Positions 1-64,000 of a stretch of 64,000 bases of DNA are shown in pieces (positions within the stretch are counted from its first letter, which is position 1; each line of letters begins with the position of its first letter). The stretch covers positions 2,170,001 through 2,234,000 of the forward strand of contig NC_135259.1 of NCBI RefSeq assembly GCF_964204865.1, read 5' to 3'. The notes beneath the pieces are model-generated. The model worked only from the letters and a program-made list of their open reading frames with translations, had not been told where the DNA came from and ran no database searches. The position numbers and the translations under genes were made by a program. Origin of the DNA: Styela clava (taxonomy: Eukaryota).

Positions 1-1955
1 ATACATAGATATTCATCAATAGGAGTGTTTCATTTTAGAATAATTAGGAACATTGTATATACGTTGATTATGAAATGGCAATTCGAAATATCGACGTATC
101 GGTATCGGCGAAAAAGTGATATATATCGTTACATCTTCATTTCAAACGTGTGGATATTTGATGTTTCAGACGAAATGAGTCATACATTAAATATTTGTGT
201 AATTTATAAAGAAAACAAACCATCATTGAACGCTGCTTTTTGTTATACAATCCACGAGTCTTCAACTGAAAGGCGACGGAGCACTGATAGAGAATAATAA
301 TAATGGGGTTGCAAGCGGCCATAATGTGTTGAAGCTGCTGATGGCCGTCGGCGAACTCTGCTACCGTAGCCCCAAACTGCACCGAAGTAGTAATGTATTA
401 TACACACTCCTGTCTGAATACGTTTTGTAGTAATATGTCAAATATGAATTAAAAAAAAATGGCCAATCGAAGAAATTTCTTGGATGCGTCGTTTACATGT
501 CTATTTTTCGCCTCACAAGATCACGAATGGTTTGGGCCGGGGAAAGGTTAATTGGCAATCAAAAAAAGGCAAGGAAACCGCAGTGTAATATGGTTTCTGA
601 TAGAATCGACGATAAATCATCAAACTCAATCAACCAACCCGAAGTCAATCTGTAATCTCATAGATAATGAAAAGTGGGTAACTTACCTATATACATAACC
701 TAAGTTAGGTGAAAAAAATTAGAAACAATAATTTTCTAATTTATATTTTTGAAGAAATCGACCATATGACTTACAATTGTTATCTTTACTGGGAAGCGGA
801 AAAAATAAACAACCACAAATCATTGTTTGAACATTGAATCGATCAATTTCTACGAAGTGTGATGATGACAACAAGAACAAGTGTACAGAAAATCATTATT
901 ATGCCTGAAGCAACGTTTTGCCAGGTGTGAAATACCAAAATTGTTATCTAGGATTTTGAAAGACAAAACTGGCCGCAATCCTCTGGAATTTTGAACTTTA
1001 ATTCACTCAGCGTCATTCAGTGTGGTTGGTGAATACGGTTCTGACATACGGCGTTGTTTGGGTGTATATAACTTCACAACAGACTTGACAGTTTACCAAG
1101 TGAAGTTTTCGAAACAAAATAGTTTTAACGCTTATATCAACTATTATAAAACGCTTGTTCTGAAAATGCAGTATTCCGAGTAAGGAAATTTCACTAATCC
1201 GTATGAAAGCTTACGAATAGCAATTAGGGAATTAAAACATCGATGATACACTAAATTCACTCTTCGTATATTCTCTATAACTGTAAATTATTGCAGATAA
1301 GTTGATATAGATATTTCACAGTACAGAAAATTTGAAAATAGCTTGTAAGCAATAAAGGATTTCAAATCTTACACATCACATAAACAAGAATAGAATGTGA
1401 CAACGACCACTCCTAATTTGTATGTGTTAGTAATGCTTTGACAGTGATGCGCAAAATTTGAAATTCTCTAAATGCATTCATTTGCATTACATTTTTGCTA
1501 TATATATATTTTCATTGTATTTCAAAAAGATTGCTTTGAATATCCGTTACAAACACAGCAAACAAAAATATTTATCCCACATAATTGTTAACTCTGATAG
1601 GCAAAACCTTGATCGTGCAAACATTTTTGTTTCAAAGAATAAAAAATTATGCGTTTAATGTAGGCTGTGAAAACCATTTTCTACGTTACGATCCCCACTC
1701 TTGTATTCTATACTTGACGCGTTGAGTCTTTATATGTAAGATCTCGGATTTTTCAAGCATAACAGACATTTTAAGTTTATAGTATAGGATAGTTTTCTGA
1801 TGTTATAGGTTACCAAAACTAGTATCATATCATAAAAATCAAAGCAACAATGAATGAATGGCAAGAATTAGTGCCATATAACTTACATATTCATATAGGT
1901 ACCTTTACCAAACTGACTAGGTACTGAGGTAATAGCGAAGAAAGGGACTGAGGCA

Positions 1956-4333
1956 TTAAACAAATGGATTATTCAGACCTATGTAAGCAAAGCTTGGGCA
2001 CGCATTTACTCTAGTGGGCACGAGCTGCCCGTCAGTGTTATTTTTATGTTGAATGCTAGTTGAAACCAGTTTCTTTCCCATCATTGTTAAATCATACATT
2101 TTAGCCATACAAAACTTTACATGGTCGGGTTCACCATTAAAAGATTTGTTTAGACATCTTAATAACCTAGAATATATTAATGAAAATTGAAAATTCAATG
2201 TTGATGCCAATGTGCCCCGAACATATGTAAAATGGTTCGGATTTGATACAATCGGCCAAACACCGTCTTCAAAAAATGTTATTGTACTACCCGCGTAACA
2301 GTATTTCCAAGGAGACTGCAATGTCTTACACCATTTGGATATGTTCAAACATTCGTAGTAATCTAGAACGTCATTATCTCTAATTTTAATCAACTTGCGA
2401 CCGTGAATTATTTCTTGAAAACGATAATAGTGTGACAACGTGGAGGAGACATTTTCGTCATCAAAATCTTCAAATGGCGAGCAGGATGAACCTCCTTCTC
2501 CTTCATAGACAATCTCTATTATTGACCGAAGAGCAGATGACAGATCGGTCACTTCAAAAATAACTTCAGATATTTTGTCTAAATTTGGCGTAGACGTGCA
2601 TACACCACTATCATTAAGCGTCATATTACTCGATGATGCACTTAGAACTTCATTTCCATGAGCCTCTCCAAGTGGCGGAAAAGTCCCCATCGTTTGAGAT
2701 ACAGATTCAGCAGCACATTGTCTACTCTCAGCAGTGGACGCTCTTTTATACCAGTGCCTTGAATTCATTTGTTTCTTGGTATCTCCGGTGAATATGGTCG
2801 AGGTGACGTTTCGATTAGATTTGCTATCATAATCAGGTTCCCCAAGTACTCGGAGTTTTACACAAGATTCCAGCTGAGCCAGTTTTAAGGCTATCTTTGC
2901 ATAAAAGCCACCGACAGTATGCAAGTCCTCGTCATCAATTTGAGCCAGTTTTGAAGTAGCGAAGTCTCTTATATTTGTCCAAATTTTTTCTGTTGTAATA
3001 TGTTCTTTGCTCGTCGATGCTCCGCTCATTTCTTCATTCGAGTTCACTGAATGTTTCTTTTGTCCTTTACTCTCTTCATTTCTTAGAAATTTTCTCAGTA
3101 ATGCAGATAATCTTAAATTTCTTTCTGGTGATGAGTTTGTACGTTTTTCTGTTTCTGAAACCAATTTCCAAAGTGTAGCAATGTGACCGAGGAGCTGCAA
3201 AATATGATTTGACAATTGTCTACTTATCATCACAAATTTCCGCGACAGACTGGTGCATAGAAAATAATCCTCACTTAAAACATTGCCCATCACAGGCGAT
3301 ATATATATACACAGATATGTATATATATATTATAGATTAGAAGGTATAAATGAGGAAACTTCTCTCTATAATCTAGCAGCTGAATCTTATTATTTAATTC
3401 TGACGTTGAGTTTATTGGTGAAAATATCATGTACAAGTATACCTGTTTTTTTACCTTCGACCAATGCATACAATCAATTATTCGCACCTAAACTTTTACC
3501 TTTTTGCCTCTGTCATTGACGGGACGTTCAATAGCCGAGAAAATGTCCTTAACTGTTCCGATTGACATTGGTCCTAACGATAATACATTTCCTCTCGCAA
3601 GCCCGTAAATACCTCCCAGAGTTGGTGTTAAAGGATAACTCGGATTGTGAGATGTAAATTTAGGAATGCCTCCAATCTATTAACATATATAGTGTATTAC
3701 TGAAATTATGCATTGTGAGAAGTTCTATACGAAAGGGAATGCAGTGAATGATATTTACGGAATATGATTAGTTGTCAATTTGAAGAATGTATATATATCG
3801 CTGTTTCACAATGTTGATGGAGCACACAGTACTTCTTTTATGTTGGGATTTTCAACTCCATTTTTGCAATAATCCAAATTGCCCAAAGATCAATCTATTA
3901 TATAGTTTTTTCAGAATTTATCACTTTAATTGTAGTAGCTGATACACGAGAGAGAAGCTGGTCAGTTTTGGTCAGCTTCGAAAAACTATTGATAAATGAT
4001 TATGAAAAGAGATATTAGCAAATGAAATTACTGGATAAATAAATATGATCAATGAATATATTTGATATTTTAACTTGTAAGTGTACCGACATACCGAGTT
4101 TAAAAGATTACTGGCAAGAACCATGTGTCTCATCTCATCATTGACGGTTTTTTTCAAAATGTCCGCCACCTCTTTATTTCGACCACGCTCCCATTTTATA
4201 CTGAGCCAGGCCGTCAGATACGGCGGTATGACCGCAAACTCGAGGAAAAGTGCGTTATGTATATCCAGCTTCAGCTTTTCAATTTCTTCTTCAAGTGCTT
4301 TACTACTACATATGTTCTTTGAGATTTTTTTTA
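1956..4333 (-). CDS. Ferritin-like (PF12902-type) C-terminal region of the VioB-like gene (exons 14-16)
   Basis: LEFAVIPPYLTA, EMRH, IERP, EGEG and SHYYRF motifs, typical of VioB/RebD-associated ferritin-like domains. Confidence 0.85.
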
Positions 4334-7300
4334 CTGAAATAAAAAATGCCAAAAATATCAAAAGTTTTATCTTTTATCAAATATATATTTTTCTTTCTGT
4401 AAAATTGCATTTGATTGATTGACATTTTGACGTTATATTGCACCATAAATATTTACAGTAATATTAATATTTTTTCTACATCAGGTAACAACTCTATGTT
4501 TAGATGGGATTAGTTAAACAATTTTGTTTCAGTTGCATATGTATTGAAGATTATGAAAAGGAGGGGAGCATATGCAAATATAGTATTAGGTGGTTTTTTA
4601 AATTTATACTATAACCACAAAAATGTGTATTTCCAAATATAACATTTACTCTCGATTTTGTTTCTAAAACACTCTTTGATAAAGGATTGAGTAATTACAT
4701 CATCATCACATTACCTTTTTGAGATTTACCTTCTTTCATGCCACATTTCATCCAATTCCAAATCAAACGTCTTTTACTGTAGGATAAATCGCGCTGTGTC
4801 GGCATGAACCTGAATAGATAATGAAGCAAAGTAGTTTTTAGTTGAAGTTACATTTGTACGCAGCGAACCAGCAGATACAGTCGCTATTTGTGGATGGTTC
4901 GAGCAATCTATTTTGCAACTTAACTTTATTCACTGGTTACTTTACTATACTTTCAATATTTGAAACAGTATATAATCTGCTCAATATACACTTATTATTT
5001 TATCGTTTTGGGTCATCCTGTACAATCGTATTGTTGTACTGTGTTCGTGAGCTGACAATAAAGACATTGCCTCGTTAAAGTGCCTGACAGACTGGGGAAT
5101 TAGTGCAGGCGCTACAGTTTCCATTTGTCGTCTTTGTTCGTGAGCTGACAATAAAGACATTGCCTCGTTAAAGTGCCTGACAGACTGGGGAATTAGTGCA
5201 GGTGCTACAGTTTCCATTTGTCGTCTTCTGACGACAGAGGAAACGTCTTCCTCCAAACAACAAATAAAACCCAAAAGATATTTTCTAGGCTACAACTGCA
5301 CCGATATATACATTACCAGGATTCGATTTGATTTGGCATTTGAAAAAGATTTACGAGCGAGAATGGACTATTTTATTTTCTGCCTTCAAAAATATTTCTC
5401 GTTCCAAATCATGAGCATGTTTTGGACAATAATCTCTGCTAGTGCTGTCTGATCAACAAGGTCAGTGGGAAATGAACGATGACCTCATGGGTTTCGAGAA
5501 CTGGTGTACGAGTAGGAATGTGGTATGCTTTTAAACCAACTCATATAATGTTTATGAACATTTGTTGCACATGTCATGTAACTTTTCTATGAAACAGAAA
5601 TTTCCTAGGGTTCCTACCTAGGGTTCTCCATATCGTACTCGAACATTGCCATTTTCAAAATGCGAGCTTTTGCTTTGACGTCTTCATAAGAATTCGTGTC
5701 GATTATCTTGTTTTTCCACATAACAGGATACAAATTATAATAAAGACGGAAAATATCTGTGATAATTATGGGGCATGTTTTTAAAACGTAAAAGGGGTAT
5801 TTCGTTTCTATTGTTTTTTCCAATTAAATTCAAATTATGGTAGAATAAAAAAGCTCGCGGTATAGTCTTACAACTTTATTGATTAACATTCCACTGAAAA
5901 AGTCACATACGAATAACATTTGTAGACATTTGTCAACATTTACCTTTTATATCCTGCCAAGTCGGACATTCGACATTTTCGACCTCATCATAAACCCTAG
6001 CAGCGATTGGTATAGAAGTAATATCAATATGGGATCCAGTGACTTCTTCATTTGAACCCTCTTCAAAAACATACGAGTGAGACTCGGTGCTGTGTCTAAT
6101 TTAAAAAATAAGAGTGAATCGATCGAAATCTGGTAGACTCGCTCTACATAATGTGGACATAATCAAAAATTTGAATGCAGAATAGTGAAAGAAACTTAGT
6201 AAAGAAAATAGAGAAGCTATGGAGATATTAGATGAATTTTTTATTGAATCCAAATCAGGTACTTCAGATGAGATGAAAATCTAGCGACATACCAACAAGA
6301 ACTGACTTTGAAAGTCTTGAACTACGCCTTTTTTCGGTGGTAATGAAGCTACATAAATGTGGCCCACTGTGCCAAAGGTGGCATGTCATGAGCTCGATCA
6401 TGGCACATGAATAATTTGGTGAAAAGTAATTCTTGTATTCATGATAAATCATATAACTCACGTTATATCGAAATAAACTTAAACTGTTCATTTAAACATT
6501 GCTATCTCGTAGCTGTGTTATCATTAATGAAAATAATATGTAAGTACACCAGACTACAGTAGCGAACGGTTAGGTAGATAAAACGTAATTTTCCTATTTA
6601 GCGTATATCGCAATATAGAGCAACTGCTCAAAATAGTCATGTGCATGTCGATGATTTGGAAATTGTAATGTATCATGGGTGTAACACACGAGCATCACAC
6701 TCAATCAAACACTGTGCTGAGGTAAAGGTAACGTTGGGGACTAAATCGTGACTATAGTAACGTGGTATAAAACACCCATTTTCATAAACTAGAACAATTT
6801 CTACTAGAGCTCAGATATTTAGGCGGTAAAATTTACCTTACTAAGATTTGTAAGGGATAAATCTGCCCATCTAATCCACATTGTCTTGGGGATCCGGGTG
6901 AGCGAACGCCATACATGTCAAAGTCAACGATTCCAGTTGAATTAGTAAACGGTTTTGTCCCAACAGGTGTTATTGAGAGAGCTGCCTCTGGCCATCCTAA
7001 AGTGCTGTGAATATTCATGAAACTGAATTTAATATTTAGAGAAAGAAATAGGTATAAACAGGTCCTACACAAAACATGTGTTTTCCTCCTAATCAGTGCA
7101 GCGAATTGTACTATCGGGGTTTATGTGATAATCTCTGTGAGATGCCTAAGTCTAAATTTAATCCATTGCCCTTGCAGTTTTTCATTAAATTTTTCAGCGT
7201 TAAATACAAATTATTATTTAAGAAAAGCTAAATTGTCGATATATATATCTTTATTTGTGTGTTTTTATCCAACGAGTTGAACAATTCGTGGATGTTTGAA

Positions 7301-10300
7301 GAAAAACATTCTTGGGATCGAAAACGTTTTCAGCAAAGGATTTTTACATAGTTCACAAAACGTGAGTTAGATGGTATTTTAGATTAAAGTCATTTTGTAA
7401 AATACTTTTTTAACGCATTATGCAATACATTTTTGAATTTTGTTTCTCATACCTGTTACAATGGAATGGACAAGCTCCCATTTTAATATGCTTCAAAGAT
7501 TTAACATTCACTTGTGATGCTGCAGACGGCATACCGAATCTGCTAACAAAAACTGATAAACGTTGTCTCTCACCCGGATTTATTCTGTGGACAGCTGGTC
7601 CCATAATACCGATATGCATACCAAACTTAGATTCCGTTAGTAATAGGTTCCAAGGTCTGTAGAAATGTTTGAATGTTATAAAAAATGGTTAGCCCTTTTC
7701 GCTGTATACATATTACTCCGAAATTTCGTATGACTTAATAAATATTTAGGTTGTACAATATTATAGCCTGTTTCATTTCATTCGAAGAGATACTATAGTA
7801 TATACTACTATATTGCTAAATATATATATAATATCGTCACGCTAATACCCGAATTGCGTAAGTCATTTTTAGCAGTTTTGAGAAAAACGTGAAAAACTTC
7901 CTAATGATATTGTTATGCCATTGAGAGTCAATAATTTGCCATGGTTCAATTTTTTTTTATCGTAGCCGGATTTAAGTTAATTTGTTTGACGCAGTTAAGT
8001 GACGTGATAATGGCGCACTGTGACTTAGGCAGAAATGTGTCTATGACTTGGGGACATACGCAATTATGCAACTTTAATATATGCACCAGTCCTGAAAACT
8101 AAACATTCCAAAAACGAATGTAATTCTCAGTATCTACTATGTCTAATCCCCAAAATAGCTAATCAGTTTCAATTACATTATTTTTTATGTTTAAAAGTAT
8201 ATATTTTATCAATATAACACGTTCTGCACACCCATCGAAATAAGACTAAGATTTAATATAAAGAATAAAACAGCAATGCACCCAATATAAAAGCCAACCA
8301 AAGTAAATTGGACTCGGTCGGACAGTGAATATCACAAGTGCACGTCTTCCCATACTGTAGTATAAATTCAAATTAATACGCGCTAAGCTAGAATCCGAGA
8401 TGCAAAAACTCGAAAATACTCCGCCGAGATTATTTTGCTTTTGTCACAATAGTCATGCGGTAACAATGATGATTCATTATGACAAAACAATTGCACAAAT
8501 GTGCATGTCATACTAAATCTCCATTTTTATAGGTTTCGGAATTTCTAAAATAAAATTTGAGTTAATAGACAGGTGCGCAGCATTACATAAATACCTATTT
8601 TATAAAAAACTCAAAATCGCCAAAAATGACTTACGCAATTCGGTTATTAGCGTGACGATATATAAGTATACTTATATATAAATATAAGTAAATAAATTGC
8701 CTATTTCTCCTGGAACATACTTGCTATCAGGATTTTTGTTTGACACAAGAACCAGTTGATTTTGCCGTAACAACTTCATCATTTTGTCGTCAACGTCTTT
8801 CAGACTTATATCAAAAACTCCGCCAAGCTTTTCATACCAATCAGCGCCTGCATTAATTCGCCTTGAAATCTCCCCATTGGTTGTCAAAAGATGCAAAGTT
8901 GTCCTGTCGGGTTCGTAATTCTTCAAACATAGCTCCGGAGACCAATAATATCTTTATACAAGTCGTCAAATTTGAAATGAAATAATTACAAAATCGAGCA
9001 CAAGTAAGTCAAATGTATATAACATAGTTATAATAATACCCCATTGATTACGCCACTATTATCACAGTCGTGGTTAATTACAGACATCTAGAATGCTTTT
9101 TGGCATTTATTTCACAAAAATCCTCACCTACAGGCATCTTTTGACTTAACTAGCACTCCAATATCAACAATCTTAGTTGTTTTAAATATTCCGAACTTAT
9201 CACATGTGATTGCGTTTGACATATCCATAGTCAAATACTTCTCTTTATAATGAACGAAAAACGGAGCAAAACCGACATTTTTCCAGCTATCTGCCCTAAT
9301 GACTCGTGTTGCGACTGTTTGAACCGGATCGTCATTTGACGTTAACCCTGAAATGCATCATTGAAATGCTAAAGGTATATTATTAACAAATAACCAAGTA
9401 CAGGGAACAAATAAATAGCATATATTCTTTGATTACATATTGGCGATATATTATAGAATAAAGATCAGGAAAATAAATACAGAGCGTAAAGTAGCAAACT
9501 AACAACAACATCGGGATCTTCACAATGTACGCACATTTGGGTATAACACACTAGCATGCTATATCCCGACAGAGTCAAATTATCATGACAAACCCATTGC
9601 CAATATAATATCGACATGCAGTGTGCTATGAATTGTTCCTGCATGATTCTGAATAACAGAAGATTAAACATTTGAAATATCCTGATAAAATGTTGCACTT
9701 ACCTATTGTTCCAGTTATTCGCCCCCGGGTGAGATCGAATCTAAACTGATCCAGAACAAATGAGATCGACAGCTCTGTGACGTTATTAAACATATGCTTG
9801 TAATGATTGCTGAACCATTTGATATTTGATAACCTACTGTATAAAAACAAAAAACAGTTGGAACAACGAATTACATTTAAATTTTTTTGTCCTGAAACAT
9901 ATTATTTTATCAGATGGAAATTTGATTTTCCAGGAAAGATTCTATGTTATATAAATCGTGAACACTGTAAAACTACTGATGTTGCCTGCTGTTAAAATAG
10001 TACTGCCATGTTACGGCTACTACTCTGAAATTATAAATGGACACTGTGCTACGACATAGTCTATCGCAATCCCCTGTATATATTTATATATCCCAGGCTT
10101 GTTACAAAATACAATGTACAACATGTACGAAAGAAGGTATTATGAATCGTTATCACATTCCCTTATTGCTTTAACATGATTGTTAATTGGTGAATACAGT
10201 CGGAGACATATGTAGCATAATAACACAAAATTAACATAATTTGGATGAATATCCAGGCGATTCCAAGCAGAATGTTTGACGAACCACAAAGTTTTTTTTT

Positions 10301-13300
10301 TGCAACCGAACAAATACGAGAAAAACGTATATAGCATACACACTGATGTAACACCAATGAATACAACAATGAATTATCTAGAAGAATACAGTGAACATGT
10401 GTGAACTATCATATCTGAGAACACCAAGAGGTAAATTGCGCCGGTAATTAAATTGAGTACTGTAATTTATAATGTAGTTCGATTAAACCGTTGCATTTTG
10501 AGGGTACTTTGCATTTGATGAGGACATTTGTACCATAAGTAGGTAAGAATACTTTGGTGATACAGAAATCTCTATTTTGAAAGTCTTTGAAAGTAAAAGA
10601 TGCACGCATTATAAATATTATTGTGATATTTGATCCCCTTAACACTATGCAAACCTAATAATATGTATTGTCTAAATTTTGTAGACATTTGCAAATACTC
10701 GTGTCAAAGTCAAAACAATATTGATTGTATGAAGAGTTATGTGTGTGTAGTATGAAAGTGTATGTTTGTTAAGTGTAAGTTTTAACAATTTGAGTAGTTT
10801 GCTTTAGCTTGAATTCATCTTTTTCAGGAAATATGTTCGGTCAGCTCATCACAAATTTTTCGACCAATGATTAAATTCTGTTATACACAAAAATATCGAA
10901 CAACAAGAGTCAATTTTTGCAATATTCGTGGATGTCATGTTACCTTTTATAAGTTGTGCTTTTGCTCACATCACCAGAACTCCCAGCTAATCGTTTCCTC
11001 ATCTTCCTCATCGAAACTCTGGAATATTTCGCTTCCAGTATCCTTGGTATGATTATCGTGAAACCCCATATTTCAGATGCCTGTTGCCAATCAGGATCCA
11101 AGTCTACAATTACTGCCATTTCAGTTTCTGTTTGACGATAATTGTGGCGGTCATTAATTAACGTTTTATTAGCGCAGTCTATTAGGTGCAAAAAAATCGC
11201 TAGCGGGATAGAAGTTATACACATATTTATTTGTTGTTACACCAAATTTGTAGTAAAACTCGAGAGTGTTTTATTTATAATAAATAATTTGTTACATAGG
11301 AATTGATAGTCACGATATCGGACATTAATTAAAATTCTGATTGCATGTTTTGATTATTTGTTCAATACTTAATTTCAAAGGGAAAATTGCCGGGTTTCTC
11401 GTACCAAAAATGACAAAATGGAGCGTAGGGATTAATCAAATACAACCCACCACGGATTTTCATGTTGACTATTTTATCTGTCGTTGAACATTTCCCAGGT
11501 TTTTTGCAAATCGATGTCACTTTTGTATCGATAAAATACAAATGACCGCTGCCATCGGGATTCCAATTTCCGATCTGTTGAAGATAGAATTTTAAAATTC
11601 ATGTGGAGCCTGAAACTCTTGGGGGGTAAGACATATAATCTCAATGTAAGGAGTTCCATAGTGTGATCTCATGTTAAAACTATGTATTTCTCAATCGATG
11701 ATCGATATTTTTTTTTTATCTAGTCTTTAATCTTTGAGGTTATGTACGTGTTTGGAGTATTATAATCAAACATTTCCTTGTTCATCATTACTTGAGATTG
11801 CGAAATTATAAAATATCGCCACGCTATACCCCCGGTTTTTAACTAGCGGGCCATGGATAACTGCTGGGCCACAGAAACATTTGAGGTGGGCCACAAACCT
11901 ATAGAATATTTCTATTAGTATTGAAAAATTTGGTCTGATTTACGTCACTATGGTTAGATTTTAATTGTGGTAGCAATGAACGGTACTCTTTTTCATTCTA
12001 ATTATTAAGGTGAAAGTGTTTATTTTTGCGAAAGGAGATTTTATTTTACTTGTAGTTTATACCTTGCATAAAAAAGTTAATGTGTAACAGAATATTTAGG
12101 CTAAGAAAATGGGCCACGAAAAAAAATAAGATTGAGAACCAATGCGCTCGTCGATTAATGGCAAAAAATGACAGTGCTAATTGAACATTTAATCACAAAT
12201 CCTTCACTGTGCGTTCAAAAAACTGGAAGTTTACTGGAAGTTTTTGATAACTCGAACTCCGAGGAATCCAGCTGGTAATGACTATTTCATGCTTTGACAA
12301 AACTTTGTATGTGAGCTTTCATGCACCCGCACCAGCTACCATTCCATGTCGGTGGGAAAAGTGAACTACTTATTCGTTTCAGATGCATGGATGGTGGAGA
12401 TGTTGATCTGAAGATGATCTAAAGATTGGACATGTTTGGAGTACGATAACTAGTATCAGACTCTTAAATTACTTATGACAAGCAAGTTCAACACTTTTCT
12501 ACAATTATCTACCCCCCATCTCCAAATATTGGTTTAATACTCTATACGTTTACATTCCAAATGAAAATACGGCTAGGAATCCTCTAGAATTTTGGATAGC
12601 TAGGATACAAGTTTTACTTACGTTTTTCGAAGCGGAGGCAGTAAGAAACTGTTTTGTGTCATAGTTACATCGATTGTTATTCACGGTTGATACATCTAAT
12701 ACTAGTTTTCCATGAAAATGAATTCGCGGCCATGAAAGATAGCCTGCATTAAAAAGACATTCTAATTTAATTTTTTTGATTTTAGTAAAAATTGCGTTCA
12801 TGCATGTTTTTACTACATGAGTCAGCTCATGACGTTGATTTCGTCTTTCATTCATGCACTGACATCACGCAATCAATCGAACACCTAAGGAAGTAAACTT
12901 AACTTATATCAATATAAATTCTTGATTGCTTTAGGTAATTGTCCCCTTTTTCCGTTTCCTTTTTCTATAATTTTTACCAAGATCTGTTTTTAATATTTGC
13001 GTACAAAACATCTTCCTTATATGCTTTCATTGAATAGAACAGTGCTATAGGTGTATATAACAGGGTTCAAACCATAATATGCTAAAAAATGAACAATCCA
13101 ACATCGCGATCCCCTTTTCCAGTCAAAATGCTACAGGTATTTCGAATAGCAGTGGGTCTTTAAAGTTCGTTAATTAATTTTAATTGTTAAAACGGAAAAA
13201 AGATGAATAATTACTTGGACAAAACTGGAACATGCAAGGTCGCTGTTCTTCTTTGGTCACTTTGCAGAATGATGTGGGATATTTGCAGGTTTTTCTCCAT

Positions 13301-13872
13301 CTAGTTTGAGATCCGCGTCCACACGTCACACTGCAAGAAGACCACTGGGTCCATGAAGGTTCTATTGGATTAAATAGAAATATTCTCAAGCTCCGAAAAC
13401 GTAGTCTGTTGTTTATAGTTTAAATTAACCTTTCCAGAAAGGATACAACTGATGTTCTCGATTTACGATAATCTGTCAATACTAATATCAAGTCCATTCG
13501 CCGACTTGGACTAGGAAAATGTTCGTTTAGTTTCAGTCGATATCATACACAGAGAAAGCGACAAAACTGGCCTCCGTTGTCATTTGTGACTTCCATATCA
13601 GAAAGCCATACTATTTGTGCTTGTATTTTTGAAACAACTACCATAAAAACTCTCGCGAGCTACTCGCGAAAAGATAATTTTTTTTTACGTTCAACCTCGA
13701 CATTATTTCTGAAAAGAGTCCCATTATTAAATTGCTGTGACATTAGAACTGACCAGAAACGGTCTCGTTCTGTAGTAAGCATAGTGTAAATTTAATATTA
13801 CTTACCAAGAACAGAAGCCGTGCAAATTATTGGAAATAAAACCAGACAAAGCAGAAACGACGATGAATTCAT
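1956..13872 (-). CDS. Secreted TSP1 + VioB/RebD/StaD-like (chromopyrrolic acid / imino-arylpyruvate dimer synthase family) protein with C-terminal ferritin-like domain; 16 coding exons, ~1213 aa
   Basis: Manual model with all GT-AG introns, consistent phases and no internal stop. Exons: 13872-13806, 13361-13215, 12743-12622, 11574-11451, 11127-10944, 9836-9703, 9347-9128, 8951-8721, 7656-7453, 7004-6837, 6095-5944, 5756-5618, 4809-4715, 4333-4095, 3676-3500, 3194-1956 (3642 nt). Motifs occur in the order I recall for bacterial VioB-like proteins: SYLSWPRIHFHG..DVSTVNN, WNPDGSG, VIVDLDPDWQQASEIWG, LSISFVLD..GRITGTIG, PGSPR..LDGQIY, PTWQDIKDIF..YYNLYPVM, PRFMPTQRDLS..KR..IWNW. The ferritin-like part follows: LEFAVIPPYLTAWLSI, DEMRHM..NLLNSIGG, FSAIERP, TVGGFY, VTDLSSA..EGEG, SHYYRFQEI, FNGEP. 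Confidence 0.85.
5043..5226. repeat. Tandem duplication of a ~93-bp unit in intron 12; possibly a LINE 3'-end remnant
   Basis: Two near-identical copies starting at 5043 and 5136. The minus-strand translation ALIPQSVRHFN resembles the C-terminus of LINE ORF2 (weak). Confidence 0.7.
7832..8660. mobile_element. MITE with ~40-bp TIRs in a TA-rich site (Tc1/mariner-like), intron 8 of the VioB-like gene
   Basis: TATCGTCACGCTAATACCCGAATTGCGTAAGTCATTTTT ... AAAAATGACTTACGCAATTCGGTTATTAGCGTGACGATA. Confidence 0.8.
13215..13361 (-). CDS. Thrombospondin type-1 repeat exon (phase 1-1)
   Basis: WTQWSSCSVTCGRGSQTRWR..C..C..EEQRPC..C canonical TSP1 motif, bounded by AG and GT. Confidence 0.9.
13806..13872 (-). 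CDS. Signal-peptide exon of the VioB-like gene (MNSSSFLLCLVLFPIICTASVL)
   Basis: ATG at 13872, hydrophobic core, and a phase-1 GTAAG donor. A TTTTTAG acceptor about 14 nt upstream of the ATG suggests a 5'UTR intron or a trans-splice site. Confidence 0.7.
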
Positions 13873-14015
13873 TTGTTTATTATCTTCTAAAAATATCAAA
13901 TAAAAGAAGATAACAATACGAATGAATATTCAACTGACAATGCAACTATCTGTTTTATTGCATAATGGGTGTCACAGATGTTAAATTTGGCATTGCAATG
14001 ACGACATCGAAAAGA

Positions 14016-14322
14016 CGAGAATATCGGTCAGAGACCAAAGACTTATCGATCGAAAGTCAGGGGATCCCCCAAAACAGCGCTCTTACTCCATAGTGACACC
14101 TTGTGTCCCATCACTAATTAATTAATAACTCGCTAATTATACGACATAATTCATCTAAAATCAATAGGATTCTGTTCTGACATATGATGAATGCACAAGC
14201 AAAATCTGGAGCAGATTCAATCTCGCTTTCGTGAGATATCGCGTGCATCTAACAGACAAACAGACAGACAAGCAGACAAATACCTATCAACATACTTACC
14301 GATTAAAATCGATAAGTGATAA
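14016..14322. mobile_element. Interspersed ~300-bp repeat (SINE/MITE-like), copy 1
   Basis: Highly similar to 40897-41211, including the AAAC/AGAC microsatellite. Confidence 0.75.
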
Positions 14323-14423
14323 GGTTAAAAGTGTTGTGGCCTGATATTGGCTGAGACCTGCTATCAGAGATCAGGGGTTACGTGAAACAAACTACTGCAT
14401 ACCTTACCTTGGCGTATACTATT

Positions 14424-14540
14424 ATATTTAATTCAAGAGTCTCGCTGCACACTAACACAAATGTATTTCTGCATTGGGTCAGACGAAACGTTACAGAAAT
14501 ATATTTGTGTTAGTGCGCAGCGTAAATTTTGAATCAAATA
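14424..14540. repeat. Imperfect hairpin (small MITE-like element)
   Basis: GCTGCACACTAACACAAATGTATTTCTG ... CAGAAATATATTTGTGTTAGTGCGCAGC inverted arms. Confidence 0.6.
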
Positions 14541-15417
14541 CAAACTATATATTTATTAAATATAACAAGATTCCACACTGTAAAATTGAGTACTATTGCT
14601 CCCATCACTAACCCTGCAAGTTGAAAAAATTACATCAATATCATCGTGATAACATCCTAACATAAGTGGGGATTGAAATTGCTAAATAAATGCACTTCCA
14701 CTTGAACATCTTTTGTTCAGTAGAGTCGTTATTAAAAACAAAAGATACAATCAAAAGGTTTGTTTTTAGTCATTCTCGAAAAATGGTTAGTCATTTCGAA
14801 CATTTCGAGTCATTTCGAATTATTAAAAAAGCTAATGCTAATGTGTTTGAATGAAACAGCAAAAGAAGGTGTATATAGATTTTAGTTCAACACTGACTAT
14901 CCGACTATATACTGGTGTAATGCGAATTTCGCAAGAAATGGTAAAAGCAAAATTATAAAAAAAATGTAGAACTAGTTTGTGGTACAGTCGTTTGTTTGCT
15001 TTGTACAAAAACTTATTTGCATAATATACATAACATGCCTAAATTGACAAATCTTTTTCTATCTATTTCTCAGATACACAAAACTTATTATAAATTGATG
15101 GCTGTATCTTTCCCACAGAATAGTACATTATTATCTGCATGTATCGGGTGACTCACGTTTATGGCAATTGAAATGGTTTTTATAATGGCGGAATTGGCGT
15201 GATGTTCTAAACGAGACACGCGTCAACTTCTATAAAGCGACGTATTGTTGCTAGGAATACAGATATACTCCGAATTCTATATGCTCCTGACGTGGATAAC
15301 ATAAATAAATTGACCGACATGATTTGAAACACGGAGCGAGGACAACTGAACAAAACTCTATTTTACATAAATCACGCATATTTACTTAAAAAATGTCAGT
15401 TTGCTAATCAGTTAGCA

Positions 15418-15779
15418 CAGGGGTGTGTAACATGCAACACGCTGGTCGAATGCGCCATTAAGGAAAAATTGTGCCCGCGGAAAAGTGCCAATTTCGAATG
15501 ATGTGCGGCCCGCGAAACAAATTTTTAATTTAGTATGTGCGAGTAATTCCGATCCATTTGCCTTTCGAAGCCTTGAGTTCACTTTATTATCTATGGCTAT
15601 GCCTATGACTTTACAATGCCTTAACAGCTAGCTTGTGCCAACAACGCATGCCACAAGATCAATAACCAAAAATTTTGCGCCTGCAACTACTAGATAGTCT
15701 ATGTTAAGGTGCGGCCCGCGGTTCCATCCAGTCAGCGCTCCTGTATTAAATGCATTCTCACAGAATTCGCACACCCCTG
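15418..15779. mobile_element. hAT-type MITE
   Basis: CAGGGGTGTG...CACACCCCTG termini; 8-bp TSD AGTTAGCA/GGTTAGCA. Confidence 0.75.
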
Positions 15780-16267
15780 GGTTAGCATAACGTTGTTTAG
15801 TGCGATTAGAATATTACCGCCTTTCATATGTGCGATTCGGAAAATATAAACGCGACGAGTCCACGCACTTATTTCTCTTTCACATCGAAGATATAAATTA
15901 TTATAGCTATCTAACATCCTTTTTCCTACAGGAAAGCAACAAATAATAATAATCGATGACCCACGCGTTTAGAAACCATATGTTTCCGATATACTAACTA
16001 AAATCTGGAAATTACTGATGGTGATGACGCTGAGCAGAAAATTTCACAGAAAGGCGGAAGAATGTTATATGCAATTCATCACCATGCTGTTCTAATAAAT
16101 ATAATTAATTGATTTCAGACGAGGAGTTGTAGATAATGAATTTTTGTGCTTTATTTTTCGCGAAGCTTGGGTGTAACTGCTTTGTCAGACCTATATACGG
16201 ATTGTATTCAATATATATATACTTTGTAACGGTAACCACTCGTTCCGAACAACTGTAGTAAAAAAGA

Positions 16268-16371
16268 GGTGCTCCCGTAGTATGTGTACCAAGATGGAGC
16301 ACAACCTGAACATAGTATTAGTACCAGGTTAGGGTTGTGCGCCATCTTGGTACACATACTACGGGAGCGCC
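16268..16371. mobile_element. Palindromic MITE (GGTGCTCC family), short copy
   Basis: GGTGCTCCCGTAGTATGTGTACCAAGATGG...CCATCTTGGTACACATACTACGGGAGCGCC; same family as 46122-46336 and 60182-60421. Confidence 0.8.
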
Positions 16372-17576
16372 AAAAAATCGTTCCTACTTTCCCTCGATAC
16401 GAAGATTATAGAAGGTGGCGTTACAGGGTGTAAAATTTACCTATGGTGATATAATTGTTTTGACATACGATTTGCTCAAAATTGCAATATTTGTGGTTTC
16501 AAACTAGTAGGCCAAGCAATACATTTTTCTCGGTCTTGTCTAAGCTAGATTATGACTCTTGAATTCTTTAGCTTCAACATCATGAATAATATACGGGGCA
16601 AGGTCGACGAGTTTGTAATGTTTTCACTGGAGTCATCGTCTACGCGAATTAAAGAGTCGAACTGAGAATTCCAGACTTGAGACAATCTCATTCGTGATGA
16701 GAAACAAGTTGAAATTTTGTACAGAAACTCGGAAAAACTACTAAACGATATTTCATGCAAAAAAAAATATTTTTTTCATTGTTCGGATTTGATTTCGGAG
16801 TCAAAATTTTTTACAAACCGGATTTGGTTGTCGGAATCAAAAATTTTGTTCACCCGGAAGGCAGATTGTATATCTGGCACCGAAGTTCTCTTTTGTGATT
16901 GGTAGTTTAACACTGACTATATACTGGTGTAATGCGGGTTTTGCAGCAAATGGTAGATGCAAAATTATAAAAAATAATTGTAGAAATAATTTGCGGTACA
17001 GTCGTTTCTTTGCTTCGTACGAAAGCCTATTAGCATAATATACAAAACATGCCTAAATTAACAAATCTTTTCCTATCTATTTCTCAGATACACAAAACTT
17101 ATTATAAATTGATGGCTGTAGTACATTATTATCTGCATGTATCGGGTGACTCACGTTTATGGCAATTGAAGTGGTTTTTATAATGTTGGAATTGGCGTGA
17201 TGTTCTAAACGAGAAATGCGTCAACTCTATAAAGCGACGTATTGTTGCTAGGAATACAGATATACTCCGAAGTCTATATGCTTCATATGCTAAATTGTTT
17301 TTTTCATTGTTCGGATTTGATTTCGGAGTCAAAATTTTTTACAAACCGGATTTGGTTGTCGGAATCAAAAATTTTGTTCACCCAGAAGGCAGATTGTACA
17401 TCTGGCACCGAAGTTCTCTTTTGTGATTTGTATGACTATGTCTGTATAGAGTGTGGGAGCAATGTTATATATACTGTAATTATCAAGTAAAGTTGCTTTC
17501 ACTGATCTAGAAAAAAAAAATTGAAAGCTGAAAAAGCAAGTACAAATTCCTTTCATGGATAAAATTAAACATGGTA

Positions 17577-17764
17577 TGTGGGGTGTATGTTCATTGAACA
17601 CTGAAAGACGTCACATTGTTGTGCTTCGTTGTTGGAGTTATACAGTCTTGTCTAGTGAGATGCGAGCACGTGCAATTTGAGTATCAGAGTTCTGAGTTAA
17701 ATACGCAAGTTGAATCTGGTTTAATAAATCTGTTTGGGTGAAAAACAGTACAATTTGGCGACGG
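17577..17764 (+). mobile_element. Probable Gypsy 5' LTR with PBS
   Basis: AATAAA, then a ...TACA end at 17752 followed by ATT-TGGCGACGG (PBS-like). The left boundary is approximate. Confidence 0.5.
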
Positions 17765-18651
17765 TGATAATGAAGTACAGCGTGAAACATGAGAAAATAT
17801 ATATATTTTTAAATGGCATTTATATTATAACCCAGCAAAGTAAAACACATAGTTTTGTTCTTTTCCAATGTTTATACACTTTATCTATGTATATTGCTGA
17901 ATTTTGATATGTAGCTGATTCATTATTATCTCTATTATCTATTGTTTCTGATTATTTAGTCAGGACAGACTTGACCAGTCAGGACCATTATGAGTTGGTC
18001 GAGATGATACGACTCCGATCTAGACCTGTTCGTTGTCTTGATTCTGTACACGAGGCTGAACCTTCGTTCACAGTCGACAATGGAGGCTTGGAAGGAAGAG
18101 CATATATTTTGGATCTATGTACTTATAAGCTAATGACCGCGTGTGCCTGAAGCTCGCGACTCAAGTCAGGAGCCGACAGCGCTTGCGCTCCGTTAAACGC
18201 AGCTCTGCTTCAAGTTCCAACTGGTCTAGCCTAATCATCTACGGGCAACCAACAAATTTCCTGTAACAAACAGTGGACACAAGCTTTACAACTATCTACC
18301 AAATACCTATTTAGATTTTAAACCTTCCATATCTTTATTAACTACGCTACGGACAACAAACAAACTTCGCCGGCGTGACAACACGAAGTTCATGGCGCGT
18401 AATAAGAATTTCGGAATGCGACACCGGACGGCAATGTAGCCCAGGCCCAGGCTAAAAACGCCCGTCTGAGATAAATCAAGGTACTCGGATGTAATGGACA
18501 CGTGGGGGACACCACAATAAAAAGTGCTAACCTGAATACACGTGAAACATGGAACAGGCATTTATCGCGGACGTTATAGTGTGGCGGGACTGGAATTGTC
18601 CTATTTTGTCATTGTTTTGTATTTTATTTATATTTAGTGTCTAGTTATTGC

Positions 18652-19037
18652 TGGGGCTGGGCATTTTCGAATACCTTGTGATTTCAGAATCGAATCGAAT
18701 AATTTTTTCGAATCGAATCTTGAATACTTGGAAATATATAATTGGAAGCGACTTTTTTATAGCAATTGGTCTTCTTAACAAATGATTTACTGTAGAAATA
18801 GAATACGTCATTCAGATAGATTACTGAGCGTTCACACCTAATAACAAACACGTTTCTCACTAGAGAGTATAGTCATATGTTAGAATCGCGTTGAAAATAT
18901 ATGGCTTCAATTGGAAAAAAATTTGAAAATTCACCTCGACCATTGGCGGAAAGAAAAACACAAGATGGTGGCGATTCGAAATTAAGCTCTGAACCTATTC
19001 GAATAATTCACTATTCGATTCGAAATGCCCAGCCCTA
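18652..19037. mobile_element. hAT-type MITE
   Basis: TGGGGCTGGGCATTTTCGAAT...ATTCGAAATGCCCAGCCCTA; 8-bp TSD GTTATTGC/GTTTTTGC. Confidence 0.8.
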
Positions 19038-21727
19038 GTTTTTGCATATGCATTGGTGTGTGGAGTCTGAGCCCTAATTCGCCCAATAGTTAGATTCAGT
19101 TACTCGACTCCAACCACCACTGCATATGTAAACTGTGCTGCGGATTCGCAGTGTCAGCCTCTTTCTGCTTTGCTGTCCTAAGTGTAAGCTTTGTATTTTG
19201 TCGCTCTTATTTTATCTGCTTTAAGCGTGGATTTTACACTATTTTAATAAAGTCTCTTCGTTTGCATCGTGAACTTTGAACCTATTTGTGTGGCTTTGCA
19301 GCACACGGGATCTTCTGAACTAAATAATACAGTATTACTAGACTGTATGGACCTTTCCCCGACCTTTGACTTTTATTGTTTTGATTTTGGTCGCTCAGAC
19401 GAACATTGCAAATATTCAGGCTTGTGTAGGGCGATAGAGTGGTACGTTGCTCGTTTTAAAGGCCTTCGAATGGCATTTCACTGGTGATGGCGGTATTTTC
19501 GTGCTTCTAAAGTTATAAGATATTGTCAAGTGATCTATTATTAACGTTATTCCGCCTTCACAATGCCGTTACCCTACCTAACCTAGTTCCAAAAGCTTCA
19601 TTAACATACAAAAATGGAATCACTCAGAGATGACTTGGTTCTCCAAGAACCTTTCTTTCCACCAGCTGGAGAAGGATACAAAACTTTTCATTGAAAGTTG
19701 ATATTTAAACTTATATGGTTGAAGAATGTCAGAGGACTGTGAGACCTGCGTGACTACCGGTACCGTATCCCATGGTTCATAGACTACCGTAATAGATAGC
19801 GTCCAAGTTAGGACTAAAGTGGTGGGTTTAGTATAGAAACAAATGAAATGCAGGGGCAGTTTGAAAAGTCTTTTAAATACATTTTTGGAAAAATTGCACA
19901 AACTACAGCAATCTGTTTTTATGAACAGATGAATATTTTTTCCAGATGGTTCAGTCGTCAATCTTCAACGCTGGAGTTCAAAGCCAAGTGCTATAGATAA
20001 GTTCAGGAGACTCTGCCACCACACCATCTTCAAAAAGGGGTGTCGCTGGATAGTCACCAAGTCTCTGGTGCAATTTGTACATGCTAGGCACGGTGAGGGC
20101 ACTTAAGTTTATGCCGTATCATAGAAACACAGATTTATTAGCTCAGTAAGATGGGTGCAAATATACTATCGAAAGATTAGATTCAACAGGTTTATTGAGG
20201 TATTATGATTGATTACATACCACATGAAATTACAAGACCAATAATGTTATAGTGATAAACATGGTTTGAAAATTGTTGAATATTCATCAGAACTAGACTA
20301 CTGGTGCTTGTTGCCATATCGTTGGACTAACCAAGACTATCCAACAGATGAAAGTGAGGGGGTAAAAGATTTTCCGCCGAGCCAAGCATGTACAAGCCTT
20401 CCCCAGCATTGGTAACAACCTATATGGAGGGAACAAAATAGATCCAACAGTTTTGTCGTCTGTAGTTGGTGCTAAGCCCACAAAGTTAGATCGAGCCAGA
20501 GTTCCAAGCATACCGGTTCAACCAAAAACAGTCGGGTATCTGATAGGTTTTACAATATAGTTTATTCATTCAGTGTCGAAATAGAATATAACAGATTATA
20601 AAAAATATATGATGAAGGAACAAGCAAGAAAAAAAATCCAAGAAAATTACTACAAATTATACAGTTTCCCAGATATTGTGTTGTATAGGATAAAAATACA
20701 CACCAGATATATGCTTTTAGGCACAACAAACTAAAACCATGGAAGCAATGGAACGTTAAAATAATAGAATTAAATTCATTTCACAATTCCATTCACAGAC
20801 ATAATGCATCACAAAGATTTTACTGCCGAGTTATTTTATTAAAGCTGCCTGGTTCCATCTCCTGATAATATGGGAGAATTGCGCTCACTGAGCACTACCT
20901 CGTTGTTATATAGTCAGCCCATAGTCAGATGGGCAAACACCCACCACTTGGTTCGGTTCGAAAGTTATCTGGGGATTATGAACAAGTTGTAATTTATATG
21001 ACAGTGATAAATGCAAAACAACCTAACAAAATAATGCACACACCACAGATACTACCAAGTGCAGGGTCAACTTCTGGTATCAGAATCAGCTTGGTATGAC
21101 TTTGCAGTCCGCATAAAAATGATATTGCAATCACCAGGGTCACATCGGACATGGCTTGCATGCGAAGCATCCTCCATAAAGTAACATCATTTTATCACCA
21201 ATAGATTGTAAAAAATTCTGCATGAAGTCCCAAGTCTTCAATATTAATTTTCCTTCTTTATTCATCATTTTAACAGTTAGCAATTATGACCCCAATGCTG
21301 GAAGAAGTACGTGTTTTCTAATTTTGAATTACGTTAAAATTGTTGCCCGATTCTGAATCTTGTTAATTCTTTCGTGCCGTTTCATTATCATTATTTCGTA
21401 TTTTTTGTTGGTAGCTACTTTTTGAAATCTACGGTATTTTAAGTTATGCTTGACTTCCAGTTTTCTCTGCATTTTGTTTTATGTTGACTTTTTGTGTTGT
21501 TTTATGCCAGAGAACCAAAATAAAATGATGATGATGCTTGCTTACATTTTCTGCTGTCTGGCAAAGCACTGTCATTTTCATTAGCGGCACTTGAGGTAGT
21601 TTCACCTAAAGAGTCTGGGGGCAATCCCAGACAATCCTTTCTCACTTTCGTCAGATTCGCAAGTATCTGGTGACAGATCCTGTTAAATTATGATCCAAAG
21701 TTGAATTATGGTATAAGTAATCCTTAC

Positions 21728-22098
21728 CTCACTATTTGATGGTGCTTTGGGCGACAAGAATCTGATATAGGGTCAGGGTATTCATCAGTTGGTCCATCGC
21801 CTCCATGAAAATGCATTGCTTGTATGAAAATTTATTTCATATAAAAATTAACATATTGAATATATCATAGGTATCGAAAACAATATTTATGTTGGCCTAC
21901 CTTGGTACACACGTAGGTATTTCTGGTGATTTTTACTAGTTTGAATGTGAGGTCTGTTGCATTCCTTTATCCACATCATTGCTTTTTGGCGGTCAATATG
22001 TGGCTTCGGAAAAGGCACAAATCTTACTCCATTTGAACGGCAGGGGTACCGTACAGGTTGTCAGACCGGCAAATACCATATGCGCAGCGTTTAAACAT
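21728..22098 (-). pseudogene. THAP-domain gene remnant (frameshifted, spliced), probably from a DNA transposon
   Basis: MFKRCAYGICRSDNLY/PCRSNGVRFVPFPKPHIDRQKAMMWIKECNRPH/..KITRNTYVCTK | intron | HFHGGDGPTDEYPDPI carries the C2CH THAP signature with conserved P, W and F. At least two frameshifts. Confidence 0.75.
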
Positions 22099-22579
22099 AG
22101 TTAGTCTACGAAAATAATTCACTAATAGATTCTGTTTAATAAAAATGCAACTTTGTATCGAAGGCCAATTCTTCCGTACTGACATACGGTAGGCTACGGT
22201 ACCGGTACCCTTGATTGCATCAGTACCGGTATGATATGACTGTCTACAATTTTTTGGTTCGAAATAGCAGTTGGTTGACCTGTACGGTACGGTACCTTAA
22301 CTGTAAGGTGCCTGCAACGGGTACCGGTACATCCTTTTAGTATAGATATATAGATTTCGTGAACGTGACTTGCAACAAGTAACATACAGTATTACCGCTT
22401 TCTAATTCTCGCAGCCCTGAGAAAAAAAAGGGACAAAGATCTGCCTAAACCGCCAGCAACCTGTGATGAACGCGTCCAAAGTTGTCTGAGCGACTTTTCA
22501 GCGGAGAATGTTTGTTTACATCTGCTCGCTTGTGATTGGTTGAGAATACGGATGTTTTGATGTCGGGGAAAGGTCCATT

Positions 22580-25331
22580 AGTGGCGAGCACCTACCGGTA
22601 TTCCGGTTAAGTCGTACTGCTGCAAATTGACGAGCAAGCGCCAGGATTGGAAAGTCACACGATTTTTTGATAAAAAGTTCATGATGTCACACCGAAGAAA
22701 GAATTGCGACCTTGAACGCACGAAAATATGGGATAAAATTGTTGAGATGGAAACCGAAAACAAAGAAATTAAAAACACAAATAAAGAAATTGAAGTTAAA
22801 AATAAATCACTGGAAGCTGAAAAAAAGAACTGGCTAGACAACTGCAAGATGCTTTGTCTCAACTGAAAGTAGACAAGACCAGTGTTATACAACTTGAAGA
22901 AAGAGATTTTGGCATGAAGGAAGCACTCGAACGAGTGATATGCCGTCTGGAGAGCATTGATGAGGCCATGGCTGAGGGTGAGGTGCCATCATTTATTCAT
23001 AAACCTATTTTGAAAACAAACCCTTGAGGTGCCTAAGAGTGTTGATAAGAATGGTGAACCAGACTGCTCTGATAATGAATGTTTGATAGATGGTACCGGT
23101 ACTATTAAAAAATTGAATTTTGCTGATGAGTGTGTGGTTGACCAGTCTACACCTATGTATGCAAGTGTGAATAGTAATATTACTGATTGCAACGCAGTTC
23201 CTTTTGGTATGAATCATAGTATGAGAATTGATATACAGCCTGATACTTTTAATGGTGATGGTATGTCTTTGGATGATTATTTGTGTCATTTTTCATCCAT
23301 TACTACCTGTAATGGATGGACTGATAAAATCGCTGGTGTACACTTTGCTGCATGTATGCGTGGGAAGGCTTTGTCCTTGTTGAATGAATTATTCCTTTCA
23401 TATAGGCACAGTTTGAGTGTTGCAGTGAATCACTTGAAAAAGCGTTATTATCCAGACGGTAGGGAGTCATACTTTGCTACTTGTTTAATAACAGGAAGAA
23501 GTTGGCCACTGAGACGTCAACGGAATATGCTACTTCTCTTCGTGCATTGTCAAGGAAGGCTTATCCTTCTTTGGATGTTATTGCTTGTGAGAATCTGATT
23601 AAGCAGCGTTTCATTTCAGGTTTTCCTGATTTCGAGATGTGTAAGACTTTGACCATCAGGCAGACTCAGAGTTTGGATGAATTAATTACTGTGGCTGATG
23701 TTTGTCATTCTATTGATGCTACGCACAGTGCACCTGGTTGTAATCGTGATAGTAAGCCCATGGTAGCTGTTGTGAATAATTCTGACTGTGATGATGGTGT
23801 GTGTGAATCTGACTTTAGTAAGCTGCGGAATGATATTAGGGAGATGCTTGACTGTTTCCGTGCCATGTTTGACAAAGGTCATCAACCCCGATTTTCCCGT
23901 CAGACGGGTGGGCGTAGGAATAAAGGTATTACTTGTTATGGTTGTGGTGCCAAGGGTCACATACGTAGGAATTGCCCGGAGAACCTGTGCCAGAGATGTC
24001 ATGGCAGAGGTCATATAGCTTCTCAGTGTGATAGATATTATGTTCCACAGAATTCGCAGCCTTCTACTGCGTATTCGGCCCAGCAAATGGCCAATGGCTC
24101 AGTAGGAAATTTTTCAGCAGGGAATAGCTCAAATTCTGCCTGTGGTGGGAATGGCCAAACTCGTGAGAGTGGGAATATTTCCCAGTTTCACCCTGCTCTC
24201 AAGAATATTGATATGCCTTTAAACAGAAATCAGTAGCACGGGGGTCCTCAGCTGCTACTGGAAAAATGACGAATTTATGCAAGGACCAAGACTTTGATAA
24301 TTTGATTTGTTCTTTAAGATTACCCACTAGCTGGTATGCTATGGTGGATGTGGATGGCATTACCGTACGTTTTCGTATTGATTCTGGTAGCGCTGCTACG
24401 CTTATAGATTATGCAGTTTTTTGTTCTATTGGTGGAAAGGAGTGTGATTTGTCTCCTTGTGACGTTTGTTTTCAAAGTGCTAATGGAACTTCTCTGAAAG
24501 CTCGTGGTATGATTGACTTGAAAGTTTGTATTGATTCTGTGTGTGCTGTTCAGAGAGTGATTGTTGCTGATCTCCGTGCCCCCTATGGTTTGCTTGGTAT
24601 GGATTATTTCCAAAAGCATGACTGTGTTTTGCATATGTCTGTAGGTCAAATGGAAGTTGATGGTAAAACTGTTTCCCTGACTAAGCCTGTTTCGTCTGTT
24701 CCTAGTTGTAGAATTGTTGTAGATAAATGTGTGACTGTTCCCAGAGAGAGTGAGATGGTGATTTATGGTCGTTTGAATTGCCCGTGGACATCCAATAGTT
24801 AGGTCACAGCTGTGGCAGAAGCTGCGTGTGTGTTTGAGAGCGAGTATGGACATCGTGGTTTATTTTTATTCCTTGGAGTGGTGGCCGCCTCATGCTCTCT
24901 AGTGCCTCTCATGGTGATCAATGTTAGCAAGGAAGCGGGAGAAATACCTGCGGATTTGCTGATCGGTTTACTATGCCCAAGAGAAAACCTGACTGTCTCT
25001 TCTCTGGAACAAGTGGTGCTGGGTGATGTCATGGACACCAGGGAACTACCTTAAACATTTAAAGAAGCTCGTCGACGACCCAGAAGATTTAACGGAAGAA
25101 CAACGTCACCGTGTTCATGATTTGCTTGTCGAATTTCAGGACGTTTTTGCTGGTCCTGATGAAAAACTGGGACAAACTTCTGTAGTCAAACATAAGATTA
25201 AAACGTCAACATCTGAAGCTTTTGAATTTGCTCGAGAACAGTTAGGTAAATCTGCTGTTCGACAGAAACGTAATTTCAATGCAACTATTAAGCCTTTATC
25301 TTTTAATGTTGGTGATCTTGTGTGGTATTTT
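22580..25331 (+). mobile_element. Decayed Gypsy retrotransposon: gag (two CCHC knuckles), aspartic protease and an internally deleted pol
   Basis: Gag 23029-24236 with a frameshift near 23480; CYGCGAKGHIRRNC and CQRCHGRGHIASQC; protease FRIDSGSAATLI (24266-24802). The pre-RT linker LGQTSVVKHKIKT is joined directly to the integrase C-terminus RQKRNFN..FNVGDLVWY. Confidence 0.85.
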
Positions 25332-28300
25332 CAGCTTGGGCATTTCCTCTTGGCCATAACGGAGTTTTTTCTGATGATGAATTCCACAGTAGTCAATGAA
25401 TCTTTCAAATCCGTGTCCTTGAAATAGTGTTCCATTATTTGTCTTGAGCACTTCACAAAATCCAGGTGTAGCAAATATTTTGTCAAAAATTGGAACCACA
25501 CTGCCAGCTGATTTTTTATGTAGTCTTCCACCATTGAGTCAATATTAGGGAACCACAATTTTGCTCTAATCAATGCTTTTGTTTCAGCAACTCCTTGATG
25601 TCCCTCATGTGCTATGGAGATCATTTGTCATCTTCACAGGAACTACATGAGGAACTACTACTCTCATGTGCTATGGAGACCTTTCTCATCTTTACAAGAT
25701 GTCACAATACAATGTCCACGAAGAATCATGCCTTGTTCAGTTATGCTCAATTCACTAAATAAACTTTCAAAATTTCGCATTTATTCACGGTTTCGATAAT
25801 CTTGCCGTTTTCCAGAAACATTACACTTCTTCACATTTTGCATCACGGGGTCATTGAAAGTCTCTCCTTCTATTTCTTTCTGTGCGATAGCTTTTGGACA
25901 AGCACTTTCACACACATAGTTCAGAAATTCTTCTGCAATTTTCAGATCACGGTTATTCTCTGCTTTCGATGGATGACGTGACAAATAATCTGCTGGATTA
26001 TTCGCTCCGGGTCTGTATATTACAGCATAATCATATTACTGTAGCTGTAAACACCATCTTTCTATTCTAACAGACGGCTTTGCAGTGACATTCAAAAATA
26101 TACTAATCAGAGGTCTGTGGTCAGTAATAACATTGAATTTTACTCCATATAGGTACAAGTGAAAATGTTCAACTTCTCAACGAACAGCCAGTGCTTCACG
26201 TTCGATTTGAGAGTAACGAGTTTTTACGTCATCAAGACTTCTTGATGCATAGGCAACAACTTGTACTTTTCCACTTTTTGAGCTTCTTTGTGTCAAAATT
26301 GCTCCTATTCCCAATGATGATCCATCTACAATTAATTCAGTCTTTAGATCAGGATCAAAATATGACATAATGGTGTCAATTGTTAATTTTTTCAACTTCA
26401 ACCAGGCACTTTCACATTCATCACTACAGATGAAATCAGAATTTTTATTTGTCAATTCCCTCAGTGGCTTCACATGGATTGCTGAATCTTCAACGAATCT
26501 TGAAAGATATCGTGCCATCCCCAACAAAAACTTCACTTGTGATTTATCTGTAGGTCTCAAAGCTTCTTTGAGTGCTTTAAATTTTTTTGGATCAGGAGAC
26601 ACTCCACGTTCACCAAAAATATTACCATAGAACTCCATATATGATTTAAAAAACTCACATTTTCTTTAATTCATCTTAAGACCATTTTTTGACTCGGTAT
26701 AAGCATGCTCTGATATGCTTCTCGTGATCAGCATAATTTTTGCTAAAAATATAGATGTCATCAGAAATATTCTTCACGCCTTCTAGTCTTTGAAGAACTT
26801 GTTCAATTATGAATTGGAATTTTTAGTCGCTGCATTCACCCCGAAATTGAGACGATTATGTCTATGAATCCCAAGGTGTGTACTAAACGTTGTAATATAT
26901 CTGCTGTCTAGGTGTAACTCTATTTGATGATATCCTCGGTTTAAATCGAATTTTGAAAATACCTTGCATCCATTCAAGTCGTGAATTAGTTCATCCATTG
27001 CTGGCATTTGAAGGTTCACCCTTTTGATAGCTTTATTCGCAGCTCTCATATCCGTGCACAATCGGATATTATCAGGATCACTGGATTTTGGTACCGCAAC
27101 TATAGGAGATACCCACGGAGTTGGTGTGTTATCTTCACAGATATCCTTTTCATATAGTCCTTTAATTGCTTTTTCCACTTAGGTTCTGGTTTTAAATGTT
27201 ATTCTTCTGTGTTTTTGATGTACTGGATCCACAAAGTCATCGATGTTCAGCTTTAATTGGTATCCTTTGAGCTTTCCGACACCATGACATATACTATCAT
27301 ACTCTGATAGAATTTCCTTTGTACGCTTTTCTCGTTCATTTTCAATGGAATATATAATCTCCAGTATTCCGAGTTGTTTTGCTGTGCCATTAGACATTAA
27401 ACAACCTGTGGCATGTTTTGTTACATAAAAATCATCTGACAGTTGGTGGCCACCATTTGACATTCCGTTTGCAGCAAATTTGCCAATTTACTGCAGTGGT
27501 TTTTCACTACCATAAGCAAATAACTTTGTATCAGCAGGACATAGTGAGTGCAACATTTGGAAGTATTCCTCCGTATTTCTTGATACGCTTTGTTGTCTAG
27601 GATATTAACACTAGAACCACTGTCAACAATAAAACAGCATTTAATCCCATTAACATTCAATTCAACTGTTGGAAGCTTTCTAGAAATCTGAATTTGTTCA
27701 ACCTTGATTGAGTATTCAGAATTTTCACAACTTTGAGATTCAACTTTAATTATGTTGCTTGAGCTTGATTTCAAATTATTAAGTGAGTGTGAAAACTCCT
27801 TTTGTTTTGGCGCCCTACAAAACTTTGCAAAATGACCACAATCATTGCACTTGAAACATTTTCGCCCCTTAGCTGGACACTGACCTTTGTGTGGTAACGA
27901 GCCGCCACAATAAAAACAAATTTTTACTGAGTAATTGTTTTTCTTGCGTGTTTTGTTTCGGTTCACTGATTTGATCCGATGCGCATTTTTCTTGTGCAGT
28001 TTCTTCAGTGTTTCCTTCCATCACAGACAAGTGGGATTTTGCAAGTTCAATTGCTTTACCAGTGTCGGATAGGGATTTTGAATCCATCTTTTTGCTTAAA
28101 GATTTTTTCTATAATTCAGACGATTTGCATCCCTGAATTATTTGAATTTGATTTCACTTTTCCGGGATCGAACTCACAGGTTACTGCCATTTTCTTAAGT
28201 CGTGTACAAAATTGATCGAGTGACTCACATTCATTTTGTTTTGCGAAACAGATGAATTTCGTACTCGCTATTGGCTTTAGGGGCAAAATATTACGTCAAG

Positions 28301-28876
28301 TATCATTTTCCTTCTTCAAGGTTTTGTAATTGTCGTAACATTGCTCACCCATGTAGTGCAACATTAGAGATTTTTTTCTTTCCTTGTCTTCGTCAGAATC
28401 TTTGATATTCATTGCAATGGTCAAGTTATAAAATCGTCCAAGCCATTTCTTCCATCTTGGTCCGGAACTTGACAAATCAGCGCAATCAAAAATTGGATAG
28501 TCCTGTACGCCACACGCCATTTTTCACGTTTGAAATTAGCGGTGACACTACGTCTGTGAGTAGCGTTACGGTAGCACCTAGAGCAAACTTTTCCGACGAG
28601 CTTTTCTATTCCACGTATTTTGGAGACTTAAAAATAATCCTCATCGCCAGATGTAATATTCAAGGGCTTGAATACAAGTAACACAGGTTTCAATTGCTCA
28701 CAGAATATATATTGAATGGAAGTAAATGGAAATACAACATACGTCTGTCACTCACATAGATTAGTTTTAAAGTGTTCTATCACGTGGCCTGAACTAGATC
28801 ACTAGGTGTCCTCATATTATTGCGTCATATACCAAATATAAGACATAGAATATAGCAGTATTTCATAGATATTACA
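25331..28876 (-). mobile_element. Gypsy retrotransposon (5' LTR, gag, pro, RT, RNase H, partial integrase), frameshifted and 3'-truncated
   Basis: LTR 28876-28652 with TGTAATAT...ATATTACA termini and PBS TGGCGATGAGG. Gag from 28520 (RWKKWLGRF); CCHC; FIVDSGSSVNIL; RT PWVSP/RLCTDMR/FSKFDLNRGYHQ/NISDDIYIF; RNase H VDGS..GIGAIL/YSQIERE/TDHRPL; integrase AHEGHQG. Confidence 0.9.
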
Positions 28877-28919
28877 GGGAGCCGATTTACCACTGATTTA
28901 GCCAATAATAGGTAATGAA

Positions 28920-29490
28920 TATTGCTACAAGCATTGCAAGGTCTTGGTGGAGTCTAAAATGTTCTAGATGATATTATAGTGGTTCATCGGGTGATAGAAA
29001 CCGATCATGATGAAAAATTGAAGAGACTTCTGATGCGACTCCAAAATTTGGGTCTCACATTGAATAAAGGAAAGTGTTAATTTAGAATGTCAAAAACTGA
29101 ATTTATGGGGCATGTTATAACAAGCCAACGGAATATGTCCCTATGATTGGAAAGTTAAATCTAGTGAAAACGAAAGAGAATCTGAATTACCATCCAAATA
29201 CGAATATTTTTTGGTGTGCAGGATATATATATTTCCGACCATGCAACATTGTCAGAACTATTTGAAAAGGACAAGAAAATGAGAAAACTGAAAATGGGAT
29301 CGAGAACAAAAATGTTTACGTGAAACGATGCGCCATAGATTGACAAACGCAAGCATATTGGAAAACTACGACAAAAGTTCTAAAAAACAAGTTATGATTG
29401 ACGCCGGTCCAGTAGAAGTTGAAAGTGTGTTGGTATAAGAGCAAATACCCAAGAAGCAAATAATTTTCTTTGCACGCAATAGTTTAATTG
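28920..29490 (+). pseudogene. Old degenerate Gypsy RT/RNase H fragment
   Basis: QALQGLGGV*NVLDDIIV, HDEKLKRLLMRLQNLGLTLNKGKC*F..EFMGHVI and LENYDKSSKKQVMIDAGPV, with stops. Confidence 0.75.
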
Positions 29491-29493
29491 ATA

Positions 29494-29680
29494 CTCCCCT
29501 CCCGTATCGTGTGTACCAGGTTAGGGTTAGGCCATAATTTTATTCCGATTTTCCTAATTTTGGTTATATTACGAGTTCGGGGACTGTTTGTGTTAGCCAA
29601 GTGAATATATCCCCTGCCCATAGGCTTTCGTCCCTTTTACACAACTTGATGTAAAGTAGGCGAACAAAATTAGTTACCCC
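29494..29680. mobile_element. Partial interspersed repeat related to the GGTGCTCC MITE family (also at 58630-58840)
   Basis: Shares GTGTACCAGGTTAGG..TAGCCAAGTGAATATCCCC..ACAACTTGATGTAAAGTAGGCGAACAAAATTAGTTACC with 58640-58800. Confidence 0.7.
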
Positions 29681-32600
29681 AGACATTTCTAGACGGAGAA
29701 AGCAGAGATGGCCATAGTTTTGACATTCGAAAGATTCCCTTTGTATCGAGTTTGAACTGGTAATAGATTGCATACCACTTGAATTCATTTACAAAAGTCC
29801 AAAACAAGTGCGAGAGTTGAGGTTCTACGTTATAAATAAAGCGAGAAATTATTAGATGAAACTGAGAAACATGTTAAATTTATTGCTGTTAGAGATCTTG
29901 GTTTAACCAAGTTAAATTTTCCCGTGGATCAATCAGTACGGAATAAATTTACAGTTTTTGTATCAAATCAATATGTATGTCATTTCAATCATTTTTTGCA
30001 TTTTAAAAGGGCCCACACTCACGCCTCAAGAATCACATATATACCAACAAAAATATCTGTAAATTGTTTTACGTTTATTCAACCAAAACAAAAATAATAA
30101 TTTAAAGTTAAAAGATATACCGGCATGAAATGATGAAACTTCAGTTGGAATTGGTAGTTTAAAGCTAACGGAACCGAATCAATATCATTCGGTGCGACTT
30201 GAACAAAAATTAAAGACGGCATGCTTTTAAAATTTTTTAACAAAATAAATGATATTTTGTGTTAAATGGTCGACTGGTAAAACTTAAAAGCTTGCTTCAT
30301 TGAAAATGGTTTTGAGTTATTTTCTTCACAAAAATTTCTTGATTGGAAATATATCAGCGAGAATTGAAGCATTGTCCAGCAACCGTTAATCATCGAATAT
30401 AACTTCAACATCTAGGAATAATTTGTATTACATTAAATTTCAAATATGTATATCACAATTTACATCAAAAGTATGGAACAGCTGTGCATAATTATTACTG
30501 TTACTAAAATGCGATCCTGGCTATGCTGCATGGAATAGATTAGAGCTAATTCCTTCCGGACTATCATATTTCAATATACTTAGTGAGATTCGTCAATCTG
30601 TGAAGCAACCTCACTTTCTGCAAGCTGTATATTTTGACAATAACACTTTAAAATTAAATAGGTATCTTCAAGTTTTTCTATATTTCAAGATATTATAAAC
30701 GTACATGACCATAAATTGCTCGTGGTTTGATATTGATCAAAATTCATTCTTACCCCTCTCCTGCTTATCAAAATTTCTTCTTGAAATTTGTTTCTGATCT
30801 GAAAACCAATTTCCGTTCAATTGGCCACTCGGGATGTCTATTCTGGAATATGTAAGTATCATAACCATACTTCGCGTGATGATATTTTATAAAATTACAT
30901 AGTAGTTTTATATTTCAATGCGACAATATATTTCATGAAACAGAACCGCGCCAAAGTTGAATTGTCTTCGTTAACAATGATAAACGGCTACTCATAAAAT
31001 TAATAACATTAGTATGCCACAGACAGACATGCTGATTGGCCTGGTCCGCGTTGTTATTTGTCGATAGATACTTTTAACATAATGTAATTTTCCTCATAAA
31101 GTAATATTTAACCCAATCAAGAATCGAAATATCCACGATATTTATTACAGCAACATTGCGCTGCTTGCGACAGACCTTTTTTGCATAAATGCTGTTGCAG
31201 CAGTGAGACACCAATGACTTTTACAGATAAAATAAAAACAATCTATTCAATAAAATAAATTTTGAAAGCTCCTACCTCGAGCCAGCATTAGTAAATTTTG
31301 TGAATCCAAAAAATGAAAAGATGAACAACATCGAAATCAATGCCATTGACTGCATCGTGTAATGAAGAGTTCAGTTATACTGTGCATAAATCTTGCTAGA
31401 AAAAGAAATGGTGTGAAGTCACGCCCAATGATATTTATTCTAAAGTAAAACACAGGAGAATTCGCCTCGGATTGAGTGTTTCTGTATCTATACGGACACT
31501 TTATCTGGCATGCAACAGAGATACTTTCCTTATCTGCAGTGAACCTGAAATATTTAAACCTTCATTCACTCCATAAACTCAATCTTACGTGCATATACGA
31601 TACACTCTATGTTGAACTCTAATAAAAGGGAATTAAGTTTTATTCCAAATAGTATGTATAACATTTTAGTAGTATTTTTTCGCAAATGCGTCAATATGAC
31701 CTATCAATAATTGTCACTGCTGACATGCGACTTGAATGAAGCGATCTAAGAGGTCTTTCATGAAGGTTTGCCATTGACATCCGGAAATGGAATGACGCTA
31801 ACAGCTTGTATTTACCAATCAACTGTAACCAATCTGTATACATATTAATTGAATCTTAAAAATTCAAATTTCCTCTGTATATTTCCAAAGGTTGACGCAT
31901 GCATTATTTGTGAAAGATAAAATTCAAAGTAAATACGGTAAATATTTAAAAAGTGATGAAATCAAAATTCATATTTCGTTTTGCGATATTTTTTAGTCAT
32001 ACGCTGAAATTTTCAATTAGCAACACGGTAATATTTTACGTTAATAATTACTGTTGGCGCTTTTATTTAGGGCTCTATTAACGTAAGAATCGATATCTGG
32101 ATTGTGCGTAAGTATATTCATGTCTGATATTTAAGGTTCTCAATAACGTCTGACCAGACTGATTTCATCACACAATTTACTTTGAATTTTCTTAATGGCG
32201 TAGTTTTTTGCATTTCATTGTATTTGATTCAATGAGTTTTACCATGACAAATTGGGCAAGCGGTTTTAGATTATACCGTGGACATAATACAATCCATATT
32301 TTAAATGAGGATACCATCAGGTACTGCACAAATCGACGTCCATTGTTGGTTAATATACCAGTTCATAAATTTGTTTGAATAACTATCATCACTTGCTGTG
32401 AATCTCAAAAAATTTCTTTTCTCACAATAACCATTCTGTATCATTCCCTGATCAATGTCTACGCTGTTTTGCTTGGCGTCCATGTCGTCTAAAAGTTTAG
32501 TGCGCATCAATGTTACTGGAGGGAAGTAGTTTGTCATTTATATCCTGCCTGCATTCAAAGCAGCGCAACACAAGTCAAAACCATTTTTTCATGCACATGT

Positions 32601-33388
32601 TGGTTGGTGAAAAATAACTTTTTACATCGCTTGATAAATCTTTTATTTATAACGTTCATCTATGGATCATGAACAAAAAAGCCTTTCATGCACGTTTCAT
32701 CTAGGTGGGTTACCACAAAATTTTAATGGAGTCTAATTCTAATAAGCCCATATTACATAAAAAATGTTTAATTGTTTTTGCTCTTGACGCCACCAACAAC
32801 TGTTACAGTGTGCAATGAGATAACATTCTATTAGACTCTCGTTGCTTACAATGCCACTCTCATTTAATGGCTAATTGCTTTGTCTAGGACAGCGGTACCC
32901 GAACGTTTTGTTCGTGCGTTTCGTTCGTGCTAATTCTAAATAACACTCAGTTTTTGATTGCAAACATGTGGTCCTGTAAGGAATAAAGAAAAAGTTCAAC
33001 TCTTCTTTCTCATCTCTGCCTGATTTTTATTCGAGATACTGAAAAAATCACTCATATACGCTAAACTGGGTTCAGCAGATAAATAAACTGCAGATCACGA
33101 AATCGCAGCAAGTAGTATCTTTATTGTTACGTAACAAGAGGGGAAGTTACTACGCAACAGAAAGTAAACGTCATAGAAAGGTAAAATGAATTTATTGATT
33201 CTTATACACGGCATTTTAAATAATAAACAATAGAACATTTATATTGAATACAATATTCAAAGTATTCAATTATTTTTTGGTTATGGTTAACACAATTCTG
33301 TTAATAATTCTCGCGGCGCACATAGGAACTCGCCGCGCGCACTCTTCGAGAACAACTGGTCTAAGGGATCCCCTTATAGGATTATTTC

Positions 33389-33829
33389 CAGGCTTGTCCA
33401 TGGGAATGGGATTCCCATGGAAAACGTCCCATGGAATGGGAGGGGACAGCACAAATTTATATTTCCCATGGGACACGAAAACCGTATGATTTTCGGGTAA
33501 ATGATGGTAAAACATTTTGTTATGAACTTCTTATCCAGATATTTGAGAATATCTCTTTTTTAGCTATAAAGAGCAAAATATATTCAGCCTTAACAATATA
33601 CTTCGTGAAGGGTATGATGGACACATGTATACTAGTTATGAATATAAAGTTAACGAGGTCCGTAAATTTTGTTGTTTTGTCTCTTCGTACATGTAGTCCT
33701 ATTTAGTAGAAGCTAAACCTAAATTTAACAATTTTTATTGAATTCTTTTCCAATGGGAATCCCATGGGATGGGACAAGCATAATTGCTATGGAAATGGGA
33801 CAAAAAAATATGTCCCATGGACAAGCCTG
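33389..33829. mobile_element. hAT-type MITE
   Basis: CAGGCTTGTCCATGGGA...TCCCATGGACAAGCCTG TIRs, subterminal CCCATGGGA repeats, TSD ATTATTTC/ATTATTTT. Confidence 0.8.
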
Positions 33830-36800
33830 ATTATTTTCCTCATTAATCTCGTTTTGTTGGGATCATCTCCAAGAGCTTTTGTTTGATTTTAAGTTTTGTA
33901 TACATACGCACATTTTTTCCCATATAAAAATATATGCTCTTATTGTCAACTACCTCAACTCGAAAAAGGGCAGTGATTCATGTTAATTTCTCACATCTTT
34001 TTTTATTCAGTCAATGCAGTCTTGCATCTGCACGATAATCGATTTTTGAATATACAACTATAACTGGTTAAAATCTTCATGTGAATGTACGAGAATGCCA
34101 TCAAAAGTGGATTAATAGATAGACTACGGAGGTAATTTCAATTGCTATTTCCAAATACTATTAGGTCAATACAAATAGGTCTATTACAATGTATATTTTT
34201 ATTATCGGAACAGCCTACAGAATAGTACCGGCAAAACGGGTTTGAAACACAAGCTGTTTAGCAAAAAGAGTATTGGACTTGGAAGAACAGTGCAACACAA
34301 AATCAGAAATACATGACAAGGTATTAAAACTCTTATCGGCAGTCATTACAACAAGACATCCTTCGACATTGAGATAAACGTTATAGAATAGGGTCGCTTT
34401 TCAACAGCCCTATAAGTGATTTTAGATGACCATAACAGTCTCAATTTTCAGTCGACCAGAAAATCAAAATTCTGTCGAGTTTTTGCCAAAAAATTAGGCG
34501 ATCATAAACAAATTAAACTTATAATACAGATCGCGTTCGTAATTATTCAGCAAATGGTATGTGTCTGTCGGGCCTCGCGTGCTAGCTACATAAAGATATA
34601 CAAAACATGGCAAGACTGCATAAACAGATCTTGTGCACAATAATGCAAACTGCCAGACATGTTCATTGACAAGTTCCGAATTCTGAAGCACCTGTTTATA
34701 GGCCTTGGCCACCATGTGTTTTCAGTAAGAGAGCTTATTCTGCATATATGGGTAATTATGATCTAAGATTTGAGGTTAAAAAATAAACCCGGTTCTATAG
34801 AAGAGCCAATCAAAACTTTGACTTATTGCATGTTACTTTATGTTACGAAGTCAGCATTCAGTGACAGACGCGCGAGTCGAATCCTGTAACAAACCGCTAT
34901 CGTTTCCAGCATTTCTGGTAACAAAATGTCTACTTTACAGCCCAAACCATCAACATTCTCTTTAAAATGTGTTTGTATTTATACTATCTTTCAGTTGAGC
35001 AAGGCAGCATAAGCAAATATATAGACCATGACTACTCGCAGTGTCGATATTACCTAGTTTATTTTCATCAAATGAAAACAATCCCATTTCTTCAAACCCT
35101 CAGTACATCCTAATATATTCCGGTATCCCTCGCAGATTCCAATCGAGAATGAAAATAATAAGAATTGATGAGCTAATATCCGGCTATAAAGTAATAAAAT
35201 TCGACCTAATTGCTTAAGCATATTGGCATACTGTGAAAATTTCAATTGCCCATTACTTTGAGGCTGTATAATATGATGACACAGATACCGATTTGCAAAA
35301 TGAATGAAAGTTTTGTTTGTTCGAAATATCGAGGCATTCGACTGATGGGGAATTTAATATAGTGTTGTCCCGAGAAAATGCTGCCCTAAAATAGACTATA
35401 ATCAATCAATTACTTAATGTGCCGGAAATATATTTTTATTCGATTAAGTTGGTTAATTGACTATTGTTCACAACTAAAATAAAGAATCATGTTACCTATT
35501 GCATAACAATAGAAACCGACACACCAGGGGTTTTATTTTCTATGTTATCAAAAATAAAACAAGAACAATTGTGTATTAAGCACATTCTACGCGCTGTGTT
35601 GGGTACCTCTTCTTATATGTAAAAAGCGCAATATTGTGACGCTGATATCGTCTATATTAGCGGTGCAGTGGTAGGGATTCACGTCACAAAAACAGGTTTT
35701 CGATTGGGGTTTTGGCAAACCGATGCGGATCTGATGTGTAACTATTTTTACCAGAAGTCAACGAAGAGAACAATTTTATCTCTCATGTTTTCTTCAAGTC
35801 GTTTAAATATAAATTTTTAACCTTGCAACATTTTGGCAAGTGCATTAGCAAGAAATTACACTGATATTCTCGTTTATTTTTCACCATCTTTTTCACTGTG
35901 ATTTGGGTTTGCTCGAATCGTATTGTGATTGAATATTCATTGTTGGACGATAGAATTGAAAAGGCAACTAATTCATTCCTAACTTCATTTTTATCTTTTG
36001 TATTCTATTTTGTCAAATCAGCTAATATTTCCACCATACAACTCGTAAAACTTAAATTTAAAAACATTTCATTAAAGTGCGGTAGTTATTGAAATACGAC
36101 AACCTGTTTGAATATATTTTTTGAGAGTGATAAGAAAGAAATATTTATGCAATTTGAAAAAAAAAATTAAACTTTTTGTATCGCGTAAAATGCCTATTTG
36201 ACAGAAGAATTGTTTGAATTTGATAACTCCACGATAATTTTAATGCTTGCTTGCAATGCTTCATCAAACATCAAAAATTACTTTAAATCCAATACCCAAA
36301 TAGAAAAGTTTTCTAGTTTTAATTTAAAAATTAAACGAGGAAGAGGAAATATATGACTAAGCATGACACTGAAACATATAAAAACGTCGATTAAAAATAG
36401 ATTGTTCATCAACTGCAGTCAGAGTTGTTATTGGATACGACGTGATGATCGCGGTCATATACTGTTCGTACTGTCGCAGGTTGAGCATGCAATCCCGATT
36501 CAGTTTCAGTATTATTGATGCTTGTTTCCACTCGCGTGTATGGAAAATGAGTATTATTGATGGCAGGAATAAAAAATCTCATTTTATATGTGTATATTTG
36601 AATAGAATACTTCAAGAGAAACAGCGCTTAAATTTAAGTGAGATCGTTGATGTTGGCTATTTATATGTTTCTGATAAAAGTGAAAAATGAAAAAAAAAGT
36701 TCCTGAAGACTGAGTATCTGAATTTGGATAAGCTTTAAAGATTGGTGAATTTAGTACAATTCAACGAATCTTCATGAATAATTCATATATAGAATTTACA

Positions 36801-37644
36801 AATAAATGATAAAAGCCGATGTTCATTTTGAGACAACACATTGTAAAACTGTAAAAAATGAATTGTAAACAACACATTTTTGCTAAACAAATGGTTTTTG
36901 TATAAATATTAGATATCTTCCCGCAAATTCTACAAACCTTATTGACTCCATCGATATTTATATAAGTTTCTGTTTCTGCATATCGTTTTCACCCTCAACC
37001 CGCCAAGAATCAGAAACTGTTTTATGTCTCTCTCTACTTTTTCCATTTCTTAACATTGATTGGATTTTTATTTTTATCAATTCTTAAATGTATTCGTTAT
37101 TTAATTTAAATCTGGCAGTAGATCTGTAGATCATTTGATTATTCATATGTGAACTTTATTATGATTGAAAGAATACTAATAATTTCAATTTTTATCGGTA
37201 AGAAACTTTTTGCTTCTGTTAATAGAAAACTTGCGTGGGTAATCTCATTACCAATTTTTTATATCGTAATTAACAATGTTACACCCAAACCAGTCCGATT
37301 TACTGCCTATATGAAATCACGCTATAAATTCAACCAAATTATTTTGTGCTATTGTCCTAATAGTGATGCAGCGTCATACAATCGAAAATGCTTTGTTTTA
37401 TCAAAATCACATATTTGTGCCTAAAGCATTTTTTGTTACAAGTATGATATATGGCGTATTGTATGAGCTCCTGCATATTTTCTCTGTTTTAGATAAAGTT
37501 CATTTGCTAAATTTATTAATCGTCAATCTACCAAAATACTATTATTGCCCTCCTGCGCAGGGAAGGCCACGGTTATTAGCGATACGACCGATTTTCTCGA
37601 AATTAAATACTTAACGACTAATATATATTTTCGTTTATTTTTAG

Positions 37645-40600
37645 GTATTGCCAGAGCAAACTTGGAAGTTTCGGGTAAGTGATTATAATTTACCCTGAAA
37701 GACCATATAGATATGCGCTGCGGGTACTATTACTCATCCTTCTTCTATGTGCCTGTAGATTCGTATACATATAATAAAAGGAAACTATTTATAGCAAGAT
37801 TAGAGATAACTATTCTAACTGTTTTCTGACTATAGTTAAATTATGTATGTCTGAGGAAGTTACAGAAACGTTACAGTAATATATTTGTGTTAGTGTTAAA
37901 TCATTTAGAAGCAACTTTTGAATACATGACTAGAAAATTAGATGGTAGATGTAGAGAGCCTTCTTCATCAATTTTTTTCGATGTGAAACGTTTACATGCC
38001 AAACTTTTATATTGTACCAATTTACCAAATCGTGTATGTTTTTGTTTTTGTTAATTTATTAAATATTTTAGATATATGTGTGGTTTTTATGTGATATTGA
38101 TCGAGACAGTACATACCTTCACTTCTGATTACGCATAACAACTTGATGCAAATCTGTTGTTTAAAATATTCCGAAAAAATCGCTTCTAAATTAAAAAATT
38201 CCGAGTTTTTGTAAATTTTCTCTAATTGTTTTTATTAAGACATTCGATTAACTGGTGGAAAAACCGAAAATCAAGGTTTTGTAGAAATTCTTTCTGGCGG
38301 AAGATGGGGTAGAATATGCGTCGACGACTGGGGAATCGAGGAGAGTGCAGTTGTCTGTCGCATGCTAAATTTTAATCGATTTGCTAACCTTTCCGTCGAT
38401 GCAACCGATCCTGGGACGCCTTTTGTTTATACCAATGGTTTGCAGTGTGTGGGTACGGAGACAAGACTGACCGATTGTACCATAGATTTATTAAAAACTT
38501 CTAGTTGCTCGATTGCAATAGTCAAGGTGTTTTGCTCAGGTGAGGTATTATAGTTTTAGCTGAATGACATAATAGAATACGTTTTAGCTGATTTAACGTA
38601 ATAGAATACAGGAAGTTAGGAATGAATCATTTGCCTTTCTAATCCTATCGTTCAGCGTTGAATAATAACAACAACACAACACGCAAATCCAAATCCCAGC
38701 GGAAAAAGCTGGTGAAAAAATAAACGAGAATATCAGTGTGAATTCTGGCTATTGCACATGACAGAATGTTGCAAGGTTATACGTATGGAGTTTTTTTCCT
38801 AAAAATGTAAAATCGTGCAATAATATTCTCCTGAAGAATTCACGGATGTGGAAAGCCTACGGATGTGAAAGCATTGCATCATGTTATAGTCATATCGTTT
38901 CAAAAGATTGCTATGTTTAATAGTAACACGTTTTTAAATTTTAGAAATAGAGGATGTTCGTTTGTCTGGCGGATACAAACCAAACCAGGGTTATGTTGAG
39001 GTTAAATCAGAGGGCAAATGGGGACAACTTTGTTCCGCAAACTGGGGAGACAATGAAACAGAAGCAGTTTGTCGCCAGGTCGGATTTCAGCGAATTGGGA
39101 AGTCTCTTAAAGCAAAAATACTGACAAAATCAATATTACCTATTTTTTTAAACAACATTACATGTGCCGGTGACGAAACGGAACTTAGATTTTGTAATCA
39201 TGGATTACTTGGCGAATCCAACTGCACGAACAAGGAAAATGTAACTATTGTATGTTCGGGTGGGTATTTAATATAAATATAAAAATATTTCAATAACTTT
39301 TTTCAATATTTTGTAGCACAAAATTGATGCGATTGCGACATAATATGATAATGACGTAGAAAAAATTTCTGCTTGTTAGAAACATTCTACTCACTAAATG
39401 GGTAATCTTATATGAACCACACAAGTCAATTATCTTCGCCGGAATTCGAAACCCTTGAGCATACGACTCAGTTGCATATTTGAAGGGCATTAAAGTATTG
39501 GTTGTCTTTTTTTGACTTCAGTTAGAAATTAGCTAAAATTCCAACTGATTCCTATGACTGTCGTTACATTGCGAAGTGTAAAAACACATCGCCAATTTTT
39601 TTCGTGGGCATAGGGTCGACTGATTTTTTTTCTATTCTAGAAATTGAAAACGTGCGATTGTCTGGAGGAGACAAAATCAATCAAGGATACGTTGAAGTTC
39701 AATCTGCTGGAGAATGGGGGAAAATTTGCAGCAAGAAGTGGAGTGCAAAAGAAACAAAAGCTGTTTGTCGACACCTCGGATACGAGAGAATTGCATTCAT
39801 CCACGCTATTACAGTAGATCAACCTGCATCTCCGGGTTTCTTAGATAACTTAGAATGCGCTGGAAACGAAACAAATTTGAGGGATTGTCAACATCAATCA
39901 ATTGGGTTTTCTAATTGTAGCGAAAACAAAGAAAATGTGACTATTGTTTGTTCCGGTAAGTATTCATTAAAACATTTTTACTATATTTATTTCTACAGTT
40001 GGATACACTCAAAAAAATTGAATTACGATTTATTGCTTATTTTCTATTTCACAGAGATTGAGGCAGTGCGGCTCAGAGGAGGTCGATCAAGAAATCAGGG
40101 ATTTGTGGAAATACTGTCGGAAGGGGAATGGGGATTGGTGTGCGACAATGATTGGGGGATGTTAAATAAGGAAGTGGTTTGTCGTCAACTTGGTTATTAC
40201 AGAGTGTCCTTACTACCAGTGGCAGCTACTCAACCAAATTCATCCGTATTCTTGGACAACATATCATGTACAGGGAAAGAGAATCATCTTAGAAACTGCA
40301 CGCACGGAAAACTCACTACGTCAAGCGACTGTACTAACAAGCAGTGGGCAAAAATTGTATGTACAGGTACAAGCTTTTTACTGATCACAACAACATTTAT
40401 TAATGGTAGCCTCGATTTTTCTTATTAGATCATACAGCTGACGATTAGACTTCTATGACGAGATGAATGCCTCAATGTTATTAAATTAAATTATTTGATT
40501 TAAAATTATTTGGTTCTATAAGTCTGAATGTTTTCAATGCCACAAATTTAACTAAAATTCTTATGCTCATCAGATTCGATCAGCGCTGGACCCGGCGTTG

Positions 40601-43600
40601 CACACTTGAAATATCTAAGTTATGAAACAAATGAGACATACAACTTCGTATGCAGAGACGCAAACAACTCACGTTATGTTCGTTCAAATGAGACGTGTGA
40701 TAATTCAGGTAAGAATTATGACGAATTGGTGAGGGACTAAAAAAAGACAATGCCAAGCACAAGTATTCAAGCAAGAGCGTAGCAAGACAGCACTCAAATT
40801 TTTTTTTGTATAATGACCTAATACGACGCTCACTCGTGCCTTTTGTTCCTAGCAAAGCCAGTTAAAAGTGGCCACTCATATCTAACAATAATACCAACGA
40901 GAATATGGGTCAGAGACCGAATACTTATCGATCGAAAGTAAGGGGATCCCCCAAAACAACGCTCTTACTCCATAGTGACATCTTGTGTCCCATCACTAAT
41001 TATACGACATAATTCATCCAAAATCAATAGGCTTCTGATCCGAGATATGATGAATGCATATGCAAAATTTGGAGCGGATTCATTTTCGCTTTCGTGAGAT
41101 ATCGCCTGTATCTAACAGACAAACAAACAAACGAACAAATAAACAAACAAACAAACAAACAGACAATTACCTATCAACATACTTACCGATCTTAAGATCG
41201 ATAAGTAATAAGATTCGCTCTACAAACAGAGCGACGAAGCGCGCATTTTCATCTATCTCGTTTGGTCCATCTGGTTAAAGGATTATTGATAGCAAGCCAG
41301 GACCGCCCGGTTTTCGTTAAATCGTTCAAGAACAGACCAAATTGAAAAAGTCGTATGAATTTATGGAGGGGGGGTGACATGGCCCCTCAGGTACCTAACC
41401 CCTACCCCTTGCTACGCCTATGTATTCAAGAAATATTCTAATTGATGTATAATACATTAACATACTATTAACATATTGTTATATGATTCACCCAAATTTT
41501 TATTTTTAGCACATTGATTGCAGGCTGGTATCGATAAATTTATTACTCATTTTGCATTACCTGATCCCATCAGTCCACACAGCAGTATTGGGTTGACATT
41601 GTGTTATTTTGGATTGTCTCCCAACTTGTCTAATATGTCAAGCCACTCTTGTACGAACCCCCTTTTCAGATTTCTGGGCGTGTTCCACAGTTTTCCAGAT
41701 TAAAAAGATTAGAAATATTCTGATCCTGATTGAATACTGCCTCATTATTGGATTTATTAGATTAACCCAGATATCGTTAATTCAGGTTCTGATTTGTTAA
41801 TTGTGGTAACCGAGAAGTCCTAATATTCTGCCACAAATCGCTGTGGAAAGTCAAATGATTACTTTATGCGTAGAAAAATATTTTTGTAAAGGTTGACATG
41901 TATGATCGTATATCGTAACCACAAAATCATTTATCTATATTTGCAAAGGCAACGACAGTACGCAGGGACACGGTTCGTATGAGGACCAGGACGCATCATA
42001 TGCAGATGCTGAAGTGATGGCCTAAATCTTGTTTTACCTCGATATAATATTCCTGTGAAAATAGTATAATAATACCAATAGATTTATTAAATAGACGACT
42101 AATGAAGCAACCGAATAGCTATAAATAAATTCTGAATTCATGTGGACAAATATTTCTCATTTCAAATATTTATTTCAGAACTGGCTTCATCGATAGAATG
42201 CAAATCGACAATTATATCGGATGGCGTTGACATTGATTTTGATTACTCAACATACGTGGAATTTAATTGCAATTCTACATTCAATTCTCTCTTGGAGGAG
42301 GTATGTAAATAGGCTATACTGAAATCTCATATTAGCAAATTAATAAATATTTACGTATAATGACGATGATTGCTGCTTTCAGGTGGCTAGTGCCGAAATT
42401 AAAACTAACAAAGCAAAAGCTATTTTGGGTGATTTGAGTGCAATATCTGCAAATATGTCTACATCCAACCAAGAAAATGAAACTGATATTCAAATGGTTG
42501 TAGATATCGTCAGTAATTTACAGAAAGGAGTCAGTCAAGGCGACGCAACGGCAAGTTTCTATATTGTCTGTCAGTACGTCTTATCATTTTTGATCCAACA
42601 ACAAATTCTCTATTTCCGTTTGTTACTTCATTGATTTTGTTATGAAAGTAAATTTAAATCCGTATTTTAGGTAGAAAAATCTGGAATGACATTCTTGGTG
42701 TGGTCAACTGATCAGTTTCATACTGCAGTCACAGCCGAACTTGATGGAAAATCGAACAAGCCAAACGATAGTACGATAACAGTGTTTACAACAGCGGTTG
42801 AGGACTTTTCGAATAATTTAAATGTAGATTCTGAAGAAGGAAAAATGATTGTCGAAACTTATTCTTCTGTGTTCGAGGTTTGCCTTGATTAGTTTACAAT
42901 TTGATACTTTAAACTAAAAATTCGACGGTCGCTATATTTTCAAATGAAGTTTCAAGATATCTCTGTAAAACTAACTACGATAAATGCGCAAAAAATCATA
43001 GTGAGGCTAGTTTAATACTTTTATTATATATCTCTCTCTAATAATGAGTTTGCACAGAATGTCGAAGAAAAATTAAATATTGAATATCCACCGTATTAAA
43101 ATGATTTAATTGTGGAGTTATTATCGAGCAACAACTATAATGTTCTAACCTATTCAAGCCAGGCTGTAAGCTTAAAACCTGCACCTTGAGTTTTCAAGTA
43201 TGAAAATTACAAAAATACAAATGATAAGTCTAAACTAGAATGTTATGAAATTATTTACCATTCATTATTCGTTGTCGTGGAAACAAAAGTTTCTTGATAA
43301 ATAGCTGTTATTAATTATTTGCTCTGATTTTACAGGCAACAGAAGTAAATGGAACAAATATTCAAAACGTAACTTTTCAGCATACTAACGTTACTAAGTC
43401 ACAGTTAGTTACAGCCGAAATTCCAGCATCTGCGTTTACAAATGCCACAGACAACAACACCATTTCAAATAAAGTTGCTTCATTTTATTTGCACAGAGAT
43501 TCAGCATTGTATCCGAATCCAAAAGTGGAAAACACCAAAATTTCGAAGGCTAGTTAGAAGTCTAAATTTATATAATAAAAAGTATAAATAATGCTATTTT

Positions 43601-46600
43601 TAGATACACTTTAATTAGCAACCATCAATATAAATACAATCTTTGAAAAGAGCATAATTCATCTTATTATTTCTAGCATTTCAATATTTTACTGCAAATA
43701 ACCCTCGTGTAGATTATAAGCGACTTAGTACTTATGATGAGGCTCTACAAGAAGCCTATAACTGGTGACACTTCGCGCTATTAACTTCCTTTTATGTATA
43801 ACCTGCCAGGTTTCTCGATGTTAACAACTCCACAATTTGAATATGATTGAAATCTATTGCAGTCACGTGAAATACGAAATTGTGTGGTGATAAAACCCAA
43901 AATGATTCCAGTATTGTAGAAACACAAATGATCACAGTATTGTAGATTGTAGAATGTAGAGGTCCAAATATTTAATTGATTACAATACTATTGAGATCAA
44001 ATGATCATTGTCGAGACGCAACGATCAACTATGATCATTGTAGAATACGAATGATCAATTGTTGATGTGATGAGGTCGAATGATCAATTGTTGAGGTGTT
44101 GAGGTCGAAATGATCATTGTAGAATACGAATGATCAATTGTAGAGGTGTTGAGGTCGAATGATCAATTGTTGAGGGTTGCTAAAGTTTACGACCAACCCA
44201 ACAGGCAGGTTAACTACATACTTAATTCTAGATTATGCAAACAATAGCAACATTAAAATACAAGGTATGCAAAATGAATCAAACCCTGTTATTAAACTGA
44301 GAAACAAGCAAACAAATGTGCTCATTGCGACAAATAAATTAGCACTACTTAAACGGCAAACTCCTAACACGAAATAAATTGTAAACAGCCGAATGGCAGT
44401 GATTCGAAATAATAAGCAAACAAAAACGAGAGAAGAGGAAAAGACCGATAACAGACTTTGTTTACGCCAACATGCTCATTCCTGCCCACCAACAGATGGT
44501 GAAATCGCTTTGAAGGGAGTAATTTCGTGAACGGTCATTCGACAAAGTGCAATGACCAATATATCTCGAGATAACCCCGGGTCAAATATATACAAAATAA
44601 AACAAAGAAACTTTGTCTGTAACACCTCGTTATCAATATTCTACAGGTTCTCAGTGTGAAAGTTGCTGGGATAACTTTGACAAATCTTACTGAGTCAATC
44701 AAATTGGGATTCGGGTATGAAGAGGATATTATTGAGAAGTTCCCAGATTTTAAAAAGGCTAAAGTAAGTACAATAAATTTATAGTTTTCTGCTCATACTT
44801 GATATTGTGTCGTCTAAGTATCGTTATAGACAAATATGATTCATAATTGCTGAATTTCATTTTATTTCTTACATTTCAACTAAGATTCAACTCACACTAT
44901 TTATCTTTCTCTCCTCATATTATTTTTTTATTTCAATATAGGTTATTCACTTTGAAAAATGTGCTTATCTAAACACGAGTACTAATGAATGGGAAACGTA
45001 TGGATGTAGAATAGAATTAAACGAAGACAGAGTGACGAGGTGCTTTTGCGATCACGCTACAAGTTTTGCGGTTCTTGTGGTAATATGTTTGTTTATATAC
45101 ATTAAACATGAAGGATGTTTAATTTCTCCTAGTTGTAAATGAATGCACCTTAATTATATTTTCAGCAAACATACAAAGTACCAGTTGCATTCGAACTACA
45201 AATTGTTGGATATATAGGATGCGTTTCATCTATTGTTGGTCTGTTCTTTTTCCTTCTAATTTATGGATTATTCAGGTAAGATACCTGCATTTACAAATCT
45301 GAGCATAATAATGCGGATATATATATCTGAAGTATGTGCACAGAAAGAATGTTTCGTTAGCTATATGCATTGCATGTGCCGTACACGAAGGGTACAAATA
45401 TGCGCCAAATGAAAATTTATGAGCATATAGCAAATGGAACAATAATAATAATTGAATTCTGAAATAAAGCGATTTTATTTCCTCATTTTTGAGGTAATTT
45501 TGGTGCATTTATACAATGACACATCATCGATCACGCACATCTAAAAATAAATACGTTAATTTGATGACTAATTAGATAATTAAACGTTTTTTTCACATTT
45601 TCGGCAGCAATGCTGTTTTGTAATGTTCATAATTTATGCTGTTATTCCGATGTCCACATTTTATTCGATTATCATCTTCCTTGATATATGTTTTACCATA
45701 TTTGATCAATTAAACGTTTGAAATTTGATGTGTTATAGAAATTATATTTTGTTTTTAACTCATTGATCCACATTGTGTATGTTGCATGTTCAATTAAACA
45801 CGACATGCAAATTTTAATTTTGCAGAGACTTGCGTTCAGGACAAATAAATCAAATACACATGCATATGGGATTCTGTCTTTTAGCAATGTATATTGCTTT
45901 TCTGGTTGGAATTGAGAGAAATAAAAATTATATTGCATGCATGTCCGTGGCTGCATTTCTTCAGTTTACGCTTCTCTCCGTGTGGGGTTGGATGCTTGCT
46001 GAAAATATTACAATGTGCAGGTGAGTTAGAACCTCGAAACAATTATGATAGCTTCAAAATTTTTTAATTCTTGCAAATATACTCCTTGACTCATTTGTAA
46101 GCCAATTCAAAGTATAATTCATGGTGCTCCAGAAGTATGTGCACCAAGATGGCGGACACCGGAACGTAGTCTGTGTTTTAGGTTAGACCATAATTTTATT
46201 CCTATTTACGTTATTTTGTTCTATTACGAGTTCGGGGACTAGCCAAGTGACTCCCGTATTATTTGTATCTGAAATTGCAGCCTAACCCTAATACGTTCCG
46301 GTGTCCGCCATCTTGGTGCACATATCTCTGAAGTACCTAATTCATTATCATATATTTTCTTACTATTAAGGCGGTTCGGAATATTATACGCATTACAATT
46401 TTAATCGCTATTTTTAATATCACTCAGGAAATTCTTTACCATGAACTCCAAGTGTGGACCAAAGTATACTCTGAAATTTGCTGTAGTAATCTACGTTGTA
46501 TGCGCAGCTGCAGCTTCCATTAATGCTGGGGTTATATCTATGAAAGACAAAAATCGCTGGGATCAATGGAAATTAGTACAAGAAAATGGTGAGGTTCCAA

Positions 46601-48326
46601 GAGTAATTTTAAGCAATTATTGTAAAAATAGTCTTATGACTTTATATTAGTGGAGGTCAGATTTTACTATTCCTCGGCACCTGGATCCAAATTCATAAGC
46701 AAACATCTTCTTGGAAATGCAAGCGATATCAACACACTGCTTCTTACAATACCGATTTTTGCCGCCGGAATGCCTCTTAGAATATATTGAATGGATTTAA
46801 CTCCGCAATGTAATGGTACATATTTTATTAAATTTGAATAGCAGGGGATTGTTAAGAATCAGAACGAAAAAAGAGGCGGGCATAATTGGCTTCCGAACTG
46901 CGCTTAAATAATATTAAAAAGTCTGTTTCTCGCACATATCCCAGAGATCCATGTAATTAATTATTAAATTCACATAAAAAATGTCGTATTCGGGATTAGA
47001 TTTATATTCTCATTACCATTGCTTAGTAAAATCAGCAACTAGTGCTTTCCTTTAGTTCGTTTTCGTTGCTAATCTGTTATGTTTCCTGTGTATTATAGGA
47101 ACAAGATTCAGGCCTTCAGAATACATCGGAGATACTCTGTGCTGGTTACATGGCTATTCTTTGTACTTTGGATTTCTTACACCTATCGGAATAGTTTTGG
47201 TAATCAATATGATTGGGTGTGTTGCTATTGCGCGGAAAATCGCAATGAGCGGATCCAAGGTATGAAATATGATTCGATTCAGCATATAGCTGGGCGCTTT
47301 TTTTATTTATCATATTCCCATCAGACCTTGCTTATCATATGTTATTTTTCTACTCTGATGGTTCATTTTCACTCCACAATATTTTCATATCAAATTCAAA
47401 ACTTAACACAACAAGTATGCTTAGCTTTACGACTTGTAAAATATATGAAGGCATTTACATAAAAATCATTGATTATCATTTGAATTTTGTTCTAGGAAGC
47501 CACCATTTGCAGTAACTTATTCGCACTAACGATTAAATGAATGAATAAAATGAAAACTTATTTACCATTCAAGGTCCGCTCAAAGAAAACCGAGGTTTCA
47601 GAGCATATTTTTCGAACGGTGATGGTTGGTGTACTTCTTGGAGTAACTTGGGTATTTGCGATTCCACTGACATTGACCCACGATGAAATCGTTAACGGAA
47701 TTTTTGGATGGCTTTTCAATATCTTCAATGCCTTTCAGGTGACCAGTGACTGTTTCGTGATACACGATTTGATTCAATACCTCATTATTTGCTGAATTTT
47801 TTTTTATCATGATCCTATTTTACTGTGGCACCATGTACATGGGTGTTTAGGAGGCCATTGGATTTTAATTTTAAGTACTATTTTTGTTTATCCTATTTGT
47901 AAACTATATTGTGAAAGATGGCACAGTTAATGAATACGAGAAATTCAAGACGTTTTTAAATTCTGCAAATTCATTTCTTGGTTAACAACATTTTTCAATT
48001 AACCCTCCTTACTGTTTTAGAGTAATCATAACACAGAAACTTATTTTTTTTTCGTTACCTCTGTTTTAAAGGGCCTGGTCATTTTCTTACTTCTATGTGT
48101 TAAACGCAAAGATGTTCGAGATATGTGGGTTGGAAAATTGAGGGAAATGCTGGGCAAAAGGGAAACAAAGAAACAGCCCACTTCAGCAGTATCTAACACA
48201 GCAACAACGTCGCTTACTGGTCGTATAACGGGTACATCAGTAATACAGCAGGATGTCGTATCACATGCTGTAGAATATTACGAGAATTTAGAACAAAACA
48301 ACAATGATGAACCTGTGGGCCAATAA
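37645..48326 (+). CDS. Adhesion GPCR with four SRCR domains, GAIN/GPS and secretin-like 7TM (start exon not located)
   Basis: Exons: 37645-37674; SRCR 38240-38539, 38945-39259, 39641-39955, 40055-40366; 42179-42300, 42383-42550, 42671-42877, 43336-43548, 44647-44763; GPS 44942-45079 (CAYLN..WETYGC..CFCDHATSFAVLV); TM exons 45166-45275, 45826-46020, 46428-46588, 47099-47259, 47574-47738, 48072-48326 (LLGVTWVF, FNIFNAFQG). Phases are consistent. Confidence 0.9.
40897..41211. mobile_element. Interspersed ~300-bp repeat (SINE/MITE-like), copy 2
   Basis: Matches 14016-14322; (AAAC)n tract. Confidence 0.75.
43900..44176. repeat. Degenerate minisatellite (AATGATCAATTGT..GAGGTCG units)
   Basis: Repeated ATGATCA(A)TTGT motifs with variable spacers in an intron. 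Confidence 0.7.
46122..46336. mobile_element. Palindromic MITE (GGTGCTCC family)
   Basis: ~45-bp TIRs GGTGCTCCAGAAGTATGTGCACCAAGATGGCGGACACCGGAACG. Confidence 0.8.
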
Positions 48327-50352
48327 GATTTCTGTCTCCCAGTGACTGATATTTGTTCTGAGGTCATATTACAGGCAGTTTTGACATTTTAGGATTGGTG
48401 ATACAAATCATGTATTTTCAAAATAGAGAAAACTCAAAACCTTTGACTCCCCACAGCATGTATTCAGCACATGATGATCTCACATGTATGGTCTTAGGTT
48501 TCTAGCAAGGTATTATTTTGACCTAATAGGGAGCTACTATTTTCCTGCATTTTTTTTTTGTTTACTATATAATATATATATATAATGTGTTTGTTTTAGA
48601 ATGGGAGGATTTCACGATCTTTGTGGATCGAAAGAGATAAAACAGGGGGTGAAAAATCCGAAGGCGATTACGCATTTTCGATAAGTCAAATTTTGTTAAA
48701 TCTAATTTAATGCAAGTTATCTGGCATTTTCGACAAAATAGAACTGTTGATTCTTTCATTTCTAACATATTTTTTGGTAGAAATGTCGTAAAGTTAAAAA
48801 ATGACGAAGATTTGAAATTGTACTCGAGACTAAAAGATTTTTAAATAATTATAAAAAAATTTGTTGCAATTGCAACTCTTCAATCTATCAAAAACATCAT
48901 GTACTATGATTAGTTTATTTGTCGAATTGATTTGTAATAAATTTGATTATACCTTCATGTTTTAATGTAATGCCAAGTAGGCGGTGGAAACGTAAAAAGT
49001 ACTGTAAGGAGGCGAGGGTACAAAAAATTGGGAACCTCTGGGGTAAATCATGAGCAAATTGTCCGAGATTCTCAAAAATCACTTTCCCAGTTCTTGATGT
49101 GGTTGTGGTTGTGGTTGAAAATGTAATATACTCGGCCGCACACTATCCAAGGATGAAGGAATATCGCGTATGGTTAATCAACGCAAATAATCGAAATGTA
49201 AACCGATAGAACAGACGTAATGTACGTAATAGGTAAGTTATGAAAAATATTCTGACATATTCATACAAAGTGATTCTCTACTACATCTACTCATTAGAGC
49301 TTTTAGAGAGTAAATTTAAAATCTTCAGATCTTACTGTCATTTGTCAACATGCTTTCAAGTGCTAGGACCGATTGTAGGTCCTTCCCTCTCAAATGATTG
49401 CTCATTCTATTTTGTTTTTGTAATCTGCAAATATCGGGAGTTATACGGAGTTGGTTTTACTGTTATAGTTGGTGCGACATGTCTTCTTGCTCAGTAATAC
49501 TCTGAATTTATCCTACTTTAGTGTCATTATCTCAAATTCCTCAATGACATTACAAGTTACTCGATTGTATCAGTCGAAAATACATTCAATGTACCAGTAT
49601 ATATTTATTCATGAGCATCTTGAATCTAATGCATTTTTAATGTCAGGGGTCCTCAATATACATAACAGCCGCTCAGAACCTTTCTCGGAACAACAGTGTG
49701 AATAGTCTCAAGAAAAACTATTACACAATATTAGAATAATCGAATTATACTGTGAAAGCTGTACGCCAATTTAACCTTTGTAATCCGCGCGCTTATTTTT
49801 ACAAAGTGTGTAAAAACTTGCAAGAGACACCGGTAATCCGTACATAAGTATTGGCGAATACTTATCATTTTCATTCATATATTAGAAAGTACATTCAAAT
49901 TCTGCGTGATGGAAACATTCGAAACGTAATACGAAAGTATACATACTTTGCACCTACTAGTTGTGCATGCACTCACTAAAGACGAAGCCCGGCAGAATTC
50001 ACTCAATAAATTTAACTATGTATTACCTATTATTCAGCTATCATTTCTGAACTTGATTTATATCAAAACAGAACGTGTAATATTTTTCGAATAGTTTAAA
50101 AGTCACATAAGTTATCGCACAAAAAACTTAGGTCAAGTCCTAACTCACAATATTGATAGTAAGTAAAAAGCATATGCAATGAACAAGCTGAAACGATTCA
50201 ATGTCTTGTTAATTAGAAAAACAAGGTAGGACATGCATTATTTATAATCTGCTGTTTGTGTTAAATCCCTATTGACTATGCGAAGCCTTGATTCTCTTAA
50301 CACAGCAATTGTAAAGTGACGTTGAGTTGTATCGTTCCCTGCGTTGGAATAC

Positions 50353-53300
50353 TCAATAAGCGTGTGTTTTGATATGTTTTCCCAAATATCCTCGTGTGGC
50401 AAAGCTCTTTTCACATATCTCACATTCATAGCGCTTGTCATTGAAATGAACTGCTTCTAGATGTGTCCTTAGATTACTTTGATGTTTGAACGACCTCCCA
50501 CAAATCTTGCAACCGAAAGGTTTTTCATTGGAATGTTTACTCATATGCTTATCCAGCTCAGATTTTAGTACTTTTGCAACACCACATATCTCACATTTGA
50601 TTCTGTATTCATTTGCGTGTTTTTTCAAATGCAAATTCAAATGTCCCTTTGTAGCAAATGCCTTATCACAAATGCTGCAACTGAACGGTTTTTCACCCGT
50701 ATGTTTACGCATATGTATATCCAGCTGAGATTGTACCACTTTACCCACACCGCATATTTCACATGTGACGACCCTTGTTTTGCCTGTTAAATGACGTCAT
50801 GTGATATCGTTTCAATATTTGGTAGTCTAGCAGTTTAGACGCTGCGACACGGTCGATCGGTTCTCGGGGGCAGCGTGGTCTGTTGGTGTATGCTGTGTGT
50901 GACAGATGGCAGTCGTCTGAGTGTTTCGGTTAGATTGGTGGGTTTTGAATGTCTGTGTGAATGCCTCTGGTCTTCAGGAATGTTTGTCTGTGTTGTGTGA
51001 CTGTCGGATGTTTTGTGCTGGACAGTGGGCTGACGTAGGGACCATGTCTGCATGTTATTGTTTTTACCAGTACAGTGCCATTACAGTTCATTTACCGTAG
51101 TGTTGTATTTTCAGTTTTATCGTGGAATTAGCTTCCATCAGTATTGTTCAAATGTTGTGCACCTATAGAATTGTTCATAGTTTTTATAAATGCCTGTCAT
51201 AAGTTACTTTCGGCCTGTTTTGCAAATTGCAGTAGCTAGTTCATTGTACCAGATTCTAGGGGTCATTTGGTTTTTTATTCAGAGTTGTCTGGGATTTCAG
51301 GGTTGGTCAGTGTTTTTGTTGTGTATGTGGTCTTTCTTGCATTTTACTGCCTGGTATCTGTTATTTTTATTTTATGCTTTTCGTTCCTTTGGGGAGTGTT
51401 TGGTTGTTTTGGATCGTTTACTGTTCGAGTTGTTAATAAATGACATAAAATAGCATAAAGACTTGGACTATTGAGAGAAAACTTGACGTTAGATCATATT
51501 AGAAGATATTCTGAACCTGGATAATTATTTCATACATTGCCGGTACGCTACAATTTTTGGCGAGAGCACGCCAGGATATTTTCTATGAACTATGATTTTT
51601 TTTCTCCTACTTGGACTAATGGATGATATGTCAAGGCTCTGGTCAATAACGTGCCTGTTTTGTTTTTGATTGATACCGGTGCGGGTGTCTGGCTCATTGA
51701 CACCGCTGTTTACTTGACGTTGCAGGAAGATTCGAACATTTCGGGGCTGCATCCTGTTCCAGTGCCACTCCGTACTGCCGGTTGCGAGTCATTGGTGTCT
51801 CATGGTGTACTTGATGTCAACCTGACGATTGAAAGCTGGTCTGTGGAGCATGCGGTTGTGGTCGCCGATCCAGGGTCACGTGCGGGTGTCTCGCTCATAG
51901 ACACCGCTGTTTACTTGACGTTGCGGGAAATTCGGTTCGGGTGTCTCGCTCATAGACACCGCTGTTTACTCAACGTTGCAGGAAATTCGGACATTTCAGA
52001 ACTGTATTCTTTTCCAGTACCATTGCGTACTGCCAGTGGCGAGTCGTTAGTGTCTCATGGTGCACTTGATGTCAACCTGACGATTGAAAGCTGGCCTGTG
52101 GAGCATACCGTTGCCGTCGCCGATCTAGGGTCACGGATGGACTATCTTGGCAAATTCGTCGCATCGTTTTGTTCTTGAGGGACAGGATGTTAAGGTACAG
52201 CACCAAACAGCTTCTCCCTGCTGTCATGGGACTATAGTTGAAGATGTGGTAATACCGGCCGCTCGGGACTGGTTGTTCTAGTTCAGCTACAACAGCCTTG
52301 GCCGTCCGGAGATCTAACATAGTAGCCGTTGTTGAGCCAATGGAGATATGCAGCATCAATTTGGTCGCTTCGATGACGTTTGTGGACTCAATCCAGAATG
52401 ACAAACTTTACGGATGTGTAAGCGTGAGCATGGACACTCTGTGTATTTTAAGGACATTCGTGGACATATTTTGTTTTGACTACTGCTTTTTTGTGGTTCG
52501 GATCTTTTTCTAGAGATGAAAACATCCTTTCATAATGTTTCATCTAGAAGAGGGGGGTAATGTGACGACCCTTGTTTTGCCTGTTAAATGACGTCATGTG
52601 ATATCGTTTCAATATTTGGTAGTCTAGCAGTTTAGACGCTGCGACACGGTCGATCGGTTCTCGGGGGCAGCGTGGTCTGTTGGTGTATGCTGTGTGTGAC
52701 AGATGGCAGTCGTCTGAGTGTTTCGGTTAGATTGGTGGGTTTTGAATGTCTGTGTGAATGCCTCTGGTCTTCAGGAATGTTTGTCTGTGTTGTGTGACTG
52801 TCGGATGTTTTGTGCTGGACAGTGGGCTGACGTAGGGACCATGTCTGCATGTTATTGTTTTTACCAGTACAGTGCCATTACAGTTCATTTACCGTAGTGT
52901 TGTATTTTCAGTTTTATCGTGGAATTAGCTTCCATCAGTATTGTTCAAATGTTGTGCACCTATAGAATTGTTCATAGTTTTTATAAATGCCTGTCATAAG
53001 TTACTTTCGGCCTGTTTTGCAAATTGCAGTAGCTAGTTCATTGTACCAGATTCTAGGGGTCATTTGGTTTTTTATTCAGAGTTGTCTGGGATTTCAGGGT
53101 TGGTCAGTGTTTTTGTTGTGTATGTGGTCTTTCTTGCATTTTACTGCCTGGTATCTGTTATTTTTATTTTATGCTTTTCGTTCCTTTGGGGAGTGTTTGG
53201 TTGTTTTGGATCGTTTACTGTTCGATTTGTTAATAAATGACATAAAATAGCATAAAGACTTGGACTATTGAGAGAAAACTTGACGTTAGATCATATTAGA

Positions 53301-53764
53301 AGATATTCTGAACCTGGATAATTATTTCATACATTGCCGGTACGCTACACACATTTAAACTGATATGCCTTTGTGTGCCTTCTCATATGCATGTCCAAAT
53401 TTCCTTTTAGCTTGAACTTCGTTTTGCAAATCCTGCAGTGAAATCTCTTTTCGTTTGTATGCGTGATAGAATGTGTGGTCAAATGAGATTTGCGTCCAAA
53501 TTCCCGTTGACATATTTCACACTCGATTTTTTTTGAATGACTTTTCATATGATTGCAAAGAATCTTTCCTGGCTGCTTGGGAAAATGTGATCCTAAATGT
53601 TCTTGAAAATGCTCTTTGCGGGTATATCTCTTGTCACGAATTACACATTTATGTGGGCGTTCACCAGTATGTGTTATTTCGTGTCGCTTTAGGTTGCCTT
53701 TCTGTTTAAACACTTTACCACAGAAATTACATTCATGCAATCTGTCTACTTTGGTCTTCTCCAT
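50353..53764 (-). pseudogene. C2H2 zinc-finger gene (~270 aa) disrupted by an LTR element
   Basis: Two halves (53764-53350 and 50763-50353) with HTGEKPF/HTGERPH linkers. Removing the insert and one TSD copy restores in-frame ...YQFK-CEICGVGK... Confidence 0.85.
50764..53349 (+). mobile_element. Young non-autonomous LTR retroelement (LTRs 50764-51552 and 52561-53349; ~1-kb internal region with protease remnants)
   Basis: 789-bp TG...CA direct repeats; 4-bp TSD CACA; PBS-like TGGCGAGAGC just after the 5' LTR; PPT AGAAGAGGGGGG before the 3' LTR; internal FLIDTGAGV protease motif; no RT or integrase. Confidence 0.95.
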
Positions 53765-53928
53765 ACTTCATCAAGTCAAGAACCAGACAATGAAAGTCGA
53801 TCTTTCTACTCCTTTATATATATATTTTTTTTGTATAAACGTAATCCTAACTACAGAATCAACCGCGAATGTAAAAGCAAATATTCTGCAATACTTCGCA
53901 CTTCTAATCAGAGTTGGATAAATTACAT

Positions 53929-55451
53929 CAGTGATTCTCAACCTTAGGTATGCGTATCACTAGTGGTACGCGGAAGCTTTTCAAGTGGTACGCGAGCATT
54001 ATTGCAACAATTAACTTTTGAGTTGGCTAAAATAGGGCGACAACTGCTTTATAGCGCTAGCAGCAGTTCCTGTCTTGAGAGCGCCCTCGCCCGCTACTGC
54101 ACACCTAAAACGAAACGATACGATGGACAAATCCTTTCAGCCAGTGGCGTGCCTAGAGGGGTGGGGGGGGGGGGGCAGTCGCCCCGGGCAGCACGTATAG
54201 GGGCAGCAGAACGGAACTTTAGTTTGCGTGTACACATGTTTTTCTCGACGTGTTTTTATTTAATTAGAAGCTGACATTAGGTGTTTAGACTTTTGTGACT
54301 AACTGTGGTGATGGTGAGTCAACAATGGATGTTTCCCTGACTATTGAGCCCAGAAAAACTCCCATATGCCACGATTGCAACATTTCTGATGCTCATTTTC
54401 AGTGTGGTTTCGCGAGTTAGTGCCTTGAACTGGTTTATATGTTTCAAACGATCATTCTAATTCAAAATATGTAAACCTGATATTTGAAAGTATCAGTAAA
54501 AAAGTTTAGCCTAGTTTTTCACAGTTATTTCCAGTCCAATTTTTGATTAGTAGCGATTACACTATAAGTAGACAGAATAATCGTTGAAATATTTGATCCG
54601 CACCGAAATTTCCGAAACATAACCAAAAACTGACAAATAGCACGCAAAAAGGTGAAATGTTTACAATCATGCGAGAAAATCTGTCTGTGTGGCTGCTAAA
54701 ATGTCTACTGATGCGTCGCTTTTTCGACATGGAAACGGATATTTTTCAAAAAATGTTGAAGATTTTATTGCTTTGTTTATTGGGCTCGACTGGAATGTTT
54801 TTCATACATTGTGCATTGCATATTCTTTATTATTCATAATTGGCTATTCAATTGCTAGTTGCGAACGATCTTTCTTAAAGTTGAAACAGATAAAAACATA
54901 TTTAATGTCTTCGATGTGAAATCAGGGACTGTCAAGTTTATTTTTGATCAGCATCGAAAAGGAATTCCTGACTAACGAGGTGAAAGAGCTCGTTGTTCAG
55001 ACATTTGTAGCGAATGGACATGCCTATGCTAATAAATGTGTTCGATCTTGTAAATATGAGTTTGTTTCTTAGGTTGATGATTTATTTGATAAAACAAACG
55101 TTTACATTTATTCTCATGCATAACAACGTCTATAAATTGTTCATTCCACGAATTATTTTTGAAGTTAGATATATGGGGCAGCATTATCCGAAACTCGCCC
55201 CGGGCAGCAGGAGAGTTTGGCACGCCCCTGCTTTCAGCCCTGACGGCAATCAGCGCAAATTCTCTCGTGCTTTTGCGCGCAATTAATACGTTGTTACTGC
55301 ATAAAGTAAATACGTTGAAACTTTGCACGAAGATCTAAAATGGATGCAGCGCAACTTAAATACTACAATACCGCGTTTCTTGTGCCATTGTTCCCCACTA
55401 CAAAAAGGTTTTGTCGGTGGTACGCGGCCAGTAAAGGATTGATAACCGCTG
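53929..55451. mobile_element. Outer hAT-like MITE hosting a nested hAT remnant
   Basis: CAGTGATTCTCAACC...TTGATAACCGCTG imperfect TIRs; GTGGTACGCG subterminal motifs at both ends. Confidence 0.5.
54142..55230 (+). mobile_element. Internally deleted hAT transposon with transposase C-terminal dimerisation-domain remnant
   Basis: CAGTGGCGTGCC...GGCACGCCCCTG TIRs; perfect 8-bp TSD CTTTCAGC; IASCERSFLKLKQIKTYLMSSM*..LSSL..ISIE at about 54850-54960. Confidence 0.9.
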
Positions 55452-57798
55452 AATAGCTAATACATGCGTTTATGTATATATATATATATTTGGGAAAAGC
55501 CACGCCAACCGGTGATATCGCTGGTTGTGATTTCCGTCACAAAAACCACTCTTTTGTTCAATCTTGGCCTATTTAATTCAAGATGAGAATGCTAGTATCA
55601 TGAACGGTTTCGTTACAGAAGGAATCCACGCCGGGAGCATGCAAGAGTTCGCACGAAAAGAATAAACGAACTACACAGACAACCCAAGAGTAATGAAATA
55701 TACATACAAGTGAATGTACTTGTCGCAATCTCACGGTCCCATCTCATGACATACCCTTAAAAGGTATTATCCCATATAAATCGGTACCCCAGTCGCGTAT
55801 AAAAGTTTTCGACACATCGTGCTGAGCGTAAGTTAGCGACTTCCTCCGCCATGAAGGGGAAGTGAATGTGAAAGAAACCAATGCAGCAGCTAAGGCCAGT
55901 AAAAAAAAAAAACAGGAGCAAAGAGGTGACTGGAAGCATCTGGCGCCCATCAACAGCCTAAACCTATAAAAAGTTATTGTTTTTATTCTGTCACCGATAT
56001 CAACAACGAACTGCAAACGCGTTCACCGATTTTCATGGGAGCAAAGAACAACACCAAACGTTTGACCACATGATATATTAAATAATTGTTACACACTGGA
56101 AAACTCCCACACACTTGGAACAAAAAAGTAGTCAAAACTAGCTATACTAAATCGAAGAACATACATTTTCTAATACAAGATGTATTTGCGCCACAGTATA
56201 AACAAATTAGCCTATGTAGTATTTTGGAATTAAAAAAAAAATCGCTTTTTTGTAAGTTTGAAACCCAGGCCAAAATATGGCATCAGGTCTATACGAACAG
56301 AAGGCCAAAAAAGTCAAATTTCGAAAAAATATGACATTAAGCTTCTTCAGTTTTGACTGTGGCGATATTTAAATTTAATTGGTCAAAATTGAAAATAGTT
56401 TTTTGAAATGTAAGTAGCCTTTTCAAGATTAACACTATCACCACACACTATCTAATTTCGAAACAGAATAACTTGAAGAAATATGGCATTTGCAAATTAA
56501 CCGATTGAAAAAAAAAGTTTCGAAAAGCAATTCAGACTCAACCACACTTTCCTTTATTAAATTCCACAAAGCACTATGAATATAACAGTTCTGTCATTAT
56601 TCCAAAACGAAAAATATTTCAAATTTTAAGGCATATTTACCAATAATGATAAAAACATTAAGAATGCTGTTTTTAGAAAGCCTATGCAAGACAAGGTAGT
56701 ACGCATACTTTGAGGTATCATAATCATTTAAAATTACCAATTTAAAATTTATGTTATTTATATGCCAAAATTTTGGTAAGAACAACAAATACAGCTAATT
56801 TCTACTAAAATATAGGAACTTCAATGTTCAAGACACCTTTGTATCTGGCTAACCTATCCCAGTACTGATTAATTTGACGACTGCATATTTGATAAACATG
56901 CTCTACAATTTACATTATAAAAGAAAAGATGGAGACGAAAAAGGTTGAACAATACCATGAACGATATTGCCTTGTATCACACTTAGTGAACAAGTTGAAT
57001 AGTATTATGGGTGCATTTTTGCAGAAGTTAACTAATGCATAGAACATGCAACAAATACACTAAAATTTTGACAAAATTAATTTCCATCTTTAAATATGAA
57101 AACAAAAAATTTCATTTTCTTTGTGCATAAATTATAATAAAAAAATATAATTATTTCACGAATTAAGATGCTACTCAAATCTGTTGCTCAAACTCATTTT
57201 TGCTTCTAACACAGAATACAATTTCACAGGTATTTTATTTTACTTATGTTTGTGCAAACTCACCATTTGCCATTCAACTAAAAAGAGAAGGTTAGAAACT
57301 ATACAATCATAAGACTGGAATTGTACATTGATACATAAGATTTTAGTTATTTGAATGGCGCAAGCAAAGCCTCAACGAGGCTGACCAACAACCAGTCTAT
57401 GTAAATGTCATCTAAAATATTCAAATCTGTTATGTTACTAAAATAAACTTCACGTTATGCCACATAAATAAAAGCACCTGCTCAGCACACAGAAAGCTAA
57501 CAATTAGAAAAATTCAATGAACTCAGTATGCATATCAGCATGTATTCTAGCAAAAATAGCTTTGAAGGCACCAAAAATCGACGACCTACCCAGCACCTAT
57601 TCACAAACCACCTGTTGATATACAAGATTGTTCTTCAAATTCCTAATGCTGGATTTGAAGTCACGAAATCCAGTATAAAATATTTTAGATTAGATTAATT
57701 ATATATATGCTGGCATATGTTAATAGTGATGTTATATGCAATATGTAGAAGATTAAAATCGACATATCATTCATCCATTCATGAATATAACCGCTACA

Positions 57799-60700
57799 TC
57801 ACCAAATCATATAATTTTTGTAGAGAGAAACCCATGTCATTGGAGCAACCCAATCTTTGAGTTGAGATGTTAACTCTTCGAGTTCCGGTGTTTGCTTATT
57901 GACCTTCGAGACTGCTCCAGAAGGCTTATAATGAGCAGTAAAAGCAATTTCAACTAAAGGTCCATCAATTCGCTCTGGTGTAGCAAACATAAGGGTAAAA
58001 TTCCATACTGGATGCTCAATTCCACCACCATATAGTACGAAGAACGATTCTGCAGAAACAGAAAATTGCATTGGAATCCTGAAAGGCGGTAGGTACATAA
58101 TATTTTAATTTTAAATTATTTACTTCTATCAATGGTGGTTTTGAAAATATTTCGCCAATCTCAATCAACAACAATCAATATTAAAGTTTGGAGATGACAC
58201 TTTGACATGAGTGGGTTCGCATGTATGAAGTGGAAACCAATGGTAATTCCAGCAATATTATTGCTAAAACATGTCCCTTAAAAACAACCAAATATTGCTT
58301 TGCAGTTTGCACATATTGTAATGATGCAACGAATGATTAGCATCACATGACACAGATTCCCATACTTGGTCTAAATACAACAATACAAACCATTGTGAGA
58401 ATGTTTGCTCTTTGCTTCGTTCAAATCTTGATGAAACGACCAATTCCTCAAAGATCCAGGATATACTGGTGCAATGTGAAGTGCCATGTTGGGTGGGCCT
58501 TTCACTCGAAACGTGTGCTCTACTATGTAGGCTAGAAAAAGTTGTAAAAGCATGTGAAACGAAACGCAAAAACTGATATATGCACGGGAGAAACTGGAAC
58601 AGAATTCTACAGGTATAGAATAGGCAGTACTCACGTAGTGTGTGTACCAGGTTAGGCCATATTTTTTCCCGATATTTCTTACTTTTAGTTCTAATACGAG
58701 TGGGGGATCCGTCTGTGTTAGCCAAGTGAATATCCCCCCTACCCATAGGCTTCCGTCCATTTACACAACTTGATGTAAAGTAGGCGAACAAAATTAGTTA
58801 CCTCCATATTGGTATTTGGTACACATACTTCTGGAGCGCCGGATAGCCTACAATATTTCAATAGGCCAAAATGAGGTAGCGGATGGGTTTGAACAAACAT
58901 CAATAACCTTAATTCCATTTGTAAATATGAATTATGACTGTATCAAGGCAATGCAATCAATCTTTGAGTATGAACTATAAAGATACTTTAACTACAATTA
59001 GGCAATGAACCTACTTCCATCAGATGCAGGACCATGCAATCTATTCCAATGAATATCAAAAGGATACACTTCAGTTGTCACAGATGTAGGAGGGGGTGGA
59101 GCAGGTATGTACTGATTTCGCTTCACTAATTTCATGACTGGCATGAGATGAGGAAATTCGCAGTATGTTCCTAGACATTAGAATTGATAGCTAAATATAT
59201 GAATGAGCCGGCAGAACACAAAAGTGCAGGTATTAAGTTAGAAGAAACATCAAAATTGTGATTTTATTTATAGCACGTTTCCTGTAGTTATGAGAAGCTG
59301 TATCACCAACAACAGCTGGTTTCAATGTATTGTTCACAGTATAATGATAGGAAGTATGTATTCAGCTTAATACCAGATTTGGTAAAATTATTCGCGAAAT
59401 ACCCATGGAATTACTGAAGAATTTTACATACGATAATAATTAAACAGCTTCAAAGGCCTCATCTCGTGTATTATTCGGACACTAAACACATCTAATCATT
59501 GTACAAAATTGCAGATGTTACTACCTTTACATGGCTGAATTTCAGCATCCATGATACTCTGAGGTCCAATATTATATGTTAAACCTGTATAATCCAGGTG
59601 GCAAACAAACATTCCCGAATCATTCCTGACCATATCACCATGAATATCATAAAATTCACGTTGAATATGCTGTAAAAATCAAATGAATTCAAATAATACT
59701 GAATTTGCAGTTTCCTTGAAAATTTTATCAGGCCTATCACCTGTTATAATTTTTTCAAATAATATTATAGAATTGAACAGAAAGTGCAATTTAAAAATAT
59801 ATATATTTTAGAATATATCATCACTATTGTTACACAAAAATGAATAATGTCATCACCTGCATATAAAATCTTTTGTTTGCTGGACTAATAGGATCATTAT
59901 CAAATGGAAAAGTATATCCTGAGAAACACAAGACAACTGATGTCAATAGACAAGCCGTCATGAATATGTAAAACCTAAAGAAATCACAAAAACTATGTCA
60001 AAATCCAGAATACCATGTAAATAATTAATTTTATCATACATATTTCATAAGTAACCATGTTGACTTATACCTGCATCCTCTGTTAAGCCCATTGATAGCA
60101 ATTAAAAATTGGACAAAAAAATAGCAACTTATCTTTGAAATATAAAAAAAGACCCACGCTAGAATGATGACAATAAACAACGGTACTCCCGAAGTATGTG
60201 AACCAAGAGTGCGGACACCGGAACGTTGTATGTGTATCAGATTTGGGATTAGGGCCATAATTTTATTCCAATTTTTCGTATTTCAGTTCTATTAAGAGTT
60301 CATGGAATAGCCAAGTGACTCTCGTAGTATTTGTACCTGAAATTATGGCCTAATCTTAACCTGGTACACATACTAAACGTTTCGGTGTCCGCCATCTTGG
60401 CTCACATACTTCGGGAGTACCTAAACAACAACTCACCCTTTCAAAGAATTGACAAGATAGATGGTGCAAACTTGAAAAGAGAAGACACCAATAATCGATA
60501 AACCGATAATAATAGCAATGAAAACTTCAGGAGGAACCTCTGTTCCTGATCTTCCAGCTAATGCCATGAACAGAGATCCGACAAGTAATAATTTATTGAT
60601 CAGAATTGTAGCAGGAACAATCAGAACACCAAGATACAATATTACACGATTTATACCTGGTGATCCTGTTATTATGTATATTGATAAAAAAATATTATGA

Positions 60701-63079
60701 AAAGAAATTAGTTGAAACTTGAAACATTAATAAAAGATTTTTGAATTGCCGACATTACATTGGCACTTGGCAGGTTCAGTTTACTGAAGAAATAAGAAAA
60801 GTGAAACATTAGTAAGAAATAAATAGCAATTATACTTATTCACAAATCTATATTCGTACAATACATATTATGTATAGGGTGAGATTGCCCCTGCACTTAA
60901 ATGTCTAATGCGCAATAAACCCATTCAAAGTTTAGGCAATTCTCTAAAATTTTCATTCAAAATGAACCAATAAACTATGTCATCAACATATATGTTAAAA
61001 ATTAAAATCATTATCACATCTTTAAACATGTCATTGTAAAATATATATATGCTACTTACTTGATTGGTTGCTGAAAACACTACTGCCGAGAAATCCACGA
61101 AGCATAACAGCGAATAGTATCTGCATCACAAACAAATATGAGGAACCAATATTCCTCAATTGAAAAACGACAGATGTCCACATGATTAATTCCGCATCAA
61201 AGAAAAGACTTTCTAACTTTCTAGCATCATCACCCTGTAACGTAAAAATAAGACCAGTGGATACAGGATGGAAAAATAAATGAAAAGGGATAAACACAAA
61301 AAAGAACAGAAGTGAACTGAAATTGATTTATCTATTCATTGAACATTATCATTCATAGCAGAAAGCAAAAAAAAATTTCCTACACAACACAAATATGAAT
61401 AAGTAGCCTATACATTTTATTTCTGATACATGCAAGACCAAATCACTCCTTATTTCTAAATGAAACAATTAGGATGTTGAAAGTTTGCTTAGATCATCAT
61501 TATCTATAAATCAATTTAATCATCATGTTAAAAACATATATCATATGCCAGGATCTATGAAATATAATGTACTTTCTACGAAACCAGAAAGAAATTAATG
61601 AAACAGATTTGTAGAGAGCGGTAACACAGTGATTCTAAAATGATGGGGCGCGAAGCGAATAAAAAATGTAAATATTTGTTAGGTTTGATTTTTTCTGCCC
61701 ATTTTGGATATTTACGTTGCATCCACGTATTTTCAACATGTTTTTTTGCATAAAACATACTTTCGACTTAGCTTATTGTTAGCAAGTTATTTTTGAGGTA
61801 GGGAGCGAGACTTGAAAAATTCTAAAAATGGGGCGAAGCTTGAAAAGTTCAATACCCACTGCTGTAAGATGTAGATAGTATTTTACAATGAGAAGGATAA
61901 TAATTATCACTTCCACGGCAGAAAATTGAAGAATTTACCCTGGATTTTATGTATATTCCATCCAGTATCATATCTAAGATGAGTCATCAACTAAATTCAA
62001 CTGAGAACGATAGTTTTTATTCCTTTATTTCAAAGCTTACCTTGAAAATAGTTTTTTTAGCAATGTGATGGACAGACACGAGGCCCAATAATCCAGCTGG
62101 AATGTAAAGAGCAAATGCAATGGGTGCCTGGGAATACCACATCAGAGATAGATTGTTTTTTGTCAAAAATGCTGCCAGAATAGCCAGGAATAGAAAACAT
62201 GATGCGTAACCAAGAATGTTGACAGCAACAGCCTTGATTAACTTACTGCTATATTGAAATGATGAATATCCTGTTAAAATAGGACTTGAATTAGAATAAT
62301 TAGAAAAAAACAAATTGGTGTTGTTGATGAATTAAAACCCCCAAGGCAAAGGTAAAAAAATTATTGACGGGATCTTTGTCATATATAAAGGTTTCATCAA
62401 AATTATCTTAAATTAGGCAAAGAACTGACAATCCATTTCATATTCTGCTGTGAATATAATAAAATCATATAACCTAGCTATAAATGTTTCCTTTAGACTC
62501 AGAAAGAAAATCCTCCATTCTTGAAAATATTTAATGTTTTTCAGCACATTTGCATACATCGAATTTAGCACAGTATTGACAAGAAAACATACATATACTA
62601 CTTTATGTTAATAATTGGATGATGAGAGATACGATCAACAAAGGATCTTACACATGAGTATAGACTTCAGGGTCCCATTCCCAGCTGATAAATATTCAAA
62701 CATACCACTGAGTGAGAAATAAAAAAGCTATACAATACCAGTAACTTGTGAATGAAACATTCTTCTTCCGATATAGGCAAGTACGGAAACTATTGCAAAA
62801 TAGTTGATGAATGACAGGAGACGTAGAGGTATAACTACAAGTGTCAGTCCGAGCACATCAAAGTACGCAACTTTTCCATGACGATAAGTTGCAGGATCCT
62901 TTAGAAGAGATTCTGTAGATTGTACAAAATGCCGAACAACTCCATGTATGTTTTCACCAGCTCGTTGAATACACCCAGGTTGAATCATGGCCGGTACATC
63001 ATGATAAGTATGATAGACGTAGCCATTTCTGATATAAGCTAAGTCAACTCCGGGAATATGACCATGATCTCTGAAAATC
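57799..63079 (-). CDS. ERMP1: Endoplasmic reticulum metallopeptidase 1 (M28 family), 3' portion; 5' exons lie beyond the window
   Basis: RIFRDHGHIPGVDLAYIRNGYVYHTYHD..IQRAGEN, AYFDVLG, LMWYS, FMALAGRSGTEVPPEVF, GPPNMALH..WSF and C-terminal WVAPMTWVSLY. Exons: 63079-62739, 62270-62041, 61234-61060, 60665-60437, 59973-59857, 59669-59525, 59170-59015, 58531-58391, 58049-57799. Confidence 0.88.
60182..60421. mobile_element. Palindromic MITE (GGTGCTCC family) in an ERMP1 intron
   Basis: GGTACTCCCGAAGTATGTG...CACATACTTCGGGAGTACC TIRs. Confidence 0.8.
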
Positions 63080-64000
63080 CTGTTAAACCAAAATAAATTC
63101 AAAATCGAATAATCGAAACATTCCAATTCGAAATTCGATTCAAAAATAAAATATTCGAAACTTACATCCCTACTAATAACAAATGATGTGCAAAACAAAG
63201 GGCGGTCGTGAGGATATTTTCGCTTTATGTAGCTAATTTTAGCGATTCGCAAATTCGAATATTTGGTTCGCTTGGACAGCCCTAATTAACACTCAAAACT
63301 GATTTACAAGTCATGAACTTGCGAAGAAATAAATATGACGGATGATTATATTTGAAAAAGTAGCAAAATCTGAGAATTTTTCCTGTGAATGAAACAGCTA
63401 TGTTGAACAGTAGGGATGAGTAATTCAAAATATCAAATCCGCATCAGAGTTCTCCTGAAAATCAAGATGTGAACCACAAAACAGACGCCGTTATATGCTT
63501 TAATTAAATAATCTAATTAAATAATTTAATACAAACAAACTAAACAAAAAACTTTGTGCGTAACAAGAATTAATTGGGGAGAACCTAAAGAATATGTATT
63601 GAGTTTCCGTCGACCTAGAGTCCATTTATGTTATGTTATATTATGCTTCATTTGTTCAGGTCTAATAGGTCCTGCTACGGATTTGCGTTCCCATTTTTTG
63701 TACCCTACTGTTTGCCGTGAAAGTGTATGATGGAAATCCAAATTTAAAAAACAATACGTAATTACTACTTACTAGGACTGATAATTTTAGTGTCATTACT
63801 TTAACCGTTACCCAAGCAAAATTGCCTGATATCTAAAGTAGAATCGAAGATAATGAGGAAATAAATCACAACCACCCTCAGTTTTATCTGTAAAATATAT
63901 TTGGCCAAAGAATTTGGAAAAAAGGGACTGAGTTTGACATCCATAGCATGCTTCACTATGAAAAACAAGCATGAACCAGATAACAAATTTTAAATTACAA

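What the first reader, a model, noticed from the sequence alone, without database searches (positions are those of the whole stretch)
1956..13872. Intact, intron-rich animal gene encoding a bacterial-type VioB/RebD/StaD-like bisindole-coupling enzyme
Seen: 16 GT-AG exons splice into one stop-free 1213-aa ORF. The ORF track shows it only as unrelated fragments. Over about 1140 aa it carries, in order, the motifs of the VioB-like N-terminal region (PRIHFxG..STVNN, WNP, VDLDP..SEIWG, GRIxGTIG, PTW..YPVM, MPxxRDLS..KR) followed by the ferritin-like domain. Established: VioB (violacein), RebD (rebeccamycin) and StaD (staurosporine) are ~1000-aa bacterial heme enzymes that oxidatively couple two indole-3-pyruvate imines. 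Inference: this is an old horizontal transfer that gained about 13 introns inside the enzyme body and is still under selection, since every exon keeps frame while neighbouring elements are decayed. The introns and flanking animal genes argue against bacterial contamination.
Basis: partly seen in the sequence, partly recalled or inferred. Interest (0 to 1): 0.95.

Follow-up and report, generated by a model that had tools for sequence, protein, structure and literature searches.

The report
Secreted VioB-superfamily gene in a sea squirt
This is a real, intact 16-exon sea-squirt gene for a secreted protein distantly related to the bacterial pigment enzyme VioB; it belongs to an unstudied family that corals, acorn worms, amphioxus and sea squirts appear to have inherited from a common ancestor, not to a recent bacterial transfer.

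Summary
On the minus strand, 16 exons with GT..AG borders (13872 to 1956) join into a stop-free 1208-aa frame. It is identical to the RefSeq protein Styela clava LOC120338016 isoform X2, named "uncharacterized".

The protein has a signal-peptide-like start, one TSP1 repeat on a phase 1-1 exon, about 580 aa of beta-rich region and a PF12902 ferritin-like domain.

An authentic VioB, taken from a vioABCDE operon, aligns colinearly over 791 columns (hhalign probability 99.8%, E 6e-30, 18% identity). The "VioB-like" reading is therefore right at superfamily level. The nearest kin (27-30% identity) are an uncharacterised bacterial family, found fused (about 900 aa) or split into two genes, with no conserved amino-acid-oxidase neighbour.

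The transfer reading is not supported as written. Homologues occur in tunicates, amphioxus, hemichordates and stony corals. They form one clade (support 93/70; deuterostomes 99/98) that is not nested in the sampled bacteria. Most predicted proteins start with a signal-like segment, and several cysteines are conserved only in animals. All 15 intron positions recur in three Styela paralogues.

Function is inferred: an extracellular metal-dependent oxidase of unknown substrate. RNA support could not be obtained.

The parts
13806..13872 (-). Exon 1: ATG and a signal-peptide-like hydrophobic start (22 codons plus 1 nt); the donor is GT
   Evidence: Mean hydropathy of the best 10-aa window near the start is 3.2. 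This is a heuristic; no signal-peptide predictor was run.
13215..13361 (-). Exon 2: one thrombospondin type-1 repeat on a symmetric exon (phase 1 on both sides, 147 nt)
   Evidence: Pfam TSP_1 E 2e-10, 41.1 bits against a cut-off of 21.6.
12622..12743 (-). Exon 3: start of the VioB-like body (SYLSWPRIHFHG..STVNN). It aligns to residue 2 of bacterial homologues and of VioB.
11451..11574 (-). Exon 4: WNP..G motif region
10944..11127 (-). Exon 5: VDLDP..SEIWG motif
9703..9836 (-). Exon 6: GRITGTIG motif
9128..9347 (-). Exon 7: beta-rich N region
8721..8951 (-). Exon 8: beta-rich N region. The older, low-quality RefSeq model P0001 lacks it.
7453..7656 (-). Exon 9: beta-rich N region
6837..7004 (-). 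Exon 10: PGSPR..LDGQIY motif
5944..6095 (-). Exon 11: ends with the PTW motif
5618..5756 (-). Exon 12: YNLYPVM motif in the helical linker
4730..4809 (-). Exon 13: FMPTQRDLSYSKRR motif
4095..4333 (-). Exon 14: start of the ferritin-like domain, with the E..ExxH helices (E689, E724, H727)
   Evidence: Pfam PF12902 E 4e-13; conserved columns
3500..3676 (-). Exon 15: middle of the ferritin-like domain (IERP, E787)
1956..3194 (-). Exon 16: a variable insert of about 100 aa, then the rest of the ferritin-like domain (GEG E1029, H1051, E1057) and the C-terminal region. The stop codon is at 1956-1958.
   Evidence: Pfam PF12902 E 1.4e-12. The acceptor TTTTGCAG before 3194 is shown.

Best explanation
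The stretch is the gene Styela clava LOC120338016. It has 16 exons and encodes a 1208-aa protein built of four parts: a signal-peptide-like start, one TSP1 repeat, a beta-rich region of about 580 aa, and a PF12902 ferritin-like helical domain.

Shown:
- The protein belongs to the same superfamily as the bacterial enzyme VioB and is colinear with it from VioB's first residues.
- It sits in a different subfamily. Its bacterial members are uncharacterised and occur either fused or as an adjacent gene pair.
- The animal members (stony corals, hemichordates, amphioxus, tunicates) form one clade in which most predicted proteins start with a signal-like segment.
- The TSP1 exon is found only in the tunicate members sampled.
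- All 15 introns predate the duplications that produced at least four Styela paralogues.

Inferred:
- The gene has been inherited vertically at least since the cnidarian-bilaterian ancestor and lost in several lineages. Its ultimate origin (a very old transfer, or shared ancestry) is open.
- It works as a secreted, disulfide-stabilised, metal-dependent oxidase. The ferritin-like domain carries the E, ExxH, E, E, H, E residues that are conserved from VioB to animals, and would hold the metal or haem centre. The beta-rich region would form the substrate or assembly scaffold. TSP1 would tether the protein to matrix.
- By analogy with VioB, StaD and RebD, the chemistry would be oxidative coupling of aromatic substrates outside the cell. 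The substrate is unknown.
For: Gene model: 16 GT..AG exons and 1208 aa, identical to P0203.

Domains: TSP_1 and PF12902, found exon by exon.

Authentic VioB: identified by operon context (418, 998, 438, 382 and 191 aa ORFs carrying Amino_oxidase, PF12902, FAD_binding_3 and VioE, the last at E 4.5e-102).
- hhalign of the family profile against it: probability 99.8%, E 6e-30, 791 columns.
- BLASTP of P0203 against it: E 2e-6, plus two further colinear segments.
- Against the bacterial family member P0040: E 7e-60 and 1e-25, 27-35% identity.

Distribution and names.

Trees:
- Quick LG+G4: animals 89, deuterostomes 97, bacteria 99 (SH-aLRT).
- Careful LG+G4: animals 93/70, deuterostomes 99/98, Cnidaria and each deuterostome phylum 100/100, bacteria 88/71 (bootstrap/SH-aLRT).

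Secretion: most predicted animal proteins (all corals and hemichordates, 8 of 10 tunicate and 5 of 7 amphioxus models) have a hydrophobic N-terminus, whereas bacterial proteins start at the PRLHF motif. Animals average 23 Cys against 7 in bacteria, and four Cys columns are conserved only in animals.

Conservation: 121 of 134 family-conserved columns are kept, including E724, H727, E787, E1029, H1051 and E1057, which VioB also keeps.

Intron positions: conserved in three paralogues at 39-52% identity.

Fold: AlphaFold2 model of the hemichordate homologue, pLDDT 83.5. Its helical domain matches the ferritin-like protein 3hl1, with TM-score 0.69 normalised to the target (sequence profile E 7e-19).
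Against: - No transcript evidence was obtained here.
- No member of this subfamily has a known activity, so the oxidase mechanism rests on remote homology and conserved residues.
- VioB, StaD and RebD are reported as haem enzymes (PMC10851217), and no haem ligand can be named from sequence.
- Support for animal monophyly is moderate (93/70). The better-fitting C20 mixture model did not finish.
- The outgroup branch is very long.
- Bacterial sampling was limited to the best 80 loci and the top profile hits, so a closer bacterial donor lineage could have been missed.
- Four unnamed ENA proteins of unknown origin fall next to the animals with weak support (59/8).
- Absence from vertebrates, echinoderms and protostomes is suggested but not shown.
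- Two tunicate and two amphioxus models lack the hydrophobic start. These are unchecked gene predictions, so their true N-termini are unknown.
Confidence: 0.72

Rival explanations
1. One reading: a bacterial VioB/StaD/RebD-type gene entered the tunicate (or a narrow animal) lineage by horizontal transfer, gained introns, and still couples two indole-3-pyruvate imines.
For: The architecture and motifs are shared with VioB. The family is abundant in bacteria. Its distribution among animals is patchy.
Against: The tunicate sequences sit inside a deuterostome clade (99/98), which is sister to corals. VioB is the most distant sequence in the set. No tryptophan or amino-acid oxidase lies nearby (nearest on this contig is about 10 Mb away). 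Bacterial kin lack that partner too. The protein appears to be secreted, whereas the substrate of VioB is a labile intracellular imine.
Confidence: 0.05
2. Several independent transfers from related marine bacteria into corals, hemichordates, amphioxus and tunicates.
For: The animal distribution is patchy. Support for a single animal clade is only moderate (93/70). Bacterial members occur in marine Bacteroidota and Pseudomonadota, including a tunicate-associated Aureibacter plasmid.
Against: The animals are recovered as one clade in both trees, and the sampled bacteria as another. Most predicted animal proteins share a signal-like N-terminus, and several Cys columns are conserved only in animals. 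Independent acquisitions would have had to evolve these repeatedly.
Confidence: 0.08
3. The protein is no longer an enzyme. It would be a secreted matrix or iron-binding protein that keeps only the fold.
For: It has a TSP1 module, many cysteines and large variable inserts in the ferritin-like domain. No activity is known for the subfamily.
Against: The Glu and His residues shared with VioB and nearly all family-invariant columns are retained: 121 of 134 in this protein, and 40 columns invariant across 27 animal sequences. Such strict conservation of polar residues is typical of an active site.
Confidence: 0.12
4. The model is an annotation artefact or a decaying pseudogene.
For: An older RefSeq model of the locus was flagged LOW QUALITY and lacked an exon.
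Against: The frame is open through 16 exons with canonical splice sites and is identical to the current RefSeq model. The exon structure is conserved in three intact paralogues.
Confidence: 0.03

Closest known systems
VioB (violacein pathway); by published description also StaD and RebD, the chromopyrrolic-acid synthases
   Same: It has the same two-part, colinear architecture, from the N-terminal PRxHFxG..T.N motif through YPxM and MPxxR(D/E)LSxxK to a PF12902 ferritin-like domain with the ExxH, GEG and H..E motifs. hhalign gives probability 99.8%.
   Different: Identity is only 18%, and VioB keeps 77 of 134 family-conserved columns against 121 for this protein. This protein is secreted, carries TSP1 and is cysteine-rich. 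It has inserts in the ferritin-like domain and no linked tryptophan oxidase or downstream genes. StaD and RebD were not sampled here.
Uncharacterised bacterial 'ferritin-like protein' family: fused (about 900 aa), or split into an N-domain protein of about 620 aa plus a PF12902 protein of about 350 aa
   Same: These are the nearest relatives: 27-35% identity over the full length, starting at the same N-terminal motif.
   Different: The bacterial proteins have no signal peptide, no TSP1 and few cysteines. They are found in at least nine bacterial phyla without a conserved gene neighbourhood. No function is known.
PDB 3hl1, ferritin-like protein CC_0557 of Caulobacter vibrioides
   Same: It shares sequence and fold with the C-terminal domain (profile E 7e-19; Foldseek E 7e-8, TM-score 0.69 normalised to the target).
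   Different: It is a stand-alone domain of about 300 aa, lacks the beta-rich N region, and comes from structural genomics with no assigned function.
Uncharacterised paralogues and orthologues in Styela, Ciona, Clavelina, Branchiostoma, Ptychodera, Saccoglossus, Glandiceps and stony corals. UniProt's automatic name for some is 'Iminophenyl-pyruvate dimer synthase domain-containing protein'.
   Same: They belong to the same clade. The tunicate members share the same exon structure and the signal-peptide-plus-TSP1 front end.
   Different: Non-tunicate members lack TSP1. None has been studied. No paper was found that mentions these genes.

Membership tests
VioB/StaD/RebD imine-dimer (chromopyrrolic acid) synthases | Protein of about 1000 aa with a colinear N region followed by a PF12902 ferritin-like domain | tested here: met
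   Pfam on the exons and on VioB; hhalign over 791 columns
VioB/StaD/RebD imine-dimer (chromopyrrolic acid) synthases | Significant sequence homology to an authentic member | tested here: met
   hhalign probability 99.8%, E 6e-30; BLASTP E 2e-6; HMM hits on the VioB ORFs of nine Chromobacterium genomes
VioB/StaD/RebD imine-dimer (chromopyrrolic acid) synthases | Groups with the characterised enzymes and not with another subfamily | tested here: not met
   VioB is a long-branch outgroup. The animal proteins group beside the uncharacterised family. Identity is 18% against 27-30%. StaD and RebD were not sampled.
VioB/StaD/RebD imine-dimer (chromopyrrolic acid) synthases | Genomic linkage to an FAD-dependent tryptophan oxidase (VioA/StaO/RebO) and downstream pathway genes | tested here: not met
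   There is no PF01593 match in the window, and the nearest on the contig is about 10 Mb away. Amino_oxidase is not among the common neighbours of 125 bacterial flanking genes. Linkage is not expected in animals, so this test counts for little.
VioB/StaD/RebD imine-dimer (chromopyrrolic acid) synthases | Haem b cofactor and coupling of two indole-3-pyruvate imines | not testable with these tools
   The property is taken from the literature (PMC10851217). It needs purified protein.
Pfam PF12902 Ferritin-like | Score above the curated cut-off of 22.3 bits | tested here: met
   50.2 bits and 48.4 bits on two exons; also precomputed on P0203
Uncharacterised fused or split 'N-domain plus ferritin-like' family | Full-length alignment from the PRLHF motif to the C-terminus, with the family-invariant columns retained | tested here: met
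   121 of 134 columns are kept; BLASTP E 7e-60 plus 1e-25; phmmer domain coverage
Secreted TSP1-repeat proteins | TSP_1 domain above cut-off, preceded by a signal peptide | tested here: met
   TSP_1 scores 41.1 bits against a cut-off of 21.6. The signal peptide was judged only by hydropathy; no dedicated predictor was available.

The most novel reading that the evidence does not exclude
Invertebrate deuterostomes and corals themselves encode a secreted VioB-type oxidative coupling enzyme. It would build diaryl-pyrrole or bis-aryl scaffolds (the lamellarin, ningalin or chromopyrrolic-acid type of chemistry usually credited to symbionts), or cross-link aromatic residues in the tunic or matrix. 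This would be the first animal-encoded enzyme of this class.
Probability: 0.12. Interest if true: 0.85.

Novelty: new variant of a known kind. Interest (0 to 1): 0.58.

Why it matters
VioB, StaD and RebD are known only as bacterial enzymes that make bisindole pigments and drug scaffolds. This work shows that a sister branch of the superfamily exists in animals and has the features of a secreted protein. It has multiplied in tunicates, amphioxus and corals, and no paper found here mentions it. That yields a concrete enzyme family to test for oxidative aromatic chemistry in marine invertebrates, where many aromatic alkaloids and cross-linked matrices have unknown makers. It also corrects a tempting horizontal-transfer story. 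The gene looks bacterial only because its sole characterised relative is bacterial. The tree and the shared derived features point to long vertical descent within animals.

Tried and rejected
Searches that found nothing useful:
- NCBIfam on ten exon pieces: nothing relevant.
- PDB sequence search with the last exon: nothing. Only the family profile found 3hl1.
- ESM Atlas with the last exon: no usable hit. With P0109 it returned only bacterial PF12902 clusters, which did not settle where the four unnamed ENA proteins come from.
- Plasmid tblastn to fetch a named VioB: it found only the uncharacterised family, as gene pairs. VioB was finally reached through a Chromobacterium locus and a genus-wide genome search.
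- Pfam tally of 125 bacterial neighbour genes: no conserved partner.
- Literature searches for VioB in animals, PF12902 and the LOC identifiers: nothing on these genes. The horizontal-transfer compendium has no supplement held as text.
- The last two word-indexed protein searches added no new animal phyla.

Intron positions in amphioxus and coral genes, and the source of the unnamed proteins, could not be checked.

Analyses that did not finish:
- The C20 mixture-model tree did not finish in two runs. LG+G4 trees were used instead.

Steps left out by rule:
Exons were searched singly, by reference. Whole-protein work used the database protein P0203. A script joined the exons only to count length and stops, and to confirm identity with P0203.
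- P0203 is 8 residues over the folding limit, so a hemichordate homologue was folded instead.

Not attempted:
- dN/dS was not computed. No close orthologue DNA was available, and the paralogues are saturated.
Full report
**1. What is in the sequence**

The feature lies on the minus strand.

Pfam was run exon by exon, by reference. It finds:
- a thrombospondin type-1 repeat at 13180-13389 (E 2e-10);
- the two ends of the PF12902 ferritin-like domain, in 3975-4373 (E 4e-13) and in the last exon (E 1.4e-12).

NCBIfam and a PDB sequence search gave nothing.

An exhaustive HMMER search with the last exon found P0001, an older Styela clava model. It also found homologues of 1000-1300 aa in other tunicates, amphioxus and a hemichordate. 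A later search returned P0203, Styela clava LOC120338016 isoform X2, 1208 aa.

With P0203 as a guide I fixed the exon borders:
- there are 16 exons;
- all 15 introns are GT..AG;
- the CDS is 3627 nt, giving 1208 aa with no internal stop;
- the translation is identical to P0203.

The window is therefore Styela clava, 2.17 Mb into a 22.5-Mb contig, and the gene is already annotated as "uncharacterized".

I sent no joined model to any search or folding tool. Whole-protein analyses used the database protein P0203.

**2. Is it VioB-like?**

I needed an authentic VioB to test the claim, and obtained one in four steps:
- I scanned bacterial genomes with the profile.
- That scan included a Chromobacterium locus.
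- I searched that genus.
- In nine genomes I found an open frame of about 1000 aa that matches the profile in colinear pieces.

In genome G020 this ORF is 998 aa. It sits in the order 418 / 998 / 438 / 382 / 191 aa, with Amino_oxidase, PF12902, FAD_binding_3 and VioE (E 4.5e-102). That is the vioABCDE operon.

| Comparison | Result |
|---|---|
| hhalign, A1 profile against this VioB | probability 99.8%, E 6e-30, 791 columns, profile 63-976 against VioB 1-934, 18% identity |
| BLASTP, P0203 against VioB | E 2e-6 over 590-758, plus colinear segments at 1009-1058 and 72-95 |
| BLASTP, P0203 against bacterial protein P0040 (917 aa) | E 7e-60 and 1e-25, 27-35% identity |

In a 131-row alignment, P0203 keeps 121 of 134 strongly conserved columns and VioB keeps 77. 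So the protein is a true, full-length homologue of VioB, but it belongs to another subfamily.

**3. The subfamily in bacteria**

It is widespread: Actinomycetota, Bacteroidota, Acidobacteriota, Chloroflexota, Pseudomonadota, Myxococcota, Verrucomicrobiota, Planctomycetota and Cyanobacteriota. It occurs either as one protein of about 900 aa, or as an adjacent pair of an N-domain gene (about 620 aa) and a PF12902 gene (about 350 aa).

Some Chromobacterium genomes that carry vioB (G020, for example) also carry copies of this family.

A Pfam tally of 125 flanking genes shows no conserved partner and no amino-acid oxidase of the VioA type. LodA-like quinoprotein oxidases occur twice. A paper had noted PF12902 genes beside fungal lodA-like genes (PMC4417212). 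No function is known.

**4. Evolution in animals**

Named homologues come from the following groups:
- tunicates: Styela, Ciona, Clavelina;
- amphioxus: several Branchiostoma species;
- hemichordates: Ptychodera, Saccoglossus, Glandiceps;
- stony corals: Oculina, Desmophyllum, Montipora, Orbicella.

The Styela genome has at least five loci.

I built trees from 67 sequences and 920 columns, rooted on VioB. Support values are bootstrap/SH-aLRT for the careful tree and SH-aLRT alone for the quick tree.

| Clade | Quick LG+G4 | Careful LG+G4 |
|---|---|---|
| All animals | 89 | 93/70 |
| Corals (5 named corals plus 2 unnamed proteins) | 100 (named corals alone: 92) | 100/100 |
| Deuterostomes | 97 | 99/98 |
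| Hemichordates, amphioxus, tunicates (each) | 100 | 100/100 |
| Sampled bacteria | 99 | 88/71 |

Four unnamed ENA proteins of unknown origin stand beside the animals with no real support (59/8).

Derived features mark the animal clade:
- Most predicted animal proteins have a hydrophobic, signal-like N-terminus: all corals and hemichordates, 8 of 10 tunicate and 5 of 7 amphioxus models. Bacterial proteins begin at the PRLHF motif.
- Animals average 23 cysteines against 7 in bacteria, and four Cys columns are conserved only in animals.

TSP1 is confined to the tunicate members sampled. It sits on a phase 1-1 exon, the usual signature of exon shuffling.

All 15 intron positions recur in three Styela paralogues of 39-52% identity. 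Two of those paralogues group with Ciona genes (99). The introns and the front end therefore predate the Styela-Ciona split.

Together this is what vertical descent from at least the cnidarian-bilaterian ancestor, followed by losses, would look like. A still older transfer between domains cannot be excluded and was not tested.

Caveats:
- the outgroup branch is long;
- only LG+G4 trees are available, because the C20 runs did not finish;
- bacterial sampling is limited;
- absence from other phyla is not demonstrated.

**5. Likely mechanism (inferred)**

An AlphaFold2 model of the hemichordate homologue has mean pLDDT 83.5 and pTM 0.77. It shows three parts:
- an all-beta region (residues 50-470);
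- a helical linker carrying the YPVM and MPxTRDLS motifs;
- a helical bundle (563-932).

The bundle matches the ferritin-like protein 3hl1. The beta region matches only generic beta-sandwich arrays.

The polar residues conserved from VioB to animals are E724, H727, E787, E1029, H1051 and E1057 in P0203 numbering. All lie in the ferritin-like domain. This suggests a metal centre there.

The characterised relatives are described as haem-containing enzymes that couple two tryptophan-derived imines (PMC10851217).

I therefore favour a secreted, disulfide-stabilised, metal-dependent oxidase that acts on aromatic substrates outside the cell and is tethered to matrix by TSP1 in tunicates. The substrate is unknown.

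No amino-acid oxidase is linked to the gene. The genome does hold a tandem cluster of such genes on another contig.

**6. Verdict**

- The gene is annotated but unstudied, and no paper found here mentions it.
- It is best filed as a new, secreted animal variant of a known enzyme superfamily.

Noticed in passing
L056, L080-L109 (Chromobacterium genomes G001-G020): Some Chromobacterium genomes that carry vioB (G020, for example) also carry copies of the closer, uncharacterised family, mostly as an N-domain plus ferritin-like gene pair. G016 also has a fused 906-aa form. The two subfamilies therefore coexist in one genome.
   Followed up: partly
G000:C17:9729000-9794200 and G000:C17:6253432-6254718: There is a tandem cluster of at least six Amino_oxidase (PF01593) genes on another contig of the Styela genome. 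A separate full-length match lies in a 997-aa open frame with no intron across the matched stretch. Neither is linked to the VioB-like genes.
   Followed up: no
L040 and L057 (Pyrinomonadaceae): Each locus has two gene pairs of the family about 2 kb apart. In the second pair the order is reversed (the ferritin-like gene first, then the N-domain gene), and it is much more divergent (E 1e-35 for the N-domain).
   Followed up: no
Bacterial loci; PMC4417212: LodA-like quinoprotein amino-acid oxidase genes flank the family in 2 of 125 neighbours. A 2015 paper noted PF12902 genes beside fungal lodA-like genes. This is a weak hint of a link to amino-acid oxidation.
   Followed up: partly
window 23029-27966: Fragments of LTR-retroelement genes lie on both strands: gag with a zinc knuckle, aspartyl protease, and reverse transcriptase with RNase H. 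They are split into short ORFs, so they are probably decayed copies.
   Followed up: partly
window 39604-40428: One open frame holds two SRCR domains (Pfam E 4e-45). It is presumably exons of a scavenger-receptor-type gene on the plus strand.
   Followed up: no
window 50353-50748 and 53345-53764: C2H2 zinc-finger ORFs lie on the minus strand. They sit in a stretch (50-54 kb) with raised GC (0.40) and a strong AT skew (-0.21 to -0.22).
   Followed up: no
window 62728-63252: An ORF has a weak match to the end of Peptidase_M28 (E 1e-4). It may be an exon of a neighbouring gene that runs off the window.
   Followed up: no
window 4981-5274 (intron 12): A direct duplication of about 33 codons is visible as a repeated peptide in an intronic ORF. 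It is probably a short tandem repeat inside the intron.
   Followed up: no
P0001 against P0203: The older RefSeq model of this locus is flagged LOW QUALITY. It lacks exon 8 and is only about 93% identical to the current model. This points to assembly errors or a divergent haplotype in the earlier assembly.
   Followed up: partly
NZ_AP025306.1 (Aureibacter tunicatorum plasmid): A bacterium whose species name suggests a tunicate association carries the split gene pair on a 615-kb plasmid (39% identity to P0040). It was not placed in the tree.
   Followed up: no

What the first reader, a model, noticed from the sequence alone, without database searches (positions are those of the whole stretch)
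12622..13872. Exon shuffling grafted a signal peptide and a TSP1 module onto the enzyme's native N-terminus
Seen: a signal-peptide exon (phase 1), then a symmetric phase 1-1 TSP1 exon, then an exon starting S-Y-L-S-W-P-R-I-H-F. That is where bacterial members of the family begin (MSxLxxPRxHF, recalled). Established: phase 1-1 TSP1 exons are classic shuffled metazoan extracellular modules that bind matrix and glycans. Inference: a cytosolic bacterial enzyme was converted into a secreted, matrix-tethered animal protein. I know of no description of this SP-TSP1-VioB architecture.
Basis: partly seen in the sequence, partly recalled or inferred. Interest (0 to 1): 0.8.

Follow-up and report, generated by a model that had tools for sequence, protein, structure and literature searches.

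The report
Secretion signal and TSR grafted onto enzyme
In a sea squirt (Styela clava) gene, two small animal-type exons, a secretion signal and a thrombospondin repeat, are spliced directly onto the residue where bacterial versions of a large VioB-like metalloenzyme begin, a clear and so far undescribed case of exon shuffling that sends a bacterial-type enzyme into the secretory pathway.

Summary

- **Gene structure.** On the minus strand, exon 1 (13888-13806, ATG 13872) encodes a signal-peptide-like N-terminus. Exon 2 (13361-13215) is a complete thrombospondin type-1 repeat (Pfam E 6e-11) in phase 1-1. Exon 3 (12743-12622) starts S-Y-L-S-W-P-R-I-H-F.
- **Transcripts.** Spliced contigs from four runs of two studies join exons 1 to 8 with GT..AG introns. 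The RefSeq model LOC120338016 (Styela clava, 1208 aa) maps onto the same exons.
- **Native N-terminus.** In 72 of 76 bacterial loci the homologous gene is a start codon followed directly by S-Y-L-x-x-(P)-R-x-x-F-x-G. Exon 3 therefore begins at bacterial residue 2.
- **History.** The graft happened in two steps. Sponge, acorn-worm and amphioxus homologues have a signal peptide but no repeat. All eight ascidian proteins examined (Styela, Ciona, Clavelina) have the repeat with the identical C-P-S-Y-L junction and form one clade.
- **Secretion.** It is supported indirectly: intact glycosylation motifs in the repeat, and 17 ascidian-conserved cysteine columns that are absent from bacterial members. 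Matrix tethering is untested.

The proteins sit uncharacterised in RefSeq and UniProt, and I found no paper on them. This scan had already noted the same architecture on paralogues elsewhere in this genome.

The parts
13806..13888 (-). Exon 1. It holds a short 5' UTR (13888-13873) and the coding start at ATG 13872. It encodes MNSSSFLLCLVLFPIICTASVL plus the first base of the next codon (phase 1). This is signal-peptide-like: a 12-residue hydrophobic core followed by small residues T-A-S.
   Evidence: Sequence. Spliced contigs reach 13888. The Kyte-Doolittle 9-residue window maximum is 3.14. The RefSeq model P0188 starts at the same Met.
13362..13805 (-). Intron 1, phase 1, gt..ag.
   Evidence: The joint 13361/13806 skips 444 nt with ends CT..AC on the + strand, in X2, X5 and X6. 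A variant alignment of the same joint appears in X1.
13215..13361 (-). Exon 2, 147 nt, symmetric phase 1-1. It encodes one complete thrombospondin type-1 repeat with WTQW, CSVTCGRG, TRWRK and 6 Cys.
   Evidence: Pfam PF00090 at E 6.3e-11. PDB sequence hits of paralogue B's TSR are thrombospondin-1 and F-spondin repeats. Contig pieces cover 13214-13361.
12744..13214 (-). Intron 2, phase 1, gt..ag.
   Evidence: The joint 12742/13214 (cut +1) skips 471 nt in all four runs.
12622..12743 (-). Exon 3. It opens with the split Ser codon and then YLSWPRIHFHGKLVLDVSTVNNNRCNY..., which is the native N-terminus of the enzyme body (bacterial residues 2 to about 42). It ends in phase 0.
   Evidence: Alignment with bacterial, sponge, acorn-worm and amphioxus members. 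72 of 76 bacterial loci start M/V/L-S-Y-L. P7, R8, F11, G13, T21 and N23 are invariant across bacteria and animals.
11451..11574 (-). Exon 4 (IGNWNPDGSGHLYF...). It continues the enzyme body. Its first base differs between this assembly (Ile) and all four RNA runs (Phe).
   Evidence: The joint 11573/12622 has one letter between the two sides. The older RefSeq model P0001 reads FGNWNPDG.
1956..11127 (-). Exons 5-16 of the same gene: the rest of the beta-rich N-terminal domain and the C-terminal Ferritin-like (PF12902) domain. The stop codon lies at 1956-1958.
   Evidence: Joints for exons 5-8. tblastn of RefSeq P0188 on the window gives 16 collinear blocks. PF12902 hits at 3975-4361 and 1959-3293.

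Best explanation
This is the 5' end of Styela clava gene LOC120338016 (window 1956-13888, minus strand, 16 coding exons).

What it encodes:
- The gene encodes a roughly 1200-residue protein.
- Its body is a two-domain enzyme: a beta-rich N-domain plus a Ferritin-like PF12902 metal-binding domain. It is collinear from the first residue after the initiator Met with a widespread family of bacterial cytosolic 'ferritin-like / VioB-like' proteins.

What was added, in two steps:
- Step 1: a signal-peptide exon replaced the bacterial start codon. This state is still seen in sponge, acorn-worm and amphioxus homologues.
- Step 2: in the ascidian stem lineage, one symmetric phase 1-1 TSR exon came to lie between the signal-peptide exon and the enzyme. 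It is flanked by phase-1 introns and leaves the reading frame and the conserved S-Y-L-x-x-P-R-x-H-F strand untouched.

The consequence:
- The protein enters the ER, the signal peptide is cleaved, and the mature protein starts almost directly with the TSR.
- The enzyme body has adapted to the oxidising secretory pathway through many new conserved cysteines.

Status of each step:
- Shown: the exon structure, splicing, homology and conservation.
- Inferred: secretion.
- Speculative: that the TSR localises the enzyme by binding glycans or matrix (tunic, extracellular matrix or microbial surfaces), and what the enzyme's chemistry is.
For: 1. **Splicing.** Contigs of X1, X2 (study P1) and X5, X6 (study P2) show seven consecutive GT..AG joints. 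Single contigs span exons 1-7 (X6 record 14) and exons 1-4 (X5 record 10). The frame stays open across the 8 exons.
2. **Public model.** RefSeq P0188 (LOC120338016 isoform X2, 1208 aa, on a contig of the same length as C13) maps onto the window exons. It carries PF00090 and PF12902.
3. **Native N-terminus.** 72 of 76 bacterial loci read start codon + S-Y-L, often with an in-frame stop fewer than 10 codons upstream. The alignment places ascidian C-P-S-Y-L-S-W-P-R on M-S-Y-L-x-x-P-R. The motif residues are invariant. In an AF2 model of the Ciona homologue the strand has pLDDT about 96 and opens the beta-rich domain, while the TSR is a lower-confidence appendage.
4. **Conservation.** All five Styela paralogues have a TSR exon ending FCP + A|gt and an exon 3 starting ag|G[CT]. 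Phase-1 signal-peptide exons are predicted for B, C and D. For B the RefSeq model begins with exactly the predicted exon. For C and D the models start with closely similar N-termini that differ by a few substitutions.
5. **Repeat integrity.** Eight ascidian proteins from three genera all keep WxxW and CxxS/TCxxG, nearly all keep the six TSR cysteines (paralogue D's TSR proper has five), and all keep the junction CP-S-YL.
6. **Single origin.** TSR-bearing proteins form one clade (SH-aLRT 100) containing two old subfamilies. It sits inside a clade (98) with TSR-less amphioxus and acorn-worm proteins that start with hydrophobic signal-like N-termini. The sponge Oscarella has signal peptide + linker + SYLNRPRIHF.
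7. **Secretory adaptation.** Ascidian proteins have 26-35 Cys against 2-10 in bacterial members. 17 enzyme-body Cys columns are conserved in at least 7 of 8 ascidian proteins and occur in 0 or 1 of 11 bacterial ones.
Against: - No trained signal-peptide predictor was available. The n-region (MNSSS) has no positive charge.
- One X1 contig carries 95 unplaced letters upstream of an acceptor-like site at about 13888. They are found neither in the window nor in the genome. An upstream 5' exon cannot be excluded, although the 30 letters shown contain no in-frame ATG or stop.
- The runs are labelled RNA only by a guess. Their spliced contigs are the evidence that they are RNA.
'Insertion into a pre-existing phase-1 intron' therefore rests on Styela paralogues and protein alignments only.
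- No localisation, glycosylation or activity data exist.
- RefSeq predicts an N-terminally truncated isoform for paralogue B (P0151/P0153).
Confidence: 0.85

Rival explanations
1. The TSR was already present in the ancestral animal gene and was lost in amphioxus, acorn worm and sponge, rather than gained in ascidians.
For: The order of branches among ascidians, amphioxus and acorn worm is unresolved in the quick trees (open forks). A symmetric 1-1 exon can be lost as easily as gained. B. belcheri P0016 shows that other modules (4 LDLa) can occupy the same site.
Against: It needs at least three independent losses against one gain. No non-ascidian member among the long hits carries a TSR. TSR-less members have unrelated linkers or none at the junction.
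Confidence: 0.07
2. The protein enters the secretory pathway but is not a matrix-tethered extracellular enzyme. It could be stored in granules or vacuoles of blood or tunic cells, or the TSR could serve mainly as a POFUT2-dependent folding and ER-exit handle or as a microbe-binding module.
For: The TSR keeps the O-fucosylation and C-mannosylation consensus motifs in all eight ascidian proteins. TSRs in properdin and spondins bind microbial or cell surfaces (general knowledge). Nothing here speaks to the final location.
Against: Nothing tested here argues against it. It differs from the best explanation only in the last, speculative step.
Confidence: 0.3
3. The signal-peptide and TSR exons belong to a separate upstream gene, and the joined contigs are read-through or assembly chimeras. 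Alternatively, the functional enzyme starts at a downstream Met.
For: Logan contigs can be chimeric. RefSeq lists an isoform of paralogue B that starts inside exon 5.
Against: The same joints occur in four runs of two studies at canonical splice sites and in frame. The arrangement is conserved with identical phases in five paralogues and three ascidian genera. Exon 3 has no Met at its start. A downstream start would delete the invariant PRxHFxG...TxNN strand.
Confidence: 0.02

Closest known systems
Bacterial 'ferritin-like protein' family starting M-S-Y-L-x-x-P-R-x-x-F (examples: Terriglobia MAG L023/P0040, Chloroflexota MAG MEM7130273.1 P0027; at least 566 loci in GTDB species genomes)
   Same: About 900-residue body, collinear end to end. 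N-terminal motif and C-terminal PF12902 domain are shared. E/H residues in the ferritin-like domain are invariant or nearly so.
   Different: The bacterial members have no signal peptide, no TSR, few cysteines and no introns. Their neighbours include a multicopper-oxidase-like gene (L023) and a BBE-type FAD oxidase (L075), not vio genes. Their function is unknown.
VioB / StaD / RebD (iminophenyl-pyruvate dimer synthase, chromopyrrolic acid synthase)
   Same: They share the Pfam PF12902 domain, for which UniProt names the animal proteins 'Iminophenyl-pyruvate dimer synthase domain-containing'. From memory only, they are of similar size and have an N-terminal PRIHF-type motif.
   Different: No characterised VioB, StaD or RebD sequence was compared here. 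No NCBIfam model matches. There is no vio-like gene neighbourhood in the nearest bacterial relatives or in the window. The animal proteins are routed to the secretory pathway.
Signal-peptide-only animal homologues (Branchiostoma P0019/P0021/P0013, Glandiceps talaboti XP_077992063.1, Oscarella lobularis XP_065826386.1)
   Same: They have the same enzyme body, a hydrophobic N-terminal signal-like segment, many cysteines and the same family clade.
   Different: They have no TSR. The signal segment abuts the PRLHF motif directly or through an unrelated linker. One B. belcheri model has four LDLa repeats instead.
TSR-bearing secreted enzymes such as ADAMTS proteases (general knowledge)
   Same: A TSR module is attached to a secreted catalytic domain by phase-1 exon shuffling. 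In ADAMTS the TSRs anchor the enzyme to matrix.
   Different: Here there is a single TSR at the extreme N-terminus, in front of a bacterial-type metalloenzyme. Its role is untested.

Membership tests
Thrombospondin type-1 repeat (PF00090) | Profile match above the curated threshold | tested here: met
   42.7 bits against a cut-off of 21.6, E 6.3e-11, for the exon 2 translation. The same family is found in P0188.
Thrombospondin type-1 repeat (PF00090) | Six cysteines, a WxxW tryptophan layer, an RxR layer and the CxxS/TCxxG motif | tested here: met
   WTQW, CSVTCGRG, TRWRK and 6 Cys are read directly. WxxW and CxxS/TCxxG are conserved in 8 of 8 ascidian proteins; the Cys count in that call covered the whole stretch after the signal peptide, and paralogue D's TSR proper has five.
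Thrombospondin type-1 repeat (PF00090) | Actual C-mannosylation, O-fucosylation and disulfide pattern | not testable with these tools
   This needs mass spectrometry of the expressed protein.
Exon-shuffled class 1-1 module (Patthy) | The module is encoded by one exon flanked by phase-1 introns | tested here: met
   RNA-supported joints and phases. The boundaries are identical in five paralogues.
Exon-shuffled class 1-1 module (Patthy) | Collinear homologues exist that lack the module | tested here: met
   Amphioxus, acorn-worm, sponge and bacterial proteins.
Exon-shuffled class 1-1 module (Patthy) | A phase-1 intron at the same site in module-less orthologues | not testable with these tools
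No other eukaryote genome was reachable.
Eukaryotic cleavable signal peptide | An N-terminal n/h/c organisation with small residues at -3 and -1 | tested here: inconclusive
   By inspection only: MNSSS, then a 12-residue hydrophobic core, then T-A-S-V-L. The hydropathy maximum is 3.14. No trained predictor was available. Support comes from homologous hydrophobic N-termini and the cysteine gain.
VioB/StaD/RebD enzymes | A C-terminal Ferritin-like PF12902 domain on a body of about 900-1000 residues | tested here: met
   PF12902 at E 1.2e-33 in P0188 and in the window exons. The body is collinear with bacterial members.
VioB/StaD/RebD enzymes | Direct sequence relationship to a characterised VioB, StaD or RebD | not tested
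   NCBIfam has no matching model.
VioB/StaD/RebD enzymes | A pathway neighbourhood: an L-Trp oxidase (VioA/StaO/RebO) and downstream genes | tested here: not met
   The two bacterial loci inspected (of the 80 kept) have a multicopper-oxidase-like or BBE-type oxidase neighbour. The window holds no amino-acid oxidase ORF of 110 aa or more. Gene clustering is not expected in animals, so this argues only weakly against a similar chemistry.
VioB/StaD/RebD enzymes | Haem or metal-dependent coupling of two aryl-pyruvate imines | not testable with these tools
   Biochemistry is needed.

The most novel reading that the evidence does not exclude
The TSR places a host-encoded, secreted VioB-like oxidase on the tunic, matrix or microbial surfaces. 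There it couples amino-acid-derived imines or aryl pyruvates, for example those produced by a secreted L-amino-acid oxidase. This would give ascidians their own extracellular route to bis-aryl or bis-indole products or cross-links that have so far been credited to symbionts.
Probability: 0.07. Interest if true: 0.85.

Novelty: new variant of a known kind. Interest (0 to 1): 0.55.

Why it matters
- **A clean example of conversion.** It shows with unusual precision how a bacterial-type cytosolic enzyme becomes a metazoan secretory protein. The start codon is replaced by a phase-1 signal-peptide exon. A symmetric TSR exon is then slotted in. The invariant first strand of the enzyme is preserved to the residue, and the body acquires conserved cysteines.
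- **An unstudied enzyme family.** The family has several copies in ascidians (five in Styela) and in amphioxus, and is also present in an acorn worm and a sponge. The finding gives testable hints about where it acts (outside the cell or in secretory compartments) and when the TSR was added (before the ascidian radiation).
- **Practical value.** The Ciona orthologues can be studied by knock-out and reporter assays.

Tried and rejected
- **Joined model left out.** I built no joined spliced protein and sent none to any tool. Searches were exon by exon. Whole-protein work used public models returned by the searches (P0188, P0002 and others).
- I stopped typing them and repeated the mapping from stored files only.
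- **Unplaced 5' piece.** The 30-letter loose 5' end of an X1 contig was found neither in the window nor in the genome.
- **Searches with no useful result.**
  - NCBIfam gave no family for the exons or the full proteins.
  - A PDB sequence search found only TSR hits.
  - Foldseek of the AF2 model against PDB gave only meaningless multi-domain beta matches, TM about 0.09.
  - Rfam around the 5' end gave only sub-threshold miRNA-like hits on a hairpin.
- **Literature.** Searches for VioB plus thrombospondin, VioB plus tunicate or horizontal transfer, the UniProt name, VioB plus chordate terms, and the LOC identifiers found nothing relevant. A 2026 tunicate horizontal-transfer paper does not mention ferritin, violacein or thrombospondin in its main text.
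- **Trees.** The careful tree search did not finish in time, so quick IQ-TREE trees were used. Fragments under 850 aa and near-duplicate isoforms were left out.
Full report
**Observation**

On the minus strand, an ATG at 13872 opens MNSSSFLLCLVLFPIICTASVL. One further base follows, then gtaagt at 13805. After an ag at 13363-13362, a 147-nt exon (13361-13215) encodes PSWTQWSSCSVTCGRGSQTRWRKTCKYPTSFCKVTKEEQRPCMFQFCP and again leaves one base before gtaatt. After an ag at 12745-12744, the next exon (12743-12622) completes a Ser codon (A|GC) and continues YLSWPRIHFHGKLVLDVSTVNNNRCNY... up to gtaagt. The phases are 1, 1-1, then 1 to 0. Exon 2 matches Pfam TSP_1 at E 6.3e-11, 42.7 bits against a cut-off of 21.6. 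The 3' exons at 3975-4361 and 1959-3293 match Ferritin-like PF12902.

**Are the exons joined in RNA?**

The look-up of sequencing runs found nine runs that hold 6-29% of the words of a 10-kb stretch of the gene, seven of them 21-29%, which is about its exonic share. Four DNA-like runs hold 82-93%.

I laid four runs from two studies on 8150-14100. Their contigs skip 13362-13805, 12744-13214, 11575-12621, 11128-11450, 9837-10943, about 9347-9701 and 8952-9127. Each skipped stretch has CT..AC ends on the + strand, which is GT..AG for the gene. X6 record 14 runs from exon 1 to exon 7, and X5 record 10 from exon 4 to beyond exon 1. The reading frame stays open across all eight exons.

The runs are labelled RNA only by a guess. 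Canonical intron removal is what shows they are transcripts. No contig skipped exon 2 or started between exons 2 and 3.

**Identity of the gene**

A full HMMER search with the terminal exon alone returned 385 relatives. The best is Styela clava XP_039261872.1 (LOC120338016, flagged LOW QUALITY). A word search with paralogue B returned the current model of the same locus, P0188. It is 1208 aa, lies on a contig of 22,500,630 bases (the length of C13), and carries PF00090 and PF12902. tblastn places P0188 on the window as 16 collinear blocks from 13872 to 1959, with the N-terminus I read. The genome is therefore Styela clava, and the architecture is already in RefSeq as an uncharacterised protein.

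I did not build or search a joined spliced model. Searches were exon by exon, and whole-protein comparisons used public models returned by the tools.

**Is exon 3 the native N-terminus?**

Among the long hits, many begin M-S-Y-L-x-x-P-R-L-H-F. Named examples are MAGs of Chloroflexota and Candidatus Angelobacter. A scan of bacterial species genomes gave at least 566 loci. Of the 76 kept loci whose match starts at query residue 1, 72 read ATG, GTG or TTG followed by S-Y-L, and many have an in-frame stop within ten codons upstream.

The alignment puts ascidian ...F-C-P-S-Y-L-S-W-P-R-I-H-F on M-S-Y-L-x-x-P-R-L-H-F. Intron 2 therefore sits inside the codon for the residue that follows the bacterial initiator Met. 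P7, R8, F11, G13, T21 and N23 are invariant from bacteria to ascidians.

In an AlphaFold model of the Ciona homologue P0020 (mean pLDDT 77.5), this segment is a strand with pLDDT about 96 that opens the beta-rich N-domain. The TSR is a lower-confidence appendage with pLDDT 49-69.

**Conservation and history**

The genome holds five paralogues.
- Each has a TSR exon 350-570 bp upstream of the YL(S/T)(W/F)PR exon.
- In each, the TSR exon ends FCP + A|gt and the next exon starts ag|G[CT], giving the same Ser codon.
- Phase-1 hydrophobic first exons are predicted for B, C and D. The RefSeq model of B begins with exactly the predicted exon. The models of C and D start with closely similar N-termini that differ by a few substitutions.

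Ciona intestinalis (three genes) and Clavelina lepadiformis encode the same signal peptide-TSR-enzyme order. All eight ascidian proteins keep WxxW, CxxS/TCxxG and the junction C-P-S-Y-L. Seven keep the six TSR cysteines; paralogue D's TSR proper has five.

Homologues outside ascidians lack the TSR.
- Amphioxus proteins have a signal-like segment directly before (G/A)-[YF]-P-R-L-H-F, or a linker. One B. belcheri model has four LDLa repeats.
- The acorn worm Glandiceps has a signal segment, a short linker and SYLDWPRLHF.
- The sponge Oscarella has a signal segment, a linker of about 55 residues and SYLNRPRIHF.

In quick maximum-likelihood trees the TSR-bearing proteins form one clade (SH-aLRT 100). 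It contains two old subfamilies, (Clavelina + Ciona3) and (Styela A-D + Ciona1/2). This clade sits inside a clade (95-98) with amphioxus and acorn-worm proteins. Oscarella is on a long branch of uncertain place. Fragments and near-duplicate isoforms were left out of these trees.

The simplest history has two steps: the signal peptide came first, and one TSR insertion followed before the ascidian radiation and before a gene duplication. Whether the animal family descends from one ancient transfer is not settled here.

**Secretion**

No signal-peptide predictor was available. By inspection, exon 1 has a 12-residue hydrophobic core followed by small residues. That core is too short for a membrane anchor.

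Independent support comes from three observations.
- The TSR has intact motifs for ER-resident C-mannosylation and POFUT2 O-fucosylation.
- Homologous hydrophobic N-termini occur across the animal family.
- There is a clear cysteine signature. Ascidian proteins have 26-35 Cys (2.2-2.8%), against 2-10 (0.2-1.1%) in bacterial members. 17 enzyme-body Cys columns are conserved in at least 7 of 8 ascidian proteins and occur in at most 1 of 11 bacterial ones. Several of them are shared with amphioxus and acorn worm.

Matrix tethering by the TSR is plausible from what TSRs do elsewhere, but it is untested.

**What the enzyme is**

The body belongs to the PF12902 family, for which UniProt uses the VioB-derived name. 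The following checks bear on membership.
- I could not compare it with a characterised VioB, StaD or RebD.
- NCBIfam has no matching model.
- PDB has no sequence relative beyond the TSR, and Foldseek gave nothing meaningful.
- Two bacterial loci I inspected, out of the 80 kept, lie beside other oxidases: a multicopper-oxidase-like gene in a Terriglobia MAG and a BBE-type FAD oxidase in Chromobacterium aquaticum. They are not in vio-type clusters.
- E/H residues of the ferritin-like domain are invariant or nearly so from bacteria to ascidians, so a metal-dependent activity is probably retained.

'VioB-like' is the safe label.

**Novelty**

The sequences are public but uncharacterised. No paper in the held library links VioB or the UniProt name to animals, thrombospondin or these loci.

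Earlier notes of this scan describe the same architecture on paralogues of this genome. One follow-up named Styela clava and named lancelets and acorn worms as sharing the family. I reached the same points from my own searches.

**Limits**

- The protein-atlas search could not read the protein.
I stopped typing them and worked from stored files.
- One X1 contig carries an unplaced 95-letter 5' extension.

Noticed in passing
window ~14011-14100 and beyond: This is the end of a young, high-copy interspersed repeat, about 125 bp upstream of exon 1. A first look found 762 candidate copies in the genome, and the 39 other copies scored are 91-99% identical. It explains the very high contig depth and the many different loose ends seen at 14015 and 14049 in the RNA runs.
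   Followed up: partly
window 13888 (upstream edge of exon 1): One X1 contig continues 95 letters beyond an acceptor-like site (tttttag|aag). The 30 letters shown occur neither in the window nor in the assembly when up to 2-3 mismatches are allowed. This may be an unassembled or polymorphic 5' UTR exon, or a chimeric contig.
   Followed up: partly
window 11574, and the end of exon 1 (~13807-13809): The first base of exon 4 gives Ile in this assembly but Phe in all four RNA runs and in the older RefSeq model. The last full codon of exon 1 gives Leu here and Pro in the older model. These look like allelic differences.
   Followed up: partly
L023:976-3738 and L075:678-2372: Bacterial relatives of the enzyme lie directly downstream of other oxidases. 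In a Terriglobia MAG the neighbour is a 920-aa multicopper-oxidase-like gene. In Chromobacterium aquaticum it is a BBE-type FAD oxidase, with a redoxin downstream. Neither is in a vio-type cluster. The C. aquaticum copy is interrupted by a stop.
   Followed up: partly
protein P0016 (Branchiostoma belcheri KAI8489964.1): Four LDL-receptor class A repeats (Pfam E 2.4e-21) precede the same enzyme N-terminus. This is either a second, independent accretion of an extracellular module at this site or a fused gene model.
   Followed up: no
proteins P0151/P0153 (Styela paralogue B, isoform X2): RefSeq predicts an isoform that starts at MIDLNVDF inside exon 5. It lacks the signal peptide, the TSR and the conserved first strand. 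No transcript evidence was examined.
   Followed up: no
G000:C13:11162739-11162855 (paralogue D): Its TSR proper has five cysteines rather than six, with an extra Cys in the tail of the signal-peptide exon. The six-frame Ferritin-like match of this paralogue contains stops, which may simply be an intron.
   Followed up: no
window 14422-14542: A hairpin matches several miRNA precursor models on both strands, all far below their gathering scores. It is probably an inverted repeat of a transposon.
   Followed up: no
window 23029-27966, 39604-40428, 50353-53764: Three other features were seen: retrotransposon gag/pol-like ORFs on both strands; an ORF with two scavenger-receptor cysteine-rich-like repeats; and C2H2 zinc-finger ORFs.
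   Followed up: no
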